Shown here: piece by piece, positions 1-64,000 of the stretch
Layout: the number at the start of each line of letters is the position of its first letter
How positions within the stretch are numbered: the first letter of the stretch is position 1
Origin: a virus
Taxonomy: Duplodnaviria; Heunggongvirae; Uroviricota; Caudoviricetes
Length of the DNA stretch: 64,000 bases
IMG/VR virus record: IMGVR_UViG_3300042296_001032
Reading direction: 5' to 3' (one strand)
Notes under the pieces: generated by a model
What the model was told of the DNA's origin: nothing
What the model saw: only the letters and a program-made list of their open reading frames with translations
Database searches by the model: none
Position numbers and translations under genes: made by a program

Positions 1-1
1 C

Positions 2-304
2 GTCTGTTTGATTTTCTTGGGTCCATTCAAAGTCGTTTTCTTCTTTTATAGTATGAACATCATGTGTTCTTCTATCAAAACTACCGTTAGAATCTTTTTC
101 CCAAACACCAACAACTTTTTTTATATTATTTTTTAATGTTTTTTGTTTTTTATTGTGATTAAATTTAGAATCAACAAAATTTGTGTATGGTTTTAATTCT
201 TTTTCATCCCATTTTTTTAAACCTAACTCCATAGGTCCAGTATAAAAACCTGAACTTATAGATGAATCAGATTCTCTTAATATTTTTTTAATTGTTTTTC
301 TCAT
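2..304 (-). CDS. Leader-family protein, truncated at window edge (translation MRKTIKKILRESDSS...)
   Basis: ATG at 304-302 overlaps the stop of the next gene. N-terminal MRKTIKKILRE leader shared with at least 12 other ORFs. ORF runs off the left window edge. Confidence 0.5.
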   Translation of the reverse strand, partial: MRKTIKKILRESDSSISSGFYTGPMELGLKKWDEKELKPYTNFVDSKFNHNKKQKTLKNNIKKVVGVWEKDSNGSFDRRTHDVHTIKEENDFEWTQENQTD

Positions 305-774
305 CGTACCCATACTTCTTTTTCATTCATTAATATAGCTTCTTTAGCTTTATAAATAGGTTCACGCGTATCAGCGTAAACAAAAGTCTTATCTCCAGCC
401 CTTGGGTTATAAGTTACAATTCTCCATCCGTTTACAATATAATTCTCACCACTACTAAGGACATAACCCACAGCACCTGCATGTACATTTTTAGATTTAC
501 CCTTACCACCTAAATCAACAGGTAAAACTTCTAAATTACCCCTTTCACCAACAACAAAATTGACATCTCTCAAATGTATTGATGTGTCATAACCAATAAC
601 TTTTCCACCTGTAACACCACCAGAAACTTTAATTGAAAAATATGGTGGAGCATTTAAATTTCTATGGACATAAACTTTTTTGTCATAACCCAAATGGCCT
701 TTCATATCTAGGTCTTTTCCTGTTCCACCCCATTGAGAAGATTCTCTTAATATTTTTTTAATTAAATCTTTCAT
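301..774 (-). CDS. Leader-family protein (MKDLIKKILRES...), 157 aa
   Basis: ORF track entry with the conserved N-terminal leader. Stop TGA overlaps the downstream ATG. Confidence 0.6.
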   Translation of the reverse strand: MKDLIKKILRESSQWGGTGKDLDMKGHLGYDKKVYVHRNLNAPPYFSIKVSGGVTGGKVIGYDTSIHLRDVNFVVGERGNLEVLPVDLGGKGKSKNVHAGAVGYVLSSGENYIVNGWRIVTYNPRAGDKTFVYADTREPIYKAKEAILMNEKEVWVR

Positions 775-973
775 TTCTTTTCTTTTCTTTCCACTTAACT
801 ATCTTACCTTTCTTTGAATTTTTTTCAAAATCCTTTTCATCGGTAAAAGACCAGTACTTATCACCTTTTTTCTTTTTATAATAAATATCAGCACCACCAA
901 TCTCACGAACTTGGTATTCACATTCGGTTTTTTTAACCTCTTCTAATAATATTTGTTTTATTAGACTTTTCAT
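758..973 (-). CDS. Leader-family small basic protein (MKSLIKQILLEE...)
   Basis: Conserved leader. 4-nt style overlap with both neighbours. Confidence 0.5.
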   Translation of the reverse strand: MKSLIKQILLEEVKKTECEYQVREIGGADIYYKKKKGDKYWSFTDEKDFEKNSKKGKIVKWKEKKRNERFN

Positions 974-1299
974 TCTTCATATTTATTATTTAAGAATTTT
1001 CTTAAAGTTTTTCTGATTAGAGGTTCACCCAAATCTTCTTTAAAATCTTCTTCAAGTAACCAATATATTTTATTGTATATATTACTTTTACCTTCAAAAT
1101 TCATATTAAAAGATTCATCCGCTCCAACTAAATGTTTAATTTTAAATTCTTCACCACTAAATTGGCTTGTAAATTCTGTTTTTACTACTTTAAAGGTATC
1201 TTCTAAAAATTTATATAAATTTAAATCAATATCAGAAGGAATTTCATCCATCCAACCAAATTCAGACTCGTTTAATATTTTTTTAATTAAAGATTTCAT
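970..1299 (-). CDS. Leader-family protein (MKSLIKKILNESEFGWMDEIPSD...)
   Basis: Leader followed by the E-S-x-x-W-x-D-E-I-P module, also seen at 13366, 47935 and 48363. Confidence 0.55.
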   Translation of the reverse strand: MKSLIKKILNESEFGWMDEIPSDIDLNLYKFLEDTFKVVKTEFTSQFSGEEFKIKHLVGADESFNMNFEGKSNIYNKIYWLLEEDFKEDLGEPLIRKTLRKFLNNKYEE

Positions 1300-1307
1300 T
1301 AATTATC

Positions 1308-1679
1308 TTAAGATTGTTTTTTATAAGAAACATCATTTCCTTTTATTGGTCCACCTTCAACCCAAGTATTACACCATTTTTTTCCTAAACACATAAAGTG
1401 ATGCATCCAACAATAACCAATCTCACCAGTATTATTTTCCGTACAATCTTTCATTCTTGGTGAAATATCAAAAGCCACACAATTACTACAATTTTGACCC
1501 TTTTCTTTAGCCTTTTCTGTTTGTTCTCCGTATTGGTGCTCTATAGCAATTTTTTTCTTATTTTTTTCGTTTAATTCACTATTTTTTGTTGCTTCAGGAC
1601 AATCCATTTCAGACTCACCTAAAATTCTTCTGTTAGCTCTTTCTAAAACTAATCTTCTTGTTCTTAATATTCTACTCAT
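1308..1679 (-). CDS. Cys-rich hypothetical protein (CSNC, CWMHHFMC, WC motifs)
   Basis: 123 aa ORF. Multiple Cys/His clusters suggest metal binding. Confidence 0.45.
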   Translation of the reverse strand: MSRILRTRRLVLERANRRILGESEMDCPEATKNSELNEKNKKKIAIEHQYGEQTEKAKEKGQNCSNCVAFDISPRMKDCTENNTGEIGYCWMHHFMCLGKKWCNTWVEGGPIKGNDVSYKKQS

Positions 1680-1963
1680 AACAATTTTTTTACTTTAACA
1701 GTTAAATTACCATTTCCTTTAATTACCCTATGATAAGTATTTTTGGGTATATAAATTGTTTCTGTTAATGGTTTTGGTAACTCGTTATCTAGTTGTACCA
1801 TCCAATCGGTGTCACCAATAGATTTAACAATTCTATCCTCCCTATCCCTATGCCAAACAAGTTCTGTGTCATCTACATTCTCTAAAAATGTTCTAACAAC
1901 ATAATCTTTTTTAATCAATTCTTCAAAGGGAAAATTTTTCATATTACCACCATGTTCCCCCAC
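1676..1963 (-). CDS. Hypothetical protein
   Basis: 95 aa ORF in an overlapping gene chain on the minus strand. Confidence 0.45.
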   Translation of the reverse strand: MGEHGGNMKNFPFEELIKKDYVVRTFLENVDDTELVWHRDREDRIVKSIGDTDWMVQLDNELPKPLTETIYIPKNTYHRVIKGNGNLTVKVKKLL

Positions 1964-3131
1964 CAGATAAACCTAATGACTTAGCGTATCTTGGTAATCT
2001 ACATGCCCAATAACCAGCTGAACACTTATCATTCTTTTGTGGACATCTATGTCTATCAGAAAAGGCTTTTCTAGCTTTAGGGTCTTTTAATTTAACAGCC
2101 AATTTACCACCACCAGATTTGGCACCAAAAGAAACTTTTTTAACTTTATCACCACATTTAGTGTAAACATAGAATTTTTTTGAACCACCCCTTTTAGGTT
2201 TACCCAAAGAAACTTTTTTACCTTGGTATTCGGCCTCGTTAATAATTTCTATCTCTTCCTCACCTTCGTAAATTACGTCCAACCAAATAACTTTATTTTC
2301 GTAAATACCTCTCCTACCAATATCTGTATGTACTAACTCTTCATCTAAAGTAGAAAGGTCTATAATACCTTTGTTATATAAACTTCTAACCTCATTAATA
2401 AGTTTAAAATAACCTTCTGAACCATATCTATAAATATTTTCAGTTAGTGTTGGTCTATTTTCAAAGTGATAAAGTACGTTTTCTGAGATAAGTTCTTTTC
2501 CCTCTGTTATTAATTTTCCGTTAATGATATAATCTTCTTTCATAGTTTTAGTTTTTTTACCCCATGATTTGCCTTTACTAGATTTATATTTTTTACATGA
2601 ACCTGGTGTAGGTCTACAAGCCGGGTATTTACTTCTTTCTTCCCCTTCTTTTCTACCGCATGGTTTACATTTAGTCCTACCAGTTTCACTATCTTTTCTA
2701 CAGGTATTACAATCTACCCAACCACCACTTTTTCTTTTAAACCAATCTCTTAAATTAGTTTCTGAACTAGGTTTTGCTGTAAGTTTTCTTTTTTCGGTGA
2801 TTAAGTTTTCTAAATCAAAAACACTTTCATTTTTTTTACGTCCTTGACAATGTGCCTTTTGTGAAAAACCTTTTGGGTTATTGCAGTCTATGGATTTTTT
2901 ATACTTTTCAGACCACTTTTCTTCTAGTTGTTCATCTTCTTCTTTAGTTGAGTTACCCCAATTAGCAGCACCAACCTTTCTACATTTAGATAAAGCACCT
3001 GAAGCATAAGCAGAAGGCCACACATCGTATCTACTTTTTACTTTGTAGTAACAAGCGTCTCTTTTCTTTTTCTTTTTTCTTCTTTTTCTTTCGAAAAGAA
3101 GTTCAACATTTATGACCTCTCTAACGTCCAT
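1944..3131 (-). CDS. Highly basic Lys/Cys-rich protein (KRRKKKKKR; many CxxC/K-rich tracts), possible DNA-binding or virion-internal protein
   Basis: 395 aa ORF with extreme K/R/C composition at both ends and an acidic YGSEGYF-like central region. Confidence 0.55.
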   Translation of the reverse strand: MDVREVINVELLFERKRRKKKKKRDACYYKVKSRYDVWPSAYASGALSKCRKVGAANWGNSTKEEDEQLEEKWSEKYKKSIDCNNPKGFSQKAHCQGRKKNESVFDLENLITEKRKLTAKPSSETNLRDWFKRKSGGWVDCNTCRKDSETGRTKCKPCGRKEGEERSKYPACRPTPGSCKKYKSSKGKSWGKKTKTMKEDYIINGKLITEGKELISENVLYHFENRPTLTENIYRYGSEGYFKLINEVRSLYNKGIIDLSTLDEELVHTDIGRRGIYENKVIWLDVIYEGEEEIEIINEAEYQGKKVSLGKPKRGGSKKFYVYTKCGDKVKKVSFGAKSGGGKLAVKLKDPKARKAFSDRHRCPQKNDKCSAGYWACRLPRYAKSLGLSGGGTWW

Positions 3132-3138
3132 AAAAAAA

Positions 3139-3798
3139 TTATTTTCTCCAATCTGATGTACCAGTTGGGTAAATGTCGTTCATGTCATTATCCTCATCAT
3201 AAGGTAATCCACCCTCACCCATTTCAACCGATTTCCACATGTCACCACTATTGGTTTCATTCATTAAGAAATCAAACACTTGGTCCATATTGTTTTTAGC
3301 TTCAGCGATATGGTCTTGAGCCCAATCGTGACCTCCTTCTAGTATATCCTCAATTTGGTCCTCGTCTAAATCTAAAAGTAATCCAGCTTGTCTTCTAATT
3401 TGTTCTAGGTTAGAAAAAAACATATAACGAGAAGACTCATGTTCTTCACCTTCATTAATTTTTTCACCACAACATTTATTTATTTTAGACATAATTTTTC
3501 CGTATTGATTAAAGTCAAATTCGTCCCCAAATTTATCACCTACTTTTTTAACAGTAATTACATCTTTTCTAAACATAACTTGAGCTACATGTTTACCGTC
3601 ACAATAAATTTTAAAGTCGTTTCCATCCTTTTTTGCTTCACAATTAGACTTTAATCCTTTTTTAATTTTATCACGGAATGCATCCATTTTAACATCAAGG
3701 TCTTTTGTTGTAACAGCTTTTTGTAACTTACCTTCTTTGATTATTTTTTGAACTAATCTTTCTATATCTGATTCAGTTAATTTAATCACTTTTTTCAT
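3139..3798 (-). CDS. Hypothetical protein with acidic C-terminus; N-terminus MKKVIKLTESDIERL is weakly leader-like
   Basis: 219 aa ORF. Confidence 0.5.
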   Translation of the reverse strand: MKKVIKLTESDIERLVQKIIKEGKLQKAVTTKDLDVKMDAFRDKIKKGLKSNCEAKKDGNDFKIYCDGKHVAQVMFRKDVITVKKVGDKFGDEFDFNQYGKIMSKINKCCGEKINEGEEHESSRYMFFSNLEQIRRQAGLLLDLDEDQIEDILEGGHDWAQDHIAEAKNNMDQVFDFLMNETNSGDMWKSVEMGEGGLPYDEDNDMNDIYPTGTSDWRK

Positions 3799-3820
3799 AT
3801 CTTTATTTTTAATATAAATA

Positions 3821-4030
3821 TTACTCAGGTCTTTTAAATTTAACTACAACCCATATTAAATAGAAAAAAGAAACAATTACATTTAAATAAGGTATGTAAA
3901 AAAATTTATTTAAATCTAAATAAGTCTCATCTGAAATGTTATGGTCTAAAACCATTCCTTTTTTAAGAAATACGTGTGTAAGTGGGAAGGTAACCAATAC
4001 GGATAATACCCAATATATTATTTCAATCAT
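3821..4030 (-). CDS. Small membrane protein (two hydrophobic helices)
   Basis: 69 aa ORF, hydrophobic. Confidence 0.4.
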   Translation of the reverse strand: MIEIIYWVLSVLVTFPLTHVFLKKGMVLDHNISDETYLDLNKFFYIPYLNVIVSFFYLIWVVVKFKRPE

Positions 4031-4073
4031 AGTTAAGCTGTAATTTATCTTATTTATTAATATTTATTAATAT

Positions 4074-4739
4074 ATGAAAAACATTTCAAAAATAAAGTTA
4101 AACTTATTACAAGAAAAACTATACGTAGAGGGTCTATGTAATGAACTATACACTAACATAGCTTTTTACGGTGAAAGAGATTCTGATATAAAATTAATGA
4201 TTGAGTCTTCTAGTGAAGAAAAAGGTACTAATAAAATTTTAAATGATGTTGTAACAGATTTAAAATTGGCACCAAAGTTTATTTTTACTTTTGGTTCTGG
4301 TATTGGAGCTTTTCATGGACCTGTTAGTAGATTGTTACAAGGTTCAGGGTTTAGTATGACTAAAGAAGAAGTTGTTTTATTAATAATAACAGCTATAGCA
4401 ATTTTATTAAATGAACCAGATTCTAAAAAATTAATGGATACTGTTAAAGAAAAAGGTTTATTGCCAGCTTTAAAAGGTGTTAAAGATTTAATATCTAGTG
4501 TTCAAGAGATTATTAATAACATTACTAGAAAAGTAATTAATACCACTTATTCTTTATCAGATGTTTTAGGTTTTACTTTTCTATTGGTACCCACAATGCA
4601 AACTATAAGTAAACTTATTAATGATTATGGGATTACCACAGGAACAATAAGTGAATTGGTGAAGGGGTTATTATTCGCAACAATAACTTACTCGGTTAAA
4701 GGTGTCCTTAAAAAGATTGGTAAAAGGTTTAATGATTAA
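4074..4739 (+). CDS. Hypothetical protein with a hydrophobic central segment
   Basis: 221 aa ORF on the plus strand. Confidence 0.5.
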   Translation: MKNISKIKLNLLQEKLYVEGLCNELYTNIAFYGERDSDIKLMIESSSEEKGTNKILNDVVTDLKLAPKFIFTFGSGIGAFHGPVSRLLQGSGFSMTKEEVVLLIITAIAILLNEPDSKKLMDTVKEKGLLPALKGVKDLISSVQEIINNITRKVINTTYSLSDVLGFTFLLVPTMQTISKLINDYGITTGTISELVKGLLFATITYSVKGVLKKIGKRFND

Positions 4740-4987
4740 GCCTTTTTAATAACCTCACTAACAAAAGACCTTATTTTACCATCAATAAATACTTCGATGA
4801 TTGGAACCTCAGTACCTCTATATTTTTGTATTAGGCTCTGTTCAGTCATTGGTACTTGTTCAAAAGGTAACATATACATATCAGCTATAGTAGCTCTAAC
4901 TGCTGGACTATAAGTTGTAACTAAAACTTCATCACCGATTTTAAAGTTTCCTATATTTGTTTTTTTCATTTTCTGTTGTATTTTCAA
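4736..4987 (-). CDS. Hypothetical protein
   Basis: 83 aa ORF. Confidence 0.4.
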   Translation of the reverse strand: MKIQQKMKKTNIGNFKIGDEVLVTTYSPAVRATIADMYMLPFEQVPMTEQSLIQKYRGTEVPIIEVFIDGKIRSFVSEVIKKA

Positions 4988-5507
4988 AATATAATCTGGA
5001 CATACGTAAATCAGTTACATCATCTATCATAGGGATAAGTTCACCGTCGTAGTACAACTCACAATATAAAGATGCTATAGGTAAATTGTCAACCTTATTT
5101 TTTATATCTTTTTTAATAATAGTTATTTTGTTTAAATCAAAATTATCGAACATAACAAAAATTGAATCAGAAAATATACCTTGTTGGTGTTGGATTGATG
5201 TTACAACAACATCCTTTGAGTTTGGGTAGTCAATGACATCTGTTTTATTATTAACCAAAGCCTCAAAAGCACTAATAGATGTATCTAAAAGAATAAAATC
5301 ATTAACCTCTATTTTTATATCACCATTAATTAAACCAAAATAATGGGTTTCTTTTTTTACGTTTTTGTTTTTTTCTATCTTTTTAATTAAATCTTTAGAC
5401 CATATATCATTAAAAGAACTTTCAAGTTCTTTGTATTTTTCTTTGGGCACAGTTCCCCTGTGTATTTCGCACCCATATCCTTCCATAATAATTCTTACAA
5501 TGTCCAT
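4941..5507 (-). CDS. Hypothetical protein
   Basis: 188 aa ORF. Confidence 0.5.
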   Translation of the reverse strand: MDIVRIIMEGYGCEIHRGTVPKEKYKELESSFNDIWSKDLIKKIEKNKNVKKETHYFGLINGDIKIEVNDFILLDTSISAFEALVNNKTDVIDYPNSKDVVVTSIQHQQGIFSDSIFVMFDNFDLNKITIIKKDIKNKVDNLPIASLYCELYYDGELIPMIDDVTDLRMSRLYFENTTENEKNKYRKL

Positions 5508-5657
5508 AGCGTTTTTTATCCGTTAAAATTTGTTGTTTTATACAATGAGTAGAAGTTTTCATCGTTGGGGTTGTTTACAAATAAATATCTAAAAAGATTT
5601 GTTTCTATTGACTTTTATATTTATATTTGTAAGACAAAACACAAAAACACTTTATAC

Positions 5658-6584
5658 ATGAAAATTTCAACAGTTATCACAAACATTTTTTTGGCATCAA
5701 TAATTTTATTATCTTTTTCTTGTAAGAAAGAGGTGATTGAAAAGCCTAACAACACAATCGTTACTAACGATACTATCTATAATTTTATGGATATTGATTG
5801 GACTTTGGCATCAGGTAGATTGTATGTCCAAAATCTTGATAACGGTAGTAAAACTCTTTATGACCATTTTGGTTCAGGACAAAATCAAAGTAGCCTAGAC
5901 CCTTTCAACGGTTCTGCTGTACCTTTTGATGACATTGTTAAAGGTGTTACTACTTGGAGATTTACTACTACTGATTTTATTTTGAATAGTTCTAACTTCT
6001 ATAATTTTACACACTCAGGTGATGCTATCTCAGTTATTGGGTTAGAGAATGGTTCTTCCAGACCTTTGATTATAATCAACATCAACAATACTGCAATGAC
6101 TGTTAAACTTAATGAAGATTATTTATCTAGTGGTGGTGTTAACTATAAAATCTTTACTACATTAACTTTTGTTAAACAAGGTAATGTTTGTAACGGGTGT
6201 GAACCAAACGCTATCTCAGGTTATGTTTATCAAGGAGTATTTGGTAATGGTAGTTCTACACAAAATGATATTGTAGGTACTAAATGGGTTGTGACTAAAT
6301 TTTATGATGGTTTTTCTAATAACTACCCTAACGATACTTTGTACTTCGTGAATAACACTCAATACACTATTAATAGTGGTACACCAAAAAGTTATAATGT
6401 AACTACTGGTTTGGGTTCTAACATGTCTACATTGAACCTTTATGGATTCTACACTATCGGTGGTGATTACAGTGGGATGGTACCAAATACGTTTGTTAGT
6501 GATGGTCAAATTAACTCAGTTAGCTTTACCGATTTGTTTGGTATAAACAATAACAAATTAGTTTGGATGATTAGAATTCAATAA
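5658..6584 (+). CDS. Lipoprotein (signal peptide MKISTVITNIFLASIILLSFSC, Bacteroidetes-type lipobox)
   Basis: Internal Met start at 5658 gives a typical signal peptide plus Cys. TATATTTG -7 box about 27 nt upstream. Strong terminator follows. Confidence 0.6.
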   Translation: MKISTVITNIFLASIILLSFSCKKEVIEKPNNTIVTNDTIYNFMDIDWTLASGRLYVQNLDNGSKTLYDHFGSGQNQSSLDPFNGSAVPFDDIVKGVTTWRFTTTDFILNSSNFYNFTHSGDAISVIGLENGSSRPLIIININNTAMTVKLNEDYLSSGGVNYKIFTTLTFVKQGNVCNGCEPNAISGYVYQGVFGNGSSTQNDIVGTKWVVTKFYDGFSNNYPNDTLYFVNNTQYTINSGTPKSYNVTTGLGSNMSTLNLYGFYTIGGDYSGMVPNTFVSDGQINSVSFTDLFGINNNKLVWMIRIQ

Positions 6585-6588
6585 AAAA

Positions 6589-6620
6589 GGGAGGAAATTA
6601 TTCCTCCCTTCTTTTTTTCT
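6589..6620. terminator. Intrinsic terminator hairpin GGGAGGAA-atta-TTCCTCCC, flanked by A-run and T-run (bidirectional)
   Basis: Perfect 8 bp stem followed by T7. Preceded by A6 on the other strand. Confidence 0.55.
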
Positions 6621-6783
6621 CTTTATAAACGCCTTTAGATTTTTCTCTTCTCTTTCTTACAGACTTCTTATCAAATTCTTTTCTATCATTTAATTGTGAC
6701 ATCTGACGAGTTTTTATAACCTTACCCTTATACTCTTTAAGGGCTCTTTCAATGTTGCCTTTAACAACTTCTATAATAATCAT
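6598..6783 (-). CDS. rpsU: Ribosomal protein bS21-like small basic protein
   Basis: 61 aa, begins MIIIEVVKGNIERALKEYKGKV..., a basic tail follows, KRREKSKGVYKEKKRRE. Pattern matches Bacteroidetes bS21 (MxIIxVxxGENIExALKRFKRK ... KPS.RR). Phage-encoded S21 is well documented. Confidence 0.5.
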   Translation of the reverse strand: MIIIEVVKGNIERALKEYKGKVIKTRQMSQLNDRKEFDKKSVRKRREKSKGVYKEKKRREE

Positions 6784-6794
6784 ATATAAATTTT

Positions 6795-8159
6795 TTATCT
6801 AGTTATAGATACATTTTTTTCAGGGTCATAGAATACTAATTCTTTACTAGTTAAATCTAACTGTAGTTTTTCTATTTTTTCATTTAATTCACCTAATTGT
6901 TGGTCCATATCATCTCTTTTTGTTCTATAGGACGAAATAAAATTTTCAGATTTTTCAAGTTGTTCTACAACCCAATTATATTCATCATCATCACCCTCTT
7001 CTCTACCATATTCAAGCCTTTCTTTATAATTATTTAAAGAACGATAAACCGTATTTACTCTATCTAATTTATTATCTACAATATTTCTTTTATTCCTTAA
7101 TTCTGATAGTTTTAATTTTAACTGTCTAATAGTTTCAAGTGATTCAGAAGAATCCCCCAAAGAATCATAATAATCAGCTAAAGCTTGTTTAGTGTACTTC
7201 TCCATTACCTCTTTTAATTTAGCTAATGCTTCAGTACCCTTTTTTGCTTGGCCTCTACCAGGTCCACCTAAATATTTTAAAACTGTTTTTTCTGGTTTGT
7301 TCTCATCAGCAACATTCCAATAGTCTATCACAGAATTACTGACACTACCTTGGTTAATAAACTCTTCCCTACCCAATTCTCTTGTTTTCTCTAAAGCTCT
7401 ATTATAACCCCTACTTAAACCACCACGAAAAGGACGGTAATGCATTGCTATTTTATAATAGTTTGGTGTGTCCATACTACTTGTTGGAGCTAATCTTCTT
7501 TTATCCATTAAAAAGAATATAGGACCTTGTGTAAAATAATTTTCGTAATAACCAGTATAACCTCTCATAGTAACACACCATCTAGTGTTAGAACCGTATC
7601 TACATGAAGCCTTATGTGTTTTAGGCATCAAAATTAAGAAATCATCATCTTCATAAACCTTATCAACACCAGTCTCTTTTTGTTCTTTTCTTGAAAGTTT
7701 TAATTTTGCCTCATTTGACGCGTCCTCAAGTTCTTTTAAATTACCAAACTGATTTATATCCTTTTTTTCGTATTTTGATGGGTTTTTATGGAAATACTCA
7801 ATATCATCAGTAACTTTTAACAAATCTTCATTACCAAGTGATTGCATTTCCCTAGTTAAATTACGGATGCTATTCCATCTTGAGTCTTCGGCTGTGTCAG
7901 GAACTTGGGTAATGTCCCACCCATGCCAACTTCCAGCACTACTGGCGTTATCTTTAAACCATTTGATGGTTTTTCTTAACATATTTTTGGACAACCAATC
8001 CAAATACTTTTGGTTTCCTGAAGGGTCTATATCAGCTAATCTATCAATTTGGCCCCACATTGGTTGTGGGTATTTAGCTTTAACATCCTCAAGTCTACCT
8101 TCCAATAAAAGGTTTTCAACCTTCTCTAATATAAGTGTTGTAGTTTGTTTAATATTCAT
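6795..8159 (-). CDS. Paralog family A protein (DPSGNQKYLDWL ... ASCRYGSNTRWC motifs), coiled-coil C-terminus
   Basis: Start taken at the internal Met MNIKQTT so that the terminator hairpin at 8184-8207 lies upstream. Shares an N-terminal region of about 250 aa with 11187, 14090 and 16614. Confidence 0.6.
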   Translation of the reverse strand: MNIKQTTTLILEKVENLLLEGRLEDVKAKYPQPMWGQIDRLADIDPSGNQKYLDWLSKNMLRKTIKWFKDNASSAGSWHGWDITQVPDTAEDSRWNSIRNLTREMQSLGNEDLLKVTDDIEYFHKNPSKYEKKDINQFGNLKELEDASNEAKLKLSRKEQKETGVDKVYEDDDFLILMPKTHKASCRYGSNTRWCVTMRGYTGYYENYFTQGPIFFLMDKRRLAPTSSMDTPNYYKIAMHYRPFRGGLSRGYNRALEKTRELGREEFINQGSVSNSVIDYWNVADENKPEKTVLKYLGGPGRGQAKKGTEALAKLKEVMEKYTKQALADYYDSLGDSSESLETIRQLKLKLSELRNKRNIVDNKLDRVNTVYRSLNNYKERLEYGREEGDDDEYNWVVEQLEKSENFISSYRTKRDDMDQQLGELNEKIEKLQLDLTSKELVFYDPEKNVSITR

Positions 8160-8206
8160 AATAATAAATATGCTTAAAAATAAAAAGAGGATTTTAAAAC
8201 CCTCTT

Positions 8207-9688
8207 TTACCACTCAAATTCAATTAAATTTAGTTTTTTAATTGGCAAAAATTTATGTCTTAAAGAATCAGTAGTACCAAATTTGTTATAAGATTTAATC
8301 CATATCCCACTAATCAACTTATTAAAAATACTAACTTTTTTTTCATAATCTAAAACAGCAAGATTATGTTCACTATTTTTTCTAGACCTGAAAATTAATT
8401 TTACCAATAAATCTCTTTTAAAAACACCGTATTTGTCAACGAATTTTTTTGTGATATATTCTATCATTTTAAGTTGTTCTTTAACATTTTTAGTCACAAA
8501 AATTGAACCATCAGAAAATGTTTCTTGTGCTAGATAGTTATTAAAACTATGTATTTGTTCTAAATCTTCTACAATAAAATCACAGTCAAAATAACTTGGA
8601 CTCATATTTAAAATACTAATAAAATCAAAACCACCAAAAACAGTTTCTTTGTAGATATTACTAAGATTATGTTCGTAAGTTATACTTTTTTGATTCTGAA
8701 TATTTTTACCACCAGTAACTGAACTATAAATTTTATTGTAAAATGTTAAAACTTTATTAAAAGCCTCCTCATTTTTCTTTCTAACAAATAAATTCCAAAA
8801 AGAGATTAGTTTAGTGTTATGGTGTATATAAAAATTATTATAATATTTTTCTAACTCAAAACTATTAACCGTGTAATTAAAAACTTCTTGGTTTGAGTTT
8901 ATCTCCACATTAAAATCAAAATGTTCTAAAACAAACTCTCTATTATTCTTCACTTTTTCCATCCATTCAGGACCAATAGAATGAATTTTTTTAATTGTAA
9001 ATGAGTGTTTAATTAAATTCATTTCACAATCAAAGTTTGACATGTCTACCCCCAATTGTACAGATTTGTTTTTAAGTCTTACTGATGTTTGTAGAGGTTG
9101 TGAAACATTTGTAACTTCAATCATATTAGATTCTAAGAAATCTAAAAAATCTTCAGTATAAACGATATTACCGTTAACCCTATCTAAACCAGCCATACAA
9201 CAATTCAAATCAAAAACTGTTAAGAGAGTTTTATAATATTCAGTTTCATTAAAACCTTGAATTGATTTTTTAATAGTACTAACACTAATAGAAACCTTAT
9301 TAATTATACCAAAACGTTCACTACTAAACATTCGCATTGTCTCACCACTAGGACCAACCCAAGTTCTACCATAACCATCCACACCGGCCACATTATCCAA
9401 AGTGGCATGTATAAATAAATTCGGGTCATTGGTGTTGTATGACCAATCGTAACTTAAAACGTTGTCAAAAAAGAATAAGTCAACGTCGTTAATAATTGGT
9501 TCCTCAAACTTTTCTTTGTTTAAAAGATAGTAGATAGTATTTGCTACTGCACCACCTGCCATGAAGTAATGCATGGGGTAATCATCAACCCCAGCCCCAT
9601 CTGAATGGAGTTTGTGATTGATGATTTCCAAGACCTTGTTATAGGTCTTCCCACTGTTCAAAAACTTTATTAATTCTTTTCTATTCAT
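8207..9688 (-). CDS. Putative pol-beta-superfamily nucleotidyltransferase (AGGAV...DVDLFFFD), possibly tRNA nucleotidyltransferase-like
   Basis: 493 aa. N-terminal GG-x-V then D-x-D motif resembles the head domain of CCA-adding / poly(A) polymerase enzymes. Weak. Confidence 0.4.
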   Translation of the reverse strand: MNRKELIKFLNSGKTYNKVLEIINHKLHSDGAGVDDYPMHYFMAGGAVANTIYYLLNKEKFEEPIINDVDLFFFDNVLSYDWSYNTNDPNLFIHATLDNVAGVDGYGRTWVGPSGETMRMFSSERFGIINKVSISVSTIKKSIQGFNETEYYKTLLTVFDLNCCMAGLDRVNGNIVYTEDFLDFLESNMIEVTNVSQPLQTSVRLKNKSVQLGVDMSNFDCEMNLIKHSFTIKKIHSIGPEWMEKVKNNREFVLEHFDFNVEINSNQEVFNYTVNSFELEKYYNNFYIHHNTKLISFWNLFVRKKNEEAFNKVLTFYNKIYSSVTGGKNIQNQKSITYEHNLSNIYKETVFGGFDFISILNMSPSYFDCDFIVEDLEQIHSFNNYLAQETFSDGSIFVTKNVKEQLKMIEYITKKFVDKYGVFKRDLLVKLIFRSRKNSEHNLAVLDYEKKVSIFNKLISGIWIKSYNKFGTTDSLRHKFLPIKKLNLIEFEW

Positions 9689-9930
9689 TACTTAATGTTG
9701 TAAACTTCACGAAACGATTCACCCAAAAGTTCTTTAGCTTTAACTATAGCCAAGTCTTTTGTTTTAAGACCTTTTTCAACCAATTTTTTGGAGTGGTACA
9801 AACAATACTCTGTTGAACTAACTTCCATTTTCTCACCTCGTCCTTGGGCTTTTTTAAATGAATCTTTTGCGTAGATGTCATAAAAACCCACTTTTGTAAT
9901 GTAACGTCCTTTACCTCCTGATTTTGCCAT
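9688..9930 (-). CDS. Hypothetical small protein
   Basis: 80 aa ORF. ATGA overlap with the downstream gene. Confidence 0.4.
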   Translation of the reverse strand: MAKSGGKGRYITKVGFYDIYAKDSFKKAQGRGEKMEVSSTEYCLYHSKKLVEKGLKTKDLAIVKAKELLGESFREVYNIK

Positions 9931-10078
9931 AATGTTTTTTGTTTTTTAAATGATTAATGATACAAATATAATAACTTATTTCTAATTAAAAAAGCATTCA
10001 TCATTTATTTTTTATTAAAAATTTATGTACAATAATAAACACAATTCTTATATTAAGATAATTATAAATAAATACATT

Positions 10079-11158
10079 ATGAAAAAATTATTATTATCGT
10101 TATTTTTATTATTAAGTACATTGTCATATGGTCAAACTGTTATTCAATATGACTACATGGAAACATGGTCAACAGGTTACGCAACTTCTGGTTGGTTTGG
10201 AGCACCAACAGCAACGTGGGCAACAAATATATCAGTTTCTCCTACTCAGAGTGCTGTAATATATGGAGCTGGAAGTGGAACTTCTGGAGTTGAACAAGCT
10301 TGGTATGTATTACCAAATATTACAGGGTTAAATACATCACATCCATACCAATTAAAATTCCGTTTAGCGTCACAAACATTTACAGGTCCAACGGCATTAA
10401 CACGTGGATTGGATGCTACAGATTTAGTTGAAGTTCAAGTTTCAAGAAATGGAGGCGCATATGTTTCTGAGCTTAGAATTACAGGAAATGCAAATGCAAT
10501 TTGGCCATACACTGCAACAGGTGTAATCAGTCATAATGCAAATGGTTCATATACAAATTCTTTGGCTCCAACAGGTGACATATATCAAGCTCCTGCAGGT
10601 TCAACTACAACGGGACCGTCTACGGTTACTTTGAATCTCCCATCTGGAATTTCTCAAATAGCAATCGATATTTTTTGTAGAGTAAATTCAGCTGGTGAGG
10701 AATGGTGGATTGATAATATTGAATTGATAGAAATATTCCCACTACCAGTAGAAATGATTTCTTTTGAAGGTACAAACCATGAGGAGGGTAACCTACTAGT
10801 ATGGAAAACCGCTTCCGAACATAATTCAGATTATTATTTAATTGAATGTTCTACCACAGGTGAGTTTAATGAAAGTACGGTTATAGGTAATAAAACCGCA
10901 GCTGGTAATAGTAACCAAGTAATGGAGTATAGTTTTTTAGATAACAATTTTAGAGAAACAATAAATTACTATAGAATCACCCAAGTAGATTTTAATGGTG
11001 AATATAAAATATATGGACCAATATCAATCGATAACAGAACAACAAAGAAAGTGGTTATTAAATACGTTAATTTGTTAGGTCAAGTGGTAGATAAAGATTA
11101 CCGAGGGTTCTTTTTTGAGGTGTACTCTGATGGAACAAATAAGAAGATTTATAGATAA
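10079..11158 (+). CDS. Secreted protein with a T9SS-type C-terminal sorting domain
   Basis: Signal peptide MKKLLLSLFLLLSTLSYGQ. C-terminus YYRITQVDFNGEYKIYGPISI...IKYVNLLGQVV...GFFFEVYSDGTNKKIY resembles the Por/T9SS CTD. Confidence 0.6.
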   Translation: MKKLLLSLFLLLSTLSYGQTVIQYDYMETWSTGYATSGWFGAPTATWATNISVSPTQSAVIYGAGSGTSGVEQAWYVLPNITGLNTSHPYQLKFRLASQTFTGPTALTRGLDATDLVEVQVSRNGGAYVSELRITGNANAIWPYTATGVISHNANGSYTNSLAPTGDIYQAPAGSTTTGPSTVTLNLPSGISQIAIDIFCRVNSAGEEWWIDNIELIEIFPLPVEMISFEGTNHEEGNLLVWKTASEHNSDYYLIECSTTGEFNESTVIGNKTAAGNSNQVMEYSFLDNNFRETINYYRITQVDFNGEYKIYGPISIDNRTTKKVVIKYVNLLGQVVDKDYRGFFFEVYSDGTNKKIYR

Positions 11159-11164
11159 AAAAAA

Positions 11165-11189
11165 GGTGGGATATCCCACCTTTTTTTTA
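11165..11189. terminator. Terminator hairpin GGTGGGATATCCCACC followed by T8 (bidirectional)
   Basis: Perfect palindromic stem plus T-run. Confidence 0.55.
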
Positions 11190-12014
11190 TTTGATAACAC
11201 CCATTGTTTTTAATACAGAGGTTAATACTTCATTAACCTCATCGTTAGTTAAGTCTACAGACCTTAAAGTTTCTACTGCACGTTGTACAGATACTTTTGA
11301 TTCTGTCATGAATCTTGTTTTTAACTTCAACTTAAGTTGTTGAACAAAGTCGTCTTTAACTTTTTCTGCGGCAAAGTTAAAATTGTCACCATAGATAAGT
11401 TTAATTTGACCTAGATTTAAACCAGCATCTTCATTGTTATAAAATGTAAAACTATTAACATTAACAGTTAAACCTTTATTGCTATTAATAGGAACTCCAA
11501 ACTTTCTATTAATTCTTTTATCTATGATGTAGTATAAGAAACCTTCCCTCATATAGCTATCGTAATAACCTTTTTGAGTTGTACACCACTTAGTACCCAT
11601 ACCATATAGTTTAGAAGAATCGAAACTAAGTGGAACAAGAATTTTCCAATTATCATCTTCAAAAACAACTCTTACATCATTCTTAACCTCAGACCTAGAA
11701 GGTATATTTAATTCTTGTACCTTTAAAAGAAATTCATTGACAGTTTTAAATTTGTTTATATCTCTAAAATCAGTTGGGATTTTGCCATTTAAGTTTCTTT
11801 CAAACCAAATTAAAGATTCTTTAACAGGGTTTTCCAATGATGCTGGAAAATCAGGGTTAAGTCTATACTTACCATTAGTAAGACTAATATATCTAACTTT
11901 GAATAACCATTCAATATATTTTTGGTTAGTGGTTGGGTCCATTCTACCAATTAACGCAACAGACCTTTCAGATACACCGTATTTAGTTTTTAATTCTTCT
12001 AATTTCCTAGACAT
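11187..12014 (-). CDS. Paralog family A protein (short form; DPTTNQKYIEWL, GMGTKWCTTQKGYYDSY)
   Basis: 275 aa. TACAAATATA (-7 box TAnnTTTG on the coding strand) at 12038-12047. Confidence 0.6.
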   Translation of the reverse strand: MSRKLEELKTKYGVSERSVALIGRMDPTTNQKYIEWLFKVRYISLTNGKYRLNPDFPASLENPVKESLIWFERNLNGKIPTDFRDINKFKTVNEFLLKVQELNIPSRSEVKNDVRVVFEDDNWKILVPLSFDSSKLYGMGTKWCTTQKGYYDSYMREGFLYYIIDKRINRKFGVPINSNKGLTVNVNSFTFYNNEDAGLNLGQIKLIYGDNFNFAAEKVKDDFVQQLKLKLKTRFMTESKVSVQRAVETLRSVDLTNDEVNEVLTSVLKTMGVIK

Positions 12015-12079
12015 GACCTTTTATTTTTAAATTACGGTACAAATATAGGTATAATTTTTTAAATAAACAAAAAAAGTGA

Positions 12080-12556
12080 CTATCTAGTCACTTTCTTATA
12101 CTTTTTACCACTACATACAGGTCCAATACCTGTCTTGATTGACTCAGGTGTTGTCAAGGTTTTATAACAATGCCCACAACGACCATGATGATAAACCTCT
12201 ACTTGTGAAAATTTGTTTTGGTCATTAAAGAATTTTTCCAAGAACCAATCAAATGTTTTAACTTTTTGATTGTCCAAACCTAATACAGATTTTTCACTGT
12301 ACTTAAATTTTTTGTCCTCAAAACAAGTCCCAATAAAAACATAATCATGACCACTAAGTACCTGTACAAACCAAACATCATCCTCCTTATGTTTTTTAAC
12401 CTTGTAAGTAAAGTAGTTACCACTGTCTTTATTTAAGATAGTGAATAGGGCGTTACCAGCGAAAACAAAATCACGTAGTTGTTGTCCACGTAGTTGTGCT
12501 TCAGGTACAAATTGAAATGTTGGTTTTGATGTTGTAGGTATTTTTACGAAGTCCAT
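12080..12556 (-). CDS. Zinc-ribbon protein (HGRCGHC...CSGKK)
   Basis: 158 aa with a C-terminal CxxC...C cluster. Confidence 0.5.
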   Translation of the reverse strand: MDFVKIPTTSKPTFQFVPEAQLRGQQLRDFVFAGNALFTILNKDSGNYFTYKVKKHKEDDVWFVQVLSGHDYVFIGTCFEDKKFKYSEKSVLGLDNQKVKTFDWFLEKFFNDQNKFSQVEVYHHGRCGHCYKTLTTPESIKTGIGPVCSGKKYKKVTR

Positions 12557-12577
12557 ATCTTTTGTTTTTATTGTTCT

Positions 12578-12606
12578 TACAAATATAATAAATTTTTGTA
12601 TATTTG
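12578..12606. promoter_or_regulatory. Divergent Bacteroidetes-type promoters: TACAAATATA (minus) and TATATTTG (plus) -7 boxes
   Basis: TAnnTTTG consensus on each coding strand, 22-30 nt upstream of the divergent ATGs at 12556 and 12636. Confidence 0.35.
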
Positions 12607-12635
12607 TAGTATAAAATCAATAAAAATTATTTAGG

Positions 12636-12950
12636 ATGAAAAATATAAGACAAATATTCAAAGGTAATGAACATCTAACGGGTTTTGGGCCTGTTGAAGA
12701 ACTAATTGAGTATTGTCAAGAACTTGAAGGACAAGTATTGGAAAGAAAAGTTGAAGACGTATATGATAAAGAATTAATTTATCTAGAAATGATTCGTGAT
12801 ATCTATAATAGTTGTAATGATATAAGGGAACAAGAAACGTTAAACGAGAGATACCCTAATGAATTTCCTGAAGTTAACTACAAAGAAATAGTCGGTAATT
12901 TAAAAACTTACATTCAAAAAATGATTCGTGAAAATAAATTACCTATATAA
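12636..12950 (+). CDS. Hypothetical protein
   Basis: 104 aa ORF with its own -7 box. Confidence 0.45.
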   Translation: MKNIRQIFKGNEHLTGFGPVEELIEYCQELEGQVLERKVEDVYDKELIYLEMIRDIYNSCNDIREQETLNERYPNEFPEVNYKEIVGNLKTYIQKMIRENKLPI

Positions 12951-13361
12951 TCTATTTGGTAAAAAACTGCCAACAAATTCCTCAAACCAAAAAGAACCTA
13001 CTTCTTTACTCATTTCAATAAGTTCATCATCACTTACTGTTGGTCCAACAAAATATCTACCCTTTTTAATAAAAAGACCTTTACCTTGTGGGTGTCTTTT
13101 TATTTCTATATAAGAAAGATATTCATCAAAGATAAGATTTTCAGGCATGTAATTCATGTCCTCTAAATAATATGCCACAGTCTTAAACTTTTCACTAAAT
13201 GTTTGTACAGCCGGATTAAATAATATTTTTTTAACTTCTGATAATGATTCTATCTTTCTTTTATTTTGTGACATTAAATCCAAATGGAAAGCATGTTGTT
13301 TAATCCAATCCATTGAATCGTCAAGTTCTTCTTTGATTATTTTTCTTAAAAATTTATCCAT
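12939..13361 (-). CDS. Leader-family-like protein (MDKFLRKIIKEELDDSMDWIK)
   Basis: Start moved to the internal Met. Leader-like KIIKEELDD plus the DWIK module. Confidence 0.45.
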   Translation of the reverse strand: MDKFLRKIIKEELDDSMDWIKQHAFHLDLMSQNKRKIESLSEVKKILFNPAVQTFSEKFKTVAYYLEDMNYMPENLIFDEYLSYIEIKRHPQGKGLFIKKGRYFVGPTVSDDELIEMSKEVGSFWFEEFVGSFLPNRLYR

Positions 13362-13365
13362 AATA

Positions 13366-13902
13366 CTATACAAAAATTGTTACTTTCTTTTGGAATATCT
13401 CCCTCAAAAATTCGTCATTACCTTCCCAACCATCGTAAGATGTACCATAAATAGTTGCACCAAAATATCTACCATCACTTTTTCTTTGCCAAATAAGTCT
13501 ATCTGTAAAAGATTGGGCATCTAAATCCCAATCTACATTTTCTTGTGACATATGTTCCCATTTAGAACAATCCTTTAAAAGTGGTTCCATTATACTCCAA
13601 TCAGTAAGGTTAGGTGTATTATCCCATTCACCATTTTCTTTCCAATCACCACTTTCCCATTGGTCAAACCCATAGTCATCCCATTCTTCAGGTGTAAATC
13701 TTAATTTATACTCTTCCGTTGGTGAATAATACCCTTCTCTGTATAATTCGTTGAATAAATTAGTATTTTCTAACATGTAATCAAACACTAAATCTTCGAT
13801 AGGTAATTTAACTCTATTACTCCAAGAAGGTACTTCATCAGAAATATCTTTAATCCAATCTAAATCAGATTCCTTTAATATTTTTTTAATTATATTTTTC
13901 AT
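13366..13902 (-). CDS. Leader-family protein (MKNIIKKILKESDLDWIKDISDEVPSW)
   Basis: 178 aa. Conserved leader and module. Confidence 0.6.
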   Translation of the reverse strand: MKNIIKKILKESDLDWIKDISDEVPSWSNRVKLPIEDLVFDYMLENTNLFNELYREGYYSPTEEYKLRFTPEEWDDYGFDQWESGDWKENGEWDNTPNLTDWSIMEPLLKDCSKWEHMSQENVDWDLDAQSFTDRLIWQRKSDGRYFGATIYGTSYDGWEGNDEFLREIFQKKVTIFV

Positions 13903-13928
13903 TTTTATTATAAATATATAATAGGCAT

Positions 13929-13967
13929 AAAAAAACCCCCATGATTACGTACTATCATCAAGGGGGT
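13929..13967 (-). terminator. Intrinsic terminator (CCCCC...GGGGG stem followed by T7 on the minus strand)
   Basis: Hairpin ccccc-atgattacgtactatcatcaa-ggggg preceded by A7 on the plus strand. Confidence 0.5.
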
Positions 13968-14089
13968 CGTAGCTACTTTGTGGTGAAAAGTGGATGTAAC
14001 TAATTCTACTACTATCTTCAACCCATTTTAGTTACCCTGGGGAGACCGTTTAATCACTCAACAGTACAAATATAATATCTTTTTTTTAA

Positions 14090-15265
14090 TTAATCAAGAT
14101 TATTTTTTATTTTGTATTCTTCTAAATAATCTCCAATAAATAATTCTGCTTCTTTATAATAATGGTTACTCATTTCAAACCCTACTACTTCATCTAATAT
14201 TTCATTAAATTCTTCTTCATATTCATCAACTATTTCTTCAGTTAAAACATCTGAGATTTCTAAAGGTCTGCCAAACACTCTCTCTATTTCTTCCCCAATG
14301 GGTAGGTCTGGGTTAATATTATACTTCTGTCCTAATATTAATTTAACCGTATAGGTTAATTCTCGTAATAACATATCTCTATCAATATAATAATCATTAA
14401 ATGGTGAATTATTCAAATCTTGTAATAACATATCATATAACTCTTCCTTATCCATACCGAGGTGTAATAACTCTTCCAGATCAAAACCAGGTGAGTCAAA
14501 TAATCCATCCATAACTTCATTATTTATTATAAAATATGAGTGACTTTCAATAAAACTCTTAAAATTTATTAAATCCTCAAATGTTGTAATAAAATCATGT
14601 CCATTATTAGTTAACCAATCATTAATATAGTTATAATTAATACGACCAATTTGTTCTGGTGATGCCGTCATTTTTCTTGAGTTGTGGTACTCCATTAATT
14701 TTTCAATAATTTGTTCGTATTTTGGATGTAGATGAATTATAATTTGAGGATTTGTTTTACAATTATTAACTGCATTACACCAATCGGTTCCACCCCCTGC
14801 TTTAATATGGTAAGAAAATTTATGATTTGGGTCGTCCTGTGGTTTGTTTTTAAAAATCCAAAAGAATTCAGTTCCAGTAGTATTATGTCTATCCCAGTAT
14901 GAACTAGTATCTTTAGCAGTTGTACACCATTTAGAACCCGCACCATATTTACAAGACGCTTCCCACGTATTAGCTGCCACTACCAACAAGTCTTTATCTT
15001 CATAAAACTTAGTAACATCATCAGGGGCTTTAGCCTTTTTAATTTGATTTAAATCTTTTAATAATTCTTCATAAGAATTGTAATTAGCAAAATCTTTTTT
15101 TGGTAGACTTCTTCTATTATCAATTACATCATCCATTATTTTCATGGCAGCCTCAGGGTTACCACTTTTCTTATTAGCCCAAGATTTATAAAGATTTTGT
15201 ATATGTTCAATACCCTCAAAAAGTGAACGTTTAATTTCTTCTAAAATAATTTTTTTAATATTCAT
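14090..15265 (-). CDS. Paralog family A protein (MNIKKIILEE...; ASCKYGAGSKWCTTAKD)
   Basis: Start at the internal Met. Shares the family motifs. Confidence 0.6.
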   Translation of the reverse strand: MNIKKIILEEIKRSLFEGIEHIQNLYKSWANKKSGNPEAAMKIMDDVIDNRRSLPKKDFANYNSYEELLKDLNQIKKAKAPDDVTKFYEDKDLLVVAANTWEASCKYGAGSKWCTTAKDTSSYWDRHNTTGTEFFWIFKNKPQDDPNHKFSYHIKAGGGTDWCNAVNNCKTNPQIIIHLHPKYEQIIEKLMEYHNSRKMTASPEQIGRINYNYINDWLTNNGHDFITTFEDLINFKSFIESHSYFIINNEVMDGLFDSPGFDLEELLHLGMDKEELYDMLLQDLNNSPFNDYYIDRDMLLRELTYTVKLILGQKYNINPDLPIGEEIERVFGRPLEISDVLTEEIVDEYEEEFNEILDEVVGFEMSNHYYKEAELFIGDYLEEYKIKNNLD

Positions 15266-15283
15266 ATTAATAAATATACTGTA

Positions 15284-15313
15284 CAAAAAAAAAGACCCAC
15301 ATTTCTGTGAGTC
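15284..15313 (-). terminator. Intrinsic terminator (GACTCACAGAAATGTGGGTC followed by T9, minus strand)
   Basis: Stem plus long T-run, downstream of the tmRNA region. Confidence 0.5.
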
Positions 15314-15525
15314 TTAATAGGGCCGAATGGATATAATATCTTTCGGATTCCACCACCTTGTTTTTCTAAACAAGGAAACAGTTAGAGTGTAGTGAGTCTG
15401 CAGAACTCTGTGGCACCTACACAAGTTATCCCACTTTTATTTAAATATAATTATTTAATTATCATTTTTCAAGTGTAATAAATTTATTTAAAATAAAAAA
15501 CCCCCATTTTACTGAGGATTAATTT

Positions 15526-15908
15526 TGGTGGAGGTGGAGGGTTTCGAACCCTCGTCCTGCGTTACATTACTAACGTCTTCTACATGCTTATTCCATTTTA
15601 ATCTAAATGGACAAAATATTTGATTTATTATTTACCATTGTAAATCAACAAACAATGGGTATCATTCGATTTTGGGTTCAATGATAATCCACCACAACTA
15701 CGACTTCTGTTGCTAGGTTATATGTCTGCCGACCCCGTAGTAACACCTAATATGATTAGGCAGCTACTGTTGCACCTTCAGTCACAAAGTGACCTACAGT
15801 TGCGTTTGCGAATACGTCGCCGTTTGAAGTTTCAATACGTGTATTAACGTGATAGTATTATTTCACGACATGCTTACCCATTACCAATCGTTAACCAGTC
15901 AAATCCAA
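15526..15908 (-). ncRNA. ssrA: tmRNA (ssrA-like)
   Basis: Minus-strand 5' end GGGGGTGTTTTTGGATTTGACTGG matches the canonical GGGGCUGAUUCUGGAUUCGACGGG. 3' end ...TAAGCATGTAGAAGACG...GGACGAGGGTTCGAAACCCTCCACCTCCACCA matches canonical UAAGCAUGUAG...GGUUCGA..CCACCA. Internal candidate tag frame ends ...EGATVAA then TAA. Confidence 0.7.
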
Positions 15909-15969
15909 AAACACCCCCAATAATTCAAAGAACTCTTACAAATATAAGAATAAATATTAAATAATCAAA

Positions 15970-16164
15970 TTAAAGACTACCTAAAGACATTGCTTTTCTT
16001 TGTAATAAATCCATTTCTTTTTTTAAAGATTCCATTTGTTTTTCATCTTCTCTAGTTAAATCAAATTTATTTTTTATAGCCGATACTTGTCTAGCCATTT
16101 CATCATGTTCTCTAAGTATTTGGTCGTAAATTTTTGCCTTTTGTTCATTATTCATAATATACAA
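15970..16164 (-). CDS. Small coiled-coil protein
   Basis: 64 aa ORF. Confidence 0.4.
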   Translation of the reverse strand: MYIMNNEQKAKIYDQILREHDEMARQVSAIKNKFDLTREDEKQMESLKKEMDLLQRKAMSLGSL

Positions 16165-16201
16165 TTTTTATATAATTATATGTATACATTAAAATAAGTA
16201 A

Positions 16202-16612
16202 ATGGCTATACCTAAAAGTAAAAAGGACCTTGAGTTAATTCAGGAATGTAGAGTCTTGGTTAGAAAAAACCCACACCTCAAAAAACGTAAATTAAATGCT
16301 ATAAAAGATTTAGAAAAAAGACTTTATTATATAAAAGTATGGGTTATAACTGAATCACAACCACTTTTTAAATTAATAAACTATGACAAACGGTGTTTTA
16401 GGGGACCTTCCTGTTATCATTTGGACCACACGGTACCAATAATTTACGGTTACAATAATAACATCCCACCCGAAAAAATAGGGGGTATTTCTAACCTAAG
16501 ATTTATACCTTCAGAGGATAACATAAGGAAAGGATATAAAATAACTGAAGAATCACATAAAGTTTTAAGGAAATTTAAGCGGAAAGGTGATATTTATAAA
16601 AAAAAGAAATAA
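16202..16612 (+). CDS. HNH endonuclease (HLDHTVPI...N...N motif)
   Basis: 136 aa. His-Asn-Asn spacing typical of HNH nucleases. Confidence 0.5.
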   Translation: MAIPKSKKDLELIQECRVLVRKNPHLKKRKLNAIKDLEKRLYYIKVWVITESQPLFKLINYDKRCFRGPSCYHLDHTVPIIYGYNNNIPPEKIGGISNLRFIPSEDNIRKGYKITEESHKVLRKFKRKGDIYKKKK

Positions 16613-16613
16613 A

Positions 16614-18038
16614 ATGAAATTTAACTTATCTCAAATTTTAGAATCTACTATATTATTAGAAGGTAGAAGAGAAGATGTAATTAAAAAATATGGTGAAGAC
16701 CATACCGAACTTGTTGATATGTTTGTTGAGGTTGACCCATCAGGAAATAACAAATATCTTGACTGGATGATTAAAACCGCTTTAGGTAAAAATCAAGATG
16801 ACAGTATACCAATGGCTGACCAAATAGCTAAAGCTGTAGTGGACTATCATAGACTATTACCTAGAATTAAACAAAAAGATATTAATACTTATAAATCTTT
16901 ATCTGAATTAAATGATGTTGTTGCTCAAGCTTTAAAAGATGAAAAAGACAAAAGAATTTCTAAAGAAGCGACAAAAATTTATGACAAAGATGGTGTTGTG
17001 ATTTACGTACCATTCACAGTTGAAGCTTCATGTAAATATGGTGCTGGGTCTAAGTGGTGTATAGCTGGTAAAAGTGGTGATAATAATTTAAATACTTATT
17101 TTGACTCCTATAGTGAACACTCAAATTTCTACTTTTTTATTAACAATAATTTAGTTAATAGTGATAGTACACATTACAAATACGCTTTACAATGGAGATT
17201 TGATGGTAATGGTAGAGATTTAACTTGGTGGGATGCACGAGATGATTCACACAGTAACGCACCTTATTGGGTGACTCCTGATATGATGGCGGTTGTGGAA
17301 GCTTTTAATCCTTCACACACTAAGAAAAAATTAGCTATAAAAATAGCTTCTTTCCTTGATGACCCTAAATTTGATGAGTACGCTAAATTTAAAGATTATA
17401 TTACACCTGAACAAAAAACTAACGTGATTAGTAAAATTATTAAAAAAGGTGGACTTAACTCTAAAGCTTTTAGTATTTTAGCGTCTGACCTTAATGATAA
17501 ACAAAAAATGGACTTTATCACTAACTACGTCAAAGGTACAGTTAACGCTAATGATTATAAACAAATGCAAGAACATTTAACAGAGTTACAAAAAATGACT
17601 TTAGTTAAATTCAATCCATCTATTCTTAATAATATTGATGTTATGAATGACTTGAATAAGGAATTGACAGATGACCAAAAATATGAATTATCTAAAGTAG
17701 TTGACGCAAAACAAATAAACAATACAGATAGTAAAGTATTGTTTAGAAAATGGTCTATGAGTGCTGAAGAAAGAGCAAAACACGGTCAAACTTCTTTCTA
17801 TGTATTCTTATCTAATCCAGAAGACTTAGTTGAGAAGATAGTTAAAGTTGACCCATTAGACCCAGAATCATATAGAACAATCAACATGATGAAACTAAGA
17901 AAACAAGTACAACCTGATACTTCAATGTATGGTATTAAAACTGAATCTGGTTTCCTTGATGATTACATTGGTAAATCTACATCAGATATACCTACTTCTG
18001 TTTTAGAAACTATAAAAGAAAAATCAACAAAAATTTAA
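16614..18038 (+). CDS. Paralog family A protein (MKFNLSQILES...; DPSGNNKYLDWM; ASCKYGAGSKWCIAGK)
   Basis: Start at the internal Met to avoid overlap with the HNH gene. Terminator follows. Confidence 0.6.
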   Translation: MKFNLSQILESTILLEGRREDVIKKYGEDHTELVDMFVEVDPSGNNKYLDWMIKTALGKNQDDSIPMADQIAKAVVDYHRLLPRIKQKDINTYKSLSELNDVVAQALKDEKDKRISKEATKIYDKDGVVIYVPFTVEASCKYGAGSKWCIAGKSGDNNLNTYFDSYSEHSNFYFFINNNLVNSDSTHYKYALQWRFDGNGRDLTWWDARDDSHSNAPYWVTPDMMAVVEAFNPSHTKKKLAIKIASFLDDPKFDEYAKFKDYITPEQKTNVISKIIKKGGLNSKAFSILASDLNDKQKMDFITNYVKGTVNANDYKQMQEHLTELQKMTLVKFNPSILNNIDVMNDLNKELTDDQKYELSKVVDAKQINNTDSKVLFRKWSMSAEERAKHGQTSFYVFLSNPEDLVEKIVKVDPLDPESYRTINMMKLRKQVQPDTSMYGIKTESGFLDDYIGKSTSDIPTSVLETIKEKSTKI

Positions 18039-18040
18039 TA

Positions 18041-18074
18041 AAAAAAAAAAGGGGGACATTAAGTCCCCTTTTTT
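18041..18074 (+). terminator. Terminator GGGGGAC-atta-AGTCCCC followed by T6
   Basis: Perfect stem plus T-run. Confidence 0.55.
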
Positions 18075-18164
18075 GTCACCAACAACCTCTTACCATCTAA
18101 ATAAACTAACGAGGGGCGAAATTACGTTGTCAACATTATTAAATATATACTAAAACAGTAAAAG

Positions 18165-18623
18165 TTATTCTGAATAAATAAATTCTATAACACCACTATC
18201 AACATCAGCTTTGTTATTGATACCCCAAATATCTAAAGTAGTGGTAACATAATAAGAACCATAACTTGTTAATATTTCTCGATACGAGACCAATGTACCA
18301 TCTACATAAACTCTCATAATAAAATGATATCCTTGTTGTGGCATAACATTGAAAAATACTTTGTCACCATCATGCAATTGCCAATACTCATACTTCCATA
18401 TAAACCCATGTTGTATTTGAGTTTTATTAATATAAGGTAAATCTGATGGTACATCATTATAATGTGGTGTACAGTTTACATCAATAGCATTTGAACTACC
18501 TGATTGACAACCCTCAATAAACTCAATCTCATACTTTATTTTGTGGTTATTAGGTTCTTTCTTACATGAAGTAAGGACAAAAGTAAAAACAAAAACGATG
18601 AAATATATAAAATTCTTTACCAT
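18165..18623 (-). CDS. Lipoprotein (MVKNFIYFIVFVFTFVLTSC...)
   Basis: Signal peptide plus Cys lipobox. TACAAATATA box at about 18640. Confidence 0.55.
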   Translation of the reverse strand: MVKNFIYFIVFVFTFVLTSCKKEPNNHKIKYEIEFIEGCQSGSSNAIDVNCTPHYNDVPSDLPYINKTQIQHGFIWKYEYWQLHDGDKVFFNVMPQQGYHFIMRVYVDGTLVSYREILTSYGSYYVTTTLDIWGINNKADVDSGVIEFIYSE

Positions 18624-18683
18624 AACTTATTATTTATACAAATATAAGCATACTTTTTTGTTTGGCAAAATATTTATATAAGA

Positions 18684-20579
18684 ATGAAAGAAATCATTAG
18701 AAAAATATTAAAGGAAACTGAGGAAGAGTTAGACAACTCAAACCTAATAGATTTACCAAAACATACTGAACCATCTAAGGGTGTTGTTGCTCCATCTCAA
18801 AAAGTTATTTCAGATGTTTGTGAAAAAGAACAGTTTTGTAAAAAACAGGGCCCAATCACTTTTGGTCAATTAAGAACTTTAGTTGAAACTGCTCAAAATA
18901 AAAATTTAACATACGATATCGGTGAGGGGGTTTATAAAGCCTTAATAAGATTGATACCGTGGTTTTTTCCACAAATAGCTGTGGCCGGTTTTGTTGGTAG
19001 TTCTATTAGGGCTTTCAATAAAATAATAAAACCAGGATTAGAAGATACTAGAGGTTATAAAAAATGGTGGGGTAGAACTTTAATTCATGTTATGGATGCT
19101 GTTGAGGGTGATATCCCTCACGAAGACCCCATATCAAAAATATTTTTTATCTCAGATGGTTTGTTACATATGATGGATAGAAAATTCAAAATTAAATTTG
19201 CTAGATATATATCTGAATTAGCAGCATCAAAACCAGATTCAGAACCAGTTCCAGAATATTTTGTTGAGAATGAATTGAGAAATTGGATTAATCAAAAGTT
19301 CTTATTAAGTCCACCATTAGAACCAAAAACAATGAATGAATCTAAAGAATTAGATGACATTGATTGGATGAGGGGTGATATTGAAACACCACTTAAAGAT
19401 TTTAAAGATTTAGGTTATGAATTGACAGATGTTCTTGGTTTTAACGTTAGAATATCTGAAAATTCAAGATTTTATAATGCCGACGATGAAGATAATCCAA
19501 TAGAAGAAGTGGGTATCATTAATGACGTTTACACGACTTTTGGTGATAGTTTACCCATACAAGTTAAATGGATTGGTCGTACAAATAGTTACAGTTGGGA
19601 GGATTTAATAGTTGTCAGCCAAGGAAATAAATTAAATGAATCTGAAGAAGATGATTGGGGTTGGGCTAAAGAAATTGAAGTAAAAACTGATTTAACTCCG
19701 GCACAAATTTATAATAGATACCAAACATTCCCTATAGAAATAGTTGGTCCTTATATTGCTGGTCAATTTATAGATATAGAATATCGAAGTGGTAAATTAT
19801 ATTTTATTGCTGGTGATTGGTGTGACCTTATACGATTATTTGAAGATAATGATGGTGGTTACAGTTATATGAATAGGTATCTAGCCAAAGCTGTTTTTTG
19901 TGATGAAGATTATTGGGAACCTTACTCAGCCAGTGACCTTATTGGTCGTGAATGGAAAAGTAATGTGTGGGATTTGGTTACAGATGACCAAAAAGCTTTA
20001 GAGTATATAAAAAAATATATTAGGAAAGGTGGTTTTATAGACGGAGAATTGGAAAACGGTGAACCATTTAGGGAAGACATGTTATTAGATGATGATTTAA
20101 TGGGTGACCTGATAAATGAAGACGAAATGTTTGATGATTTAAAAATGGAATTAGGTTGGGCTTATGCAAGTTCATATAACAATGCTGTATCTAGTGGTAT
20201 TTACACTACAGCTGTAGATAGTATTAAAGATTTATTAGGTCAACCTATATGGGAAAATAATAATCTTGTTTTTGAATCTACAGATTTAATTTTAGATGTA
20301 ATAAAAAACAAAATATCTGGATGTTGGGACAGTTGTAAAAAATATTATGACCCTGAAAGACATTATGACACTACAGAACATGCAGATGAAATAGAAGCTT
20401 TTGAAAGTTTTTGTGAAGAATGTATAGATGAACCATTTGGTCATTGGTCTTATTTTAATGATTTCTATGCTGATGTCTTGGACGAAGAAAATGAAGATTT
20501 AAGCCCACATTACAGTGATTACGCCACCAATTCAGATATGAAAGAATATTTTTTAGAAGACCTTTATAGTAGAATATAA
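18684..20579 (+). CDS. Leader-family large acidic protein (MKEIIRKILKETEEELD...), 631 aa
   Basis: Conserved leader. Very acidic C-terminal half. Terminator follows. Confidence 0.6.
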   Translation: MKEIIRKILKETEEELDNSNLIDLPKHTEPSKGVVAPSQKVISDVCEKEQFCKKQGPITFGQLRTLVETAQNKNLTYDIGEGVYKALIRLIPWFFPQIAVAGFVGSSIRAFNKIIKPGLEDTRGYKKWWGRTLIHVMDAVEGDIPHEDPISKIFFISDGLLHMMDRKFKIKFARYISELAASKPDSEPVPEYFVENELRNWINQKFLLSPPLEPKTMNESKELDDIDWMRGDIETPLKDFKDLGYELTDVLGFNVRISENSRFYNADDEDNPIEEVGIINDVYTTFGDSLPIQVKWIGRTNSYSWEDLIVVSQGNKLNESEEDDWGWAKEIEVKTDLTPAQIYNRYQTFPIEIVGPYIAGQFIDIEYRSGKLYFIAGDWCDLIRLFEDNDGGYSYMNRYLAKAVFCDEDYWEPYSASDLIGREWKSNVWDLVTDDQKALEYIKKYIRKGGFIDGELENGEPFREDMLLDDDLMGDLINEDEMFDDLKMELGWAYASSYNNAVSSGIYTTAVDSIKDLLGQPIWENNNLVFESTDLILDVIKNKISGCWDSCKKYYDPERHYDTTEHADEIEAFESFCEECIDEPFGHWSYFNDFYADVLDEENEDLSPHYSDYATNSDMKEYFLEDLYSRI

Positions 20580-20583
20580 AAAA

Positions 20584-20606
20584 GGGGACCCGAAGGTCCC
20601 TTTTTT
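20584..20606 (+). terminator. Terminator GGGACC-cgaa-GGTCCC followed by T6
   Basis: Perfect stem plus T-run. Confidence 0.55.
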
Positions 20607-20822
20607 GTTTTTGAACAGTGAGGGAGGGAATTAAACCCTCCGATGAATCTTTTCGTGTTTCGGTTTTTCATCCGACAACCTTATTTAGGGAAACCAATCC
20701 CACCGTCATGGGACCGTGTATGCTCTCCACCACTCACTTTAATACAAAGATATGTTAAATTTTTAAATAATCAATATTTTGTTAATATTTTTTTTAAAAA
20801 AGGTTTGATTATTTTAATTTTT

Positions 20823-21584
20823 TTAAGTAAGAGAGGTTTTATATTTTCTATCAAACCAAAATGTACGTCCTTTTGAATCAACAATTTTTTCTTTTTTCCC
20901 ATAACATTGTAACCATTCTCTAAAAGTAACCTTGTCATCAAAGTAAGGGTTAGTCCATTGTAAAAGTTGTCCACCGCCTAATTGGTATGCCTCCATTACA
21001 ATATCTCTACAAAGTTCTAACATTAATTGGTTGTTGATTGACTCCCTAGAAGATACAAAAGGGTTTTGGTTAGAGCGGTCTAATATTTCGGCACGTAGAT
21101 AGTTGCCCAAACCGTTAAAATATTTTTGGTCTAACATCAATTCATAGATTGATTTATCGAATATTTTTTTGTGTGAATTGTTTTTTAGATTGGTAACAAA
21201 ATCATCCCATTCGGTTAACATACAAGGACCACGGTTATCAGACCAACCTTCGACCCATTTCCATCTAGAAAAACGCCTAAAATCAACTAAGGCAAGTGTA
21301 TAACCATCTGTGGTATCAAACATTAGATGAGCGTGTTTGGGTTCTTCTCCTGTTTTAACAAAAACCCAATTACCCGACATCCCCATATTACACAATAACT
21401 TTTTATTATTAATTTGTAATATCAATTCTTTACCACGGTTGTGAGCCTTTATTTTGAACTCACCCCCAATTATTAATTCAGGATTTTTGTTTTGTGGTGA
21501 TTTTTTAACTTTGTTGAAAGTTCTTTTATCTGAAACATAATTTATATATTCAGACATTATTTTTACCTCAGCTAATTCTGGCAT
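20823..21584 (-). CDS. Fpg/Nei-family DNA glycosylase (zincless, NEIL1/Mimivirus-Nei-like)
   Basis: N-terminus MPELAEVKIM matches the MPELPEVE catalytic Pro2/Glu3 signature. 253 aa with no C-terminal Cys4 finger. Confidence 0.55.
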   Translation of the reverse strand: MPELAEVKIMSEYINYVSDKRTFNKVKKSPQNKNPELIIGGEFKIKAHNRGKELILQINNKKLLCNMGMSGNWVFVKTGEEPKHAHLMFDTTDGYTLALVDFRRFSRWKWVEGWSDNRGPCMLTEWDDFVTNLKNNSHKKIFDKSIYELMLDQKYFNGLGNYLRAEILDRSNQNPFVSSRESINNQLMLELCRDIVMEAYQLGGGQLLQWTNPYFDDKVTFREWLQCYGKKEKIVDSKGRTFWFDRKYKTSLT

Positions 21585-21619
21585 ATTTTTTTTTACAAAA
21601 GTAATAATAAATAATTAAT

Positions 21620-22129
21620 CTACATAACAATAGTACAATAATCGTAATGTAAAGTTATTTCTAATTCGGGTTGCTCAAAATCTAAGTAAGTATTACTATA
21701 GTGTAAAGAACTACAAAAACAACCTCTTAAATCCCATCTACTAATAACAACACCTGTTGGGTCTAACCTTGATATGGTTGAATTAATTTTTCTTCCAGTA
21801 ATATTATAATCATTAAACCAATCACGAATTCTACTGTAAAATAAATTTCTATGAGTTTCATCACCAATAACATCTCTAATCACAACCTGTACGGGTTGCC
21901 ATTGTGGTCGGTACATATCAAATTCTCGGTGTCCTCTTGTTATAGAAACTGATGGCAATTCACAATTAACAAGACAATTAAACATAGTGTCACCAAGAGG
22001 AAATTCCATCAGATACCTATTTTGTCTCATCGGTTCATAAGCAACGTAATTAATACCAAGTGATACAAATTCACTCTTTTTTTTGGCTTTAAATTCGTTA
22101 AATTTTTTTAATTTCTTTTTTGGTTCCAT
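21620..22129 (-). CDS. Hypothetical protein
   Basis: 169 aa ORF. Confidence 0.5.
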   Translation of the reverse strand: MEPKKKLKKFNEFKAKKKSEFVSLGINYVAYEPMRQNRYLMEFPLGDTMFNCLVNCELPSVSITRGHREFDMYRPQWQPVQVVIRDVIGDETHRNLFYSRIRDWFNDYNITGRKINSTISRLDPTGVVISRWDLRGCFCSSLHYSNTYLDFEQPELEITLHYDYCTIVM

Positions 22130-22179
22130 TTAATAAACCTAATTGGTTTTTTATTAAAATAAATCATATTTATATATTA

Positions 22180-22773
22180 ATGAGAAAAATATTAACCATC
22201 ACACTGTTTTTATTTATAATACTTAAAACGTTTTCACAAAGTAAACTTCGTGATAGTATCTATATAGAAACCCAAATTTTTACTTTGGTTTATTCAGAGA
22301 AATTAGAACAACCAAAATGGATTGAATATGTTGTAGAATGCCCTACAGGAAATGCCTCAAGAAAGGGTATGGATTTTTATAGTAATGATTCAATTAAGAC
22401 ATCAGACAATCAAGATTATATTAACAACATTTGGGATAAAGGTCATATGGCTCCAGCAGCCGATTTTAATTGTACCAAAGAAATGTTAAAAATGACTTTT
22501 AGTTATTTAAATTGTGTTTTACAAAATCAAGATTTAAATAGAACTACATGGAGATTATTAGAAGAACATGAAAGGACTTTGGCTTTAAAATATGAAGTAA
22601 CTGTTGAAATAAGATGTGTATTTTCAAAAAAATCTGTTGTACTACCTTCGGGAGCTACAATACCAGACGGATTTTATAAAATAATAAATTATGATGGTAA
22701 GAAAGAAACTTATTATTTTAAAAATGAAAAACCACTAACAACAGACTATAAAAAATTTTTAATAACCCAATAG
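22180..22773 (+). CDS. Secreted DNA/RNA non-specific endonuclease (Serratia NucA-like; DKGHMAPAADF motif)
   Basis: Signal peptide MRKILTITLFLFIILKTFSQ. RGH-type active-site motif. Confidence 0.6.
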   Translation: MRKILTITLFLFIILKTFSQSKLRDSIYIETQIFTLVYSEKLEQPKWIEYVVECPTGNASRKGMDFYSNDSIKTSDNQDYINNIWDKGHMAPAADFNCTKEMLKMTFSYLNCVLQNQDLNRTTWRLLEEHERTLALKYEVTVEIRCVFSKKSVVLPSGATIPDGFYKIINYDGKKETYYFKNEKPLTTDYKKFLITQ

Positions 22774-22840
22774 TTTTAAATTAATAATCATGGAAGATTT
22801 GCTAGATGACTATGATTGGCACCCTGACCAATCTTTGTAA

Positions 22841-22875
22841 AATAAAAAACCCACTTAGTAGTGGGTTTTTTTTAT
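22841..22875. terminator. Bidirectional terminator (ACCCACT-tagta-AGTGGGT with A-run and T-run)
   Basis: Stem flanked by A8 and T8. Confidence 0.5.
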
Positions 22876-23351
22876 TTATTATCATCTCCTAAAGATTTAA
22901 TTAAATCTCTAATTTTTGCCGCTTCTTCGTATTTTTCATCAGAAATTGCCTGATTTAGTTTTTTAGTTAAAAGTTTTATTGTATCAATCTCAGGTTCTTT
23001 TCTATATTTAGATACTCTACCTTCAAATGGATTGAAATATTGGTTTCTACTAAAAGAACTAAAACTAGTAGAACCATCGGGTGACAACCAATTTCTTTTT
23101 TCCCATTCACCGTTTTCATCATTACCCTTTTCAAGTCCCATATCATCATTAAGTTGTGATAATATTTTTCTTAAAGAATCCATATCAAAAGGCTCTATGT
23201 TCATTGGATGTGAACCAAAAAAACTATTATTTTGTGAACCTAAATTTTTTTTCATAAAACTTTCAAGACCTGACTGATACATATTCAAAAATCTTAAAAA
23301 TTCTTTATTAAACTCTTCATCACTCATACCATTAAATCCAAAATCACTCAT
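22872..23351 (-). CDS. Protein with a C-terminal UVR domain (KYEEAAKIRDLIKSL)
   Basis: EEAAxIRD signature of UvrB/UvrC-type UVR motifs. Confidence 0.5.
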   Translation of the reverse strand: MSDFGFNGMSDEEFNKEFLRFLNMYQSGLESFMKKNLGSQNNSFFGSHPMNIEPFDMDSLRKILSQLNDDMGLEKGNDENGEWEKRNWLSPDGSTSFSSFSRNQYFNPFEGRVSKYRKEPEIDTIKLLTKKLNQAISDEKYEEAAKIRDLIKSLGDDNK

Positions 23352-23544
23352 ATTTTATTTTTTTATTATAAATATAATACAGATTTAAATTTTGTCAATA
23401 AAAAACCCCACACTTATTCGAAATCGGTGTGGGGCGTAAAACTCTAGAACCTGAGAACTAGAGGGTCCCGTTGTTTCCAACGGTGGGGTTAAAAGACCTA
23501 TCCTGGGACGCTGTTCTTATGGGTAGCGTGATAGGTACTATTAG

Positions 23545-23617
23545 TAGCGGGAGCTGGACTCGAACCAGCGGCCTTCAGGTTATGAGCCTGCTGAGATACC
23601 AACTTCTCCATCCCACA
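23545..23617 (-). tRNA. tRNA-Met/Ile2 (anticodon CAT)
   Basis: Hand fold: D-arm GAGA/TCTC, anticodon loop CTCATAA, T-arm GCTGG-TTCGAGT-CCAGC. Position 1-72 is a T-T mismatch. Confidence 0.55.
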
Positions 23618-24001
23618 ATATATGGTATATAAGGGAGGATTCGAACCTCCACGAACTTATTCAAAACTAGGTTTCTTTCAGTCCATACATTTTACAAGAG
23701 TCTAAGGATTTAATTCTATCATATTATTAAATCTATCTATATAACTTGTTACAGTTGGTTTTTAAAGAGTACCGTAACCAAACCTCTTGACCAGTCTGAT
23801 TATAGACCACCAAGATTAGCTAAATCTAAGGTCTTTTAGGCTTTTACAGAACTCCCAATCTAACCTTACTCTCTTTTCAAACGTAAGCGTCTACCAATTC
23901 CGCCACTTATATGTATTATTTCAAAGAACTTTATCACATAGCTGTAGATTTACTCTACTATTTACTCACTAGATAATGATAGTGATACTATGTGATTAGT
24001 G

Positions 24002-24110
24002 TACACAAAGAAGGATTCGAACCTCCAAAACCTACTTTTATCGACCCGAAGGTAGATTATTTTCGGTCAGAGTTGTTACACCCCGTGTTTACCAATTTCA
24101 CCACTTGTGT
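24002..24110 (-). tRNA. Atypical, long (109 nt) tRNA-like gene (acceptor ACACAAG/TTTGTGT, normal D- and T-arms, 36 nt extra internal hairpin)
   Basis: Perfect 7 bp acceptor and canonical D-arm (GTGAAATTGGTAAACAC) and T-arm (GGAGGTTCGAATCCTTC). No standard anticodon arm closes. The extra piece could be an intron, or the gene may be a pseudogene. Confidence 0.35.
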
Positions 24111-24368
24111 ATGTTTTTTATTTGTTTAACAAAGATAATAACTTTTTTTTAATCTGTCAATTTTTTTTTTAATTATTTTAAGACCATGTATTTTACCCCA
24201 TCAACAATCTTAACCATATATTTCCCTTGGTCCTTTGTTTTACCTTGGGAACGTTTTGTGGACTTTGCTGTTTTTGTGTTCTTCTCTGTTTCACCATACT
24301 TGTTGGCAATAACCTGTTTCATCGAAAATCTTTCCATAATTTTTATTTTTTACAAATATAACAATTTT

Positions 24369-24647
24369 TTACAAAATTTTAGGTGGTGTTTTAAAATTAT
24401 TAAAACCTGGTTTAACTTTTAGATTATCATACTTTCTGTATTTAGAATAAACGTCAGCCCAATAATTAACACCTTCGAGTGTTTTTCTAAATTCAAAAGA
24501 AACACCAATAAACCCCATCCAGCTGATAAATTCTAAATCTAAAAATTCCTCTACAGAATAGTTAAATTTATTCAATGAGTTAAAATTGGCAATCCATTTG
24601 GATTGTTCTTCCTCATTCAACCAATTAAAGTAGTCTTTACCTTTCAT
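24369..24647 (-). CDS. Hypothetical protein
   Basis: 92 aa ORF. Confidence 0.4.
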   Translation of the reverse strand: MKGKDYFNWLNEEEQSKWIANFNSLNKFNYSVEEFLDLEFISWMGFIGVSFEFRKTLEGVNYWADVYSKYRKYDNLKVKPGFNNFKTPPKIL

Positions 24648-24665
24648 AAGGCAAATATAATAAAA

Positions 24666-25454
24666 TTATTTTGATTTTTGTTGTTGTTCAGCTTTAAAAA
24701 GTGTGTATATGTTTTTGAATAGTACTTCTTTAGCTTGTGGTGTCTCACCCTGTTCTATAAATTGGTTAACAAACTTAACTAATTCTGTTTCTTTTTCTCT
24801 GTTTAATTTTGATTTATAATCCATAACATCATAGATACTCATAAAATAAAAACCACCCATGTTAACAGAATCTTTTAATATTGATTGTTCGTCCCTAACA
24901 TCAAAATCATTTGCTCCTTGAACTTTAGCCCTTTTGGGGTCCCATGTAGTAAAAGCTTCCATATCTTCTTTAATAAGACCTAAACCATTTTTACCTAAAC
25001 CTGGTCTGTAAACCTTACCACCAAAATCTTCCCATTGTTTTTTAAAACGTTCAACAATCTTTGGTACGTTTTCTTCACCTATAACATTACCTATTTTTTT
25101 TAAAAACTCTGAATCAGTGGTATAATTTGTATATAATGTTTTCCAATTACTTTCATCAGGTACAACAATATCCAAATCACCAATATCCATGGACCAAGTT
25201 CTACTATCCATTTGGTTTAAAGCCTTCAATAACATGGGATTTTTAAATAATCTAGCAGAACCAGCGATAAAGTATTCACGTTGAGAAGGATTAATACCAA
25301 ATGCATCAAATATTAATACCTTTGATTTTTTTAATAGGTCATTTAATTTAGTTGGGTCAGCTTCTTGTAAAATATCAGCATTTAATAATATCTCATCTAA
25401 TTTTTTCCAGGCCTTTTCAACCATTAAATCATTATATACCTCAACTAATTTCAT
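24666..25454 (-). CDS. Hypothetical protein
   Basis: 262 aa ORF. Confidence 0.5.
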   Translation of the reverse strand: MKLVEVYNDLMVEKAWKKLDEILLNADILQEADPTKLNDLLKKSKVLIFDAFGINPSQREYFIAGSARLFKNPMLLKALNQMDSRTWSMDIGDLDIVVPDESNWKTLYTNYTTDSEFLKKIGNVIGEENVPKIVERFKKQWEDFGGKVYRPGLGKNGLGLIKEDMEAFTTWDPKRAKVQGANDFDVRDEQSILKDSVNMGGFYFMSIYDVMDYKSKLNREKETELVKFVNQFIEQGETPQAKEVLFKNIYTLFKAEQQQKSK

Positions 25455-25458
25455 ATAA

Positions 25459-25923
25459 TTAAAGTTTTTGTGAATGGATATAAGGAACGTCTAATCCATA
25501 ATTTTCTTTTATCCAATCTCGGAATATATCTGATATTTCTGAAGAATTCAGATCAAATCCCTGTCTCAAAAACGTCCAAATAGAATCATCTACAAACATT
25601 TGGTTAGTGTCATGGTCGTAAGCCATAATATCTCTTTCACCATCTTTATACATTACATATCTATAATCCCTCTCAACGCTTTTACCGTTAACAGTCATTA
25701 CCTTTATAGTATCAGTTTTAAGTTGTTCCTCTTCTAATTGTGGAATTCTATCTAAGAAATTATTATAGTCACCACCATAAATTTCATCTGCTAATTTTTT
25801 AGCACCACCCACATCTTGAGCATCTTGTTCCCAATTTAAAGGATCATATTTATAATTGGATGACATACCAAAATCATCCAAAAAAGACTCTTTTAAAATT
25901 TTCTTAATCAATCGTTTCATCAA
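25459..25923 (-). CDS. Leader-family protein (MMKRLIKKILKESFLDDF)
   Basis: 154 aa. Conserved leader. Confidence 0.6.
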   Translation of the reverse strand: MMKRLIKKILKESFLDDFGMSSNYKYDPLNWEQDAQDVGGAKKLADEIYGGDYNNFLDRIPQLEEEQLKTDTIKVMTVNGKSVERDYRYVMYKDGERDIMAYDHDTNQMFVDDSIWTFLRQGFDLNSSEISDIFRDWIKENYGLDVPYIHSQKL

Positions 25924-25934
25924 TAATAAATATC

Positions 25935-26126
25935 TTACTTTTCTTTAGTCTTCAGATATTCTTTAAGATTTTTATTACCCTTTTGGTGTATTGGGTCAAA
26001 ACAACAGTGTCTACAACCGCTGCCACAACAAGTACCACGTTTTTTATGGTATCGTTCAGTTAAAACAATAGCCCCATTCTCTAGGTAATAATCCTTACCT
26101 TCTTCAAATATAAAATCTTTATCCAT
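25935..26126 (-). CDS. Small Cys-rich protein with CCG and CRHC motifs (DUF5522-like)
   Basis: 63 aa, GTCCGSGCRHCCF. Confidence 0.5.
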   Translation of the reverse strand: MDKDFIFEEGKDYYLENGAIVLTERYHKKRGTCCGSGCRHCCFDPIHQKGNKNLKEYLKTKEK

Positions 26127-26628
26127 TTTTAAATCCTAAATATTGTTTCCAATCATTACTAATTCTATTTATTTTTTCAACAAAATATAAATAAGAAGGT
26201 CTGAAAGGTTTATGTCTCATGGTTAAATTATACTCTGATAAAAACTCATCAACATCCTTACTACACTTTCTAACATTACAAATACCACAACAAGTAACCA
26301 AATTTTCCCAAGTATTAGAACCACCTTTAGACCTAGGGATAACATGGTCAATGGTTAAATCAGTTGTAGCACCACAATAAATACATTCATTATCATCTCT
26401 TTTAAAAATATTCTGTCTAGATAGATGAACTTTCTTAAAAGGCAAAACAATATACTTCAGTAACCGAATTACCGTTGGTCTAATATAATCTTTTTTATCT
26501 GTCACAATTGGGTTTTCTGACTCGTGAGTCACGACTTCAGCCTTACCTTTAAACACTAATTTAAAACCCTTTTGTAGTGTGGTAATGTTTATTGGGCTGT
26601 AGTCCATGTTTAATACTAACACTTTCAT
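26119..26628 (-). CDS. HNH endonuclease
   Basis: CIYCG...DHVIPRSKGGSNTWENLVTCCGICN is a canonical HNH motif. Confidence 0.65.
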   Translation of the reverse strand: MKVLVLNMDYSPINITTLQKGFKLVFKGKAEVVTHESENPIVTDKKDYIRPTVIRLLKYIVLPFKKVHLSRQNIFKRDDNECIYCGATTDLTIDHVIPRSKGGSNTWENLVTCCGICNVRKCSKDVDEFLSEYNLTMRHKPFRPSYLYFVEKINRISNDWKQYLGFKNG

Positions 26629-26646
26629 AAGGCCTTTTATTTATAA

Positions 26647-27435
26647 CTATTTATTTTTCCATTCTTTCCAAGTATCAAAATCTTTTAACTTCTCCATCTC
26701 TTCTTCCATCCATTTAGCTCCTGATATAAACATATCTTTCCAATAACCTGCATCTGATGGTCGATGGTAAGGGTATTTCCTATCTAATACTTTAGTTGCC
26801 GCTTCTTCTAGTGTTTCTTGTTTTAAAGCATTTTCTTTTGCTTCCTTTAGAATTTGAATAGATTCTTTTTCTTCACAGTTATCACATACACCACAAGTAC
26901 ATTCTTGTTTAGGTTCTTCTTGTGGAATGACAGCACTTCTTCTAATGAAATGTGAATCAGGTAAAGTGTCTAAATGCTTTTCTAAATTCGTTTTAGGTTC
27001 TTCTTGTGGAACGATGATTTTATGTAGTTTTTCTATATATTGAGTTGATTTTTTATCAGATGGATGACTAATTTCAATAAATGACTTTATTTTATAGTCA
27101 ATATCAACACTCTCACAACTTGGATTCTTAACAAACCATTCTAAGAACTCATCATCAATAGCTTGAACACCGTTATCTATTAAAAATTGGTCTGTTGTTA
27201 GGATTATTTTACCAAAATTTTCTCCTTTAGGATAATTAATTATTGCTTTTTCAATTAATTCTCTTACAGAATAAAACCAATCTCCTTCTTTAATTTCTTC
27301 GTTAGAAGTGATGTAGATGTTTAATTTTGTTCCACTATACTCTTTACGTGGCGTTTGAATTAAAAGTAATCCTGTATGTTTTTGAACAATGGAATGTTGT
27401 TCCTTATCCGTTGGTATTAAATGTATGTTTTTCAT
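26647..27435 (-). CDS. Hypothetical protein with a C-terminal Cys cluster
   Basis: 262 aa ORF. Confidence 0.5.
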   Translation of the reverse strand: MKNIHLIPTDKEQHSIVQKHTGLLLIQTPRKEYSGTKLNIYITSNEEIKEGDWFYSVRELIEKAIINYPKGENFGKIILTTDQFLIDNGVQAIDDEFLEWFVKNPSCESVDIDYKIKSFIEISHPSDKKSTQYIEKLHKIIVPQEEPKTNLEKHLDTLPDSHFIRRSAVIPQEEPKQECTCGVCDNCEEKESIQILKEAKENALKQETLEEAATKVLDRKYPYHRPSDAGYWKDMFISGAKWMEEEMEKLKDFDTWKEWKNK

Positions 27436-27436
27436 T

Positions 27437-27712
27437 TTATTTAAATTTAAATTTTTTATAGTTAATAAATTTTGGGTGTAGTTCAGAGGTATCCAATTTG
27501 GTTAATCTTTTATGTGCCTCATTTGGTTTAGTAGAAACCATAATAACCTTTGTTTTCCCATTAACATCAGGTTCATCCAAATCAATACCGTACATCCAAA
27601 AACCAAATCTATCAGGCATCGATATATGAGCAAAAGTGCCAGTCATACCATCCCAAACGGAACTTCTTTTACCCTTCTCAATTCTAACCTTAGTACCAAT
27701 TCTATAATACAT
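27437..27712 (-). CDS. Hypothetical protein
   Basis: 91 aa ORF. Confidence 0.4.
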   Translation of the reverse strand: MYYRIGTKVRIEKGKRSSVWDGMTGTFAHISMPDRFGFWMYGIDLDEPDVNGKTKVIMVSTKPNEAHKRLTKLDTSELHPKFINYKKFKFK

Positions 27713-27715
27713 ACC

Positions 27716-28117
27716 TTATTTAATTTTCCATACAAAATAAACACACTTATCAGAACAATCCCAAGTATCCAATAACTTACCACCATCCAATGCGGCAACA
27801 TGTTTGGTAATTCTGATGATATATTTACCGTTAGGGTCCATTTCCACCAATTCCTTAGCTGTCATTCTTTTTTGACCCTTAACTCCAGGGAACGAAATTC
27901 TTTCCCACTTAACACCCAAGTCGTCCAAAGTCTTTGTTACTTGGTCTTCCCAATTACCTTTAGATGATTTTCTAGAGGCTCTCCAACCATGACCATACAT
28001 AAGTTTATGAACCTTAGAATAATTTTCTTTTGTGATATTTGCTACAGCCCTGACCATACAGTCTTTATTACATCTGATATCCTCAATTCCCTTTGGTTGT
28101 GTATACTCAAAAATCAT
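27716..28117 (-). CDS. Hypothetical protein
   Basis: 133 aa ORF. Confidence 0.5.
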   Translation of the reverse strand: MIFEYTQPKGIEDIRCNKDCMVRAVANITKENYSKVHKLMYGHGWRASRKSSKGNWEDQVTKTLDDLGVKWERISFPGVKGQKRMTAKELVEMDPNGKYIIRITKHVAALDGGKLLDTWDCSDKCVYFVWKIK

Positions 28118-28200
28118 AGTCCCTTATTTTATTTCTACAAAGATAAGGAATTATTTTTAAATATCAAAATAAAAATCCCCTTGTCAATACAAAGGGATTG

Positions 28201-28274
28201 TGGTCCTTCACGGGCTCGAACCGTGGACCCACAGATTATGAGTCTGTTGCTCTAACCGACTGAGCTAAAGGACC
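28201..28274 (-). tRNA. tRNA-Met (CAT), elongator type
   Basis: GGTCCTT-TA-GCTC-AGTCGGTTA-GAGC-A-ACAGA-CTCATAA-TCTGT-GGGTC-CACGG-TTCGAGC-CCGTG-AAGGACC-A. All stems close and G1-C72 pairs. CCA is not encoded. Confidence 0.7.
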
Positions 28275-28279
28275 TAAAT

Positions 28280-28360
28280 TAGTCAGGACAGGATTTGAAC
28301 CTACGAGAGTCTTTTCGCCCCACGGGTCTCATTTAGGCGTCACCATTTCGCCACCTGACT
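28280..28360 (-). tRNA. Atypical tRNA-like gene (acceptor AGTCAGG/CCTGACT, D-arm GGCGAAATGGTGACGCC, T-arm GTAGGTTCAAATCCTGT); anticodon arm not resolved
   Basis: Perfect acceptor, D and T arms, but the 31 nt between the D and T arms do not form a canonical anticodon arm. Confidence 0.3.
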
Positions 28361-28365
28361 ATTTT

Positions 28366-28614
28366 TTATTTGATAATTAAACTAAATGGTGTTTTAATAT
28401 GTGTCCCGTCACCATTAACCTCAACTATACCTACTGAAACACCTTCCAATTCATCTGTATAATACATACTTGGTGTACAATAATATTTCCCATTAGACAC
28501 CTGTTCCATTAGTTCTTTCATTTTAAGGAACGACTCAACTAATTCCACAGGGATCTTACTGTCGTAACTATCACCATCATAATTCACCATTTGGTATGTT
28601 TCTTTATTTTCCAT
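28366..28614 (-). CDS. Small hypothetical protein embedded in the tRNA array
   Basis: 82 aa ORF between two tRNA-like genes. Confidence 0.4.
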   Translation of the reverse strand: MENKETYQMVNYDGDSYDSKIPVELVESFLKMKELMEQVSNGKYYCTPSMYYTDELEGVSVGIVEVNGDGTHIKTPFSLIIK

Positions 28615-28631
28615 AATTTTTTATTTTTTTG

Positions 28632-28737
28632 TAGTCAGGACAGGACTTGAACCTGTATGTGTAACTTTCTTGGCCCTTCCCCAATGGCACACTATCCACT
28701 CGTTAATTTAGCGTCTAACCAATTCCGCCACCTGACT
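28632..28737 (-). tRNA. Atypical tRNA-like gene with about 30 nt extra sequence (acceptor AGTCAGG/CCTGACT, D-arm GCGGAATTGGTTAGACGC, T-arm CAGGTTCAAGTCCTG)
   Basis: Shares its acceptor with the 28280-28360 locus. 106 nt is too long for a standard tRNA. Possibly intron-containing. Confidence 0.3.
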
Positions 28738-28952
28738 ATGTTTCCCCACCTGAGATTAATGGTGAGTAGATATTCACAGTTTTTCTATTTCAAAACCCAA
28801 CGTGTCTTACCACTTAAAAGTCAACTCTTACTTGGGGGATAGGAGAGTCTTCCTTCCGATTCCCAACGAGTACCCCTTGACGTGGTGGTACCAGCTCCGT
28901 TAAGTTTTGAGGGATACTTAAAAACCCTACGAGTATCTCTTTCTCGTTTATT

Positions 28953-29558
28953 TTAAATATTTTTGTAGTTTAACAAATATCTTTCTTTCCTTGCTGAATT
29001 CTTATTTTTAGATTTGTATGTGTCTAACTGTGAATCACAATTATGACATATTAATCTTAGATTATCTCTTTTGTTATTACTAGCATCACCGTTTATATGG
29101 TCCATAACAAAAACTAATGGTTTACCGTTCCAAAAATTATCTATTCCACAAATATTACACTTATTATCTTGGTCTATTAAAAAATATTTTTTTAACCATC
29201 GCAAACCTGATGTGGTATTACAATATTTTTCTTGATTGTCTAAGTAATCTTTGTATTTATTTTTATTTTTATGTTCCACATTACAATCAAATGAACAATA
29301 TATTTGTTTATCGTGTGAACTTTTTGTTTCTTTACCACAATTTTTACATATAACTTTTTTACCCATACCTTTATTGTGTGGTATAAAATTTTCAGGAAAA
29401 TTTTTTCTTTTTCTAAGTTTAATCCCTAATCTGCCACACACTTTTTTTATGTATGCGTCACTAACACCATAAATTTTACCAATTTCACGATAACTCTTAC
29501 TCTCAACAAAAATTAACTTCTCAAGTTCTTCTTTATTATATTTTTCCTCAAAATTCAT
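28953..29558 (-). CDS. HNH homing endonuclease with an N-terminal HTH (free-standing, inside the tRNA array)
   Basis: SYREIGKIYGVSDAYIKKV helix-turn-helix. DHINGDASNNKRDNLRLICHNCDSQ HNH motif. Located between tRNA genes. Confidence 0.65.
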   Translation of the reverse strand: MNFEEKYNKEELEKLIFVESKSYREIGKIYGVSDAYIKKVCGRLGIKLRKRKNFPENFIPHNKGMGKKVICKNCGKETKSSHDKQIYCSFDCNVEHKNKNKYKDYLDNQEKYCNTTSGLRWLKKYFLIDQDNKCNICGIDNFWNGKPLVFVMDHINGDASNNKRDNLRLICHNCDSQLDTYKSKNKNSARKERYLLNYKNI

Positions 29559-29624
29559 AATATATTTTATTAATAAATATTTAAGGTTTATTAAAAATCG
29601 AACCTAGTAGTTAATATTTTTTTA

Positions 29625-29697
29625 GTAGTCCCGTCAGGATTCGAACCTGAATCAAAGAGGTAGAAGCTCCTTATGTTAATCCATTACACTACGGGAC
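29625..29697 (-). tRNA. tRNA-Arg (TCT)
   Basis: GGTCCCG-TA-GTGT..ACAT-A-AGGAG-CTTCTAC-CTCTT-TGATT-TCAGG-TTCGAAT-CCTGA-CGGGACT-A. Confidence 0.65.
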
Positions 29698-29781
29698 CCA
29701 AAAATAAAAGAGGTTTCGTCAACGGTGCACTACGACAAGATATTACTAAATTATCTACGTACAAAGTATCCACCTCTTTTG

Positions 29782-29853
29782 TAGTCCTACGGGGAATCGA
29801 ACCCCGCTTTCCAGGATGAAAACCTGACGACCTAACCGATAGTCGATAGGACC
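29782..29853 (-). tRNA. tRNA-Glu (TTC)
   Basis: Acceptor GGTCCTA/TAGGACT. Anticodon arm TCAGG-TTTTCAT-CCTGG. T-arm CGGGG-TTCGATT-CCCCG. Confidence 0.6.
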
Positions 29854-29914
29854 AAATACCACATTATAAAACCATAAAGGTACAACTCTTGTGGTGACGT
29901 TGTTCATTTCACAG

Positions 29915-29997
29915 TACTCGGAGAGGGACTTGAACCCTCACTCCCAATGGGAATTTGATTTTAAGTCAAACGTGTATACCTATTTCACCACCCGAGC
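29915..29997 (-). tRNA. tRNA-Leu (TAA), class II
   Basis: Anticodon arm TTTGA-CTTAAAA-TCAAA. Variable arm TTCCCATTGGGAGTG. T-arm GAGGG-TTCAAGT-CCCTC. Acceptor GCTCGGG/TCCGAGT with terminal G-U pairs. Confidence 0.65.
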
Positions 29998-30832
29998 AAA
30001 TACTCCTTATTCTCATACCCTTTTATTTCGGAGCAAACCTGCTTTACTTAAACGAGTTTTTCAAGGGTACAGGTTCTTTGAGGTTGAGTCCTCTGTGTTG
30101 TAGTGCTTAAAGTCTGTCCACTCTTATTCTTGATTCCTTTCTCAAGGGAACAACACAATGTATTATATATGTGATGCAGTAGTCGACAACCACACTCGTT
30201 TCACCATCTTTTGTCAACAGGCCTATGAACTTAACGAGTTCACCTTTTCTTACCACCACAATATATTTTAAAAAAGAACAAGGTAGGGGTTACGTTCTGT
30301 CTTGCATTCCATCTCAAGAACTGCCTATTACCAGTGGGTTTGTGGTTACCTTGTCCCCGTTTTAATATGTCAAAGAACTTTTTCTTTTTGTCACGGGAGT
30401 AGGACACTCATCTCTAACTTCCTACCCCCGTTGTTTGTCTTACAAATGTAAGTAATCTTTTTTAATCTACCAAATCTTTTTCAAAAAAAAAACCCATCTG
30501 TTTTAAGAGACGGGTTTTAAAATATTATTTAAAAAATAATCATACCATCTCCATTAGACTAAATCTCTCTAATCTTTCTAATAATGATATGATGTTCGTA
30601 TTTTTCATTTTATATTATAAATATAGTTGTATTTCTTAAAAAGTCAAATTTTGTAATTAACAATTATTACCTTTTATATTATTTGGTTAAACAAATTCTT
30701 AATTGTACCATTGCCGCACAAGACCAACCAAGAATGTTTGGTAAAGACCCTAATGGAATGCTAGCACATAAGTTTGCTACAAATATTATTAACAAAAACC
30801 AATCAACTCTTTTCATATTTTCCATAAATTTA

Positions 30833-30991
30833 TTATTTTTTTATAATTTTATAATTATTAATTTCTAACCATCTGAGAAACTCTAATGCTCCCCATTCTT
30901 CAGGGTCTAATTCACCGAGAGGACCATCACCAAATTGGTCAATAAATTCGGGTAGATAATTTTTTTCTAGTTCAATTTCATTATTCCCCAT
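30833..30991 (-). CDS. Small acidic protein (MGNNEIELEKNYLPEFIDQFGDGPLGELDPEEWGALEFLRWLEINNYKIIKK), 52 aa
   Basis: Below the ORF-track cutoff. ATG lies in the second copy of a tandem 10-nt repeat (TTATTCCCCA x2) that also holds the stop of the upstream gene. Confidence 0.3.
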   Translation of the reverse strand: MGNNEIELEKNYLPEFIDQFGDGPLGELDPEEWGALEFLRWLEINNYKIIKK

Positions 30992-31230
30992 TATTCCCCA
31001 ATCTTATCTATGAATGATTGTCTTTTATATTTTAATTTATGTTCAAGTGGCCAAATAACTGTGTATTGATAACTGTTCCAATATTTATCAGGGGCACTAT
31101 TTCTTAATTGTTTTGCAAAATTACTAATCAATTTTTTAACAGTAAATGTCTGTTGGTATGTCTCGCAAGAATCAATTACCTTTTCAATCCATTTTGATAC
31201 GTCTCCGTAATGTGTGCTTCTTTTTTCCAT
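30991..31230 (-). CDS. Hypothetical protein
   Basis: 79 aa ORF. Confidence 0.45.
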   Translation of the reverse strand: MEKRSTHYGDVSKWIEKVIDSCETYQQTFTVKKLISNFAKQLRNSAPDKYWNSYQYTVIWPLEHKLKYKRQSFIDKIGE

Positions 31231-31248
31231 AACACAAATATAATAAAT

Positions 31249-31518
31249 TTATTTAGTTAATTCAATTTCTTTATAACGTTCATTAAGTTCTTTTGAGTTT
31301 ACTCCAAGATATTCTAACTCAACTTCACACCCACAATCATTATTAAATCTTAGTGTATCAATAATTAAAATTTTACTACCACTAACCTTATGTGTTACAA
31401 AATCACCGTTTTTGAATTTAAACTTTTGTTTGTAATATTCTTCGTCACTACAACCACATCCTGTTAGAAATAGGATGGTAACAAGTACTGTCACCATCCC
31501 AATAAATCCATTCTTCAT
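31249..31518 (-). CDS. Small lipoprotein (MKNGFIGMVTVLVTILFLTGC...)
   Basis: Start at the internal Met gives a signal peptide plus LTGC lipobox and removes the overlap with the SPFH gene. Confidence 0.5.
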   Translation of the reverse strand: MKNGFIGMVTVLVTILFLTGCGCSDEEYYKQKFKFKNGDFVTHKVSGSKILIIDTLRFNNDCGCEVELEYLGVNSKELNERYKEIELTK

Positions 31519-32468
31519 TATTTGTTTAGGTTTAAAAACAATCCTGAACCACCTGCTACCGTTGTTGGTAATTTTCCATCCCAAGCAGACGCCTTTAAGT
31601 ACTCAATATACATAGGTGTTAATTGAGTTTGTTTAATCTTAATTGAAAGTGCTGACGCATTTGCGTTGATTATAGTTTCAGCAGAATCCGCTCTTGCTAC
31701 GGCTACTTTACGTCTTCCTTCAGAGATTGCTGCGATAGCTTGTTGTTCAGAGGCTTCAGCTTGTTGGATAGCCTTTGTTTTAGCGATAATTGACTCTTGT
31801 AATGCCTCAGGTGGTGTGATATTAGTTCTCAACTGAGATACGTTAAACCATTTAGATAACCTAACATTACATTCTGCAACAATTGCTGATTCAAATGCTT
31901 GTCGGTGATTAAAAATACTATCTACCTCCCATGTGTTAGCTACGTCATTTACTGCCCCAATAATAGCGTTTTTCAACCAACCCTTTTCAATTTCACTAAT
32001 AGATAATCTTAAATTAACAAACATATCACCAATAGCATCCTCACGTAGAGAATAGTTAAATGTTGGTTTAATGGTTGCTGAGAATCCACCTTTAAGGATT
32101 ACACCTTGGTCTTCATACTCAATGTGTTGTTGGTATGTTGGAAACTCCAATACTTGTTCTGTCCAAGTGTTATAAAGTACCCAACCAGTTTTATACTGAT
32201 AACTTGATACACCTCGTTGGTCTCCGACCAAATTAATCTTTAATCCTTTGTGACCTGCGTCAACTTTTTCAATCGCAAACGGTTGGGTCATTGAAATAAC
32301 GATACCTACAACAAAAATACCAATCGGTTTAATGAGCCAAGATGGGTTGAATCGTTTACTATCATGACCGTAATGGTTTTGGGTTACCGTAAACATACTA
32401 CCTCTTGTTTTTAGAACGGTAAGGATAACCGCAATTAAACATACTACAAAAATTACTGTACTAATCAT
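31518..32468 (-). CDS. SPFH / band-7 (prohibitin / HflKC-like) membrane protein
   Basis: N-terminal TM helix. PPEALQESIIAKTKAIQQAEA...EGRRKVAVARADSAE is the typical SPFH coiled-coil signature. Confidence 0.75.
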   Translation of the reverse strand: MISTVIFVVCLIAVILTVLKTRGSMFTVTQNHYGHDSKRFNPSWLIKPIGIFVVGIVISMTQPFAIEKVDAGHKGLKINLVGDQRGVSSYQYKTGWVLYNTWTEQVLEFPTYQQHIEYEDQGVILKGGFSATIKPTFNYSLREDAIGDMFVNLRLSISEIEKGWLKNAIIGAVNDVANTWEVDSIFNHRQAFESAIVAECNVRLSKWFNVSQLRTNITPPEALQESIIAKTKAIQQAEASEQQAIAAISEGRRKVAVARADSAETIINANASALSIKIKQTQLTPMYIEYLKASAWDGKLPTTVAGGSGLFLNLNK

Positions 32469-32656
32469 TTTTCTTCTTTTTTATTATTTAAAACTTTGAT
32501 GGTTTCGTTTCCTACTAATCCTACGAGTGCAACCATTCCAACGAAACCTAAAAGTTGGATGAACCCGTTTACTTCTCTACTTACAAGGTAATCCCCGTAA
32601 TAAGTTGTGATAACAATAAATGCTAACCACATTAAAAACAATTTAAAATATTCCAT
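32465..32656 (-). CDS. Small two-TM membrane protein (NfeD-like partner of the SPFH protein?)
   Basis: 63 aa, hydrophobic. ATGA overlap with the SPFH gene. Confidence 0.45.
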   Translation of the reverse strand: MEYFKLFLMWLAFIVITTYYGDYLVSREVNGFIQLLGFVGMVALVGLVGNETIKVLNNKKEEK

Positions 32657-32700
32657 AACACAAATATATAGTTATTTTTTTAATTAAACAATATAAAAAC

Positions 32701-32728
32701 AAAAAACCCCTAACATTTCTGAAAGGGG
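32701..32728 (-). terminator. Terminator CCCCT-aacatttctgaa-AGGGG with T6 on the minus strand
   Basis: Stem plus T-run downstream of the ferritin-like gene. Confidence 0.5.
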
Positions 32729-32751
32729 TCCTTATTCGATGATACAATTAC

Positions 32752-33372
32752 TTAAAAATAAGTTTGTTCAAAATAAAGTATTTGGAATTTATCCCCTTTA
32801 TCAATCAAATTGGATGCGTTAATCAAATCATTGTATTCAATTACAGCTCCTTTTTGGATTTCTCTAAATTCAGTTAAAAAATCAAATGTTGTGATATCAT
32901 CAGAAAAAACATCCTGAGAATCTTTATTATAATCTTTCATTAAAGCCAACTCCATAGTGTAAGCTCCATAAACAACATCAAGTAAATTACCAAAAGTGTG
33001 TTTTGTTTCTGTTTTTTCTATTTCAGGTAAAATATTAAAACCTGTCATATACTCTTGTAGTTTTTGAGCGTGTTCTAACTCATCGTCAGCCTCATTTTTA
33101 AAGAACTCAGCAGCTTTCTTATAATTCATATCCTGACACCAGTTAGTAGCCGCTCTATAATAGTAATGAGCTGTATACTCATCTTTAATTCTATTATTAA
33201 GAATTTCTATAACCTTACTACTTAATTTATAAAGTTCAGGTTCACCTTTTGTTTCAGTTTTCTTTTCTTCAGTATCTTTGTTTTCTTCTTCCTCTTCTTG
33301 TTCACGAATTCTACTCTTTCTAAGAATTTCATCAACAATAGCTGAAGTACTTCTATTAATATTTCTACTCAT
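32752..33372 (-). CDS. Ferritin-like diiron protein with an acidic, K/E-rich N-terminal extension
   Basis: EYTAHYYYRAATNWCQD...EADDELEHAQKL...EL matches the ferritin E/ExxH ligand pattern. Confidence 0.6.
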   Translation of the reverse strand: MSRNINRSTSAIVDEILRKSRIREQEEEEENKDTEEKKTETKGEPELYKLSSKVIEILNNRIKDEYTAHYYYRAATNWCQDMNYKKAAEFFKNEADDELEHAQKLQEYMTGFNILPEIEKTETKHTFGNLLDVVYGAYTMELALMKDYNKDSQDVFSDDITTFDFLTEFREIQKGAVIEYNDLINASNLIDKGDKFQILYFEQTYF

Positions 33373-33425
33373 AACTAATTAATTTGTTAATTATAAATAT
33401 CCTATAAAAGAAATAAAAACACTAA

Positions 33426-33713
33426 TTAACCAAGTTGTAGGTCAGAAAATTTTAATCCCCACATCATACCTACCCATAACATTTCTTTTTCTGCTTGTTT
33501 TGCATACATACGAAGGTTCTTTTGGAGATATTTTTTACCCCATTTTTTCCATTCGTCGTATTGAGCTTCAGTCATGGTCCATTGGGCGTACCAATTATCC
33601 TTACGGTCCTTGATATCGTCATAAGTTACCTCATGACCTGCTATCTTAAACATTTCATTAATAATGTCGACAACAGCTTTGTTCATTTTTTCTTCTCTAC
33701 TTAATCTAGCCAT
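33426..33713 (-). CDS. Hypothetical protein
   Basis: 95 aa ORF. Confidence 0.45.
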   Translation of the reverse strand: MARLSREEKMNKAVVDIINEMFKIAGHEVTYDDIKDRKDNWYAQWTMTEAQYDEWKKWGKKYLQKNLRMYAKQAEKEMLWVGMMWGLKFSDLQLG

Positions 33714-33714
33714 A

Positions 33715-34290
33715 TTACATTAAAAATTTTAAGATTTTTTCTTTAATCCCTGATTGTTTAATTCCCTGTGTTGATTTTGGTGTTAGGACAAAGTTAGTTA
33801 ACCCACTATTAGGATTACCAGAGATTGACCCAAACTTTTCTGACATATCTAAATCATCAACTGCAACCCAATGAGTTACTTCAGGATGTTGCGATAACCA
33901 ATGTTTGATTTCTGCTTGTCTCTCATACTCAAGTTTGGCGTAGTTTCTCAATCTTTGCCATTCTCTTGGGTAGATATCTTTAAACATGTCAGTAACCCCA
34001 ATAGGTCTTTTGATAATTCCTTGACTTTGATAGTAGTCCCCAAGTTCCTCAAGAGAAGCTTGGTATCTCCAATCAGAAGATACCACAATCTCAGCTCCTG
34101 TTTGTTCAAGGATGGTATTTAAAACTTTAATTGCTTTCACATCAAAGTTATCTAATCTACAATCAATTGGTCTATCATCAAATTTAACATCAGGATTTTT
34201 AGAATGATATTTTTTAAATTTTTTCATTCTACTACCCCAATTATCTGCCAAACAGATTACACCATCATTATCAAGAAAAATTACTTTCAT
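33715..34290 (-). CDS. HAD-superfamily hydrolase-like protein (MKVIFLDNDGVI)
   Basis: DxDGV motif I and later acidic DD motifs. Start moved to the internal Met. Confidence 0.45.
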   Translation of the reverse strand: MKVIFLDNDGVICLADNWGSRMKKFKKYHSKNPDVKFDDRPIDCRLDNFDVKAIKVLNTILEQTGAEIVVSSDWRYQASLEELGDYYQSQGIIKRPIGVTDMFKDIYPREWQRLRNYAKLEYERQAEIKHWLSQHPEVTHWVAVDDLDMSEKFGSISGNPNSGLTNFVLTPKSTQGIKQSGIKEKILKFLM

Positions 34291-34291
34291 A

Positions 34292-34681
34292 TTAACTTTT
34301 AATTTCTGTTTCACAATTATCACGCCAATCACTATGACCAACGTTCAAAGGCATACACTTTTCATCAGATTCAAAAATTAACATTAATTCAATTTCGTCA
34401 TCGTCCAAATGAAATTTGAAGTCTTTACCTTTCAAATATTCTATCTTGTCCCTTCCGTTTGTGAAGGTAATATTTTTTTCATCAATACCACATTCTTGAG
34501 CAACATTAAATAGATTTTTATTTTGGTCCAATATCCACCACCAACCAGCTTCTTTGGCTGCTTTATCACTATGTCTACTAGTAACAATGTGGACATCTAA
34601 ACCCCTACTCACCAAATCTTTGGCGTATTCTTGGACACTCTTAAGAGAAAGCGTACCATCAAAATCAAATGAAACTTTCAT
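34292..34681 (-). CDS. HAD-superfamily phosphatase (MKVSFDFDGTLS)
   Basis: DxDGT motif I, T/S motif II, C-terminal DD motif. Confidence 0.5.
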   Translation of the reverse strand: MKVSFDFDGTLSLKSVQEYAKDLVSRGLDVHIVTSRHSDKAAKEAGWWWILDQNKNLFNVAQECGIDEKNITFTNGRDKIEYLKGKDFKFHLDDDEIELMLIFESDEKCMPLNVGHSDWRDNCETEIKS

Positions 34682-34801
34682 TATTTTAATTTTAATCCTA
34701 TTAATAATCTAACCCTTCTCTTGAATCTAATTCTAAGATAACGGTCAACAACTTTTTTAATATCTTTTTTTTGTTGTTTTGTTAATTCTGGTCCCTCAGT
34801 A

Positions 34802-35263
34802 TCATACATAATACTCAATTTTAACTCTTATACAATCTTGTGATTTACCTTCATTCATTAAAAAGTTATTGATATAACCCATGATATTAGCTGAACCTAT
34901 TGGGTTAGCTGAATGAACCACAACTTTAGGGAAATAAAAATTTTTATCCCTTTTTTTCTCAGACCTACTCATGTTGATTCTATGTTCATTCAAAGAATAA
35001 AACAAATTAACTAACCATTTAACCGCGTCGTAACCAGTTTTTTCTTCTATGTTCTCATAATCTAATTTGTAGTTAGGTGAAACATTGTTATAATACTCAT
35101 TCATAGCAGTATCACCCAAGTCATGGTCTAATGAAATTAATTCGATGTTATTCAAACCAACTTTATTTATTAAGTCTACAAATTCATAAAAACTCCTAAC
35201 AACCAACCAATCTTTGTCATTAGGAGTTCTTATGTCATCCAAATATATTTTTACTTTATTCAT
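34802..35263 (-). CDS. Hypothetical protein
   Basis: 153 aa ORF. Confidence 0.5.
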   Translation of the reverse strand: MNKVKIYLDDIRTPNDKDWLVVRSFYEFVDLINKVGLNNIELISLDHDLGDTAMNEYYNNVSPNYKLDYENIEEKTGYDAVKWLVNLFYSLNEHRINMSRSEKKRDKNFYFPKVVVHSANPIGSANIMGYINNFLMNEGKSQDCIRVKIEYYV

Positions 35264-35280
35264 ACCACAAAGATAACCTA

Positions 35281-35976
35281 TTAATCAACAAATTCCAAAT
35301 GATTTGTGTTTTTATCCCATAAAACATTCACAGGTTTATTGCGGAACTCATATCGTCCATTTAACACAGCTGCGTTAATGTAGTGAGTATTTCCATCAAA
35401 CACATAACCATAACCTTCGTGGATGTGTCCAAATACGTGAATTTTTGGTTTGATTACTTCAACTCGTTTCATTAGTTCTTCACAACCAACATTTTGATTT
35501 GGGTATTTTACGTAATCCAATTTGCCAAATGGTGGTCCGTGAGTGATAAGAATGTCAGTACCAACTGTTATCATATCCCACTTCTCTTTTAAAGCTTGTC
35601 CTCTTGGTAAGTTAAATGCCCAATTATGAAATTCAGGTTGCCAAGGAGTACCCCAAACTTTAACCATATCGTCATAATCCTCATCACCAACCAATAAAAG
35701 TTCGTCTTGTAAATATTCAACTGTTTTATAACCAGTTAACAAACCTTTAGTTTCATTAGGTTGGTCTTGGAAACCAAAGTCGTGATTACCTGCTATGAAA
35801 ATTTTGTGGTCATAGTTATCAATTTTATCAAACCACTTAAGAAAATTTTCAATTTCAGTTTTATAACCTCTACTAGTGATATCACCAGCACAGATTAACA
35901 TATCACCACCAGGAAGAAAACCGTTAAGTTTCTCGTGTTTGGTGTGTGTGTCACTAATAAAGGTTAATTTTTTCAT
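35281..35976 (-). CDS. Calcineurin-like metallophosphoesterase
   Basis: Motifs ISDTHTKH, CAGDITSRG, AGNHD, GHIHEG. Confidence 0.7.
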   Translation of the reverse strand: MKKLTFISDTHTKHEKLNGFLPGGDMLICAGDITSRGYKTEIENFLKWFDKIDNYDHKIFIAGNHDFGFQDQPNETKGLLTGYKTVEYLQDELLLVGDEDYDDMVKVWGTPWQPEFHNWAFNLPRGQALKEKWDMITVGTDILITHGPPFGKLDYVKYPNQNVGCEELMKRVEVIKPKIHVFGHIHEGYGYVFDGNTHYINAAVLNGRYEFRNKPVNVLWDKNTNHLEFVD

Positions 35977-36019
35977 AATTACAAATATAAGGGTTATTGT
36001 TTAATTGGCAAAATAAAAG

Positions 36020-36102
36020 TACGTCAGGGGGGAGTCGAACCCCCACATCTTAACGATATTGGTTCCTAAAACCAACGCGTCTACCAATTCCGCCACTGAC
36101 GT
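36020..36102 (-). tRNA. tRNA-Leu (TAG), class II
   Basis: ACGTCAG-TG-GCGGAATTGGTAGACGC-G-TTGGT-TTTAGGA-ACCAA-TATCGTTAAGATGT-GGGGG-TTCGACT-CCCCC-CTGACGT-A. Confidence 0.7.
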
Positions 36103-36103
36103 A

Positions 36104-36180
36104 TGGAGCGGGTGGCGGGATTCAAACCCGCAACTCCCAGCTTGGAAGGCTAGTACTCTAGTCAATTGAGCTACACCCGC
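36104..36180 (-). tRNA. tRNA-Gly (TCC), CCA encoded
   Basis: GCGGGTG-TA-GCTC..GAGT-A-CTAGC-CTTCCAA-GCTGG-GAGTT-GCGGG-TTTGAAT-CCCGC-CACCCGC-T-CCA. Confidence 0.75.
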
Positions 36181-36377
36181 ATTTGTGGGAACCGCACCCC
36201 ACCCTGAACTTGTACTTTGTTCTATTAAGCGTTTTTTCTTTTAAAAATAAATTTTTTTATTCTTTTAATCAATTTATTTTTTTCTCTTTCTCCTCTAAAA
36301 ATTTCTCTATGTGATTCTAATTTACCTGTTAACACTATCTTCATTAATTTCTTTCTTTTTCTTTTGTTATTTTATTG

Positions 36378-36452
36378 TGGAGATACTCGGAATCGAACCG
36401 AGACATCTTCTGAATGCAAATCAGATGTTTTAGCCAATTAAACTATATCCCC
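36378..36452 (-). tRNA. tRNA-Ala (TGC) with a G3:U70 identity pair
   Basis: GGGGATA-TA-GTTT..AAAC-A-TCTGA-TTTGCAT-TCAGA-AGATG-TCTCG-GTTCGAT-TCCGAG-TATCTCC-A. Confidence 0.75.
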
Positions 36453-36457
36453 ATTAG

Positions 36458-36528
36458 TAGCGTGCTGTGGACTCGAACCACCCCTGAAGTTTATGAGACT
36501 CCCATGCAACCAATTACACCTTGCCGCA
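36458..36528 (-). tRNA. tRNA-like gene, CAT anticodon loop (CTCATAA); acceptor halves do not pair
   Basis: Good anticodon and T arms (GGAGT-CTCATAA-ACTTC; GGTGG-TTCGAGT-CCACA), but the 5' TGCGGCA and 3' GCACGCT are not complementary. Pseudogene or unusual tRNA. Confidence 0.3.
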
Positions 36529-36536
36529 ATATAATG

Positions 36537-36606
36537 TACCGAGTATGGGAATTGAACCCACTTGACCATCCTTATGAGAGATAGTTCTTTACCACTAAGC
36601 CTCGGT
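36537..36606 (-). tRNA. tRNA-like gene, CAT anticodon (third CAT tRNA in this array), short D-arm
   Basis: Acceptor ACCGAGG/ACTCGGT (6 of 7 pairs). Anticodon arm TATCT-CTCATAA-GGATG. T-arm GTGGG-TTCAATT-CCCAT. Confidence 0.4.
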
Positions 36607-36614
36607 GTGTTTTG

Positions 36615-36686
36615 TTCCCCCGCCGGGTAACGCTCCCAGCCCCACGGATTAAAAGTCCGTTGCCTACACTTGTTTGCTACGAGGGA
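36615..36686 (-). tRNA. Non-canonical tRNA-Lys (TTT)-like gene (T-loop AGCGTTA instead of TTCGAAT, weak D-arm)
   Basis: Acceptor TCCCTCG/CGGGGGA. Anticodon arm ACGGA-CTTTTAA-TCCGT. T-stem CTGGG/CCCGG. Confidence 0.35.
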
Positions 36687-36748
36687 TTGTGTTTGCCATA
36701 CTTGCCACTTTCCATAATCTGACGTTTTTATTTGTTTGTTATTAATTG

Positions 36749-36823
36749 AGCCTCATGTAGGAATCGAACCCACGGCCTTCTGAGTACAAATCAGACGCTC
36801 TAAGCCAGCTGAGCTAATGAGGC
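36749..36823 (-). tRNA. tRNA-Thr (TGT)
   Basis: GCCTCAT-TA-GCTC..GAGC-G-TCTGA-TTTGTAC-TCAGA-AGGCC-GTGGG-TTCGATT-CCTAC-ATGAGGC-T. Confidence 0.75.
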
Positions 36824-36832
36824 AATTTATTG

Positions 36833-36905
36833 TAGTTCCTACAGGGTTCGAACCTGTGACCTTCTCGATGTAAGCGAGTTGCTCTCCCAGCTGAGCTAAG
36901 GAACT
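36833..36905 (-). tRNA. tRNA-Val (TAC)
   Basis: AGTTCCT-TA-GCTC..GAGC-A-ACTCG-CTTACAT-CGAGA-AGGTC-ACAGG-TTCGAAC-CCTGT-AGGAACT-A. Confidence 0.75.
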
Positions 36906-36946
36906 GTTTAACCAACCTAGGGGTTACTAGGATTTATGGTTAGTTG

Positions 36947-37018
36947 CGGTCCATGCGAGAATCGAACTCGCGGCACATCCGTGACAGGGATGTATGTTGG
37001 CCACTACACCAATGGACC
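36947..37018 (-). tRNA. tRNA-Asp (GTC)
   Basis: GGTCCAT-TG-GTGT..ACAT-A-CATCC-CTGTCAC-GGATG-TGCC-GCGAG-TTCGATT-CTCGC-ATGGACC-G. Confidence 0.75.
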
Positions 37019-37025
37019 ATTTATG

Positions 37026-37115
37026 AGGAAGAGGTAGGATTCGAACCCACGGTACCCTTTCAAAGGTACTTCTGATTTCAAATCAGATGCAATAGACCAA
37101 CTCTGCCACCCTTCC
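37026..37115 (-). tRNA. tRNA-Ser (TGA), class II
   Basis: GGAAGGG..TCTGA-TTTGAAA-TCAGA. Long variable arm AGTACCTTTGAAAGGGTACC. GTGGG-TTCGAAT-CCTAC. Acceptor 3' strand CTCTTCC. Confidence 0.7.
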
Positions 37116-37142
37116 TTTTTTTAAACCGATATATCAAAGAAC

Positions 37143-37172
37143 AAAAAACCCTGAATCTTTTGGACCCAGGGT
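37143..37172 (-). terminator. Terminator AACCCTG-aatcttttggacc-CAGGGTT with T5 on the minus strand
   Basis: 7 bp stem plus T-run. Confidence 0.45.
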
Positions 37173-37192
37173 TATTCTATATATAGAGTAAA

Positions 37193-37300
37193 TTCAAATC
37201 AACAACTCCAGTATGACAACCCATGTCCGTAGAAAAGTGAATCCACTTTCCCATCAACCGTTTTAACGGTCCCTTGTTTGTATGTCATTGTTGTTTTCAT
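37193..37300 (-). CDS. Small protein (MKTTMTYKQGTVKTVDGKVDSLFYGHGLSYWSC), 35 aa
   Basis: Sits between a TACAAATATA -7 box (37341-37350) and the terminator at 37143-37172. Below the ORF-track cutoff. Confidence 0.3.
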
Positions 37301-37379
37301 TGAATTTATAAAAATTTTTGTTCGTATTAATTAAATATGGTACAAATATAGTAAAAGTTTATTAATTGTCAAACTATTT

Positions 37380-38057
37380 TTATTCTTTTTTTTCTGTTGC
37401 GTATTTTATACCCATAATGGTACCTACAATAGAAAATGCATTTGTTAATAGAATACCAAATATGTTAGACCAAGTAGCACTAATAACTTGAGTGTCTTTG
37501 CCCATTAATAATGTGAAGACATAAACACCAGTTGTTACAAAACCCACACCCATGATTATCCATAGAGCAACTCTAACAATGGTGGAGATTAGTTCATTTT
37601 GAGTTCTTTTTTGTAATAAATCTAAATCGTTTTCGGCCATATCTTTAGCTTTTTCCGCATCTATTCTAGCCTTTTCAGATTTAGCCATTTCATTTTTTAA
37701 CTCTTCAGTTAATCTAAGGTTATCTTCTTTCCACTCATTAAGTTCCTTATTCTGAACCTCATACGTCAACTTGGAATCCTCAACGTCTTTTAAAGTTTCC
37801 TGTAATTCTTCTAGAATTCTTTCGTTTTCATTATTTAAATTAGATAGTTCTTGATTTTGTTTTTGTATTTTTTTTGTCATATCAAGACGCTTCTTCCTTT
37901 TTTCGGTATCTCTTAATTCACAATCTTTTAAATAATCTTTAAATTCTTCATCATCCTCAGAATCAATTAATTTTGTGATATTACCCTCAAGACCTACATT
38001 TTTTTCTTTATATAAATCTATTAAACTTTTTTTAGTAAAACTTTCTATTTTAATCAT
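37380..38057 (-). CDS. Coiled-coil protein with a C-terminal two-TM anchor (last gene of the two-component operon)
   Basis: 225 aa. ATGA overlap with the receiver gene. Confidence 0.55.
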   Translation of the reverse strand: MIKIESFTKKSLIDLYKEKNVGLEGNITKLIDSEDDEEFKDYLKDCELRDTEKRKKRLDMTKKIQKQNQELSNLNNENERILEELQETLKDVEDSKLTYEVQNKELNEWKEDNLRLTEELKNEMAKSEKARIDAEKAKDMAENDLDLLQKRTQNELISTIVRVALWIIMGVGFVTTGVYVFTLLMGKDTQVISATWSNIFGILLTNAFSIVGTIMGIKYATEKKE

Positions 38058-38491
38058 TTGTAAACTTTAAATGGTGCGGTTCTATTTTTATAACCTTCGT
38101 AATCTTTTCTAAATTCTTCTAGTCTTGGTTCTATATCGTCTGATTTAATAATCCAAAACTGTGCTCCAGCTTGTAATGCTTTAGCTTGTTCATCTGGTTC
38201 ATTAGACGATGAAATTATACCAATAACCACATGGTTACCATATTCAAAGTTTATTTTTCTAATTAACTCAATACCATCAAAAGAACTACCAATAATATTT
38301 AAGTCAACAAAAACACATTCTGGTTTATTGTCTTCATTACCACTTTGGAACCATTTTTGGAATAGTTTTGCTGCTTCGTCAGAACTGTTTAACGCGTTTA
38401 AAGACAAACTTATATCTAATAAGGAACACGCATCCTCAAATACTAAATGGAATAAATCCTCGTCATCAACTAATAATATAGAATCAATCAT
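38054..38491 (-). CDS. Stand-alone response-regulator receiver (CheY-like) domain protein
   Basis: ILLVDDE acidic pocket, VFVDLNI phospho-acceptor Asp, IISSS, and WIIK conserved Lys region. No output domain. Confidence 0.65.
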   Translation of the reverse strand: MIDSILLVDDEDLFHLVFEDACSLLDISLSLNALNSSDEAAKLFQKWFQSGNEDNKPECVFVDLNIIGSSFDGIELIRKINFEYGNHVVIGIISSSNEPDEQAKALQAGAQFWIIKSDDIEPRLEEFRKDYEGYKNRTAPFKVYK

Positions 38492-38498
38492 TTTTTTT

Positions 38499-39902
38499 TT
38501 AATTTTTATTTAATTTAACCGTTATTTTTGTACCAGTGTTAATTTTTTCACACATCATACTAAAACCATGTTCTTCTAAAATTGTTTTGGTTATACCTAA
38601 ACCTAAACCAACTTCGGAATTACTCTTTTTATTTAAATATTCACCTGTTGTTCTTTCGAACTCTTTTTGTGAAAATCCAACACCATTATCTTCAATAATT
38701 AAATCATTATTATCCATGTAAATTTTAATTTCTTTATTTTCACTACTATTATATTTTAACCCATTTTTAATTAAATTATCAATAGCGTTCCAAAAAAGAG
38801 TTTCATTTACATTTAGTGTAACTAATTCACTAATTTCTACCTGATTTTTATATGATGTATTTGTTAAGTATTTTAATAAAGATTCTTTTATATCAACCAT
38901 ATTTCTATCTAAAACTACAGTATTTTTCACAAGGTTTGTAAACTCATAAACACTTTTATATACTTTTTGTGTGTGTGCCAAACCATCTTTTATCATTTTA
39001 ATTGAGGGTGTAATTTTTAAGTTATTCATTTCCTCAATTGAAATTCTTTTTTCTAATGACGATAACCCTCTTGGTATATAGGTGTTAATACCTGAATGCA
39101 TGTCGTGTCTAATTATTCTAGCCGCATATTCAAGGTAAGTGTTTTTCTTGTTAATGTCTTTTAATTGGTTTTCGATTTCTATGTCTTGGACTTTAATTGT
39201 TTTTCTTTGTAATAAAACAATAATACCTAAAACCAAAACAGAAAGAACAATTGTGGACCACCATAAATATTTTTTTAAGGTTTTTTTATCGGTAACTAAA
39301 TCATCATTTTTAACACTAAGATTAATGATATTTTTTTCTTTACCTAATATTTGTATAGTACTTGTTTTAGAACTGATAACTTCTTGACTAGCTTTATTTT
39401 TTAATAATTCTTTTTTTTCTTTTAATAGTTTTTGGAGTTTTGACTCTATCTCATCAGCAATTTTTTTTATATCTTTTTTAGATAAATTATCGTATGATTT
39501 TGGTAGGTCATCTAAAAATTTTTGGTCGGCTTTAATACTAGATAATTCTGAGTCACTTAACTCTTGTACGGGTTCTTCTTTAGGTGTGTCAAAAACTTTT
39601 TCAGGTTTTAAATCAACAACATCAATATAGGTACTAACCTTATCTAAATACCAATCTGACTCATCATACATACCTTTATTATAAAAAGAGATACCAATTT
39701 CTTGACATAAGCTTGATTGGTATTTAGTTAATTTTTTATTTGGTTCGTAATTTAATTTTTTAATTAAACTAGTTATACGACTATCACTAGGACATGTAGG
39801 TTCAATCTCTGTTTTTTTGGGGTTATTATCAGTCTGTGAATTTACATTTAAAGAAGTAAAAAAACCCAAAAACATTATTGTTATTAAAATATTTTTTATC
39901 AT
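38499..39902 (-). CDS. Sensor histidine kinase (signal peptide, extracytoplasmic domain, TM, divergent HisKA, HATPase_c)
   Basis: N-box NAIDNLIKNGLKYN, G1 DNGVGF, G2 GLGLGI. H-box is divergent (RIIRHDMHSGINTY instead of SHELRTPL). Confidence 0.7.
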   Translation of the reverse strand: MIKNILITIMFLGFFTSLNVNSQTDNNPKKTEIEPTCPSDSRITSLIKKLNYEPNKKLTKYQSSLCQEIGISFYNKGMYDESDWYLDKVSTYIDVVDLKPEKVFDTPKEEPVQELSDSELSSIKADQKFLDDLPKSYDNLSKKDIKKIADEIESKLQKLLKEKKELLKNKASQEVISSKTSTIQILGKEKNIINLSVKNDDLVTDKKTLKKYLWWSTIVLSVLVLGIIVLLQRKTIKVQDIEIENQLKDINKKNTYLEYAARIIRHDMHSGINTYIPRGLSSLEKRISIEEMNNLKITPSIKMIKDGLAHTQKVYKSVYEFTNLVKNTVVLDRNMVDIKESLLKYLTNTSYKNQVEISELVTLNVNETLFWNAIDNLIKNGLKYNSSENKEIKIYMDNNDLIIEDNGVGFSQKEFERTTGEYLNKKSNSEVGLGLGITKTILEEHGFSMMCEKINTGTKITVKLNKN

Positions 39903-40513
39903 AATTTTGGGGTTAATTTATATGGGAATAATACTATTCTTGGTTTATATTTTGGGGATATATTTAATTCCCAACCAATCTCAGGACTTTCTTCTTTAAG
40001 TAGATTTATTTGTTTCCAATAATATATATTAGTAACATCACCTCTTGTAATTAAACTATAATTACCACTTCCTCTATGCGATACTAACATATACAAACTT
40101 AAATCAATAACTTTAACTGTTGAGTCTTGCCAAGAATAATATAGGTACCCATTATCTATCGACGACGATAAAATCCAATTCTCTAACGTATCTATTTTAG
40201 AAATTAAACTATCGTAATAATTGTTTTGGACGGTTAACAAACTATCCAATTGGTTAATAACACTATCTTTTATTTTAATATCGTTATTTAATAACGTGTT
40301 AGTATCATTAACTAATTTTATTTCTGTTTTATATTTTTGTATTCTAATTTTTTGATTCTCAATTAGTGAATTAATATCATCAGATTGTTTTTTTGTAAGA
40401 ATAACCACAGAATCACCTTTTAATTGTGTCTGGATAGGGTAGGTTGGTTGTGAATACACTATACTTACCATACTTATGAAAAATATGGTTAATAAATTTT
40501 TTAGTTTTATCAT
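39899..40513 (-). CDS. Secreted protein (signal peptide MIKLKNLLTIFFISMVSIVYSQ) inside the two-component operon
   Basis: ATGA overlaps on both sides. Confidence 0.5.
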   Translation of the reverse strand: MIKLKNLLTIFFISMVSIVYSQPTYPIQTQLKGDSVVILTKKQSDDINSLIENQKIRIQKYKTEIKLVNDTNTLLNNDIKIKDSVINQLDSLLTVQNNYYDSLISKIDTLENWILSSSIDNGYLYYSWQDSTVKVIDLSLYMLVSHRGSGNYSLITRGDVTNIYYWKQINLLKEESPEIGWELNISPKYKPRIVLFPYKLTPKL

Positions 40514-42435
40514 TTTAGTTCAATTTTCATTTTTGTCCCTATGTCATTTTTCTCACACGAAATATTAAATTTATGTTCTTCTAAAATAGCTACACATATA
40601 TTAAGCCCTAGACCAGTTCCAGATTCTTTTTGGCCTTCTTTTCTGGTATATGGTTGGGATAAATGAATAAAATCTTTTTGTGTAATCCCTCTACCGTTGT
40701 CTTGTATAATTAGATTACCATCTTCCATATATATTTTAACAAATTTTGTATTACTATCATTATACTTTAACCCATTACGAATTAAATTATCGACTGCGGT
40801 ACAGAATAATGGTTCATTAACTTCTATCGTTGGTAACTCATCAATAATAACTTGACTACTATATGCTGTCGCTGATAAATAATCCTCAAGTATATCTTTT
40901 AAATTACATTCCGTTTTATTTAAAACAACATCTTTCTTTACAAGATTTGTAAATTCGTAAACCCCTTTATATACTTTTTGGGAATGTTTTAAACCCTCTT
41001 TAATCATTTTAATTGGGGCCTCAATTTTTAAAGTTTTAATATCTTCGGGGGTTAATCTTCTTTCTAAAGAACTTAATCCTCTTGGCATATAAGTATTAAT
41101 ACCTGAATGCATATCGTGTCTTAATATTTTAGCCGCATGTTCTAGGTAAGTGTTTTTCTTTTCAATTTCTTTCTTTTGTTCGTAGGAATTGGTGATATCT
41201 GTCGCGATTTTCATAACACGATAAACCTTACCATCTAAACCGATAACTGGATTGTATGTTGCTTGTAGATACACTAAAGAACCGTCTTTTTTAATTCTAG
41301 TAATTTCACCGGTAAATAACACCCCTTCATTTAATTTTTCCCAAAAAAGAGAGTATTCTTCACTTTTTGAGTATTCCTCATCTATAAAAATTCTATGGTG
41401 TTTTCCAACTACTTCATCCTGTAAAGAATATCCCATAGTTTCTAAAAACAAATTATTAGCAAAAATGATGTTTCCTTCTAAATCAAACTCAATAACTGCG
41501 TTAGATTTATTTATCGCGTTCATTCTATTGCGAATTTCAACTTCCTTTTTTTTAAGTTCTGTAACATCTTGTCTTATTGAAGCAAATCCATCCAATTTAC
41601 CATCGGTATCAAAAATTGCTCTAATAAAAGTATCAACGTAATATAATTCTCCTGATTTTCCTTTATTGGTAACAACGTCATTCCATACATCACCTTTCAT
41701 TACCGTTTCATACATTTTACCCCAATATCCATCAGGTTGTAATCCCGAATTAACAATAACATGGTCTTTACCAACTACCTCATCCAAAGACCACCCAGAA
41801 ACATCCTCAAATTTTTTATTAACATATGTAATTTTACCTCTTTTATCAGCAGTAGATATAATTGTCGATACGTCAATAAATTTTTCTGTTTCTTCTATTT
41901 TTTTATTTAAATTGTTTGTTTCTTTTATTGAATAAGCAAAAGTGTATAAAGAAGATAATAATTGAGTAAAATCAACCTCAAAAGAATCCCATTCACGTAA
42001 TGTAAAACTTTCAATACATATAACACCAATAGTTTCCCCAAAATAAATGATAGGTACATCTAACATAGATTTAATACCCAGTGGTTTTAAATAACCATCA
42101 GTAAAACAAGATGTTGCTGGATGTTTTTCAGCATCATTAGCTATTATTATTGGGTTCTTTATTAATTCTTCGAAATACGGTCCAAAATCCTTTTCAAAGA
42201 TTTCTAAACCATCATACCACATATTTTCAGATTTAACATATAATTGTTGGCAAACAATAGATGTTTTATTTTTGTTGTATAACCATATAGAACATCTATC
42301 AACATTAATTGAGTCTACAACTTCTTTAGTTAGAATTTTAGAACCTTCTACTATATCCCCTTTATAAAAAAGAGGGTTATGTGTTTGTGAAATTAAAGTT
42401 TTATTTAATTTATTAATGTAAAAATTTTTATCCAT
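40510..42435 (-). CDS. Cytoplasmic sensor histidine kinase with GAF and tandem PAS domains, same divergent H-box (KILRHDMHSGINTY)
   Basis: N-box NLIRNGLKYN, G1 DNGRGI, G2 GTGLGLNI. PAS-like KRGKITYVNKKFEDVSGWSLDEVVGK repeats. Confidence 0.7.
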   Translation of the reverse strand: MDKNFYINKLNKTLISQTHNPLFYKGDIVEGSKILTKEVVDSINVDRCSIWLYNKNKTSIVCQQLYVKSENMWYDGLEIFEKDFGPYFEELIKNPIIIANDAEKHPATSCFTDGYLKPLGIKSMLDVPIIYFGETIGVICIESFTLREWDSFEVDFTQLLSSLYTFAYSIKETNNLNKKIEETEKFIDVSTIISTADKRGKITYVNKKFEDVSGWSLDEVVGKDHVIVNSGLQPDGYWGKMYETVMKGDVWNDVVTNKGKSGELYYVDTFIRAIFDTDGKLDGFASIRQDVTELKKKEVEIRNRMNAINKSNAVIEFDLEGNIIFANNLFLETMGYSLQDEVVGKHHRIFIDEEYSKSEEYSLFWEKLNEGVLFTGEITRIKKDGSLVYLQATYNPVIGLDGKVYRVMKIATDITNSYEQKKEIEKKNTYLEHAAKILRHDMHSGINTYMPRGLSSLERRLTPEDIKTLKIEAPIKMIKEGLKHSQKVYKGVYEFTNLVKKDVVLNKTECNLKDILEDYLSATAYSSQVIIDELPTIEVNEPLFCTAVDNLIRNGLKYNDSNTKFVKIYMEDGNLIIQDNGRGITQKDFIHLSQPYTRKEGQKESGTGLGLNICVAILEEHKFNISCEKNDIGTKMKIELK

Positions 42436-42459
42436 ATCAATAAGTATTAATTGGAGTTA

Positions 42460-43209
42460 TTAAAGATTAAAATATTTTCTTCCATCAATAACTTCTGGGT
42501 TGTTAAAATTTTTATAATAATTACCTATGTAATTTTCTACGTTATCCATAAAACCACCCCAGTCTTCGTTGTTATGTTCATTGGCCCCACCATAAGCTAC
42601 TACACCATTTAAACCTATAACTAAATGGTGTAAATAATCATAAGAAGTGAAAGGTCTTAATTCTTCTAAATTACCACTATAGGTATAAAGGTCCTCATCA
42701 AATTCTAATAAACCATCTATAACAATATTATACTCATCCTCAATAATCAGTGGTTCAAAAATAATTATCTTGTTTCTAAATGATGGGTTACTTTCTATAA
42801 TCCAATTTAACTCTTCAGACTCATTTAATCTATCTTTAAAGATATCACCTAATTTATATTCTATATATGGTTTACCGTCTAAATCTTCCATAGCTTTCCA
42901 ATATTTATGTTCATCAAATAAAGCTTTTGTATCACCATACCCAGCTCTTTTTTCACCATTTTGAGCTATGTAAGATTTAACATATGCAGACCCATTTCTA
43001 GAATATGTTAATAAACTTTTTACAAAATCTGACTTTGATGTACTAATTTCTATATTAACTTCCAAAAGCATATCATATAATTTATTAATCTCTGATTCAG
43101 TGGCAGATTTATCTAACCATACAACAACAAGTGGGTCATCACTCATAAACGGATTAAGTGTACCCATATTAGTCCAACTAAAATCATCGAATTCTCTAAT
43201 TAACTTCAT
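42460..43209 (-). CDS. Hypothetical acidic protein
   Basis: 249 aa ORF. Confidence 0.5.
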   Translation of the reverse strand: MKLIREFDDFSWTNMGTLNPFMSDDPLVVVWLDKSATESEINKLYDMLLEVNIEISTSKSDFVKSLLTYSRNGSAYVKSYIAQNGEKRAGYGDTKALFDEHKYWKAMEDLDGKPYIEYKLGDIFKDRLNESEELNWIIESNPSFRNKIIIFEPLIIEDEYNIVIDGLLEFDEDLYTYSGNLEELRPFTSYDYLHHLVIGLNGVVAYGGANEHNNEDWGGFMDNVENYIGNYYKNFNNPEVIDGRKYFNL

Positions 43210-43352
43210 ATAATATAAATATTCTATTTAATCGTAAATTTAAAAAATAAGCCAAAAGTACTAGATATTCTCCAATCCCACCTTTTGGGATAAGTGTTCC
43301 TTCTATTTACATTTAAATACGTCTTAATATTATATTTATAAATAAAAAAAAA

Positions 43353-45560
43353 ATGAACTTAATTAAATACCTTTTTATACTAATTTCTTTTGTGACCTAT
43401 TCACAATACTGTCCTTATTTAGGACCAGACCAAATACTACCTTGTGGTGTTGGGTCAACAACATTAACTGCCGATTTTAGTCAATGTGGACCAGGTTCAA
43501 ATCCAAATCAAACAACAAACTACGGTGTTACAAATATTCCTTATGTAACACAAACAAATACTGGTACACAATTATTTATGTCGGATGATTCACAACAAGG
43601 TCCTTTTAATATTGGGTTTACATTTTGTTTCTTTGGACAAACATACAATCAATTTTGGGTTGGTTCTAACGGTTGGATTTCTTTTTCACCGGCACAACCA
43701 ACAACATTTACTTCAGCAACAATACCTAATGGTGCGGGTACAGTACCAAAAAATTGTGTCATGGGTCCTTGGCAAGATTGGCACCCAGGTTTAGGTGGGC
43801 AAATTAGGTACCAAGTTCAAGGTACAGCACCTTGTAGAAAATTAGTTGTTAGTTGGGTTGGTGTCCCTATGTTTTCATGTACAAATTTACTGGGGACATT
43901 TCATACAGTGATTTATGAATCAACAAACGTAATAGAAAATTATATTCAATCAAAACCAAACTGTCTAGCTTGGGCGGGAGGTACCGCGGTTCAAGGATTA
44001 CATAATACCACAGGAACCGTGGCGATAACTGTACCAGGTAGGAATTCCACACAATGGACAGCAAATAATGATGCGTACCGATACACTCCAAGTGGACCAA
44101 CTGTTTTACCTGTACCAACATGGTATATTGTAGGTAACCCAAATCCAATTGGGGTTGGTGCGTCCATTACGGTTACACCACCTGTACAAGGAGCTAATTA
44201 TACTTGTCAACTAGTATATCCTTCTTGTAATGTTGGATGGAATACTTGTAATAGTATTGCCGGTCCAGGACCTGATACGGTGTTTGTACAACCTGGTCCA
44301 CCTAACTTACCACAACCTACAATTACTTTTATTGACCCAACTTGTTATAACTATTGTGATGGTAGTATTAATGTAATCCCTAACGGAACCAATGGTGTCA
44401 CTACTATTTCTTGGAATACTCTACAAACAACTTTTAACCCCACTAACCTTTGTTATGGTAATTATAGTTTTTTAATTACAGACGGTATAGGTTGTACCGT
44501 AACAGGTAATGCAACACTCACTAACCCAGCACAAATAATAATGACACCTATTAGTGGTCCTGATACGGTATGTTATTTATCAACATCAGAAAGTTATAGT
44601 GTACCTTCTATGGGTGTTGGTTACAACTACATATGGTCTACAACACCACAAATAATAAATGGTCAAGGTACTGATAATATAACAACGGATTGGTCATTAG
44701 AACCTAGTGGTTTATATCAAGACTCTATAAGTGTTTATTCTACTAGTCCTATTGGTTGTAATAGTGATACCTCTTACTTCACTACATTTATTTTAAACAT
44801 AAACCCTACAATAGACCCTATTGGTCCTTTTTGTGATTATGATGGTTGTGTAGATTTAGTGGGTTCACCTTTAAATGGTACTTTCTTAGTCAATGGGGTT
44901 CAGACTGATGAATTTTGCCCACAACAAGGTATCATAACAAACAATGATGTAACTTATACATATACACAAAGTAATTGCCCATTTGATACAACAATCAACG
45001 TTATTGTAAACCCACAACCAATCATAACATCTGTAACACCTTCATATGAATTTAACCAACTTTGTGAAGGTGATAGTATTTTTAGAATCTATACAGCTTA
45101 TTCATCTTTATCTGGGTTGTTTGATTGGGTTGTTGAAGGTGATACAATACAAGATAATAGTTTACCTTATGTTTGGAATAATGTTGGTTTTTATACAATT
45201 AGCGTTTCCCAAACGGTTAATGGTTGTGTTTCTAATGAAGAACAAGCTAATATAGCAATACAAGAATGTCCACAAGAATTAATTTATATACCTAATACAT
45301 TTACCCCCGATGGTGATGCTTTCAACAATATTTGGTTACCAATATTTACTGATGGGTTTGATGTCTATGATTATAATTTATTGGTATTCAATAGATGGGG
45401 TGAAACAATTTTTGAATCATACAATCATACCGTTGGTTGGGATGGTACTTATAATAATAAAATGTGTTTTGATGGGATTTATGTTTGGAGAATAATGTAT
45501 GGGTCTGAGTATGATGACTCACGTAAAATGATAACAGGACATTTAACAATTATGCGATGA
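43353..45560 (+). CDS. Large secreted Cys/Thr/Asn-rich protein with a gliding-motility-type C-terminal domain (CHU_C / T9SS type B CTD)
   Basis: Signal peptide MNLIKYLFILISFVTYSQ. C-terminus IYIPNTFTPDGDAFNNIW...VFNRWGETIFES...WDGTYNNK matches the PNAFTPNGDGxND gliding CTD. Confidence 0.65.
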   Translation: MNLIKYLFILISFVTYSQYCPYLGPDQILPCGVGSTTLTADFSQCGPGSNPNQTTNYGVTNIPYVTQTNTGTQLFMSDDSQQGPFNIGFTFCFFGQTYNQFWVGSNGWISFSPAQPTTFTSATIPNGAGTVPKNCVMGPWQDWHPGLGGQIRYQVQGTAPCRKLVVSWVGVPMFSCTNLLGTFHTVIYESTNVIENYIQSKPNCLAWAGGTAVQGLHNTTGTVAITVPGRNSTQWTANNDAYRYTPSGPTVLPVPTWYIVGNPNPIGVGASITVTPPVQGANYTCQLVYPSCNVGWNTCNSIAGPGPDTVFVQPGPPNLPQPTITFIDPTCYNYCDGSINVIPNGTNGVTTISWNTLQTTFNPTNLCYGNYSFLITDGIGCTVTGNATLTNPAQIIMTPISGPDTVCYLSTSESYSVPSMGVGYNYIWSTTPQIINGQGTDNITTDWSLEPSGLYQDSISVYSTSPIGCNSDTSYFTTFILNINPTIDPIGPFCDYDGCVDLVGSPLNGTFLVNGVQTDEFCPQQGIITNNDVTYTYTQSNCPFDTTINVIVNPQPIITSVTPSYEFNQLCEGDSIFRIYTAYSSLSGLFDWVVEGDTIQDNSLPYVWNNVGFYTISVSQTVNGCVSNEEQANIAIQECPQELIYIPNTFTPDGDAFNNIWLPIFTDGFDVYDYNLLVFNRWGETIFESYNHTVGWDGTYNNKMCFDGIYVWRIMYGSEYDDSRKMITGHLTIMR

Positions 45561-45643
45561 ATACAGAAATAGTTATTGCTATACTAACCCCAATATTTGT
45601 TGGTGTTTGGGCCTATATTGAATATAAAAGAAATTAAAGATAG

Positions 45644-45714
45644 AGGCACCAATTGGGTTCGAACCAATGTAAGCGGTTTTGCAGACCGACCCCTAACCAC
45701 TCGGGCATGGTGCC
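45644..45714 (-). tRNA. tRNA-Cys (GCA)
   Basis: GGCACCA-TG-CCCG..GGG-T-TCGGT-CTGCAAA-ACCGC-TTAC-ATTGG-TTCGAAC-CCAAT-TGGTGCC-T. Confidence 0.65.
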
Positions 45715-45723
45715 TTATTATTG

Positions 45724-45797
45724 TACACTCTGATGGACTCGAACCACCAACCCCAACGTCCGTAACGTTGTGCTCTAATCCATTGAGCTAAGAGTGT
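45724..45797 (-). tRNA. tRNA-Arg (ACG)
   Basis: ACACTCT-TA-GCTC..GAGC-A-CAACG-TTACGGA-CGTTG-GGGTT-GGTGG-TTCGAGT-CCATC-AGAGTGT-A. Confidence 0.75.
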
Positions 45798-45802
45798 AAT
45801 AG

Positions 45803-45874
45803 TATGGATGGGTGGAGTTGAACCACCGAGAAGACTGTATAAGAGTCTCATGTTAACCGTTACATCACATCCAC
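45803..45874 (-). tRNA. tRNA-Ile (TAT)
   Basis: GTGGATG-TG-ATGT..ACAT-G-AGACT-CTTATAC-AGTCT-TCTC-GGTGG-TTCAACT-CCACC-CATCCAT-A. Confidence 0.55.
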
Positions 45875-45880
45875 ATATGG

Positions 45881-45967
45881 AGGAAAGGGAGGGATTCGAA
45901 CCCTCGGTACCCTTACAGGTACGACAACTTAGCAGATTGTTGGTTTTAGCCACTCACCCACCTTTCC
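45881..45967 (-). tRNA. tRNA-Ser (GCT), class II
   Basis: GGAAAGG..ACAAT-CTGCTAA-GTTGT. Long variable arm CGTACCTGTAAGGGTACC. GAGGG-TTCGAAT-CCCTC. Acceptor 3' strand CCTTTCC. Confidence 0.7.
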
Positions 45968-46052
45968 TTTTTGGGTGTAAGGACGGTACCGACCCGTCTT
46001 TCCTAGTCCCACAAACTAGTACATCACCTTAATGCTTCAAACACCATATTGT

Positions 46053-46123
46053 TGTCCCACAAGGGTTCGAACCTCGACTCTTCGGTACCAAAAACCGACG
46101 TGTTGCCAATTACACCATAGGAC
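46053..46123 (-). tRNA. tRNA-Gln (TTG)
   Basis: TGTCCTA-TG-GTGT..ACAC-G-TCGGT-TTTTGGT-ACCGA-AGAGT-CGAGG-TTCGAAC-CCTTG-TGGGACA-A. Confidence 0.65.
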
Positions 46124-46131
46124 ATTGTATA

Positions 46132-46206
46132 GTAGGGTAAGAGAGACTCGAACTCTCACGATGCCCACGTCCCAAACGTGGTGACTTGCCAATTAGTCCA
46201 TTACCC
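46132..46206 (-). tRNA. tRNA-Pro (TGG), 7-nt variable loop
   Basis: AGGGTAA-TG-GACT..AGTC-A-CCACG-TTTGGGA-CGTGG-GCATCGT-GAGAG-TTCGAGT-CTCTC-TTACCCT-A. Confidence 0.6.
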
Positions 46207-46210
46207 TATA

Positions 46211-46286
46211 ATGGTGGTGATGGAAGGAATTGAACCTTCGACACAAGGATTTTCAGTCCTTTGCTCTACCAACTGAGCTACATCAC
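46211..46286 (-). tRNA. tRNA-Phe (GAA), CCA encoded
   Basis: GGTGATG-TA-GCTC-AGTTGGTA-GAGC-A-AAGGA-CTGAAAA-TCCTT-GTGTC-GAAGG-TTCAATT-CCTTC-CATCACC-A-CCA. Confidence 0.75.
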
Positions 46287-46291
46287 CATTT

Positions 46292-46364
46292 GCACATCCC
46301 CAAGGCCTCGAACCCTGACCGACTGGGTTGGAACCAGCCGTGCTACCAATTACACCAAAGACGC
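46292..46364 (-). tRNA. tRNA-Trp (CCA)-like gene with a G-U-rich acceptor stem
   Basis: Anticodon arm GCTGG-TTCCAAC-CCAGT. T-arm CAGGG-TTCGAGG-CCTTG. Acceptor GCGTCTT/GGGATGT pairs only with four G-U wobbles. Confidence 0.4.
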
Positions 46365-46394
46365 GTATAAAATATACAGGAAGACATGTTGTTT

Positions 46395-46844
46395 TCAAAT
46401 TTCCGCTTTGATTTTTTTATTTTTACCACAATAAGTGTTTGTTTGTGAATGGCAGTTAGGGCAAACCATCCTTAAATTATCCAATTTGTGGTTGTGTGAG
46501 TCACCATCAATATGGTCTAATTGCATTGATAACTCTATATTATTCCAATCTATTATACCGCAAATATCACACTTATTTTCTTTAACCCCTTCTTTCAATA
46601 ACCTTTTTTTTAATTTTAAGGTTTGGTAGTACGGATGTTTACCTTCTATAATCTCGTTTAAAGGTATTTTTTGTTGTTCAGGTTTAAAGTTTTTATCTTT
46701 CCAGGCTAAACCAATTTTTTTTGCCCTTCTCCATAATGACACAGTAGTCATTTTTAATTCTGCGGATGCCTGATGTAGTGTGTCGTATTTGTCATATGCC
46801 AACTTTATTTCTTCATCAGTAATTTTAACTTCTCTCTGTTTCAT
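46395..46844 (-). CDS. HNH homing endonuclease with an N-terminal DNA-binding region, inserted in the tRNA array
   Basis: DHIDGDSHNHKLDNLRMVCPNCHSQ HNH motif. Flanked by tRNA-Trp-like and tRNA-Tyr-like genes. Confidence 0.65.
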   Translation of the reverse strand: MKQREVKITDEEIKLAYDKYDTLHQASAELKMTTVSLWRRAKKIGLAWKDKNFKPEQQKIPLNEIIEGKHPYYQTLKLKKRLLKEGVKENKCDICGIIDWNNIELSMQLDHIDGDSHNHKLDNLRMVCPNCHSQTNTYCGKNKKIKAEI

Positions 46845-46910
46845 AATATTCTTTTATTATAAATATAACAAACAGAGTTAAAATCCACTTATATTACATT
46901 TATTTTTTTT

Positions 46911-46994
46911 TGTGGGACCTGGTGGACTCGAACCACTCCCGCGAGGACGAAATTTACAGTTTCGCTGCCGTATCCAAACGACTTTCAGTTCCCA
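46911..46994 (-). tRNA. tRNA-Tyr (GTA)-like class II gene, imperfect acceptor/D region
   Basis: Anticodon arm CGAAA-CTGTAAA-TTTCG. Variable arm TCCTCGCGGGAG. T-loop TTCGAGT. The acceptor pairs 6 of 7 only after a 1-nt shift. Confidence 0.35.
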
Positions 46995-47123
46995 AGTTAG
47001 GAAAGGGGAAGATGGTTGTGTGGACATCCCCTTTTACGATTGGCTTTACTCGGACAGTTACAACTCCGATATAACCACGACTACTGACACGTTAACGTTA
47101 TATCATTCCCCAATCAACCTCAG

Positions 47124-47195
47124 CGACTCAGACAGGACTTGAACCTGTAACGGCCACATTAACAGTGTGGAGCTCTACCAATTGAGCTACTGAGT
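47124..47195 (-). tRNA. tRNA-Asn (GTT)
   Basis: GACTCAG-TA-GCTC-AATTGGTA-GAGC-T-CCACA-CTGTTAA-TGTGG-CCGTT-ACAGG-TTCAAGT-CCTGT-CTGAGTC-G. Confidence 0.75.
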
Positions 47196-47236
47196 CATTA
47201 CTAATACCAATACATCAAAGAACTTTTTCTTTTTTG

Positions 47237-47310
47237 TCGATGTGGGAGGGCTCGAACCTCCGACCTACACCTTATCAGAGTGTCTATCTAACCAACTGAT
47301 ATACACATCG
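47237..47310 (-). tRNA. tRNA-Ile (GAT)
   Basis: CGATGTG-TA-TATC-AGTTGGTTA-GATA-G-ACACT-CTGATAA-GGTGT-AGGTC-GGAGG-TTCGAGC-CCTCC-CACATCG-A. Confidence 0.75.
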
Positions 47311-47325
47311 TTTTTTTTTATAAAC

Positions 47326-47356
47326 AAAAAACCCAACTCTTTTGGAATTGGGTTTG
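47326..47356 (-). terminator. Terminator AACCCAA-ctcttttggaa-TTGGGTT with T-run on the minus strand
   Basis: 7 bp stem. A-run on the plus strand upstream. Confidence 0.45.
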
Positions 47357-47550
47357 TTATATTTTTATTTACTTCTGTGATTAAATTATTTCCTCACTTC
47401 CATTTACACATAACATACCCTTACCATTGTTAATAAAACACGGCTGATACCACTGATTACGATTGCTGATATGTATGTTATTTGTTATCATTTTTTTATT
47501 CTTATTAATTAAATATGTTACAAAGATAATAAAAGTTTTTAAATTGTCAA

Positions 47551-47760
47551 TTAATTTGTAAAATTTATGTGTGTAAATAATTTTTTTGCCGCTTCGATAG
47601 GGAAACTACTCCCCCATTTTGTAATATGGGTAACATCGTCAAGTTCGTTACCACCCTTCGCCACACCAATATATGCTTTATACCCATCATAGGGGTCTTT
47701 AACTAAAACAATACCAACTGTTTGGGATGTTGTGAACCAAGTATAATCAATTATTTCCAT
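47551..47760 (-). CDS. Hypothetical protein
   Basis: 69 aa ORF. Confidence 0.4.
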   Translation of the reverse strand: MEIIDYTWFTTSQTVGIVLVKDPYDGYKAYIGVAKGGNELDDVTHITKWGSSFPIEAAKKLFTHINFTN

Positions 47761-47934
47761 AAGACAAAGATATTACTTTTTTCCGTAATAATCAAAATAC
47801 TCTTTTCTGTCTTTTGAGACTGTCAGTAATAAAAATGTGATTGTTGTTATTATTAGTGTTAATAATATTATTTTCATATAACAATATATAGGTCATAAAA
47901 GTAAAAAGGACAAATATCTAATGTTAAGAAATCT

Positions 47935-48363
47935 TTAATAATTTACGTTTATTAACCCAGGGTAAACCCACCAACATCTATTATCACACATATTAGCAAT
48001 CTCCCCATTTTTTTCACCACTAAAATTGTCACTAATCCCATCATGTCCATTAGTACTTTCATAAAATTTTAATAATAATACTTCTACCTCTTTAGTATAA
48101 CAACCATTTGTTTTTACCCTCATTTTTGGTACCACTTCTACTAATATTACTTTTACTTCAGATTCATAATCAACATCATCTGGGAAGTATTCATCAACAC
48201 AATCATCAGTCATAACTTCAGATTTAAGATTTATTGTAAAAGATTCACCTTTTAATTTGTTATGATATAAATCCCAACCATCTATAATTGGTGGTATCTC
48301 ATCTAGCCATGCCCAATCTGGGTCAGTAGATTCTTTTAATATTTTTTTAATTAAATTTCTCAT
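47935..48363 (-). CDS. Leader-family protein (MRNLIKKILKESTDPDWAWLDEIPPIIDGW)
   Basis: 142 aa. Leader plus ESTDPxWxWL module. Confidence 0.6.
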   Translation of the reverse strand: MRNLIKKILKESTDPDWAWLDEIPPIIDGWDLYHNKLKGESFTINLKSEVMTDDCVDEYFPDDVDYESEVKVILVEVVPKMRVKTNGCYTKEVEVLLLKFYESTNGHDGISDNFSGEKNGEIANMCDNRCWWVYPGLINVNY

Positions 48364-49739
48364 TATATTTCGTAAAAATCTACCATATTAGAGGATACCC
48401 AAAAGTAACTAATTTTATTATCATCTATATCATAAAAATATAATTGTAAAGTAAAAACTTCATCTTCTATTTCTGAATCACAATGTATTCGATTATAAGA
48501 TATTGTATCAGTTTTGGTGACAACACCGTAATACCCTTGTACAAATATTCTTGAATTATCACCACATGACTCAATAGCGTCTCGTAAATCTTCTTTTACT
48601 TCTATTTTATATTTTTTATGTAATTCAACCATTTCAAATGGGATTGTAACAGGTACATCATTTAGCCACTCCCATTCTGGGTCAGTAGATTCTTTCACTA
48701 ATTCAGGATTTTGATAATCTTCAAAAACCTTTTTAACTTGATTTAAATTGGTATATAATTCATATTCATTGTTAAATGTGTCACCATCTTCTAACCATTC
48801 AAAAATTGACCTGTCAGCTACATCATAACCCCAATAACCAACGGACAATAAACTGGGTTTGTTTTTTTCTACAAAAAATGAGACTGATATTACAGCATTA
48901 GAAGGGTTATAGTCACTACCCTCTAATTCATCCCTACTATTTTCTAAACCACTATGTAAATTTTCTCTTACATTACCTCTAGGTAATTCACCACCATTAT
49001 AAGTTTCTATAATATCACAAAATTCATCAATTTCATCATGGTCACGAAGATAAACCACACCTTGTGGATGTCCATTATAATTTGGTTGTACCCCAGTATT
49101 TTTAGCCCAATCAAAATCGTCACCAAATTCTATTTCATCTTCTTCTGACATTGTATCTTCTGATGATTTTGAGACACCACCTCCATCACCTTGTACCCAT
49201 TGGCTTTTTGCTGTATCGGTTGTCCAATTGTTAGTGTCAGGGCCATAATAGTTATCAGTACCCCAATTAGGGTCTTTATCCCAATTAATTGTGTCTTTAT
49301 CAGACCAATTTAAACTTTCTTTTAAATTTTGTTCTTCTTTGATTTTGATGTACTCATACACTTCTCTACCGTCAATATAAATACTATTATTTTTTTCTTC
49401 GTCATCATCAAAAGAAAACTCCATAAAACATACATAATTTTCTGTGGGATAATAATCATTATCTTCACTACCGCAATGAATGACAACACCATCATAATCT
49501 CCTAAATTTTTAAACTTAGTTTTTCGTAACCCACTAATGTTTGGTAAACATTTTAAAATGTAATCAGCAACAACACTAATTTCATCTTTAGTCATTTTAG
49601 TTAAATCGACCCAATATTCGTGTTTACCATCAAACTCAAAATTCCAATTTTTAAAGGTCGGTTCGATTTCATTAAACCAATTACCTAACTCATCAGAATT
49701 TTCTTTTAATATCTTTCTAATTCTATTTCGCATTTCCAC
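48363..49739 (-). CDS. Leader-family protein with an internal duplication of the ES(T)DPxWxWLN(D/E)(I/V)P module (MEMRNRIRKILKENSDELGNWFNEIEPTF ... ESTDPEWEWLNDVPVTIPF)
   Basis: 458 aa. ATG overlaps the stop of 47935..48363. Confidence 0.6.
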   Translation of the reverse strand: MEMRNRIRKILKENSDELGNWFNEIEPTFKNWNFEFDGKHEYWVDLTKMTKDEISVVADYILKCLPNISGLRKTKFKNLGDYDGVVIHCGSEDNDYYPTENYVCFMEFSFDDDEEKNNSIYIDGREVYEYIKIKEEQNLKESLNWSDKDTINWDKDPNWGTDNYYGPDTNNWTTDTAKSQWVQGDGGGVSKSSEDTMSEEDEIEFGDDFDWAKNTGVQPNYNGHPQGVVYLRDHDEIDEFCDIIETYNGGELPRGNVRENLHSGLENSRDELEGSDYNPSNAVISVSFFVEKNKPSLLSVGYWGYDVADRSIFEWLEDGDTFNNEYELYTNLNQVKKVFEDYQNPELVKESTDPEWEWLNDVPVTIPFEMVELHKKYKIEVKEDLRDAIESCGDNSRIFVQGYYGVVTKTDTISYNRIHCDSEIEDEVFTLQLYFYDIDDNKISYFWVSSNMVDFYEI

Positions 49740-50044
49740 TGACCCTCGTCATTTTTGTCACCACTTTTCTTATGTTTTTTACGAATAATCAATCTCATTA
49801 AATTAACTATTTTGTTAAAATAAATAAATTCCGCTGATTCAGGATTTATTTCATAAGTTTTATTAAAGTGGTTTATTAGTTTAACAGCATTAATTAAATC
49901 CTCCCTATTTTTAACAGAAAGAACTAATTTTTTTAATCTATTAAAAGCCTCATCTTTTGATTCAGTTTTTTTAAATTTAAAAAATCCCAATAACAATAAA
50001 AATCTATTGAAAAGGTTATTTTGCACGTTAAATTCATTTAACAA
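49706..50044 (-). CDS. Hypothetical basic protein
   Basis: 112 aa ORF. Overlaps the next start by 34 nt. Confidence 0.4.
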   Translation of the reverse strand: MLNEFNVQNNLFNRFLLLLGFFKFKKTESKDEAFNRLKKLVLSVKNREDLINAVKLINHFNKTYEINPESAEFIYFNKIVNLMRLIIRKKHKKSGDKNDEGQWKCEIELERY

Positions 50045-50063
50045 TAAATATCGGCAAAATTAA

Positions 50064-50489
50064 TTAAATAAACTTATGTGGGGATATTTCTATTTTAAAA
50101 CCAATGGAACTTTCAAAAATATTTTTTAGACTCCAAGAACCATCGTCATAAACTTTAGGTTCGAATGTTTCGTATTGGGAATCGAAATAAAAAAGATGAC
50201 CGATTGGTCGGCCTAATGGTTGTACGGTTATTAAATCTTGAGCAAGAAGAGTATTAATAATTTCTCTATCAATACTTCTAGCCCATTCCTCAGATAATAA
50301 CCTCGTTAATTCAGCCTCAGCGTCTATCCCGTGGTATGCTTGTAAATCTTGTGCTAATTCGGGTGACCATGTTGCACGTATTGTTCTTGCACCCGCATTA
50401 ACAGTGTAAGAATTAAAATTAAAATTTATTGAATTGTCAAAATTAAATTTAGGTATTTTGCGTATCGGCTCCAAGTGTAACTCTCCCAT
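50064..50489 (-). CDS. Hypothetical protein (ATWSPELAQDLQAYHGIDAEAELTRLLSEEWARSIDREII); possibly the downstream half of a frameshifted gene
   Basis: 141 aa. Overlaps 50449..50685 by 41 nt in another frame. Confidence 0.4.
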   Translation of the reverse strand: MGELHLEPIRKIPKFNFDNSINFNFNSYTVNAGARTIRATWSPELAQDLQAYHGIDAEAELTRLLSEEWARSIDREIINTLLAQDLITVQPLGRPIGHLFYFDSQYETFEPKVYDDGSWSLKNIFESSIGFKIEISPHKFI

Positions 50490-50685
50490 AAAAATTGTTA
50501 TTCACGATTTTTCGTGCATACCTTGAAGCAATCCCTTGCCTAGGTCTAAAATCTTCTTCTATAAACATAGGTAAATATGGTGCGTAGATATAATCAGTCT
50601 CTATAATAGTATTACCCTTATATCCTAAGATTTCATTTATACCATATAAAAAACTATGTATTTTTAAAAGTTTTTTTGGTTCCAT
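50449..50685 (-). CDS. Hypothetical protein; possibly the upstream half of a frameshifted gene
   Basis: 78 aa ORF directly abutting 50689..51594. Confidence 0.35.
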   Translation of the reverse strand: MEPKKLLKIHSFLYGINEILGYKGNTIIETDYIYAPYLPMFIEEDFRPRQGIASRYARKIVNNNFYGRVTLGADTQNT

Positions 50686-50688
50686 TTA

Positions 50689-51594
50689 TTAGATTTCATC
50701 ACCATTTTTATCGAATTTTAATTCGTTATTATCTATATCAAACATAATAATACCATAATCGGTAGGTGAAGCAGTAAAGTCAATCTTTCCATATTTTTTT
50801 AATCCTCTAGATTCTTTTGCCTGAATCTCATTACTCTTAACTTGTATCGTATAAACCTCACCACCAGAATTCACTATAAGGTCTACACCAAAAATCATAT
50901 CAACAAAGTCCCCATCACCCCCCTGATACACTGTATCTATTTGAGCCTTTGTTAAAATGTTTTTAACATCGTTTTCAGCTTTTTCACCTATTTTTGATAA
51001 GTGTTTTGTATTTCTTACGAAAGATTTAAACTCATCTAATTTTATATACTTATCTATAACTCTTTCTAACTTATCTTTAATAGATATAAGATACTTCCTT
51101 AATCCTAAAGCGTTTTTATCTTTTAGGGTACCTACCATATTACCTCTGATAAATAATTCTGTTAATAGTTCAGCTAAATCAGAATAATTTGTGTTTAATT
51201 TATTAATAGAATCCCATTTACCATTATCATCATAAACTCTATTAACAGATTTCATGGCCTCATTTTGATAGTAGTCATTTTCTTTTGAGATATAATCATA
51301 TCTACCTGATTGATTGTATTTACCTGTTTCCCATAAAATAGCTAGTGGTTCTTGGTATTGATTGTTTAAATCAACAAGTTTTTTCATTTGGTTGGTTTTA
51401 AAATCAATGATTCTTTGTAAACCTAAACCATCCTCTGAATATAAAAATTTACCAAGAGAATTTAAATTTGAACATAGGTTCTGCTGGTCCTCATCTTTAA
51501 AATGGGAACATATTTTATAACTGGTGTCTTCGTAATCATCGAACAATGATAATTGTTCTTCTCTTAATACTTTTCTAATAGTTTTTTTCATCAA
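50689..51594 (-). CDS. Leader-family protein (MMKKTIRKVLREEQLSLFDD)
   Basis: 301 aa. Conserved leader. Confidence 0.55.
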   Translation of the reverse strand: MMKKTIRKVLREEQLSLFDDYEDTSYKICSHFKDEDQQNLCSNLNSLGKFLYSEDGLGLQRIIDFKTNQMKKLVDLNNQYQEPLAILWETGKYNQSGRYDYISKENDYYQNEAMKSVNRVYDDNGKWDSINKLNTNYSDLAELLTELFIRGNMVGTLKDKNALGLRKYLISIKDKLERVIDKYIKLDEFKSFVRNTKHLSKIGEKAENDVKNILTKAQIDTVYQGGDGDFVDMIFGVDLIVNSGGEVYTIQVKSNEIQAKESRGLKKYGKIDFTASPTDYGIIMFDIDNNELKFDKNGDEI

Positions 51595-51605
51595 TAATAA
51601 ATATC

Positions 51606-52400
51606 CTAAGATTTCTTTAACTTTTTATGTGCATTAACATTGTTTTGATTATATTCAACAACACTTAAATTCATTTCAGGTTTACTCGTTAATAAAACAT
51701 AATCACCTTTACCTTTTTGTTCTTTCCATAACAGGTCAACTTCTTTTGGGTATATTTTGTTCCATACTACCGTAGATTCTCTTCTTAAAAGTTCTTTTGA
51801 TTTTTTATTCAGGGGGTATATATATCTAAATTGTTTTCCTCTAATTCTACGAATACCTTTTATTTTTATAAAATCAGGGGTCATCCAAAATAATTTTTCT
51901 TTACCCGAAAATTCAGCATTTTCTTTCAATAAAGCTTTTGAACTTCTTGGGTGTATTTTCTCCCCTAAAGGTGATATGTAGATATCGGTCCAAATAAAAT
52001 TACCATAATAAAAATTAGACCCTTGGTACACATACCCAACTTTACCCACAATTCCATCTGCCCATGTATAAAGAAATTTCTTTTCAGGTAAATTAGTTTT
52101 CATCCATCTAACTACTTGAGCTAACATCTGTGACTCTGAATTTCTAGGCATAGAATCATCCATACACATCTTACCAATTTCGTAATAATCCTCTGATTTT
52201 AAGTTCGGGAATAACTTTTTAATTGTTTGTAAGGGTTGTGTCCCCCACCCCAATGTAACAACACCAACTAACTCATTGTTTAAAAAACAACCTAACCAAT
52301 GTTTGGTTAATTTAGGCATTACTTTTGAATAGTGTCTTTCTTGTACAAATTCTATAGCAAGAGTTTTATCTATCTCTTTAATTTCAAAAAAATATTTCAT
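51606..52400 (-). CDS. Mom-like (phage Mu DNA-modification, GNAT-fold-like) family protein, paralog 1
   Basis: FVQERHYSKVMPK...GVVTLGWGTQP resembles the Mom xHHYLxRxP ... GVxTF..PP signature. Tandem with a paralog. Confidence 0.4.
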   Translation of the reverse strand: MKYFFEIKEIDKTLAIEFVQERHYSKVMPKLTKHWLGCFLNNELVGVVTLGWGTQPLQTIKKLFPNLKSEDYYEIGKMCMDDSMPRNSESQMLAQVVRWMKTNLPEKKFLYTWADGIVGKVGYVYQGSNFYYGNFIWTDIYISPLGEKIHPRSSKALLKENAEFSGKEKLFWMTPDFIKIKGIRRIRGKQFRYIYPLNKKSKELLRRESTVVWNKIYPKEVDLLWKEQKGKGDYVLLTSKPEMNLSVVEYNQNNVNAHKKLKKS

Positions 52401-52401
52401 T

Positions 52402-53133
52402 TTAAAAAGCTAATTCAGTTATTTCATCACATTTGGGGCAAGAATACCATTTTTTAAATCTATTGTCGTAAATTTGTTTTTTACCGGCACAACAATCATA
52501 TTCATTTGTATCACCTTTTTGTGGTCTCATTTCTTCAATATATAAGCACTTTAAAGATTTATCAATAATATAAGCATATCTATGTTTCCTTGTTCTAGGA
52601 ATCCAAACACCTTGGACTTCTTTTGTTGAACCTCTAGGGTTAACCTTACCATCCCATCTAAAAAAATCTGATTTCTTATCTGTTAAGCCGTAATAGGTGA
52701 AGTTACAGACCTGATATATACTACCGCTATGTCTACTATCATCCGCTAATGTTATAACTGCCTTAACACCTTCTTTTTTTAGTAATCTAATACTACCACC
52801 TAATAGGTATGAAGTTAGGTTTGTACCATTTAATTCAGGTAAAACACAAAGTCTACTAAGTTCTAAAACCGTTTGGTTATCATTGGATAAACCAAACCAA
52901 CCCTTTAAAGCTACATTACCTTGTGGATTAGAGAAAGTAGCAACACCAATGATATCTTCAGTCTCCCTATCAATTACAGCATAAGAAAATTTAGCAAAAA
53001 ATTTAGCTTCACCCAAGTAGTGATAAGTTTTAACAAAATCGTAAGCCTCTTTTTTGGTAACTTCTTTTAAATAGAAAATATCTTTAGCCTTAAGCTCTCG
53101 GTTGATAAACTTCTGAACTGTTTGTTTGTTCAT
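52402..53133 (-). CDS. Mom-like DNA-modification family protein, paralog 2, with a C-terminal zinc ribbon
   Basis: FVKTYHYLGEAKF...GVATFSNPQG...ELSRLCVLPE (compare Mom ELSRLVLHPEA). C-terminus CCAGKK...CPKCDE. Confidence 0.45.
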   Translation of the reverse strand: MNKQTVQKFINRELKAKDIFYLKEVTKKEAYDFVKTYHYLGEAKFFAKFSYAVIDRETEDIIGVATFSNPQGNVALKGWFGLSNDNQTVLELSRLCVLPELNGTNLTSYLLGGSIRLLKKEGVKAVITLADDSRHSGSIYQVCNFTYYGLTDKKSDFFRWDGKVNPRGSTKEVQGVWIPRTRKHRYAYIIDKSLKCLYIEEMRPQKGDTNEYDCCAGKKQIYDNRFKKWYSCPKCDEITELAF

Positions 53134-53314
53134 ATAAATTATTATTAATTAAAACCTTTTTTTCTTTTTCAAAAGCAATTTCATAAATTTGGCGGAGTTC
53201 CACGTATTTATAATCGCCACTACCAACCATTTTAGATACTGTGTCGTACATTTTATTTTGAATACCCAATTCAAAAGCCTCAAAAAATATCTCTTCTATT
53301 CTAGTCATTTCCAA
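53090..53314 (-). CDS. Hypothetical small protein
   Basis: 74 aa ORF overlapping the start of the Mom-like gene. Confidence 0.35.
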   Translation of the reverse strand: MEMTRIEEIFFEAFELGIQNKMYDTVSKMVGSGDYKYVELRQIYEIAFEKEKKVLINNNLYEQTNSSEVYQPRA

Positions 53315-53376
53315 TAATTTAATATTAAATAAATATAATAAAACCGTTAATTATTAAGTATAGTAAAATAAAAAAA

Positions 53377-53393
53377 GGGAGACAAGCTCCCTT
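53377..53393 (-). terminator. Terminator GGGAGACAAGCTCCC with A7/T-run; ends the Ro60-like transcription unit on the minus strand
   Basis: Hairpin flanked by A7 on the plus strand, which reads as T7 on the minus strand. Confidence 0.45.
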
Positions 53394-53898
53394 TAAAAAA
53401 TTAGGTGTCGGAATGGTGGTCCTTTTGTTATTTTCGGTGGCTGAGTAACCACCCCAATATTATTAACCCATTTTGGTTCGGGTGTCTTTTATTTGATTGA
53501 GACAAATCCAACTACCATTTTTACTTGTGATAATCAAGAGGTATGTTTTACGACCTCAAGTGTGAGATTTTCCCACGTTTAAACTCTCCTATGGTCGCCA
53601 ATTTATAATTTAATTTGGGGTAAATCGGTAAAACCCCTCGTCGTTCTTACAAGTTTCTAGAAGAATTTGCAGAAACCATTCGTTTATTGGGTCTTATAGT
53701 CTCGTTTGACGTACCCATTACACCTTTTTAATAATTTTGTGGTAACAGAATCGTTTGACTCTTTTGTCTAACTCTGAGTGGTCCCCGGCTTTCACCTTTA
53801 CACCCTTGTGGTTAGACGGGTTATCAAAGCCCTCTCTTATGTAGCTATAAATTTAAGATTTTAATTTTGCTGCAATTATTCCTCAATACCACAATATT

Positions 53899-55341
53899 TT
53901 AAAGAATCCAAACCTTTACAGGTTCATATCTTTCTGAATGTACGGTTTCATTCATAATATTAACAGGTGTTAAACTGTTAGGATTATTCAGAACCGATTT
54001 CAAGATTGATGGACTGAAACCACTAATTAAAGCAGTTCCAACCTCATCAAATCTTGCTGGGAAATTACCCCCGTTGGAATGTAGGTTCCAGAAAATAATT
54101 CCAGGTTTTACATAACCAGCGTTAGTGTACATTTCATCAATCATCGACATAGCCGAGGGATTCCAATCAGATTCATTTCCCCAACCACTACTAGTAGCGG
54201 AATCAAACTCCATATCGGATAGGATAAGAATCTTTGTTGGCATCTCTTCCTGTGGAACACCAAATTTAACTGCTTGATTCAAGATAGTCTTGAACGCTGC
54301 TTCTAAATTAGTTGACATACCCCATTTAGCTCTAGCTAATTGATTGTAACGGTCACTAAGTGGACCCATCAATTTTTGAATTTCGGGATTTGAAGAAAAT
54401 GTCATAAACATATCTTTAAATGCTCCCTCATTTCTTTCAGAGATGTACATACCCAAAGAAATAGCCACCTCCATACATGTAAGGTTTGGATTACCTCCTA
54501 CCGAACAATCCATTGAACCTGAAACGTCAACCAAAGGTAGGACAAGTTCTGTTGAACCTTCCATATAATTTGGTAGGGCTTTCCATTGTTCATTAGCCAA
54601 ATCTTTATTACCGAATCTAAGATTCTTGGTAACATCGTAAGGATACAAAGCTCCGGCGTTAACTTTAGTTTCACCTTTTTGAAGGGCTTCAATAAATTGA
54701 CCAAATCTTTCTTGGTCGTTTCTGCCAAAAGCTTTTGTATACCTTGACATAGCCAAAGATGGTGTCTTTGAATACTCAATCTCTGCCCAACTTTTCGAAC
54801 ACATTTTTTGTTCTACCGTGTTTGACAAAGACACAAGTAATTTTCTAAGGGATTTTGGGTCCAACTTAAGTGCTTTACGTACTTTATTAAATACCAAACC
54901 TTTACGGGGCATCCATTTAGCACATAAACCATTACCACTTTTTAAACCTTCTACAAGAAGTGTGATGGCGTCATTTTCCAATTCAGTTCCGAAAAGGATA
55001 TGAACGTCATCCCATCTCCCGTATTCAGGAATTAAGTTAAGATTAACTTTAACTACTTTTGAGTAGTTATCAACTAGGTAAGATAAAATATCTCTAAAGA
55101 TTTTTCTCTCACCAGCACCACCTCTAACATCTCTTGCCCAAAAAAGGATTCTTAATGCTGTAGTTGGTTCTTCACTGAAAGCCTTTGAGAAAAGTTTTAC
55201 AACACTCTCAGAACTTTTACCTCTCATTGCTCCAATGGAGAAGAAAAGGTTAACACACTCATTAAGAGAAGATGAATTAGTTTCCATCCCGTTCTTAGTG
55301 GTTGTGTTTTCAGTTTGTAATGCTTCAGTTAATCTTGACAT
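53899..55341 (-). CDS. Ro60/TROVE-like protein with a C-terminal vWA (MIDAS) domain
   Basis: LVDVSGSMD...GMSTNLEAAF...ILILSDMEFDS parallels the Ro60 vWA (VDVSASM...GGTDCS...IVFTDNETF). N-terminal region shows TROVE-like blocks (AKWMPRKGLVFNKVRKALKLDP compare Ro60 [21 protein letters not shown]). Confidence 0.55.
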   Translation of the reverse strand: MSRLTEALQTENTTTKNGMETNSSSLNECVNLFFSIGAMRGKSSESVVKLFSKAFSEEPTTALRILFWARDVRGGAGERKIFRDILSYLVDNYSKVVKVNLNLIPEYGRWDDVHILFGTELENDAITLLVEGLKSGNGLCAKWMPRKGLVFNKVRKALKLDPKSLRKLLVSLSNTVEQKMCSKSWAEIEYSKTPSLAMSRYTKAFGRNDQERFGQFIEALQKGETKVNAGALYPYDVTKNLRFGNKDLANEQWKALPNYMEGSTELVLPLVDVSGSMDCSVGGNPNLTCMEVAISLGMYISERNEGAFKDMFMTFSSNPEIQKLMGPLSDRYNQLARAKWGMSTNLEAAFKTILNQAVKFGVPQEEMPTKILILSDMEFDSATSSGWGNESDWNPSAMSMIDEMYTNAGYVKPGIIFWNLHSNGGNFPARFDEVGTALISGFSPSILKSVLNNPNSLTPVNIMNETVHSERYEPVKVWIL

Positions 55342-55389
55342 AATTTCTATTTTTTTAATTAGGTTTCTTTAAAACAGTTATAAATTATA

Positions 55390-55728
55390 CTATTTATTTT
55401 CTGATTTGTCAATAGGTTTTTTTGTATATTTTCTAATTAATTTAAAAATCTCCGTAATGTCTGTAAACTCGGATGGTGGACTATCCATTCTACTAGGAAG
55501 AAACATCACAGTAAACCCGTGATTAGCATAAAATGTTTCAGTAACTCTAACACCATTGATTTTACCAAGATAAACCCAAGGAAAATTTCCTGATAGTTTT
55601 ACATCAATTCCTATTTTTTTAAGTCGTTCAACAAACACTCCGAGTTTATCTGTACTTATTTTTGTACTAGTTTCTGTTTCCATTTCTATATATGTTCCAA
55701 ATTTAGTTTTTACTTCCATAACATTCAA
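55390..55728 (-). CDS. Hypothetical protein
   Basis: 112 aa ORF. Confidence 0.45.
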   Translation of the reverse strand: MNVMEVKTKFGTYIEMETETSTKISTDKLGVFVERLKKIGIDVKLSGNFPWVYLGKINGVRVTETFYANHGFTVMFLPSRMDSPPSEFTDITEIFKLIRKYTKKPIDKSENK

Positions 55729-55876
55729 GTTTTTTATCCGTCACATTCCACAAATCTTTTTTTCCTTCCGTCATGTGACAATTGTGTTTCTTTCCCGTTT
55801 TTTCACCGAACTCCACAATCATATCATTATGACGATTACGGATAAAGTGAGGACATTCTTTACAGGGTTTTTTCAT
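55700..55876 (-). CDS. Small Cys/His protein (MKKPCKECPHFIRNRHND...HNCHM...), 58 aa
   Basis: Below the ORF-track cutoff. CxxCxH...CH zinc-binding-like spacing. Overlaps the start of 55390..55728. Confidence 0.25.
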
Positions 55877-55946
55877 AACACAAAGATAAAAAAAAATCCC
55901 ACATGATTAACATATAGGATTATTTTTTTTATGATTTTTTTAAAAA

Positions 55947-56360
55947 TTACGCTACTTCAACAATTTCCAATTCAAAAATCAATTTTCTACCAGCCAATGG
56001 GTGATTAGCATCGATGGTAACAGTTTCTTCGTTTACATCAGTAACAACAACAGGAATTGGCCCCGCTTCTGTTTGTGCTTCCAACATTTGACCTGCTTGT
56101 ACTCCTTCAGGTACTCTATCAAGAGGTACTTGGTTAACTAGTTCTTCGTTATATGGTCCATAAGCTTGCTCTGGTTCTAATTCAACAGTTTTTTTATCAC
56201 CTGCCGACAACCCCATAACACCTTGTTCAAAACCAAGAATCAAATTACCCTCACCAACAACGAATTCGATTGGGTCTTTACCTGTAGATGAATCGAAAAC
56301 ATTATTATCTTCAAATTTACCTGTGTAATGTACTTTTACTTTACTTCCTTCTTTAATCAT
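55947..56360 (-). CDS. FKBP-type peptidyl-prolyl cis-trans isomerase (SlyD/FkpB-like, no His-rich tail)
   Basis: VKVHYTGKFEDNNVFDSS...PIEFVVGEGNLILGFEQGVMGLSAGDKK, FKBP domain with an IF insert. Confidence 0.8.
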   Translation of the reverse strand: MIKEGSKVKVHYTGKFEDNNVFDSSTGKDPIEFVVGEGNLILGFEQGVMGLSAGDKKTVELEPEQAYGPYNEELVNQVPLDRVPEGVQAGQMLEAQTEAGPIPVVVTDVNEETVTIDANHPLAGRKLIFELEIVEVA

Positions 56361-56410
56361 TTTAACAATATTTTATTTTTATTATATATTAAATCTACTA
56401 TTAAAAAAAC

Positions 56411-57610
56411 TTATTGTAAAGTACCTTCATTGTTTTCTTGTAAAATTAATGCACCAACTCGGTACATTTTTTTCTTCCATGTTTCAGCTTTTTTATGAAA
56501 ACGTTTTTCAAAGAATTTAAAAAATACGTAAGGGTCTTCTTTAGCTTTTTGTGGAACTTTATCCATACTAATATTTACCCCAACAGATTGAATTCCTTTT
56601 ACACCGTTCTCTAATACAGTATCCCAAAGGTTTATTAAAGATTTTATAGCACTATCCTTGGAACTTGTGTCTACTCCCATAGACTTAAGTTGTGTATCTC
56701 TCATTAATTTATGTAACATATATAATGGATTACGTTTACTACCAGCTGACGGTAATTGGAAACTTTTTAAATATTCTTCAGCGTTAAAATCTTCCAACAT
56801 CTTCATTTGACGCCAAACCTCTGATTTATGTAATTCTCTTACAAAATCATCAGTTGTTTTAATGTCCTTATTTTTTAATTTATAATATAACTGTTCAATT
56901 CTAGCGTTAATCTCAAAAGATAAGTGTAGGTATACTAAATTAAGAAAATCACGCCACCAATCAATACCTATTTCCCTAAAATAATGGTTATTAGCCACAG
57001 CATTTAGAGCGGTTTCTTTACCAAAATGTACATCTTTACCAGCCTTTAATTGTTTACATTTTTGATAAACGTGTAAAAGTTCGTGAGCTATAGTTTCTCT
57101 TAATTCATTAACATCTTTAGTAGACATACCTTCTTTTTCAATAATTACATTAAAATCTAGGTATAGTTTTGATAAAACCATATGTTTACCTAGTTTACTT
57201 AGTTTTTGGGTTATCTCACCACCTACAGAGGCTTGTATTGTCCCATCCTCTTGTTTTAACACTATCGAAGGTATTCCTACAACATTAAAAGTTATCCTAG
57301 GTTTCCATATTGGCAATGATTGAAACATTTTTGAATTTAGGAAATCTTTCATATCACTAAAACCATTGTCTTTCATAACAAAATCCATTACCTCACCACC
57401 AGATATTTCAACATCATTTGATTTATTAGCAAAATCTTCTATTTCTTCTCCTGTGTTTGGGTCTGTGTAGTTAAATCTACCTTCTTCGGCCCAACCACCT
57501 CTTATTTCAGATTTAATCTCATCCAATAGTAATTTTGTTAAAGATTCAACCCATGGGTCCAAATCTTTAGGGACACCCATTATCTCGTTAAGTAATTCTA
57601 CTTTTTTCAT
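56411..57610 (-). CDS. Putative zinc metalloprotease-like protein (HExxH: IAHELLHVYQ)
   Basis: 399 aa. Single HELLH motif. Sits between the FKBP and DnaJ genes. Confidence 0.45.
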   Translation of the reverse strand: MKKVELLNEIMGVPKDLDPWVESLTKLLLDEIKSEIRGGWAEEGRFNYTDPNTGEEIEDFANKSNDVEISGGEVMDFVMKDNGFSDMKDFLNSKMFQSLPIWKPRITFNVVGIPSIVLKQEDGTIQASVGGEITQKLSKLGKHMVLSKLYLDFNVIIEKEGMSTKDVNELRETIAHELLHVYQKCKQLKAGKDVHFGKETALNAVANNHYFREIGIDWWRDFLNLVYLHLSFEINARIEQLYYKLKNKDIKTTDDFVRELHKSEVWRQMKMLEDFNAEEYLKSFQLPSAGSKRNPLYMLHKLMRDTQLKSMGVDTSSKDSAIKSLINLWDTVLENGVKGIQSVGVNISMDKVPQKAKEDPYVFFKFFEKRFHKKAETWKKKMYRVGALILQENNEGTLQ

Positions 57611-57633
57611 TAAAGTTTTATTATAAATATCCT

Positions 57634-58566
57634 TTAACTAAAGTTGGGCATATTTTTTAACTCCCTTATCTTATATTCTTCAATATCAGATAATTCTTTT
57701 GGTATTATTGGGTTTAATGTAACGTATAAATCACCGGTTATACCAGTAGAACCATCCACAAAACCCTTACCACGTAATCTAAACGTTTTATTTGTCTCAG
57801 ATAACTTAGGTATCTTTACTTTAACACTACCATCTAAAGTACTAAACTCACTTTCAATACCTAATAAAATGTCTAGGATTGGAATGTCTAATTTTCTTTT
57901 AAGATTTAAACCTTCTAAAGTATAAACATCATGTGGTTTTAACTTGGTAATAAAATACAAATCCCCCCTTTGGGCATTCTTAACCCAATCACCTAAACCA
58001 GGGTAGGTAAAGAAAGAATCATCAACTGTTCCACTAGGTACTTTAACCTCAACACTTCTAATCGTTTTAACAGCACCATTACCATTACAGTGATAACAAA
58101 CAGATTTAAATAATTTACCGTTACCACCACAATTATTACACATAAATAAAAATGGGCCTTGTTGTATATGACCATTCCCACCACATTGGTTACACTGTTG
58201 TGGTTCAAAACCTCCTTCCCCATGACATTTGTCACAAGCTTCGGTAGAATGGAAATTAATAATCTTATCACAACCATAATAAGATTCCTCAAGGGTTAAT
58301 TCTATAACTAATTTTAAAGGTCTAGCTTTTTGTGGACCTCCTTGGAAAGGGTTAAAACCACCAAAAGGATTTCCTTGGTTTTTTGGTTTTTGTTTCCCTG
58401 TTAATATTTCGTAAGCTTCAACAACCTTTTTAAAGTTTTCTTCAGCCTCTTTGTTGTTTGGGTTTAAATCTGGGTGATATTTTTTAGACATTTTTCTATA
58501 TGCCTTTTTTATATCTTCTTCTTTAGCTCCTTCATTTAAACCTAAAATATCATAATATTCTTTCAT
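57634..58566 (-). CDS. dnaJ: DnaJ-type co-chaperone (J domain, four CxxCxGxG zinc-finger repeats, C-terminal domain)
   Basis: YYDILGL...KKAYRKMSKKYHPDLNP. CDKCHGEG, CNQCGGNG, CNNCGGNG, CYHCNGNG. Confidence 0.85.
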   Translation of the reverse strand: MKEYYDILGLNEGAKEEDIKKAYRKMSKKYHPDLNPNNKEAEENFKKVVEAYEILTGKQKPKNQGNPFGGFNPFQGGPQKARPLKLVIELTLEESYYGCDKIINFHSTEACDKCHGEGGFEPQQCNQCGGNGHIQQGPFLFMCNNCGGNGKLFKSVCYHCNGNGAVKTIRSVEVKVPSGTVDDSFFTYPGLGDWVKNAQRGDLYFITKLKPHDVYTLEGLNLKRKLDIPILDILLGIESEFSTLDGSVKVKIPKLSETNKTFRLRGKGFVDGSTGITGDLYVTLNPIIPKELSDIEEYKIRELKNMPNFS

Positions 58567-58624
58567 TTGTTAATAATAATAGTGTGGACATTTTTTGTAA
58601 ACGTATGTAATATTAAAAAGTAAT

Positions 58625-59266
58625 ATGTACGAAATAATATTAACAGAAAATGATAAGAAAGTCAAAACACTATACAAATATAGTCGGGAATATGATGCTC
58701 TTTATCGTTTTACAAACGTAAGTAATAAACAAATACAATATCCGAAAAAACAAGTTTATAAAAACAAAGTTTTAACGGAGGTAGTTTATCATGTCTTACT
58801 CTTAAAGAAAAGAGGTGAGGGTGATAAAAGTATTATTCTACGGGATAAATATGGTAAATTATTAGAATCATTTATGGAGGACCCTGATTGGGTTGTTTTA
58901 GGCCGTTCTGAATATCAAATAGAGGAACAATTTTCGGTAACGGGTGCAAATAGAAAATTAAACACCCAAGAGATTATTAGTTACGTTTTGTTGAGTAAAT
59001 TAAGTGATAAAAACCCTAAACAGGTTGTTATTTTAAATAATAAAATTGTTATAGAAGGTTTAGCTTTAAATATGGTTACTTGTAAGGATGTTAGTGAGGC
59101 CACTAGATTGTACAATAGATTACGTATCCATTGCTATGACAACAGAGTTAAACACATTATTTTCTTTGGTTCTGTACCTAAAGAAAATAAAAAAGAATGG
59201 TACAAAAAATTGAATTCAGTAACTGGTGTAGGTTACAATAGACTATATAGAAGTAGTAGTCGTTAA
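58625..59266 (+). CDS. Hypothetical protein
   Basis: 213 aa plus-strand ORF. Convergent with the RNase HII gene. Confidence 0.45.
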   Translation: MYEIILTENDKKVKTLYKYSREYDALYRFTNVSNKQIQYPKKQVYKNKVLTEVVYHVLLLKKRGEGDKSIILRDKYGKLLESFMEDPDWVVLGRSEYQIEEQFSVTGANRKLNTQEIISYVLLSKLSDKNPKQVVILNNKIVIEGLALNMVTCKDVSEATRLYNRLRIHCYDNRVKHIIFFGSVPKENKKEWYKKLNSVTGVGYNRLYRSSSR

Positions 59267-59845
59267 AATTTTCTTTAAAAAACTTTTTCTATGGTGACTA
59301 GTTATACCTTCTTCTTTTATAGTTTGAATGTGGTGACTACTTCCATACCCCTTATTTTTATCCCACTTATATGAAGGAAATTTTTCGTGGAGAAAGTTCA
59401 TGTATTCATCACGATAAACTTTAGCTACAATTGAAGCAGCAGCAATAGAAAGATATTCATTATCACCTTTAATAACACAAGTATAAGGTATCTCTTCAAA
59501 AGAATCAAAAATATTACCATCAACCAAGATATGTTCAGGTTTAACTGATAAAGAAGTAATAGCTTTATTCATTGCACCAAATGTTGCGTTTTGGATGTTG
59601 TAGGTGTCGATACCTTCCACATCAACCATCTCAACTGAAATAGCTATCGCATTTTCTTCAATTTCTTTAAGAGCTCTTTGTCTACCTTTTTCTGTTAGTT
59701 TTTTTGAGTCTTTAATTTGTTCAGATGTAAAATATTTGGGTAGGATTACTGCTGCCGCAAAAACAGGTCCAGCTAACGAACCTCTACCGACCTCATCAAC
59801 ACCACATTCTACTAAATCTGTGTGTAAATATGATTTTAAACCCAT
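59243..59845 (-). CDS. rnhB: Ribonuclease HII
   Basis: GVDEVGRGSLAGPVFAAAVIL catalytic DEVGRG motif. 200 aa. Confidence 0.85.
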   Translation of the reverse strand: MGLKSYLHTDLVECGVDEVGRGSLAGPVFAAAVILPKYFTSEQIKDSKKLTEKGRQRALKEIEENAIAISVEMVDVEGIDTYNIQNATFGAMNKAITSLSVKPEHILVDGNIFDSFEEIPYTCVIKGDNEYLSIAAASIVAKVYRDEYMNFLHEKFPSYKWDKNKGYGSSHHIQTIKEEGITSHHRKSFLKKILTTTTSI

Positions 59846-60081
59846 TATATAGTGTTTTTTAAGAATTTAAAATTTATGTTATAAATTTCTACCTCAAACT
59901 CTTGGTCTAAATTAGTGTTGTTATCTTTTTTAATTTCTCTTTGGATTTCTCTATGGATTTCTCTATGTAAATCATCACGTAAATCATATACTATTTCTTT
60001 TGGTAAAAGGAATTTACCTGCTTTTACTTCATCCATATTGACCATGGAGTAAGCAAAATCAACAAAACTTTTTAATTCCAT
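59845..60081 (-). CDS. Hypothetical small protein
   Basis: 78 aa ORF. Confidence 0.4.
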   Translation of the reverse strand: MELKSFVDFAYSMVNMDEVKAGKFLLPKEIVYDLRDDLHREIHREIQREIKKDNNTNLDQEFEVEIYNINFKFLKNTI

Positions 60082-60269
60082 CCTATTAATTTTTTAAATT
60101 TTTCCCATTTAGTGAGTTTTTTTTGAACTGTATTTGGTTCTTTTTTAATGATTTCACCCAAACCACCCATTATCTCATTAATGAACTTATTTTTTTTATG
60201 TTCAGTTACTAATTGGTCTTGTACAATTTTTCTTCTTTCTTGTTCTATTTCCCATTCTTCTCTATTCAT
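60072..60269 (-). CDS. Hypothetical small protein
   Basis: 65 aa ORF. Confidence 0.4.
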   Translation of the reverse strand: MNREEWEIEQERRKIVQDQLVTEHKKNKFINEIMGGLGEIIKKEPNTVQKKLTKWEKFKKLIGWN

Positions 60270-60696
60270 ATAACAATTTGTTTAATTTTCTGTTAATTGA
60301 TTCTCTTAAATTTAATATGGGTTCTACTAATTGGAAAGTTTTATTCCAACCTTTATGTATTGGTTTTGGTAAATTATTTTCATTAGACCACATATAATCA
60401 TCATTTTCATCTAATTTTAGATTAGGTTTAAATTCTTCATCAACAAACCCAACAAAGACATGAAAAAGACCGTAATCATTTGTTATTGTATCTAATAACT
60501 TAATGTTTTGTATTTGACTAGAATCTACCCTTATTTCCTCTTCAATCTCTCTTTTAACACAATCTAATGGTGTCTCACCTTCAACATCCATAGTACCCGT
60601 TAAAATGGACCATACTATTGGCCTATCAGACCTATGTAACAAAAGAAAGTTATTTGTATCTCTTGCTATTATTAAAATTCCTACAGACTCTTTCAT
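60262..60696 (-). CDS. NUDIX hydrolase
   Basis: Nudix box GTMDVEGETPLDCVKREIEEEIRV (Gx5Ex7REUxEExGU). Confidence 0.7.
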   Translation of the reverse strand: MKESVGILIIARDTNNFLLLHRSDRPIVWSILTGTMDVEGETPLDCVKREIEEEIRVDSSQIQNIKLLDTITNDYGLFHVFVGFVDEEFKPNLKLDENDDYMWSNENNLPKPIHKGWNKTFQLVEPILNLRESINRKLNKLLYE

Positions 60697-60742
60697 TATA
60701 TATATAAATTCATTATACTTATAAATATAAAAACAATACAGT

Positions 60743-61087
60743 ATGAATACATTATTATTTATTTTAGTTTGTTATGGATTGTCAAATATCATTGTTTATG
60801 GAACAATATTTGGCAGTATGAGAGAGTTTTTGACTAAGAAGAGCCCTAATTTTTGGGGTAAACTAGTTTCTTGTATGATGTGTTTTCCTACATGGGCAGG
60901 ATTCTTCCTTTCATTAACATTTTTCTCACCTAGTTTGTACTATGGTTTAGGAGATTTAAATCTTGGATTTTTTACAATACCTAATGAAGTTACTTCCGTA
61001 TTTTTTGACGGTATGTTAGCCTCAGGTACTACTTGGTTAATCCATACATTTCAGGAAATGGCTGAAAGAGCCTTTAATGAGGAATAA
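60743..61087 (+). CDS. Multi-pass membrane protein
   Basis: 114 aa with several hydrophobic helices. Terminator GGGACTAATTAGTCCC plus T5 follows at 61092-61112. Confidence 0.5.
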   Translation: MNTLLFILVCYGLSNIIVYGTIFGSMREFLTKKSPNFWGKLVSCMMCFPTWAGFFLSLTFFSPSLYYGLGDLNLGFFTIPNEVTSVFFDGMLASGTTWLIHTFQEMAERAFNEE

Positions 61088-61097
61088 AAAAAGGGAC

Positions 61098-61556
61098 TTA
61101 ATTAGTCCCTTTTTCTTCTTTAACAAATAATTTATCCAAATGTCTTTCTTCTAGTTCTTCATAAAAAGTGTTAGAATTCATCCCATTTATTTCGTAGTGT
61201 GATATCTCACCCTTATCTACTTTAGTGTCTAACCATTCTGTAATTTTATTATTAGCGGTTTCGTCATCTAAAGCACTAAAACTTTTTGTACATCTAAATT
61301 CTAAATCACCACCTCTACCAATAACATTTAAATCGGTTTCAATGATGTGACCTAGGATTTCGGCTTCACGTAATTGTTTATTATAATTTTCGGTTAAAAC
61401 CACTGAATACTCAAAATCATAAAAACTTAGTTCATTTAAAGCCTCAGCCATTTTAGGTAGATTAACTGTTTGGTGAAAATTTTTAGGAACCCCCATTTTA
61501 AGAAATTTTTTCTGTTGTTTTGTTATTATCTTGTTGTTCGTTTGTTGTAGTAACAT
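61098..61556 (-). CDS. Hypothetical protein
   Basis: 152 aa ORF. Confidence 0.45.
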   Translation of the reverse strand: MLLQQTNNKIITKQQKKFLKMGVPKNFHQTVNLPKMAEALNELSFYDFEYSVVLTENYNKQLREAEILGHIIETDLNVIGRGGDLEFRCTKSFSALDDETANNKITEWLDTKVDKGEISHYEINGMNSNTFYEELEERHLDKLFVKEEKGTN

Positions 61557-62019
61557 TAGCGATAATGTTTTTTGCGTTCAACTTTAGATTATTCTCTTCT
61601 GTAGTGAATTTAAGGTGATTAAGTTCATCTAAACTTTTTGTTTCAAAAACTCTTTTAAGTTCCTCAACCTTAGCTTTAAGTAATCTTTCTTTTTCCTCAA
61701 TTTCTAGATTATAGTTAATTACCTTTTCTTCAATATAATCTAAAATTTCATCAAAACTTTTTGTATCTGAATAAAACATATTATAAAGAGAACCTTGTTC
61801 TTTGGTTTCTTTTTGTGAAACCTGAATTTCATCTGTTTCCTCTATTTCCCAAGTCTTTCTTAAGTTAACCTCAACTATTCTATAACCTTCAGCAACTTTT
61901 AACCCCTTAAAAAAAGGTTGTAGTTTGTCTATTCTTTTTTGTATCATTATAATTGAATTCCTGTGAGTAATGCTGTGATAATGTATGAGATAGAAAGACC
62001 CAATAAAAACCTGTCCCAA
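61498..62019 (-). CDS. Hypothetical coiled-coil protein
   Basis: 173 aa ORF. Confidence 0.45.
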   Translation of the reverse strand: MGQVFIGSFYLIHYHSITHRNSIIMIQKRIDKLQPFFKGLKVAEGYRIVEVNLRKTWEIEETDEIQVSQKETKEQGSLYNMFYSDTKSFDEILDYIEEKVINYNLEIEEKERLLKAKVEELKRVFETKSLDELNHLKFTTEENNLKLNAKNIIANVTTTNEQQDNNKTTEKIS

Positions 62020-62150
62020 GTAGAGATTTCGTATTTAGTGGGTACTTCCGACCTCAACCCATTTATTATATTCCAAGAGTGTTTAAGTACATTAAAGACA
62101 CCCATTATGAATATAACTAATAAAACTTTATTTAAAAAAAATTCTCCCAT
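61947..62150 (-). CDS. Small membrane protein
   Basis: 67 aa, hydrophobic. Confidence 0.35.
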   Translation of the reverse strand: MGEFFLNKVLLVIFIMGVFNVLKHSWNIINGLRSEVPTKYEISTWDRFLLGLSISYIITALLTGIQL

Positions 62151-62335
62151 TACGGTGTTACCATTTGTTTTTTAGTGTTACTAATTTCATCTCTAGTGTC
62201 TTTAGCCACATTACGAATGTCTTGTAAAGTTTTTCTTGCTCTAGTACCAGCAGTTTTATTACCTTTTTCAATAAATTTTTCGTAATCATCTCTAAAAGAT
62301 TTTACAAGATTTTCTAGTTCAATAATTTTTTCCAT
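62150..62335 (-). CDS. Small basic protein
   Basis: 61 aa ORF. Confidence 0.4.
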   Translation of the reverse strand: MEKIIELENLVKSFRDDYEKFIEKGNKTAGTRARKTLQDIRNVAKDTRDEISNTKKQMVTP

Positions 62336-62347
62336 TTTAATTATTTT

Positions 62348-62587
62348 TTATTCATTATTATTTTCCCCTTCGTTTTTAGGGGTTATTAAATTATTAGATA
62401 TAAAAGACTCCCAATACGTAATCATTAATGACGCGTCTTTTAGTCTACCTAATTCCTTGATTATGCTTTTTATTTTTTCTTCTGGATTTAAATTTTTATC
62501 TAATATCAAGTGTTCGATATTGGATTCGGCTTTTAATTTTTCCTGTATAAGTTCGTTACTTACAATATTTAAATCTTTAAAATTCAT
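62348..62587 (-). CDS. Hypothetical protein
   Basis: 79 aa ORF. Confidence 0.4.
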   Translation of the reverse strand: MNFKDLNIVSNELIQEKLKAESNIEHLILDKNLNPEEKIKSIIKELGRLKDASLMITYWESFISNNLITPKNEGENNNE

Positions 62588-62651
62588 AAAACATTTTTAT
62601 TTAAATTAACCTAATTTGTTTAAAATTAAACAGTATTGGGTTAAAATAATA

Positions 62652-63131
62652 TTAATTTACTACAAAACTTTTATTAAATATTTTGTAGAGTTCTAAAAGA
62701 GTTTCATATTCAGACATTGTTTTACCTTTACTAAAATCAAACAACTGTCCCCAAAACTCGGTTATCTTTTTTGTACTATCAATATCTTTATCTTCTTCGT
62801 AATAAAAAGATTCTTTATAAAACTCTTTAAAATAATTAAATAATTCTGTTACATCGATGAAGTAGATTCTCTCTTCTTTAAAGGAACTAATCACTTTTGA
62901 CCAACACCATTTAAAATGATTATTCTTTTCTTCACCGATAGTAACATCATCACCCATATATGTAGTTAAAACTAACTCATTTAGTGAGTATATAAAATCG
63001 AAAAATAACTCTAATTTTTCTTGTGTTATATTATTAATTTTATATAACAACATTAAATCGTCTTTTTCCATATTTTTTGATATGTACTCTATAAAATCTA
63101 TAGTCTTTGATATCTTATTAATTTTACCCAT
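62652..63131 (-). CDS. Hypothetical protein
   Basis: 159 aa ORF. Confidence 0.45.
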   Translation of the reverse strand: MGKINKISKTIDFIEYISKNMEKDDLMLLYKINNITQEKLELFFDFIYSLNELVLTTYMGDDVTIGEEKNNHFKWCWSKVISSFKEERIYFIDVTELFNYFKEFYKESFYYEEDKDIDSTKKITEFWGQLFDFSKGKTMSEYETLLELYKIFNKSFVVN

Positions 63132-63185
63132 TTATTAATATTAATGACTATTTCTTAGATTTATAGGTTTACTGTTTAAATATTG

Positions 63186-63776
63186 TTAAACAATATCTTT
63201 TGACTCAATAAGAGTGTAGGTAAATGAATTTCCATGAATATCTTTAGCTTTTCTACAGATTTTCATAAATTCTTCAAAATCAGCTGATTTTTTAAATACT
63301 TGACAACCTTCTGACCAATTCTCTACGTAAGTAGAATCAGCACCTGCTTTATGAATATTGATACCGTAAACACCTTCAGTAATTTTAGTCTCATCATATT
63401 TCATATCACGATTAGCATCACGATAAACTTTAACATTCTTTGCTTGACCTAACGCCTCATACTTACCTTGGTGTAATCTAATTGTGTGTGAACCTCTGTA
63501 CTGACCTTCCACTAATCTAGCTACACCAGCTGCGTTATGATACTCCATAACCCCTTTTTTACCTGGGTCTGTTGTACATGACCAAGTGCGGAATTTCCAT
63601 TCACCATTTTCTTTATAAGATATAGTCATTGTATCATCAAATACATTAGTAACTTTATCTCCAGTAGCGGAATTTCTTACCCCTACAATGTTCACATCGT
63701 AATCTTTAGTGCCTTCAAACCAAACGTATCCTTTTGATTTAACTGCTGTTTCAATTTGTTCTCTTGTATAACTCAT
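63186..63776 (-). CDS. Putative peptidoglycan peptidase (M15/VanY-like HxxGxD signature GINIHKAGAD), weak
   Basis: 196 aa. Adjacent to the lysozyme gene. Confidence 0.4.
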   Translation of the reverse strand: MSYTREQIETAVKSKGYVWFEGTKDYDVNIVGVRNSATGDKVTNVFDDTMTISYKENGEWKFRTWSCTTDPGKKGVMEYHNAAGVARLVEGQYRGSHTIRLHQGKYEALGQAKNVKVYRDANRDMKYDETKITEGVYGINIHKAGADSTYVENWSEGCQVFKKSADFEEFMKICRKAKDIHGNSFTYTLIESKDIV

Positions 63777-63782
63777 TTTTTT

Positions 63783-64000
63783 TTATTTATTAAAATATAA
63801 TTTAACTTCAGCCTCTCTTCTTCTTACCAAACCTTTAAGTGTTTTACCACCAGCTTTAGTCCATTTTAAGAATTCAACTTCAATAGTTGGGTCGTTAGGG
63901 TCAGTATTAACTTTTTTAAGTAATGTACTAGATTTTAAGTTAGCTGGACCTAAGTTATAGGCGAAAGAAACTAATGCATCAAATTGACCTTGATTAATTG
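63783..64000 (-). CDS. GH24 lysozyme (P22 gp19 / T4-lysozyme-like endolysin), C-terminal part only; N-terminus lies beyond the window
   Basis: Translation ...NQGQFDALVSFAYNLGPANLKSSTLLKKVNTDPNDPTIEVEFLKWTKAGGKTLKGLVRRREAEVKLYFNK* parallels the P22 lysozyme C-terminus (NQNQYDALCSLIFNIG ... FLLWKKAGKDPDILLPRRRRERALFL). Confidence 0.65.
   Translation of the reverse strand, partial: INQGQFDALVSFAYNLGPANLKSSTLLKKVNTDPNDPTIEVEFLKWTKAGGKTLKGLVRRREAEVKLYFNK

Follow-up and report, generated by a model that had tools for sequence, protein, structure and literature searches.

An 11-residue leader, M-[KR]-x-[LI]-I-[KR]-K-I-L-x-E, opens 10 ORFs in the window, which is the whole 64,000-nucleotide stretch of viral DNA analysed here. 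The leader is a portable add-on, it is selected as a peptide, and it is restricted to viruses. We consider the chances about even that it is a targeting and cleavage propeptide resembling the capsid targeting sequence (CTS) of T4, used on a much larger scale.

A conserved leader on unrelated proteins

Leader ORFs in the window were identified with a six-frame PSSM scan and by direct reading (Table 1). Besides the 10 strong cases, three further ORFs (13361, 15265 and 3798) begin with weaker or extended versions. In every case the leader lies at the first ATG of the ORF, 1–14 codons past an in-frame stop. The back-translated leader pattern, with up to 2 mismatches allowed, produced 6 matches in the window and 0 in 100/100 dinucleotide-preserving shuffles, and a chance origin is excluded. 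M1, I5, L9 and E11 are invariant in 10/10 strong leaders. Leader-bearing genes comprise ∼14% of the genes in the window.

The original prediction, that at least 13 ORFs share a nearly identical start and then diverge, was confirmed by the scan and by reading. Most of the start coordinates given with it also held, the exceptions being 25923, 49739 and 51594, which are upstream TTG or GTG codons with the leader ATG 3–6 nt further in. The block was said always to end in I-L-(K/R)-E, which is nearly correct, but the endings ILNE, ILLE, VLRE and IIKE also occur in the window. The description "fast-evolving" suits the repertoire but not the leader itself, whose conservation greatly exceeds that of the T4 CTS.

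Table 1. Leader ORFs, promoter boxes and an internal junction in the window. A slash follows the Glu of an [LI]-x-E motif.
Feature	Position	Strand	Remarks
Leader ORF MRKTIKKILRES...	1..304	-	Strong; runs off left window edge
Leader MKDLIKKILRES (742-774), linker and Phage_L5_gp82 domain	301..774	-	Strong; 157 aa
Leader ORF MKSLIKQILLEE	758..973	-	Strong; 71 aa; operon-internal cistron
Leader ORF MKSLIKKILNES-EFGW-MDEIP	970..1299	-	Strong; 109 aa; leader and second motif
Extended leader ORF MKKVIKLTESDIERLVQKIIKEG, i.e. MKKVIKLTE/SDIERLVQKIIKE/G	3139..3798	-	219 aa; two [LI]-x-E motifs
TATTTAT box, class A, late-type	3814..3820	-	15 nt before ATG at 3798
Weak leader ORF MDKFLRKIIKEE	12939..13361	-	140 aa
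Leader ORF MKNIIKKILKES-DLDW-IKDI	13366..13902	-	Strong; 178 aa; ortholog in IMG/VR locus L022
TATTTAT box	13910..13916	-	7 nt before ATG (13902)
Weak leader ORF MNIKKIILEE	14090..15265	-	391 aa; phrog_17056 paralog; TATTTAT box 15270-15276
TATTTAT box	18671..18677	+	6 nt before ATG at 18684
Leader ORF MKEIIRKILKET	18684..20579	+	Strong; 631 aa
Leader ORF MKRLIKKILKES	25459..25920	-	Strong; 153 aa; TATTTAT box 25926-25932
Leader ORF MRNLIKKILKES-TDPDWAW-LDEIP	47935..48363	-	Strong; 142 aa
Leader ORF MRNRIRKILKEN	48363..49733	-	Strong; 456 aa; multi-module
Internal junction L-V-K-E/S, then TDPEWEWLNDVP	48690..48701	-	Inside 456-aa protein 48363..49733
Leader ORF MKKTIRKVLREE	50689..51591	-	Strong; 300 aa; TATTTAT box 51597-51603; conserved beside gp23-like fragments

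The bodies behind the window leaders are mutually unrelated, and a Pfam domain, Phage_L5_gp82, was found in only one of them. Among 172 complete leader ORFs, 61 body families unrelated by BLAST were distinguished. Pfam domains behind the leader include Fe/Mn SOD, NUDIX, Peptidase_M23, SLT, PG_binding, AAA_33/zeta-like kinase, GNAT, LRR and C39-like domains. The bodies are mostly acidic, with a median pI of 4.7. In two thirds of the families conservation breaks off abruptly at Glu11, and [DE]-F-[DE]-W occupies residues 13–16 in 19/61 families. A likeness of DFDW...IP to the tail of SSB was dismissed as superficial. Tandem arrays of paralogous leader genes are present.

The leader is basic, with four Lys/Arg residues, and forms an amphipathic helix whose helical hydrophobic moment (0.73–0.83) falls in the top 2% of shuffles. 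In an AF2 model of the 157-aa protein (301..774), residues 2–13 form a lone helix outside the fold with pLDDT <50, while the domain itself is modelled at ∼90. The mycobacteriophage homologue of this domain is without the leader, as is a homologue of the 3139..3798 body in the huge phage LR745206. The model of the L5_gp82 domain had no match in a PDB fold search, and few window or neighbouring proteins were recognised using Pfam and PHROGs.

Several known signals were considered and rejected. Sec, Tat and lipoprotein signal peptides call for a hydrophobic h-region of ∼7–15 residues behind a basic n-region and for a signal-peptidase site, whereas hydrophobic runs here are at most 2 residues long and mean hydrophobicity is −0.18 to −0.29. 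Double-glycine leaders, which are C39-processed, end in G-G/A/S, whereas this one ends in x-E and is devoid of Gly-Gly. The T9SS signal is C-terminal. A phage-nucleus import signal was also weighed and rejected.

Codon usage separates selection on the peptide from selection on the nucleotides. Leu4 is encoded by six codons and Arg6 by AGA, AGG, CGT and CGC, which belong to two unrelated codon families. At codons 4, 5, 6, 10 and 11, synonymous variation differs little from background. Near-matches of the leader at the DNA level all encode conservative variants, and E11 is retained in every near-match from an unconstrained nucleotide scan. Position 9, weighted by family, is L in 96% and I in 4%, while position 10 varies among K, R, S, L, T and N. 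The last three residues fit (L/I)-x-E, with Leu/Ile at P3, a variable P2 and an invariant Glu at P1. Codons 7–9 (AAA-ATA-TTA) are conserved as nucleotides (ATA 93% vs 38% background; TTA 85% vs 58%). Together with the fixed spacing between promoter box and ATG described below, this points to an extra constraint at the DNA or RNA level. Sequence upstream of leader genes is not otherwise conserved, and no Shine-Dalgarno sequence was visible before them on direct reading.

The end of the leader recurs inside multi-module proteins. Of 35 internal module starts found as profile matches, 26 are preceded by x-x-x-E-[STNG], with L/I at P3 in 24/26, S at P1' in 23/26, and a variable P4. These junctions keep [LI]-x-E-S and have lost the MKxLIKKI part. 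The junction at 48690..48701 lies at a module boundary and is a relic of the leader and second motif.

Distribution, phage lineage and genomic setting

The leader was found on >116 IMG/VR stretches, attached to at least 61 unrelated bodies. Even between highly divergent phages it hardly changes. A search of 596 Gb of cellular genome sequence found it essentially absent, the sole true case being one phage-like contig; matches to the pattern in Winogradskyella and a goat Clostridia MAG proved not to be genuine leaders. Megablast and tblastn comparison of the window or of leader proteins with GenBank phages gave no match save one body domain, which matched Lac Pavin huge phages, where the homologue is without the leader. 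Among the papers searched, none contained the leader peptide strings literally, and those on the CTS and immuto gave no description of the leader.

The carriers form a deep, abundant and uncultured T4-like lineage, with Flavobacterium phage immuto as the closest cultured relative. The hosts of the lineage are probably Flavobacteria. Homologues of sheath, tube, hub, terminase and portal adjoin leader genes. Relatives of one leader contig, L079, with 77–99% portal identity encode Peptidase_S77 (E 1.4e-22) and Gp23 (E 6e-71); one S77 protease gene of the lineage is at L164:12376-13092. Portal_T4 is also present in its close relatives, and immuto has the S77/Gp23/Portal_T4 head module as well. Overlapping contigs extended the window by ∼6 kb. 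Only gp23-like fragments and a tube-like ORF were seen on the window's own contig, the S77 protease being seen in lineage relatives. The head genes to be looked for under the original prediction (prohead protease, portal and capsid protein) were seen in the lineage (S77, Gp23, portal). With the window's gp23-like fragment as query, only unrelated high-GC T4-like capsid loci were retrieved, and these had no leader genes. Across 846 kb of loci centred on the portal gene, the leader is on none of the head-module proteins. In immuto, positions 60,001–160,000 (100 kb) contain four weak look-alikes and no canonical leader, so this phage is not a ready model. One protein with a weak leader, gp114, is encoded directly before the baseplate genes.

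The cleavage motif of gp21 is L/I-X-E (PMC9026906). The capsid protein of the lineage contains (Y/F)LINE/A, which aligns with the T4 gp23 maturation site FLTE65/A and keeps I-N-E/A. The specificity of the head protease is probably conserved in the lineage, to judge from this alignment. The proposal that the leader ends in a T4-type (L/I)-x-E motif stood, with Leu/Ile at P3 and invariant Glu at P1, and it fits the capsid site of the lineage.

A TATTTAT box precedes head and tail genes both in immuto and in the leader-bearing lineage. Among leader genes with a single-class upstream box 36/40 have TATTTAT, compared with a ratio of 177:99 in other genes (Fisher p = 9e-4). We infer that leader proteins would be made together with head and tail proteins in late-type expression. 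In the window, the box at 3814..3820 is the probable promoter of the operon that extends from 3798 to 1 and contains four more leader genes. Where leader genes have a box, its end lies 5–9 nt (∼6 nt) from the ATG in 92%, compared with 28% at ≤10 nt in other genes; many genes without the leader have the same short spacing. In 85/174 leader genes there is no box and the gene abuts an upstream ORF, indicating internal cistrons, and these keep the leader. A repeated promoter or RBS element producing a DNA-level artefact, which a synonymous-site check was meant to reveal, is largely excluded by the codon analysis and by these internal cistrons, about half of the leader genes.

Arrays of leader genes are often embedded in tail modules, on the strand of the structural genes. 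They occupy the interval from tube to baseplate hub or from sheath to tube, or a position immediately upstream of sheath. In the window and at many other loci leader genes are far from tail genes.

Comparison with known packaging signals

The T4 CTSs taken from NC_000866, MKTYQEFIAE/A, MAKINELLRE/S and MELITELFDE/D, have the same layout as the leader. Like the leader, which is a putative propeptide, the CTS of IPI-III, Alt and gp24, which gp21 removes, is an N-terminal propeptide of 10–19 residues on unrelated, diverse and non-essential proteins. In both, Met is followed by a polar residue, the hydrophobic positions keep to a helical register, and after the final [LI]-x-E comes a small or acidic residue. 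Targeting by the T4 CTS maps to its N-terminal part, especially residues 4 and 7, with processing at the C-terminal end, the same division that is proposed for the leader. The likeness extends to the T4-type head module with an S77 protease in the leader-bearing lineage, and to genes in plastic regions with a conserved 5' end.

The differences are substantial. The leader has no sequence homology to MKTYQEFIAE, and it is basic whereas the T4 CTS is acidic. With a likeness at the level of pattern only and opposite charge, the leader would be an analogue or a very distant variant and not a sequence homologue. Unlike the T4 CTS, it is 11 residues long and near-invariant across very divergent phages, it stands at a fixed distance from a promoter box, and it is reused as [LI]-x-E-S inside multi-module proteins; its roles in packaging and cleavage are putative. 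The scale is at least 61 families and ∼13 genes per 64 kb, compared with ∼5 genes in T4. Most of the putative cargo is acidic, unlike the basic internal proteins of T4. T4 gp24 has a CTS-like leader, but head-vertex and capsid proteins of this lineage are without one.

Inner-body and ejection propeptides of the giant phages phiKZ, 201phi2-1 and SPN3US are cleaved by gp21-like proteases after (S/A/G)-x-E or A-x-E. A diverged gp21 homologue acts after Glu on many proteins inside these heads, as is proposed for the leader proteins. Paralogs sharing an identical N-terminus are described there (PMC5694885). Large genomes and many packaged proteins (putative for the leader phages) are common to both. 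Their propeptides are mostly >100 residues and do not share a single short tag. At P3 of their cleavage motif stands a small residue, whereas the leader has Leu/Ile as in T4, and the lineages differ.

In PVC/eCIS payload signals and encapsulin cargo-loading peptides, a short terminal peptide loads diverse unrelated enzymes into a phage-derived particle, and the cargo genes cluster beside structural genes. Leader arrays do lie inside tail modules; an eCIS-type payload signal, on genes beside a contractile-tail operon, would further go with loading into the tube lumen and a dedicated ATPase. The eCIS and encapsulin signals are longer or C-terminal, are not linked to a protease and have no sequence similarity to the leader, which belongs to an infectious T4-like phage.

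Proposed role of the leader and alternatives

The leader may be viewed as an N-terminal propeptide that is portable between proteins and whose two halves have separate functions. Residues 1–8 would form a short basic amphipathic helix that docks the protein on the assembling core of a T4-like prohead, and residues 9–11 ([LI]-x-E) would allow a gp21-type Peptidase_S77 prohead protease to remove the leader. Made alongside head and tail proteins, the leader proteins would be packed into the particle and trimmed, and multi-module proteins may be cut apart at their [LI]-x-E-S junctions in the same step. The trimmed cargo would then be delivered with the DNA into a probably flavobacterial host. Indirect tests of this capsid-targeting role (protease, capsid site, motif, helix, promoter and codons) all came out as predicted. 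Counted against it were the very large and mostly acidic cargo, the near-invariance of the leader, head proteins without the leader, an S77 protease known from the lineage and not from the window's contig, the nucleotide conservation of codons 7–9 and the fixed box spacing. Placement within tail modules would fit a role in the tail just as well. More tentatively, a flavobacterial T4-like lineage may use one universal 11-residue leader, joined to a late promoter, to bring dozens of proteins per genome into the capsid, from >60 families and including polyproteins cut at [LI]-x-E-S, and inject them with its DNA on a scale comparable with that of bacterial secretion systems.

We felt that a docking or handling signal acting outside the capsid was unlikely. 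The helix would bind a chaperone (DnaK/DnaJ/ClpB type), a protease adaptor (as a degron), a membrane or a hub protein, and so determine how late accessory proteins fold, how long they last or where they go in the infected cell. A Lys-rich amphipathic helix on acidic bodies is consistent with this, as are DnaJ, FKBP and ClpB-like proteins encoded in the window and related contigs, the many bodies that are ordinary cytoplasmic enzymes (SOD, NUDIX, kinases), and the head proteins without the leader. It leaves unexplained an invariant Glu11 beside a variable position 10, the retention of [LI]-x-E-S alone at internal junctions, and the agreement with the conserved cleavage site of the MCP. Moreover, a degron or membrane anchor has no need for strict co-regulation with structural genes or for embedding in tail modules, and no hydrophobic stretch of the leader is fit for membrane insertion. 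The probability is low that the leader instead routes proteins to the tail, baseplate or another non-capsid compartment of the virion, with or without cleavage, in the manner of contractile-injection payload signals. The placement of arrays among the sheath, tube and hub genes, the peptidoglycan hydrolases (M23, SLT) typical of tail tips, and the position of immuto gp114 would agree with such routing. The [LI]-x-E ending, however, fits a head protease active inside proheads, and leader genes are distant from tail genes at many loci, including the window. The lumen of the myovirus tube is occupied by the tape-measure protein, so there would be little space for dozens of cargo species.

The conserved unit could also be mainly nucleic acid, a late box with a fixed spacer and an optimal first 33 nt serving translation of (near-)leaderless late mRNA, homology for cassette swapping, or both, with the peptide as a by-product. 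The 5–9 nt spacing, the conservation of AAA ATA TTA far past codon bias, the lack of a visible Shine-Dalgarno sequence, the S21-like protein and tRNA-Ile(TAT) encoded by the phage, and tandem arrays suggestive of cassette turnover all favor it. We nevertheless find it improbable given the near-background synonymous variation at five codons, the two codon families of Arg6, the box-less cistrons that keep the leader, and the many genes without the leader that share the short box spacing. In addition, the [LI]-x-E-S junctions are far from any start codon, and the upstream sequence is otherwise unconserved. A last explanation, which we judge very improbable, is that the leader has no signalling role and descends as the N-terminus of a single ancient paralogous family or small domain, ILKES-DFDW-V-x-D-I-P, whose C-terminal parts diverged past recognition. 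In its favor, [DE]-F-[DE]-W continues the leader in 19/61 families, the same motif opens internal modules, and paralogs occur in tandem arrays. Against this, unrelated Pfam domains (SOD, NUDIX, M23, SLT, L5_gp82) occur elsewhere without the leader, conservation stops at Glu11 in most families, and AF2 puts the helix outside the fold.

If the capsid-targeting role is true, the T4 way of packaging anti-host proteins with a short leader would not be peculiar to coliphages, and a very abundant aquatic lineage would have built it up into a large repertoire of modular effectors. Hundreds of proteins with no assigned function would become probable injected effectors, candidates for anti-defence and host takeover in Bacteroidota, and the rule M-K-x-L-I-K-K-I-L-x-E at residue 1 would find such proteins in metagenomes. 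The leader would also be a compact, highly conserved and ready-made tag for packaging foreign proteins or for engineered delivery. The fixed promoter-leader cassette and the polyprotein junctions offer hypotheses on how such repertoires are built and diversified.

Tagged genes in the window and in other viruses

The window has a G+C content of 30% and ~94 ORFs, about four fifths of them on the minus strand. A position-specific scan of all six frames identified ten ORFs that start with M-[KR]-x-[LITR]-I-[KR]-[KQ]-[IV]-L-x-E, of which M1, I5, L9 and E11 are invariant. Each of the ten leaders starts at the first ATG, with an in-frame stop 1-14 codons upstream. The original prediction had described this 11-residue leader, or tag (M-K-x-L-I-K-K-I-L-x-E), accurately overall, except that three of its coordinates were upstream TTG or GTG codons. 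With up to 2 mismatches, the back-translated pattern matched the window 6 times vs 0 in 100 shuffles. Past residue 12 the tagged proteins are unrelated in sequence and 71-631 aa long, and just one has a Pfam domain, Phage_L5_gp82. A weak leader is also present on one (14090-15265) of four paralogs of an unknown family that has homologues in about 10 tagged loci.

Features of the window
Feature	Position	Strand	Description
Strong leader starts	304, 774, 973, 1299, 13902, 25920, 48363, 49733, 51591	minus	six-frame scan
Strong leader start	18684	plus	six-frame scan
Weaker leader versions (starts)	13361, 15265		
Extended leader version (start)	3798		
TATTTAT boxes serving tagged genes or operons	3814-3820, 13910-13916, 15270-15276, 18671-18677, 25926-25932, 51597-51603		
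Gene starts with an upstream TAnnTTTG box (examples)	12014, 12556, 12636 (plus), 18623, 24647, 28117, 31230, 32656, 35263, 35976, 47760, 55876		
Four paralogs	6795-8213, 11187-12014, 14090-15286, 16587-18038	both	phrog_17056 / phrog_28193
tmRNA gene and 24 tRNA genes	15526-15918, 23544-47310		several clusters
Tube-like ORF	21620-22129	minus	169 aa
Two-component-like set, phage-borne	38054-42435	minus	GAF-PAS-PAS histidine kinase, 641 aa; HATPase_c kinase, 467 aa; small ORF with receiver-like start
PKD-like/CHU_C protein	43353-45560	plus	735 aa; CHU_C is a type IX secretion sorting domain; TATTTAT box upstream
Gp23-like ORFs	50064-50685	minus	adjoining; 141 and 78 aa
Auxiliary genes	51606-53133, 53899-55341, 55947-58566, 6598-6783, 8207-9688	minus	two adjacent Mom-family proteins, DUF2828/DUF7788 (TROVE-like), FKBP, DnaJ, 61-aa ribosomal S21-like protein, weak Gad2-like protein

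An exact degenerate DNA pattern matched at least 116 IMG/VR stretches on contigs of 4-380 kb, and tagged genes often stand there in tandem arrays of 3-5. In ~1.2 Mb of these loci, 172 complete tagged ORFs fell into 61 families whose bodies, the portions after the tag, are BLAST-unrelated. Body domains include Fe/Mn superoxide dismutase, NUDIX, Peptidase_M23, SLT transglycosylase, AAA_33/zeta-toxin-like kinase, GNAT, C39-like peptidase, PG_binding_1, LRR, GP88 and L5_gp82. A profile of the window N-termini matched 94 representatives among 1.84 billion proteins (E ≤ 1e-3), a lower bound since the motif is so short, and 84 of the 93 that were retrieved carried the tag at residue 1.

The exact pattern produced six matches in 596 Gb of bacterial and archaeal genomes, five of which were not real leaders. 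The sixth was a phage-like 64-kb contig with four consecutive tagged genes in a Prochlorococcus single-cell assembly. Judged from these searches the tag is virus-specific, and it was not found in any cultured phage in GenBank. The Prochlorococcus contig (L123; QCKH01000009.1, Prochlorococcus sp. AG-409-L21, 63,985 bp) is identical to IMG/VR locus L040 and has one extended variant besides its four tandem genes; its presence there would mean that cyanobacteria are encountered by the lineage as well, or that a particle was sorted along with the cell.

Constraint on the tag and its module junctions

The shared leader could have been an artefact of a repeated DNA element, for which the original prediction proposed a synonymous-site check. 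In 98 distinct tagged genes taken from public viral contigs, codons 4, 5, 6, 10 and 11 showed synonymous usage near the background of the same contigs, and DNA upstream of the window's tagged genes contained no alignable sequence. A translation-free nucleotide scan tolerating up to 7 mismatches added ~75 gene starts, all of which still code for the peptide with conservative changes. Leu4 is written with six codons, Arg6 with AGA, AGG, CGT or CGC, and position 10 is K, R, N, S, T, L or V, while Glu11 is constant. These patterns show selection at the peptide level: synonymous codons vary, changes are conservative and Glu11 is constant among near-matches.

Codons 7-9 are nearly always AAA-ATA-TTA (ATA share 93% vs 38% background), and where a tagged gene owns a promoter box, it ends 5-9 nt ahead of the ATG in 92%. 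This codon bias and fixed spacing are nucleotide-level features and hint at a further constraint on DNA or RNA. A role in RNA alone is disfavoured, because short box-to-ATG spacing is also common among untagged genes, and 85/174 tagged genes have no box, directly abut an upstream ORF and are therefore internal cistrons, with the tag kept. The window's tRNA-Ile(TAT) reads ATA, the codon at leader position 8. In locus L003 (2661-2695) an acidic coiled-coil protein (...NKKNIKRI*) is encoded upstream of a tagged gene, and its final ~12 codons overlap that gene's leader codons in another frame; the same overlap occurs in L006, L049, L100 and L105, so that leader DNA is dual-coding in these pairs.

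The tag looks like an add-on. Orthologs of the 301-774 protein consist of tag, variable linker and L5_gp82 domain, and the mycobacteriophage homologue begins at that domain itself, without a tag. AlphaFold2 placed residues 2-13 of the 301-774 protein in a lone helix (pLDDT below 50) ahead of a confident β-rich domain. The tag helix is strongly amphipathic (hydrophobic moment 0.73-0.83, top 2% of shuffles) and basic, whereas most bodies are acidic (median pI 4.7). Conservation of the tag ends at Glu11; a second motif, [DE]-F-[DE]-W (DFDW), is found at residues 13-16 in 19/61 families (chance ~2%).

Some retrieved proteins are chains of modules (P0025, P0037, P0085, P0052, P0036 and P0099 among them), as is the window's 456-aa protein (...NPELVKE|STDPEWEW...). 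Directly before 26/35 internal DFDW-type module starts is x-x-x-E-[STNG]. In these 26 junctions P3 is L in 15 and I in 9, and 23 have S at P1'. P2 varies, and so does P4, vs the invariant Ile of the N-terminal tag. The proteins were chosen with a profile containing the motif, a possible bias, and an unselected protein set showed weaker enrichment (9/45 vs 7%). Thus the [LI]-x-E-S half persists wherever modules begin, while MKxLIKKI is confined to true N-termini. Such junctions suggest polyprotein processing.

Promoters and the carrier phage lineage

The Bacteroidota sigma-A -7 box, canonical TAnnTTTG (TATATTTG or TATCTTTG), is close upstream of many window genes, and no Shine-Dalgarno sequences were found in the window. 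In Flavobacterium phage vB_FspM_immuto, the nearest cultured relative of the tagged lineage, nearly every structural gene has another box upstream, (A/G)TATTTAT(A/T), as do the lineage sheath, portal, protease and scaffold genes. The two classes look like an early/host-type vs late/structural split. Where a tagged gene has an intergenic region of its own, the box is TATTTAT in 36 cases and host-type in 4, vs 177:99 in other genes (Fisher p = 9e-4), and the 4 in fact contain GTATTTAT. The host is probably a member of the Bacteroidota because of the TAnnTTTG boxes, the lack of Shine-Dalgarno sequences, the flavobacterial host of immuto and the CHU_C domain, which gives a phage protein an export signal specific to Bacteroidota. 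Contigs of the window phage are 0.2-1 Mb; it is therefore a huge phage.

Using T4 and immuto queries, tblastn located, in 29 loci, homologues of sheath, tube, baseplate hub, terminase and portal that are on the same strand as tagged genes and at most a few kb from them. Immuto has a T4-type head module including a 'prohead core protein serine protease' and a Gp23 capsid protein. IMG/VR contains at least 600 close relatives of the portal of one tagged contig, L079; 80 fetched loci have the order terminase, portal, two small proteins, protease, scaffold-like protein and major capsid protein (MCP). The protease is a Peptidase_S77 (E 1.4e-22) and the MCP a Gp23 (E 6e-71), so the prohead protease, portal and MCP genes that the original prediction had proposed to look for are present in these relatives; the S77 protease was not seen on the window's own contig. 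The gp21 cleavage motif is [LI]-x-E (PMC9026906), and this specificity is probably kept in the lineage, since (Y/F)LINE|A in its MCPs aligns with the T4 gp23 maturation site FLTE65|A.

T4-type structural genes in the window are limited to gp23-like fragments and a tube-like ORF. The two fragments resemble T4/immuto MCP, cover gp23 residues about 244-335 plus the C-terminus, and are conserved beside tagged gene 50689-51591 in L004, L053, L084 and L135-L139; they may represent a piece of capsid protein that has decayed or been repurposed. The tube-like ORF, a paralog outside any tail module, aligns over about 150 aa, at 25-29% identity, with the tail-tube homologues from 17 tagged loci and matches the immuto tail tube only weakly. 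In head-module loci several ORFs 3' of the MCP have another N-terminal motif in common (..EEKNRILNLHESATK..), seen in L164 (18698-19828) and repeated there at the N-termini at 17604, 18698 and 20523. One of these ORFs carries a TseH-like type VI effector domain, and they may be a second shared-leader family of the lineage.

Interpretation of the tag

We felt that the most economical reading, with about an even chance of being correct, is a propeptide like the capsid targeting sequence (CTS) of T4 internal proteins. Through the amphipathic helix, accessory proteins made late would attach to the prohead core, and the S77 protease would remove the tag at its [LI]-x-E site. T4 leaders have the same layout (IPII/IPIII MKTYQEFIAE|A, gp24 MAKINELLRE|S, Alt MELITELFDE|D; NC_000866). 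Targeting by the T4 CTS maps to its N-terminal residues, a two-part pattern matched by the halves of the tag. According to reviews, T-even internal proteins are diverse defence proteins with only a CTS in common (PMC3012670; PMC5694885). Unlike the T4 CTS, the tag is not on head proteins, differs in charge, extreme conservation, scale and acidic cargo, and has a promoter-tag cassette and internal junctions.

A docking or handling tag independent of the capsid is unlikely. Tagged arrays are located in the tube-hub interval, in the sheath-tube interval, upstream of sheath or beside terminase; even so, targeting to the tail is improbable. We give equally little credence to a primarily nucleic-acid cassette, with the codon bias and box spacing on one side and the varied synonymous codons on the other. 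Mere paralogy, in which tagged genes would share descent across 61 unrelated body families, is very improbable.

The principle underlying a CTS-like propeptide is already known from T4. Searchable literature contained no occurrence of the tag peptide strings and no description of the tag, its lineage, breadth or modular use, all of which appear to be undescribed so far. Confirmation by virion proteomics would make the tag highly interesting.

Follow-up and report, generated by a model that had tools for sequence, protein, structure and literature searches.

The window, by which we mean the whole 64-kb stretch of DNA analysed here, carries on its minus strand an open reading frame for a 61-aa protein at 6598-6783, present exactly as the initial annotation had described it, whose predicted product is a homologue of the ribosomal protein bS21. 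This is the commonest ribosomal protein in viruses, and the idea that phage copies bias translation initiation is a hypothesis in the literature. The features on which the discussion below draws are these:

5598..5629, plus strand: match to the promoter consensus of Bacteroidota type, TTTG-N20-TATATTTG, with 28 nt between it and the lipoprotein ATG downstream (pattern search)
5658..6584, plus strand: 308-aa lipoprotein gene, convergent with the S21 gene, with a predicted signal peptide, a Cys22 lipobox and two lipocalin-like beta-barrel domains
6587..6610, both strands: predicted bidirectional intrinsic-terminator hairpin (terminator scan, folding, compensatory changes in relatives)
6598..6783, minus strand: bS21 (rpsU-like) coding sequence, ATG start, TAA stop at 6598-6600 (ORF list, PF01165)
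6625..6627, minus strand: codon for Tyr53, which aligns with Tyr54 of Flavobacterium johnsoniae bS21 (HMMER, BLASTP; 7jil_z)
6795..8159, minus strand: 454-aa gene with no assigned function, 11 nt upstream of the S21 gene (ORFs, phrog_17056/28193, synteny)
8157..8171, minus strand: -7-like promoter element ATATTTATTATTATG, directly adjoining the 454-aa gene at its start codon
8183..8208, minus strand: terminator-like hairpin that follows the previous gene, of 493 aa (-13.0 kcal/mol, z -2.6)

A convergent gene pair and its hairpin

The initial annotation had placed the S21 gene right after a lipoprotein gene and had given the two a common terminator. The lipoprotein and the common terminator both stand, but the genes are convergent rather than consecutive, with 13 nt between the end of the lipoprotein gene and the S21 stop. 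The lipoprotein is predicted to have an SpII signal peptide ending in the lipobox Cys: its N-terminus runs MK, a hydrophobic stretch and then [F/T]-S-C-K-K-E, an alignment of 35 homologues shows little or no variation at residues S21, C22, K24 and E25, and the lipobox S-C-[K/E]-K-E is invariant in 22/22 distinct homologues. Its AF2 model (pLDDT 83) is helical at residues 5-20, and Foldseek returned the lipocalin-like EF0376, the TbpB C-lobe and DUF4822. All 95 homologues lie on contigs of 312 kb or less. The convergent pair occurs in 35 loci, a count that leaves aside L090-L092, in which the ORF caller missed the S21 frame, and this tandem-lipocalin-like lipoprotein is a conserved partner of S21 in the lineage of the window. 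In other relatives the S21 gene lies within a structural module, where its convergent neighbour is a gene of ~238 aa, which Chen et al. 2022 probably refer to as 'bS21_CN'; we considered whether the lipoprotein might be a homologue of that gene and rejected this (hhalign probability 0.1).

On the other side of the S21 gene, which lies on the majority strand of the window, the 454-aa gene is one of four paralogues (starting at 6795, 11187, 14090 and 16614; phrog_17056/28193) and probably opens the S21 transcription unit as its first cistron, with the hairpin at 8183..8208 as the predicted upstream boundary of that unit. Apart from the lipoprotein, the genes scanned at 1944-15265 are without known relatives, and Pfam and PHROG searches of those ORFs recognised no structural genes beside S21. 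Matches to Gp23 were considered as nearby structural genes and set aside, being scrambled fragments of 78 aa and 141 aa at 50064..50685, 43 kb away.

The hairpin between the two genes has the form AAGGGAGGAA-ATTA-TTCCTCCCTT, a stem of 10 bp of which five are G:C pairs. It is followed on the plus strand by CTTTTTTTCT and on the minus strand by TTTTATTG, which with the last two bases of the stem gives six consecutive T. As had been claimed, the S21 stop codon lies inside this element: the four-nt loop, 6597-6600, contains the TAA (6598-6600, read on the complementary strand). Both the T-run at 6612-6618 and the 3' arm fall within the S21 coding sequence, an A/T-run at 6585-6588 follows the lipoprotein stop, and one arm is formed by the last four S21 codons, AGA AGG GAG GAA (R R E E), which AAA GAG AAA AAA precede. 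Since the gap from stop to stop is only 13 nt, the arm and U-tract are built from the last S21 codons and the stop codon comes to lie in the loop. Folding gave -15.8 kcal/mol (z -2.4) on the plus strand and -20.9 kcal/mol (z -4.4) on the minus strand, the latter equalled by 0/200 shuffles. Among relatives, 89% of the cells in the pair count were paired, against 45-62% in slid controls, with changes on both sides at 6/10 pairs; this covariation rests on 10-14 sequences among the matches listed, a listing that leaves out the closest relatives. The window and three relatives (L011, L102 and L105) were left out of the count, being out of register in the stop-anchored alignment, and these four fold into equivalent hairpins. 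The layout recurs, with covariation, in the sub-clade with RRE[E/D/N] tails. Taken together, these data identify a predicted bidirectional terminator common to bS21 and the convergent lipoprotein gene. It resembles other bidirectional terminators between convergent genes in its G+C-rich hairpin, its flanking A-run and T-run with a U-tract on both strands, and its site between two convergent stop codons; it differs in that here the 13-nt gap leaves S21 codons to form an arm and the U-tract.

Family membership and conservation of the S21 protein

The 61-aa product reads MIIIEVVKGNIERALKEYKGKV...KEKKRREE and had been proposed as a bS21 candidate, and profile searches bear this out. It matches PF01165 at 31.4 bits against a gathering score of 27 (E 1.6e-7, profile positions 2-53 of 55), and it scores 25.9 bits with the NCBIfam equivalog TIGR00030, under the cut-off of 28.95, and is therefore an S21 homologue whose equivalog status NCBIfam does not certify. 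The match to the PHROG S21 family was no better than E 0.15, and we did not take it as evidence. Searched against the PDB, the A1 family profile matched bS21 chains only, with the Bacteroidota chains 9i5v (3e-15) and F. johnsoniae 7jil (1.5e-13) well ahead of those from Firmicutes (~4e-3), and the Bacteroidota proteins thus appear to be its nearest among solved bS21 chains. BLASTP gave 46% identity with Flavobacterium bS21, and along its whole length the phage protein, of pI 10.3, is collinear with bS21. An AF2 model (pLDDT 71) has helices at 11-33 and 40-51, and its Foldseek matches in the PDB were bS21 or mS21 chains in 9/9 cases, all at a non-significant E > 1. On the strength of these comparisons we regard ORF 6598..6783 as a true bS21 homologue.

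The frame is also well conserved in related genomes, as anticipated. We found 175 homologues; conservation was measured on 107 distinct coding sequences, the metagenomic loci concerned number over 100, and there is synteny, which for the 454-aa gene is seen at loci L001-L011 and L094-L111. The identical protein occurs on 18 contigs, the longest of 252 kb; 105 relatives in IMG/VR lie on viral contigs of up to 380 kb, and no megabase contig was present among the homologues found. Values of dN/dS against the window copy range from 0.10 to 0.24 (all-pairs median 0.31), which points to purifying selection on the subfamily, and ten positions do not vary among 28 diverse members. The subfamily comprises freshwater and marine phages, with identity falling to ~52% among the matches listed. 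Scanning 185,579 species genomes for its peptide motif gave one match, on a 2.8-kb contig of a 'Bacteroides sp.' MAG; the contig is arranged like viral loci of the structural-module type, and its S21 stop is overlapped by a 239-aa gene. As the scan used a single peptide pattern, near-absence from cellular genomes holds for that motif only; within this scope, the subfamily is, as judged from its sequences, a clade on phage-sized contigs whose motif is essentially absent from cellular genomes. Among GenBank phages, megablast of window positions 5000-12000 against 50,697 genomes found no match, and tblastn of the protein gave a 735-kb uncultured phage as its sole match (E 7e-3). Relatives with 90% identity carry a GIY-YIG homing endonuclease as an insertion at the start of S21.

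The claim that the gene is phage-encoded is upheld by the rest of the window, in addition to the viral relatives and the near-absence of the motif from species genomes. At 30% GC, the window holds at least 24 clustered tRNAs and one tmRNA, with matches to Mom, HNH, Gp23-like, Phage_L5_gp82, DnaJ, FKBP and many PHROG families, and a DUF2828 protein with homologues of ~50% identity in 710 phage records. Histidine kinases, ferritin and RNase HII are also encoded, most ORFs are without known relatives, and the top Pfam families, taken for 86 ORFs, include no second ribosomal protein. The window probably comes from a tRNA-rich jumbo phage with a Bacteroidota host; the host assignment follows from a CHU_C type IX secretion domain, from enrichment of the Bacteroidota promoter consensus and from A-rich starts without Shine-Dalgarno (SD) motifs, and the host is probably Flavobacteriia-like.

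Initiation signals and comparison with known bS21 systems

The promoter consensus occurs 19 times in the window against 6.5 +/- 2.7 expected, and the -7-like motif of 8157..8171 occurs 13 times against 4.4 expected. Elements of the latter type stand 4-11 nt before the start of 17/93 window ORFs, compared with 2.6% of all ATGs, and just before the S21 start in 29/92 relatives. SD motifs precede 5.8% of window ORFs, compared with 6.6% in the control, and positions -14 to -9 are enriched in A and depleted in G. The best duplex of the anti-SD (ASD) upstream of the window bS21 gene is +0.4 kcal/mol, and 85/88 distinct S21 upstream regions are without an SD. The genes of this phage, bS21 included, thus appear to have starts without SD motifs. 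In Flavobacteriales hosts, rpsU has a strong or extended SD that serves autoregulation (Jha et al. 2021; McNutt et al. 2023), and F. johnsoniae ribosomes without bS21 gain SD recognition (McNutt et al. 2023). The phage gene differs from F. johnsoniae rpsU in this respect, having no upstream SD where the host gene has an extended one.

At the protein level, the phage bS21 shares with that of F. johnsoniae (7JIL) its length, its predicted two-helix layout, the MxIIxV...NIERALK...YK motif and the signature Tyr. Jha et al. (2021) described that Tyr54, which stacks on A1534 of the 16S rRNA, together with a C-terminal domain less basic than in other phyla, as the mark of Bacteroidetes bS21, and identified Ile55 as a second, hydrophobic contact with the 16S 3' tail, which holds the ASD. 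The Tyr is kept in 122/132 subfamily members, Y53 of the window included, whereas the equivalent of Ile55 is Lys54 in the window and K/R in 108/132 members (I/V in 14/132); this may mean that the phage protein has changed, and not kept, the sequestration of the ASD. A comparison with the host for Bacteroidetes-specific C-terminal residues, which the initial annotation had proposed, is accordingly borne out for the Tyr but not for Ile55 or for the tail, which is hyper-basic. The Arg/Lys-rich tail is there as reported, but it is not the Bacteroidetes pattern it had been taken for: its net charge is +7 and its pI 10.7 (subfamily median +7), compared with medians of +2 and 9.7 for Flavobacterium-type tails (n=120). 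The K-P-S/T hinge between the helices is likewise absent, the window having K-K-S for the host KPS, with K, E, P or N at this position across the subfamily. In helix 1 the phage has KVIKTRQM where the host has KFDKTGTVRQL, and G20, V22, I23 and Q27 of the window align with Arg21, Phe23, Asp24 and Thr28 of F. johnsoniae. The N-helix positions reported as divergent in phages are Arg21, Phe23, Asp25 and Thr28 (Chen et al. 2022, PMC9723584), so that, as aligned, the window differences are essentially those already seen.

Phage bS21 in viruses of Bacteroidota is a kind of gene already described, and the window locus extends a published phenomenon. Chen et al. (2022, ISME Commun 2:31; PMC9723584) reported bS21-encoding jumbo phages of freshwater Bacteroidetes in clades a-e, with genomes of 293-331 kb, ~31-34% GC and 5-25 tRNAs, in which bS21 lies on the reverse strand within the module of TerL, portal, prohead protease and MCP, at a distance of 2-6 genes; the gene was highly transcribed late in infection, and packaging of the protein into virions was raised as a possibility. 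The window shares with these phages its S21 subfamily, being 63-66% identical to loci with the structural-module arrangement, as well as low GC, richness in tRNAs, an apparently large size, an origin in freshwater metagenomes and an inferred Bacteroidota host. An aromatic residue at the Tyr54 position, a divergent N-helix, clade-specific C-termini and a tightly abutting convergent neighbour are also common to both. It differs in that S21 lies outside the structural module, an arrangement found instead in L012, L018, L033 and others, and in that its partner is the 308-aa lipoprotein where theirs is an unrelated protein of ~238 aa; the window pair shares a hairpin terminator where loci of the Chen type overlap by 4 nt. 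Set against the published genome range, the longest contig with an identical bS21 is 252 kb, and the window has 30% GC and at least 24 tRNAs. Chen et al. (2022) drew support for late expression from the structural module, outside which the window gene lies.

Mizuno et al. (2019, PMC6375957) catalogued roughly 1,300 viral bS21 genes and studied that of the Pelagibacter phage HTVC008M, which enters E. coli 70S ribosomes and left them nearly inactive in vitro. The two proteins are alike in being borne by large aquatic myoviruses, in evolving under purifying selection and in the proposed replacement of host bS21. They differ in that the HTVC008M protein was acquired from an alphaproteobacterial, SD-using host, whereas the window bS21 is of the Bacteroidota type; the HTVC008M protein is the only viral bS21 shown experimentally in ribosomes, and the Bacteroidota-type clade is known from sequence.

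Possible roles of the phage protein

Bacterial bS21 is a late-binding and easily exchanged ribosomal protein. The reading that we favour, and hold to be probable, is that the window gene encodes a functional bS21 of a ~250-kb jumbo, myovirus-like phage of freshwater Bacteroidota, which replaces the host protein, keeps the ASD sequestered and escapes host feedback. During infection the phage protein would replace or out-compete host bS21 on 30S subunits and would keep the ASD hidden, such that initiation remains SD-independent as in the host, while its altered N-helix, facing the mRNA path, may favour phage mRNAs. Its synthesis would escape host autoregulation because the gene is without the extended SD that bS21-free ribosomes use on host rpsU, and ribosomes filled with the phage protein would also hold rpsU translation low. 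Given that the pelagiphage protein nearly inactivates E. coli ribosomes (Mizuno et al. 2019), what looks like 'reprogramming' could instead be inhibition. The hyper-basic tail, the Lys in place of the hinge Pro and the sub-equivalog score count against the replacement model.

A stronger version, in which bS21 has been re-engineered for phage mRNA, with an ASD-hiding Tyr, a competing hyper-basic tail, host rpsU silenced and near-leaderless transcripts preferred, seems unlikely to us; the last element is suggested by the -7-type elements that end 4-11 nt before starts. We give about as little credence to a role off the ribosome, whether as an RNA-binding protein (packaged in the virion or acting as an RNA chaperone) or as a decoy that titrates a host factor. 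The score below the NCBIfam cut-off, the lost hinge Pro, a tail far more basic than that of host bS21 and the phage-specific nature of the subfamily would all fit such a role; extraribosomal bS21 appears in the literature, for instance in the OLE RNP, and virion packaging was raised by Chen et al. (2022). Yet bS21 and this protein are collinear from end to end, 122/132 members keep the Tyr that contacts rRNA, another phage bS21 does enter ribosomes (Mizuno et al. 2019), and the tRNAs and tmRNA point to a gene set directed at translation. The opposite effect on the ASD, by which the phage protein would free it such that SD-bearing phage mRNAs are preferred, might be read from the Lys at Ile55 and the hyper-basic tail, which make an ASD pocket unlike that of the host, and from the SD recognition that F. 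johnsoniae ribosomes gain without bS21. We rejected this SD-liberation model, which we consider very improbable, as SD motifs are not enriched upstream of window ORFs (5.8% vs 6.6%) or of S21 relatives (85/88 without one), G is depleted and A enriched at -14 to -9, and the signature Tyr is kept.

Two further readings would remove the phage or the function from the picture, and both strike us as far-fetched. Were the window cellular, belonging to a MAG binned in error or to a bacterium with a reduced genome, the ORF would be the cell's own rpsU, and the likeness to Bacteroidota bS21, the histidine kinases, DnaJ, ferritin and RNase HII and the one relative in a 'Bacteroides sp.' MAG could be so explained. 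This sits poorly with top Pfam families that show no further ribosomal protein over 86 ORFs, the lack of known relatives for most ORFs, the Mom, HNH, Gp23-like and Phage_L5_gp82 matches, and at least 24 tRNAs clustered in 64 kb; the relatives, moreover, lie on viral contigs of up to 380 kb and none of megabase size, and the MAG match is itself a 2.8-kb contig arranged like structural-module viral loci. The gene might otherwise be a recently captured, neutral passenger that overlaps the terminator by chance because genes are tightly packed, as its setting among genes without known relatives and mobile elements, and the GIY-YIG homing endonuclease at the S21 start of 90%-identical relatives, could suggest. 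Spread across freshwater and marine phages to ~52% identity among the matches listed, dN/dS well below 1, ten residues invariant across 28 diverse members and the compensatory changes in the hairpin all argue against this.

The ribosomes of Bacteroidota are unusual because bS21 helps to hide the ASD and also autoregulates its own gene through an SD. For the favoured reading, that of a functional phage bS21 replacing the host protein, the locus offers a clean and well-conserved test case, which differs from host bS21 in its basic tail, in the loss of Ile55 and the hinge Pro and in having no SD. Its pairing with the gene of a surface-type lipoprotein is a second context for S21 and indicates that S21 is not everywhere linked to structural genes. 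Genetic and cryo-EM systems exist for F. johnsoniae and are suited to the phage bS21 gene.

The S21 gene and its relation to host bS21

The ORF proposed as a phage-encoded bS21 by the initial annotation was recovered from the ORF list at exactly the same position:

6598..6783, reverse strand: S21 ORF, ATG start, 61 aa, MIIIEVVKGNIERALKEYKGKVIKTRQMSQLNDRKEFDKKSVRKRREKSKGVYKEKKRREE

The Ribosomal_S21 profile search suggested there gave a significant match (Pfam; 31.4 bits against a gathering score of 27, E 1.6e-7, 52 of 55 profile positions covered), NCBIfam TIGR00030 gave 25.9 bits, slightly below its equivalog cut-off of 28.95, and the PHROG S21 family matched weakly (E 0.15). As a single query against all PDB chains the protein matched only bS21, the best matches being two Bacteroidota-type chains (9i5v, 1.2e-7; F. 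johnsoniae 7jil, 4.5e-6), with Firmicutes chains much poorer; a 28-member family profile gave 3e-15 and 1.5e-13 for these two chains and ~4e-3 for Firmicutes. Over 54 residues the protein shares 46% identity with Flavobacterium bS21. The AlphaFold2 model (pLDDT 71) has the two expected helices (residues 11-33 and 40-51), and its nine Foldseek matches, none of them significant, were all bS21 or mitochondrial S21 chains. JGI annotates an identical protein as 'ribosomal protein S21', and we regard the ORF as almost certainly a genuine phage bS21 gene.

The gene is conserved in related genomes, with 175 relatives in a large protein database, 105 in IMG/VR (viral contigs no longer than 380 kb) and at least 373 in JGI metagenomes from freshwater and marine samples; the identical protein occurs on 18 contigs, the longest of 252 kb. 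It is also under selection: ten residues, Y53 among them, are invariant in 28 diverse members, and dN/dS (Nei-Gojobori) is 0.10-0.24 relative to the window copy, with a median of 0.31 over 1,742 pairs. As far as one motif can show, the clade appears to be phage-specific, because scanning cellular genomes (one genome per species, 185,579 species) for Kx[YL]K[SG]K[VI]I[KR]T, the motif of the subfamily, returned a single relative, from a Bacteroides MAG. The 2.8-kb contig on which it lies has a gene order that fits viral loci of the structural-module type.

In F. johnsoniae, bS21, bS18 and bS6 hold the 3' tail of 16S rRNA, with Tyr54 of bS21 stacked on A1534 and further contacts from Ile55, and this Tyr together with a less basic C-terminal domain is the hallmark of Bacteroidetes bS21 (Jha et al. 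2021). The phage protein retains the Tyr (Y53), as do 122 of 132 members of the subfamily, but Lys54 follows it in place of Ile55 (K/R in 108 of 132), and its hinge reads K-K-S rather than the Flavobacterium-type K-P-S. The tail after this KxS hinge has a net charge of +7 and a pI of 10.7 (subfamily median +7), whereas the Flavobacterium-type tail has a median of +2 and a pI of 9.7 (n = 120). Reading the Arg/Lys-rich tail as the Bacteroidetes pattern, as had been done from the sequence, therefore reverses the published rule (Jha et al. 2021), since the Bacteroidetes domain is the less basic and the phage tail far more basic. Helix 1 also differs (KGKVIKTRQM in the window, KRKFDKTGTVRQL in the Flavobacterium type), with G20, V22, I23 and Q27 aligned opposite F. 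johnsoniae Arg21, Phe23, Asp24 and Thr28, which are essentially the phage-specific positions of Chen et al. 2022 (Arg21, Phe23, Asp25 and Thr28; PMC9723584).

Gene neighbourhood, lipoprotein partner and terminator

Two conserved arrangements were found among the 172 loci fetched. Arrangement B (84 loci) is the layout published by Chen et al. 2022 (PMC9723584), in which the structural module contains S21 on the reverse strand, with a ~600-aa major capsid protein close by and a convergent ~238-aa gene overlapping the S21 stop by 4 nt; most of these loci, which include L012, L018, L033 and L048 (S21 at ~6001..6192), have GATATTTGTAnTAT immediately 5' of the S21 ATG. In arrangement A, the window type (35 loci, of which 27 differ from the window), S21 (52-100% identity) converges with a homologue of the 308-aa lipoprotein (38-100%), and the upstream neighbour is the 454-aa gene in some loci and a DUF6011 or 200-aa gene in others. 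No recognisable structural genes lie near S21 among the ORFs scanned from 1944 to 15265. Homology between the lipoprotein family and the ~238-aa partner was rejected (hhalign probability 0.1). The features surrounding S21 are:

5598..5629: host-type promoter of the lipoprotein gene, textbook form, leader ~24 nt
5658..6584, forward strand: lipoprotein gene, convergent with S21, stop-to-stop distance 13 nt
6587..6610, both strands: hairpin AAGGGAGGAA-ATTA-TTCCTCCCTT, then CTTTTTTTCT on the forward and TTTTATTG on the reverse strand
6795..8159, reverse strand: 454-aa gene, S21 starting 11 nt downstream
8157..8171: ATATTTATTATTATG motif, abutting the ATG of the 454-aa gene
8183..8208: terminator-like hairpin preceding the 454-aa gene
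6795..8159, 11187..12014, 14090..15265 and 16614..18038: phrog_17056/phrog_28193-like paralogues of an uncharacterised phage family, clustered around S21
L090 9218..9988, L091 4847..5617 and L092 2031..2801 (metagenomic loci with S21 relatives): homing-endonuclease insertion, equivalent to window 6784..6794

S21 and the 454-aa gene would form a two-gene transcription unit running from 8159 to 6598, and two of the four paralogues have an upstream motif in common. The S21 start is a homing site, because in relatives whose flanking DNA is ~97-98% identical the 11-nt spacer and the first seven S21 codons (MIIIEVV becoming MLITHVN) are supplanted by 804 nt of inserted DNA, which bears an oppositely oriented GIY-YIG/NUMOD3 homing endonuclease; in 90%-identical relatives a GIY-YIG homing endonuclease is inserted between the 454-aa gene and S21, with TATATTTATAAAT immediately 5' of the S21 ATG.

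The lipoprotein family has no Pfam or PHROG match, and its 95 homologues, all unnamed, are found only on phage-sized contigs (all ≤312 kb). The signal peptide is followed by an invariant S-C-x-K-x-E. In the predicted fold (pLDDT 83) a pair of lipocalin-like beta-barrels comes after the SCKKE lipobox, and we take this lipobox to resemble the Bacteroidota surface-export signal. The top Foldseek matches were EF0376 (2e-4), the TbpB C-lobe, DUF4822 and lipocalin-like proteins of Bacteroides.

The S21 stop codon does lie inside the bidirectional terminator, as had been noticed initially, with the reverse complement of 6598-6600 in the loop; the terminator is indeed common to both genes, but S21 does not come 'right after' the lipoprotein gene, as the two converge. 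One hairpin arm is made of the last four S21 codons, the preceding AAA GAG AAA AAA complements the forward-strand T-run, and the reverse strand continues with six consecutive T, including the last two stem bases. Folding energies are -15.8 kcal/mol (forward, z -2.4) and -20.9 kcal/mol (reverse, z -4.4). In the sub-clade with S21 C-termini of the type ...KKRRE[E/D/N], the 5' arm consists of the last codons (AGA AGG GAR GAN), with the stop codon inside or beside the loop and the 3' arm after it. The stems vary by lineage (for example GGGAGGAA/TTCCTCCC, GGGAAGAC/GTCTTCCC, GGGATAAC/GTTATCCC, GAGGGG/CCCCTC, GAAGAAGA/TCTTCTTC). Across ten in-register sequences 89% of cells are paired (equally high in 0 of 500 shuffles) and 6 of 10 pairs have changes on both sides (2 of 500 shuffles), and sliding the partner by 1-3 columns as a control reduces pairing to 45-62%. 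Judged from these alignments, the terminator is under selection. More distant arrangement A members have an ordinary terminator entirely 3' of the stop, and the protein tail and terminator thus co-evolve. A ribosome on the S21 stop codon would cover the hairpin, so termination of the transcript should need RNA polymerase to be ahead of the ribosome.

Phage and host of the window

The window comes from a jumbo phage whose host belongs to the Bacteroidota. Evidence for a phage includes its GC content of 30%, its 24 tRNAs (ARAGORN; 26 Rfam matches) and a tmRNA with the tag ANATVGHFVTEGATVAA. Further features are:

15526..15918, and 23544..47310 on the reverse strand: the tmRNA and the tRNA arrays, the latter with tRNA-Ile(TAT) and two each of tRNA-Met and tRNA-Arg
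33715..35976: RNA-repair-like trio (HAD_SAK_2, cREC_REC cyclic-phosphate receiver, calcineurin-like phosphoesterase), adjoining a tRNA array
38499..42435 and 43353..45560: GAF-PAS-PAS histidine kinase, another HATPase_c protein close to a small receiver-like gene, 735-aa PKD/CHU_C protein
50064..50685, reverse strand: fragments like the T4 major capsid protein gp23, in a pair of short ORFs (78 and 141 aa) that overlap
51606..53133: two adjoining Mom-family DNA-modification genes (E 1e-54, 1e-22)

Four weak Rfam tRNA matches have no ARAGORN call (24002..24110, 28280..28360, 28632..28737 and 36537..36606); two of them span 105-109 nt and could be intron-containing or degenerate tRNAs. Also counted as evidence for a phage are the pair of Mom-like genes, numerous HNH endonucleases, Phage_L5_gp82, the Gp23-like fragments, DnaJ, FKBP, RNase HII and a DUF2828/DUF7788 protein with ~50%-identity homologues in 710 phage records, KVP40 and S13 included. 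The gp23-like fragments (52-59% identity to part of the ~600-aa capsid genes of related phages) have their T4 gp23 regions scrambled, the C-terminal region preceding residues 248-309 and then an N-terminal region, and resemble a capsid-like gene that is fragmentary or rearranged, not a full one. The RNA-repair-like trio may counter tRNA-cleaving host defences.

The host signal includes the type IX secretion sorting domain (CHU_C) of the 735-aa protein; sensory signalling and T9SS cargo genes are, to our knowledge, unusual in phage genomes. The Bacteroidota promoter consensus TTTG-N17-23-TAnnTTTG, whose -33/-7 form reportedly goes back to Bayley et al. in 2000, occurs 19 times against 6.5 +/- 2.7 expected, with matches directly upstream of the tmRNA (15939..15969) and one tRNA array (37343..37373). 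Start regions in the window have 59-65% A at -14 to -9 and no Shine-Dalgarno (SD) enrichment (5.8% against 6.6% in the control), and SD-less initiation is established for Bacteroidota (Jha et al. 2021).

Proposed ribosome reprogramming and mRNA choice

Homology, selection, the phage and host assignment, the retained Tyr, the basic tail and the lack of an SD in both the gene and the phage genome are established here. Replacement of host bS21 with reprogramming of ribosomes is, taken overall, the probable account, whilst the reprogramming steps are favoured only slightly. From the cited literature, the phage protein would replace host bS21, a late-binding and exchangeable protein; one pelagiphage bS21 enters E. 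coli ribosomes (Mizuno et al. 2019, PMC6375957). It would keep the anti-SD sequence (ASD) hidden, so that SD-independent initiation goes on, and its helix 1 would shift mRNA choice. The SD-less genes of the phage contradict the alternative in which it liberates the ASD, and an action off the ribosome altogether seems unlikely to us. Host rpsU in Flavobacteriales has an extended SD, through which bS21-free ribosomes make more bS21; no SD lies upstream of the window gene, and it is absent in 85 of 88 distinct relatives. For the replacement account, synthesis of phage bS21 would thus be immune to host feedback, and ribosomes saturated with the ASD-hiding protein would keep host rpsU translation low.

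Bacteroidota elements of the -7 type (TAnnTTTG or ATATTT[G/A]) end 4-11 nt 5' of the start codon in 17 of 93 window ORFs, compared with 2.6% of all ATG triplets (examples at 4060..4074, 8157..8171, 15263..15277, 24648..24660 and 35977..35988). The 454-aa gene heading the S21 unit has one, 29 of 92 distinct relatives have one before S21, and a related motif, ATATTTATTAWTATG, occurs 13 times in the window against 4.4 expected. If transcription starts ~4 nt downstream of such an element, many of the phage mRNAs would be leaderless or nearly so. Loss of uS2/bS21 in E. coli alters the ASD path and favours a leaderless mRNA, which makes it conceivable, if improbable, that phage bS21 is tuned to such messages.

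Phage bS21 as a phenomenon is already well described, with ~1,300 viral copies, 90% of them aquatic (Mizuno et al. 2019, PMC6375957), five clades of 293-331-kb freshwater Bacteroidetes phages carrying it, and structural genes nearby in only 388 of 900 published bS21 phages (Chen et al. 2022, PMC9723584); the window protein itself is already in public databases by that name. Our additions are modest: a second conserved S21 context in which the partner is a lipocalin-like lipoprotein, a quantified difference in the basic tail from host bS21, a phage bS21 gene without the autoregulatory SD, and a terminator made from the last S21 codons.

What the first reader, a model, noticed from the sequence alone, without database searches (positions are those of the whole stretch)
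10079..11158. Phage-encoded proteins carrying host type IX secretion / gliding C-terminal sorting domains (also 43353..45560)
Two plus-strand genes, isolated among minus-strand genes, encode secreted proteins ending in Bacteroidetes-specific C-terminal domains: a Por/T9SS-type tail (10079..11158) and a CHU_C gliding-type domain (PNTFTPDGDAFNN...; 43353..45560, 735 aa, Cys/Asn/Thr-rich repeats). This implies the phage exports its own proteins to the host cell surface through the host T9SS. Possible purposes are blocking superinfection, modifying receptors, or degrading extracellular polymers. The domains also pin the host to a T9SS-bearing Bacteroidetes lineage.
Basis: partly seen in the sequence, partly recalled or inferred. 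Interest (0 to 1): 0.7.

Follow-up and report, generated by a model that had tools for sequence, protein, structure and literature searches.

The report
Huge-phage proteins tagged for host secretion
A very large phage of Bacteroidota carries two conserved genes for exported proteins: one has a genuine host type IX secretion "type B" sorting domain, while the other ends in a short, unannotated tail that fails the type A model but replaces a true type A signal found in close relatives, so the phage probably puts its own proteins on the host surface, an idea already published for another phage.

Summary
Both ORFs are real, conserved genes in a huge-phage context: 31% GC, 24 tRNAs, a tmRNA, phage-type genes, and a 55%-identical ORF B homologue in the 634,780-bp uncultured phage LR745206.

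ORF B (43353..45560) passes both type B T9SS sorting-domain models (TIGR04131 43.2 bits, cutoff 35; PF13585 47.2, cutoff 27). It has a signal peptide followed by Gln, 25 Cys, and Ig-like repeats resembling Aureispira GhpA. No PorP/SprF shuttle gene was detected nearby, so it looks like an "orphan" type B substrate that would need a host shuttle.

ORF A (10079..11158) does not match the type A tail models, while positive controls do. Its last ~140 aa are an Fn3-like domain plus a ~40-aa tail. This unannotated module sits at the extreme C-terminus of many Bacteroidota signal-peptide proteins, mainly in Crocinitomicaceae and other Flavobacteriales. Eight of eight ~400-430-aa relatives with the same passenger and Fn3-like domain end in Por_Secre_tail matches, four of them above threshold. 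The tail therefore occupies the T9SS-signal position, but its function is unproven.

Phage-encoded T9SS cargo was already reported (Bellas 2020). I rate this a new variant of a known kind, of moderate interest.

The parts
10079..11158 (+). ORF A, 359 aa: conserved phage gene for an exported protein (signal peptide, jelly-roll passenger, Fn3-like domain, short C-terminal tail)
   Evidence: ORF. 859 homologues with E<=0.001; the best 120 are 58-100% identical over ~360 aa and have no Pfam domain. The start is supported by alignment A1. Found in 56 IMG/VR viral contigs.
10079..10132 (+). ORF A signal peptide (aa 1-18, MKKLLLSLFLLLSTLSYG|Q)
   Evidence: Read from the sequence. M1 and Q19 are invariant across 25 homologues. 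Gln at +1 fits the Bacteroidetes Q-rule (PMC5837995). No predictor was run.
10133..10738 (+). ORF A passenger domain (aa 19-220), all-beta, jelly-roll-like; the most conserved part of the protein
   Evidence: 71% mean identity to homologues. AF2 strands and Foldseek matches to MAM and CBM-like modules, with patchy model confidence. The same domain heads 557-1045-aa proteins that end in PF18962.
10739..11032 (+). ORF A Fn3-like domain (aa 221-318, LPVE...NYYRITQVDFNG...)
   Evidence: pLDDT about 80-93. In other Bacteroidota the same domain is followed by a canonical type A CTD.
11033..11155 (+). ORF A short C-terminal tail (aa 319-359, NRTTKKVVIKYVNLLGQVVDKDYRGFFFEVYSDGTNKKIYR), three predicted strands; not a type A CTD by HMM
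   Evidence: No TIGR04183/PF18962 hit. Invariant N319, G334, G343, Y349, D351, G352. Always at the extreme C-terminus in relatives. Replaced by Por_Secre_tail matches in ~400-430-aa relatives.
43353..45560 (+). ORF B, 735 aa: conserved phage gene for a Cys-rich, Ig-repeat, adhesin-like protein with a T9SS type B sorting domain
   Evidence: ORF. At least 1397 homologues; the best 120 are ~725-820 aa and all carry PF13585. 54.8% identity over 98% of its length in phage LR745206. 189 IMG/VR matches.
43353..43403 (+). ORF B signal peptide (aa 1-17, MNLIKYLFILISFVTYS|Q)
   Evidence: Read from the sequence. Q18 and C20 are invariant. Every viral homologue whose N-terminus was inspected has one.
43404..44312 (+). 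ORF B N-terminal passenger region (aa 18-320), the most conserved part, many invariant Cys; no known family
   Evidence: 76-80% identity. No Pfam or PDB sequence match. Moderate to low pLDDT.
44313..45272 (+). ORF B Ig-like repeats (aa 321-640; PKD_6 at aa 397-449)
   Evidence: PF19408 26.2 bits. Homologues also hit PF13573 SprB repeat. pLDDT 80-92. Best PDB fold matches are fragments of Aureispira GhpA, E 5e-13 to 1e-9.
45285..45557 (+). ORF B type B T9SS C-terminal sorting domain (aa 645-735)
   Evidence: TIGR04131 43.2 bits (cutoff 35), profile positions 2-85 of 85. PF13585 47.2 bits (cutoff 27). Hallmark residues are invariant in 24 homologues: P647, N648, F650, T651, P652, W682, G683, W696, G698, G708, Y710, G729.

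Best explanation
The window comes from a huge, contractile-tailed phage of Bacteroidota related to the 'Mahaphage' genomes. It carries two long-conserved accessory genes. Their products are exported by the host Sec pathway and then, most likely, handed to the host type IX secretion system.

ORF B is an adhesin-like protein with a conserved Cys-rich N-terminal domain, Ig-like repeats of the SprB/GhpA type, and a genuine type B sorting domain. No PorP/SprF shuttle gene was found next to it or in the window. It would therefore have to use a host shuttle, as the 'orphan' type B substrates of Flavobacterium johnsoniae do, and would end up anchored on the infected cell's surface.

ORF A is a jelly-roll (MAM/CBM-like) domain plus an Fn3-like domain, ending in a ~40-aa tail. 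That tail is not a type A CTD by any model. It stands where relatives carry Por_Secre_tail matches, and it belongs to a strictly C-terminal module common in Crocinitomicaceae and other Flavobacteriales. I infer that it is a lineage-specific, reduced sorting signal that serves the same purpose.

Shown here: gene reality, phage context, domain content, conservation, and the tail-for-CTD replacement. Inferred: actual export, the shuttle used, and the biological role. The most likely role is remodelling or masking the host surface, for example to block superinfection or re-adsorption or to alter adhesion. Neither protein has an enzyme domain.
For: Phage context:
- 24 tRNAs plus a tmRNA and 30.9% GC.
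- S21, Gp23-domain, Mom, phage lysozyme and HNH genes, and PHROG hits.
- ORF B homologue in the 634,780-bp phage LR745206.
- Both families occur in IMG/VR viral contigs.

ORF B:
- Passes TIGR04131 and PF13585.
- Invariant signal peptide plus Gln, and 22 invariant Cys.
- GhpA-like Ig repeats. GhpA is a T9SS substrate with PorP/PorE homologues downstream (bioRxiv 10.1101/2024.01.29.577165).
- Type B substrates are adhesins needing PorP/SprF shuttles, and orphan substrates share one shuttle (PMC12618676, PMC9143113).

ORF A:
- The C-terminal ~140 aa recur at the extreme C-terminus of proteins of 137-1885 aa with diverse cargo; the search found 36,777 representatives at E<=0.001, counting matches to any part of ORF A.
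- The full module is found in Fluviicola, Crocinitomicaceae and other Flavobacteriales genomes, including a 1.95-Mb contig and a clearly bacterial neighbourhood.
- In other Bacteroidota the same Fn3-like domain precedes a canonical type A CTD.
- 8 of 8 ~400-430-aa relatives end in Por_Secre_tail matches: 35-48 bits in four, 22-26 bits in four, gathering score 27. At least one sits in a phage-like context.
- Longer relatives sharing the N-domain also end in PF18962.

CTDs are species-specific (PMC11285876), which fits a phage copying its host lineage's variant.
Against: - ORF A's tail fails TIGR04183 and PF18962. It has only three predicted strands, against the seven-strand sandwich that defines type A CTDs (PMC12618676).
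- Its similarity to the end of canonical CTDs is not significant: hhalign P=0.0019 over 16 columns with probability 14%, and only 8 of 46 tails exceed the 5% shuffle threshold.
- No PorP/SprF gene was detected in the window, within 5 kb of 80 viral homologues, or in the deposited huge-phage genomes. This rests on a single-sequence search of limited sensitivity.
- In at least 28 of 80 viral relatives the ORF B homologue lies inside the tail gene module. That also allows a virion-related role.
- The host is unknown, and no secretion, expression or localisation data exist.
- Signal peptides were judged by eye only.
Confidence: 0.6

Rival explanations
1. Only ORF B is T9SS cargo. ORF A's short tail is not a secretion signal. 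It is what remains after loss of a type A CTD, or simply a beta-hairpin extension of the Fn3-like domain. ORF A would then stay in the periplasm or outer membrane, or be released only at lysis.
For: No hit to any T9SS CTD model. Only three predicted strands. Similarity to canonical CTDs is not significant. One bacterial protein (L070) shows that truncated CTD remnants do occur.
Against: The tail is conserved, with invariant N319, G334, G343, Y349, D351 and G352. With its Fn3-like domain it is reused as a strictly C-terminal module on very different cargo proteins that carry signal peptides. This is the behaviour of a sorting signal, not a decaying remnant. It coexists with canonical CTD cargo in the same genomes.
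Confidence: 0.28
2. The proteins are virion-associated Ig-like or adhesin decorations (tail or capsid). The 'sorting domains' would then be reused beta-sandwich binding modules rather than secretion signals.
For: In at least 28 of 80 IMG/VR relatives the ORF B homologue lies directly after the tail sheath (phrog_23, 243 bits) and tail tube genes and before baseplate-hub-like and tape-measure-like genes. The viral fold search lists many Ig-repeat tail and decoration proteins.
Against: Every homologue whose N-terminus was inspected, including those in tail modules, keeps an N-terminal signal peptide with Gln at +1, and there are 22 invariant Cys. That points to an oxidising, extracytoplasmic location, whereas virions assemble in the cytoplasm. 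In this window the gene lies outside any structural module and on the opposite strand. Genes for exported proteins inserted in tail regions are known (lambda lom; own knowledge).
Confidence: 0.08
3. The genes are recent captures from the host, or the contig is bacterial or chimeric, and they have no phage-specific role.
For: Both domain types are typical of Bacteroidota chromosomes. GC of the two ORFs (34.6% and 35.3%) is slightly above the window mean of 30.9%. Gene neighbourhoods differ between relatives.
Against: Both families are large, of constant length, and 58-100% identical across the best 120 homologues of each, on contigs up to 300 kb with phage-type content. They occur in IMG/VR and in a complete 634,780-bp phage genome. 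The passenger domains are the most conserved parts. This indicates long-term selection within phages.
Confidence: 0.04

Closest known systems
'Cryophage' T9SS type A cargo proteins (Bellas et al. 2020, Nat Commun, PMC7468147)
   Same: Phage-encoded proteins carrying a T9SS C-terminal sorting domain, interpreted as hijacking the host T9SS to change the host surface or secretome. Superinfection exclusion was also proposed there.
   Different: Those proteins carry type A domains on enzymes and a PA14 protein, and are hypervariable islands in one phage. Here, one protein has a type B domain on an adhesin-like passenger and the other has a non-canonical tail. Both are conserved across a large clade related to huge phages.
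Orphan type B CTD substrates of Flavobacterium johnsoniae (Fjoh_1123, Fjoh_1720, Fjoh_4934; shuttle Fjoh_1677; PMC12618676)
   Same: A type B CTD with no porP/sprF-like gene downstream, adhesin-like passengers, and dependence on a shuttle encoded elsewhere.
   Different: Those are chromosomal genes with an identified shuttle. For the phage protein the shuttle is unknown and would have to be supplied by the host, or by a part of the phage genome outside the window.
SprB (F. johnsoniae) and GhpA grappling-hook protein (Aureispira; PDB 9fly, 9flw; bioRxiv 10.1101/2024.01.29.577165)
   Same: Sec signal peptide, strings of Ig-like repeats with disulfides, and a C-terminal T9SS sorting domain. GhpA fragments are the best fold matches. 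SprB-repeat Pfam hits occur in homologues.
   Different: SprB and GhpA are 5,900-6,500 aa with PorP/PorE-type partners next door. ORF B is 735 aa, has a distinct and highly conserved N-terminal domain, and has no detected partner gene.
Canonical type A CTD (TIGR04183 / PF18962; seven-strand beta-sandwich; PMC11285876)
   Same: ORF A's tail occupies the same terminal position after the same Fn3-like domain. Relatives carry Por_Secre_tail matches there.
   Different: The tail is about 40 aa rather than about 75-100 aa, has three predicted strands rather than seven, and gives no HMM match.
Phage-encoded host-envelope proteins such as lambda Lom/Bor and T5 Llp (own knowledge), and Q-rule signal-peptide proteins of Porphyromonas gingivalis phages (PMC10367356)
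   Same: Accessory phage genes whose products are exported to the host envelope. Some lie within tail gene regions. Some block receptors or alter surface properties.
   Different: Those use lipoprotein or beta-barrel insertion routes, and none is known to use the T9SS. The function here is only inferred.

Membership tests
T9SS type B sorting domain (TIGR04131 / PF13585 CHU_C) - ORF B | Match to the family HMM above the curated cutoff | tested here: met
   TIGR04131 43.2 bits against 35, positions 2-85 of 85. PF13585 47.2 bits against 27.
T9SS type B sorting domain (TIGR04131 / PF13585 CHU_C) - ORF B | Domain at the extreme C-terminus of a protein with an N-terminal Sec signal peptide | tested here: met
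   Domain spans aa 645-735 of 735. Signal peptide MNLIKYLFILISFVTYS|Q with invariant Q18. The signal peptide was judged by eye; no predictor was available.
T9SS type B sorting domain (TIGR04131 / PF13585 CHU_C) - ORF B | Cognate porP/sprF-like shuttle gene, usually immediately downstream (PMC12618676) | tested here: not met
   Minus-strand tRNA genes lie downstream. No PF11751 among the precomputed or scanned Pfam hits across the window. No phmmer hit to a Chondrinema PorP/SprF protein in the window or within 5 kb in 80 viral loci. tblastn found none in the huge-phage records. Orphan substrates exist in bacteria, so this feature is common but not obligatory.
T9SS type B sorting domain (TIGR04131 / PF13585 CHU_C) - ORF B | Secretion depends on the T9SS and a PorP/SprF shuttle | not testable with these tools
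   Needs genetics or proteomics in the unknown host.
T9SS type A sorting domain (TIGR04183 / PF18962 Por_Secre_tail) - ORF A | Match to the family HMM above the curated cutoff | tested here: not met
   No hit at E<=1 in NCBIfam or Pfam. Five positive controls score 32-49 bits, and five other short-tail proteins score nothing.
T9SS type A sorting domain (TIGR04183 / PF18962 Por_Secre_tail) - ORF A | Compact seven-strand Ig-like beta-sandwich of about 70-100 aa (PMC11285876, PMC12618676) | tested here: not met
   After the Fn3-like domain only about 40 aa remain, with three predicted strands (326-331, 344-349, 354-358). The length after the shared anchor motif is 53 aa, against 99 aa in canonical relatives.
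T9SS type A sorting domain (TIGR04183 / PF18962 Por_Secre_tail) - ORF A | Conserved C-terminal motifs of the CTD | tested here: inconclusive
   hhalign aligns 'k.Ivk..NlLGQeV' with the canonical 'i.I.d..G..V' strand (P=0.0019, 16 columns, probability 14%). With an HMM of the last 30 aa of canonical CTDs, 8 of 46 tails exceed the 5% shuffle threshold.
T9SS type A sorting domain (TIGR04183 / PF18962 Por_Secre_tail) - ORF A | C-terminal position on signal-peptide proteins of T9SS-bearing Bacteroidota, interchangeable between cargos | tested here: met
   The module is strictly terminal on proteins of 137-1885 aa with diverse cargo and signal peptide plus Gln. The best 80 genome loci are nearly all labelled Bacteroidota. 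Relatives carry Por_Secre_tail matches in its place.
Phage-encoded T9SS cargo (as in Bellas et al. 2020) | Gene lies in a phage genome and encodes signal peptide + passenger + T9SS CTD | tested here: met
   Met for ORF B. For ORF A it is met only in the ~400-430-aa relatives with Por_Secre_tail matches, one of which has a homing-endonuclease neighbour.
SprB/GhpA-type surface filaments | Very large protein (thousands of aa) of Ig-like repeats with adjacent PorP/PorE-type anchoring genes | tested here: not met
   ORF B is 735 aa with no adjacent partner gene. Only the repeat fold and CTD type are shared.

The most novel reading that the evidence does not exclude
The Fn3-like domain plus ~40-aa tail (consensus ...IDNR...K.v.K..N.LGQEV....G.vi.vY.DGT..K...) may be a previously undescribed, reduced class of T9SS (or other outer-membrane) sorting signal. 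It would be used by Crocinitomicaceae and other Flavobacteriales and copied by their huge phages. It would then mark many currently 'hypothetical' proteins as secreted, and would serve as a host-lineage marker for uncultured huge phages. In addition, phages would be loading an orphan type B adhesin onto a host PorP/SprF shuttle, possibly onto the gliding machinery.
Probability: 0.35. Interest if true: 0.7.

Novelty: new variant of a known kind. Interest (0 to 1): 0.5.

Why it matters
If the proteins are exported as inferred, huge phages of Bacteroidota remodel the surface of their hosts through the hosts' own phylum-specific secretion system. They would do so with conserved genes rather than occasional captures.

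This gives a testable route to several questions:
- Superinfection exclusion or adhesion control in abundant freshwater Flavobacteriales.
- An independent host-range marker for uncultured huge phages, because CTDs are lineage-specific.
- A possible new sorting-signal variant covering many unannotated bacterial proteins.

The general idea of phage-encoded T9SS cargo is already published, and databases already auto-annotate some phage proteins with the gliding C-terminal domain. The advance is therefore incremental unless the short tail proves to be a real signal.

Tried and rejected
- Megablast of 12 kb of the window against GenBank phages found no match. Only protein-level searches were informative.
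- Sigma-70 promoter and terminator scans around both genes gave counts no higher than shuffles in this AT-rich DNA, so no statement on transcription is made.
- Sequence searches of the ORF A module, the ORF A N-domain and the ORF B N-domain against PDB sequences found nothing meaningful.
- Whole-chain Foldseek of ORF A gave only generic jelly-roll/MAM/FN3 matches with poor superposition.
- Profile-profile and shuffle tests for homology of the short tail to type A CTDs were inconclusive.
- The search for other CTD-bearing ORFs in the window found only ORF A and ORF B.
- The search for a phage PorP/SprF shuttle used a single bacterial sequence and was negative.
- Polymer degradation was considered and set aside, because no enzyme domain was found in either protein.
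- Bacterial contamination was considered and rejected.
Full report
**1. What is at the coordinates**

Both ORFs are present on the + strand. ORF A is 10025/10079..11158 and ORF B is 43353..45560. Each is flanked by minus-strand genes or tRNA genes.

Both proteins begin with a typical Sec signal peptide followed by glutamine: MKKLLLSLFLLLSTLSYG|Q and MNLIKYLFILISFVTYS|Q. That Gln is invariant in the homologues (Q19; Q18). It fits the Bacteroidetes 'Q-rule' for signal peptidase I substrates (PMC5837995), which has already been noted in proteins of Porphyromonas gingivalis phages (PMC10367356). I judged the signal peptides by eye; no predictor was available.

**2. Context: a huge phage**

- The window has 30.9% GC.
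- It carries 24 tRNA genes and a tmRNA (ARAGORN; Rfam RF00023 at 99.3 bits).
- It is packed with small genes of unknown function, plus an S21-like gene, Gp23-domain ORFs, Mom-like genes, a phage lysozyme, HNH and other phage-type genes, and several PHROG matches.
- ORF B has a 54.8%-identical, full-length homologue in LR745206, a 634,780-bp uncultured phage genome. ORF A's C-terminal part matches four such genomes of 462-642 kb.
- Genomes of this size class were described as the Mahaphage clade, with predicted Bacteroidetes hosts (PMC7162821).
- Both families occur in IMG/VR viral contigs: 189 matches for ORF B and 56 loci for ORF A.

The phage context is therefore sound.

**3. ORF B**

The C-terminus (aa 645-735) matches TIGR04131 over nearly the whole profile (43.2 bits, cutoff 35) and PF13585 CHU_C (47.2 bits, cutoff 27). 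A PKD_6 repeat is also detected.

The family is large. At least 1397 clusters were found; the best 120 are ~725-820 aa and all carry PF13585, and some also hit the SprB repeat. JGI already labels it 'gliding motility-associated-like protein'.

In 24 aligned homologues, 22 Cys and the CTD hallmark residues are invariant (PN.FTP, RWG, W.G, G.Y). The most conserved part is the N-terminal passenger (about 80% identity), not the repeats (52%) or the CTD (58%).

The AlphaFold model is all-beta, with confident Ig-like repeats and CTD. Its best PDB fold matches are fragments of GhpA, the grappling-hook protein of Aureispira (E 5e-13 to 1e-9). GhpA is a T9SS substrate with PorP/PorE homologues encoded downstream (bioRxiv 10.1101/2024.01.29.577165).

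[quoted passage not shown] They are collected by a cognate PorP/SprF-family shuttle, usually encoded just downstream, although 'orphan' substrates sharing one shuttle exist (PMC12618676, PMC9143113). Here the downstream neighbours are tRNA genes. I found no PorP/SprF gene in any of the following:
- the Pfam hits on record or scanned across the window;
- a phmmer search with a Chondrinema PorP/SprF protein against the window, or against all ORFs within 5 kb of 80 viral homologues;
- a tblastn search of the deposited huge-phage genomes.

The last two are single-sequence searches of limited sensitivity. On this evidence ORF B is an orphan type B substrate that would have to use a host shuttle.

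**4. ORF A**

There is no hit to TIGR04183 or PF18962 at E<=1.

The family is nevertheless real. It has 859 hits at E<=0.001; the best 120 are about 360 aa, 58-100% identical, with no Pfam domain and labelled 'hypothetical protein'.

An exhaustive search of 1.84 billion representatives was the key result. Residues ~220-359 recur, at about 45% identity, at the extreme C-terminus of proteins of 137 to 1885 aa. These proteins have unrelated passengers (GEVED, a T9SS-associated galactose-binding-like domain, fn3, Listeria-Bacteroides repeats) and signal peptide plus Gln. The search returned 36,777 hits at E<=0.001, counting matches to any part of ORF A.

In species-representative genomes, the best 80 loci are nearly all labelled Bacteroidota. 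They fall into two classes:
- 25 loci, mostly Fluviicola, Crocinitomicaceae and other Flavobacteriales, including a 1.95-Mb contig. These have the full module: an Fn3-like domain of about 100 aa plus a tail of about 40 aa.
- 50 loci, from Cytophagales, Chitinophagales, Saprospiraceae and others. These have the same Fn3-like domain followed by about 75-90 aa starting with 'YPNP'.

The second kind passes TIGR04183 (32-49 bits, cutoff 23) and the first kind does not. The same split appears in the protein database. Full-module proteins have no Pfam hit and are 'hypothetical'. Proteins matching only the Fn3-like part carry PF18962 and are named 'T9SS type A sorting domain-containing protein'. One full-module protein sits in a plainly bacterial neighbourhood, next to a PI-PLC enzyme with a canonical tail.

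**5. The tail stands where a real CTD stands**

Eight of eight relatives of about 400-430 aa that match ORF A across the passenger and Fn3-like domain end in a Por_Secre_tail match. Four score 35-48 bits and four score 22-26 bits, against a gathering score of 27. One of them lies beside a homing-endonuclease gene among small unknown ORFs, a phage-like setting. Another lies beside bacterial-looking genes. Longer proteins (557-1045 aa) sharing only the ORF A passenger also end in PF18962.

So the passenger belongs to a T9SS-cargo family, and the short tail replaces the CTD in a subset. This is good circumstantial evidence that the tail, or the module, does the same job. It is not proof, for three reasons:
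- The tail has only three predicted strands, against the seven-strand sandwich of type A CTDs.
- Profile-profile alignment finds only a 16-column match to the 'i.I.d..G..V' strand (P=0.0019, probability 14%).
- A shuffle test with the last 30 aa of canonical CTDs is barely enriched: 8 of 46 tails exceed the 5% level.

Membership in the type A family is therefore rejected. 'Works like a CTD' stays open, at roughly even odds.

The ORF A passenger is an all-beta, jelly-roll-like domain. Foldseek matched it to MAM and CBM-like modules, on a model of patchy confidence. No enzyme domain was found.

**6. Other related observations**

- The 642-kb phage LR756502 encodes a 236-aa signal-peptide protein with the same module.
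- LR745206 has the module out of frame behind a 424-aa secreted PKD protein.
- In this window only ORF A and ORF B carry such domains.
- Gene neighbourhoods of both families differ between relatives.
- In at least 28 of 80 viral contigs the ORF B homologue lies directly after the tail sheath and tail tube genes and before baseplate-hub-like and tape-measure-like genes. Every homologue whose N-terminus I inspected, including several from tail modules, still has the signal peptide plus Gln.

I read this as an accessory gene that sits in different places, sometimes within the late region. It does keep a virion-related role formally possible.

**7. Mechanism proposed**

Sec export and signal-peptide cleavage, probably with pyroglutamate formation, is strongly inferred. 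After that:
- ORF B folds with disulfides in the periplasm. Its type B CTD is recognised by the host T9SS and a host PorP/SprF-family shuttle. It is then anchored on the cell surface, possibly on the gliding track (inferred from family behaviour; PMC12618676, PMC9143113).
- ORF A is exported by the T9SS through its lineage-specific tail (inferred, weaker).

Both passengers look like binding modules. The likeliest role is surface remodelling: masking receptors against superinfection or re-adsorption, or changing adhesion. That step is speculation. It is consistent with the remark that huge phages encode surface-localised proteins that may alter susceptibility to other phages (PMC7162821).

CTDs are not interchangeable between species (PMC11285876). 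The short-tail variant therefore tentatively points to a Crocinitomicaceae-like Flavobacteriales host.

**8. Novelty**

- Phage-encoded T9SS cargo has been published: type A domains on an endoglucanase, a GH39 enzyme and a PA14 protein in 'Cryophage', called a unique occurrence at the time (PMC7468147).
- The viral structure library already holds uncultured-phage proteins auto-annotated 'Gliding motility-associated, C-terminal domain' and 'SprB repeat'.
- I found no paper that discusses type B domains in phages or T9SS cargo in huge phages.

What is new here:
- a type B, shuttle-dependent, orphan adhesin-like cargo conserved across a large phage clade;
- an unannotated short C-terminal module shared by Flavobacteriales and their huge phages.

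I rate this a new variant of a known kind, with interest about 0.5.

Noticed in passing
window 15526..15918 (-): A phage-encoded tmRNA (Rfam RF00023, 99.3 bits, full length). ARAGORN predicts the tag peptide ANATVGHFVTEGATVAA, which looks atypical to me (own knowledge, not checked).
   Followed up: partly
window 23.5, 28.2-30.0, 36.0-37.1 and 45.6-47.3 kb (-); also 24002-24110, 28280-28360, 28632-28737, 36537-36606: 24 tRNA genes lie in clusters, all on the minus strand. Four further weak tRNA-like Rfam matches were found, two of them 106-109 nt long and possibly interrupted or degenerate tRNAs.
   Followed up: no
window 34802..42435 (-): A cluster of two-component signalling genes lies next to ORF B: a 641-aa GAF-PAS histidine kinase (40510..42435), a second HATPase_c protein (38499..39902), a response regulator (38054..38491), a cREC_REC protein (34802..35263) and a metallophosphatase. 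This is unusual cargo for a phage.
   Followed up: no
window ~6598..6783 (-), 31518..32468 (-), 32752..33372 (-), 49706..50489 (-), 51606..53133 (-), 53899..55341 (-), 55947..56360 (-), 57634..58566 (-): Other notable genes: S21-like ribosomal protein, SPFH/Band 7 protein, ferritin-like protein, small Gp23-domain ORFs, two Mom-like genes, a DUF2828/phrog_850 'RNA-binding' protein (498 bits), FKBP and DnaJ.
   Followed up: no
L099 2455..10892 and at least 27 other IMG/VR loci (L100, L123, L125 ...): In about a third of the viral relatives, the ORF B homologue sits between the tail sheath/tail tube genes and baseplate-hub-like and tape-measure-like genes, co-directional with them. In this window it lies elsewhere, on the opposite strand to its neighbours.
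   Followed up: partly
L087 (LR745206) 2691..3965 and 3932..4369: A 424-aa signal-peptide/PKD protein is followed, in a different overlapping frame, by the Fn3-like plus short-tail module. This could be a frameshift (programmed or an error) or a pseudogene in the deposited 634,780-bp genome.
   Followed up: partly
L088 (LR756502) 3815..4525: A 236-aa secreted protein with the same short-tail module lies directly after a GalE-like epimerase gene in the 642-kb phage genome.
   Followed up: no
window 6795..8213 (-), 14090..15286 (-), 16587..18038 (+): Three large ORFs hit the same PHROG families of unknown function (phrog_17056, phrog_28193). This suggests a paralogous family within the window.
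   Followed up: no
L070 (Flavobacteriia MAG, LacPavin): A bacterial protein in which the Fn3-like domain is followed by only the last ~38 aa of a canonical type A CTD. It shows that natural CTD truncations occur.
   Followed up: no
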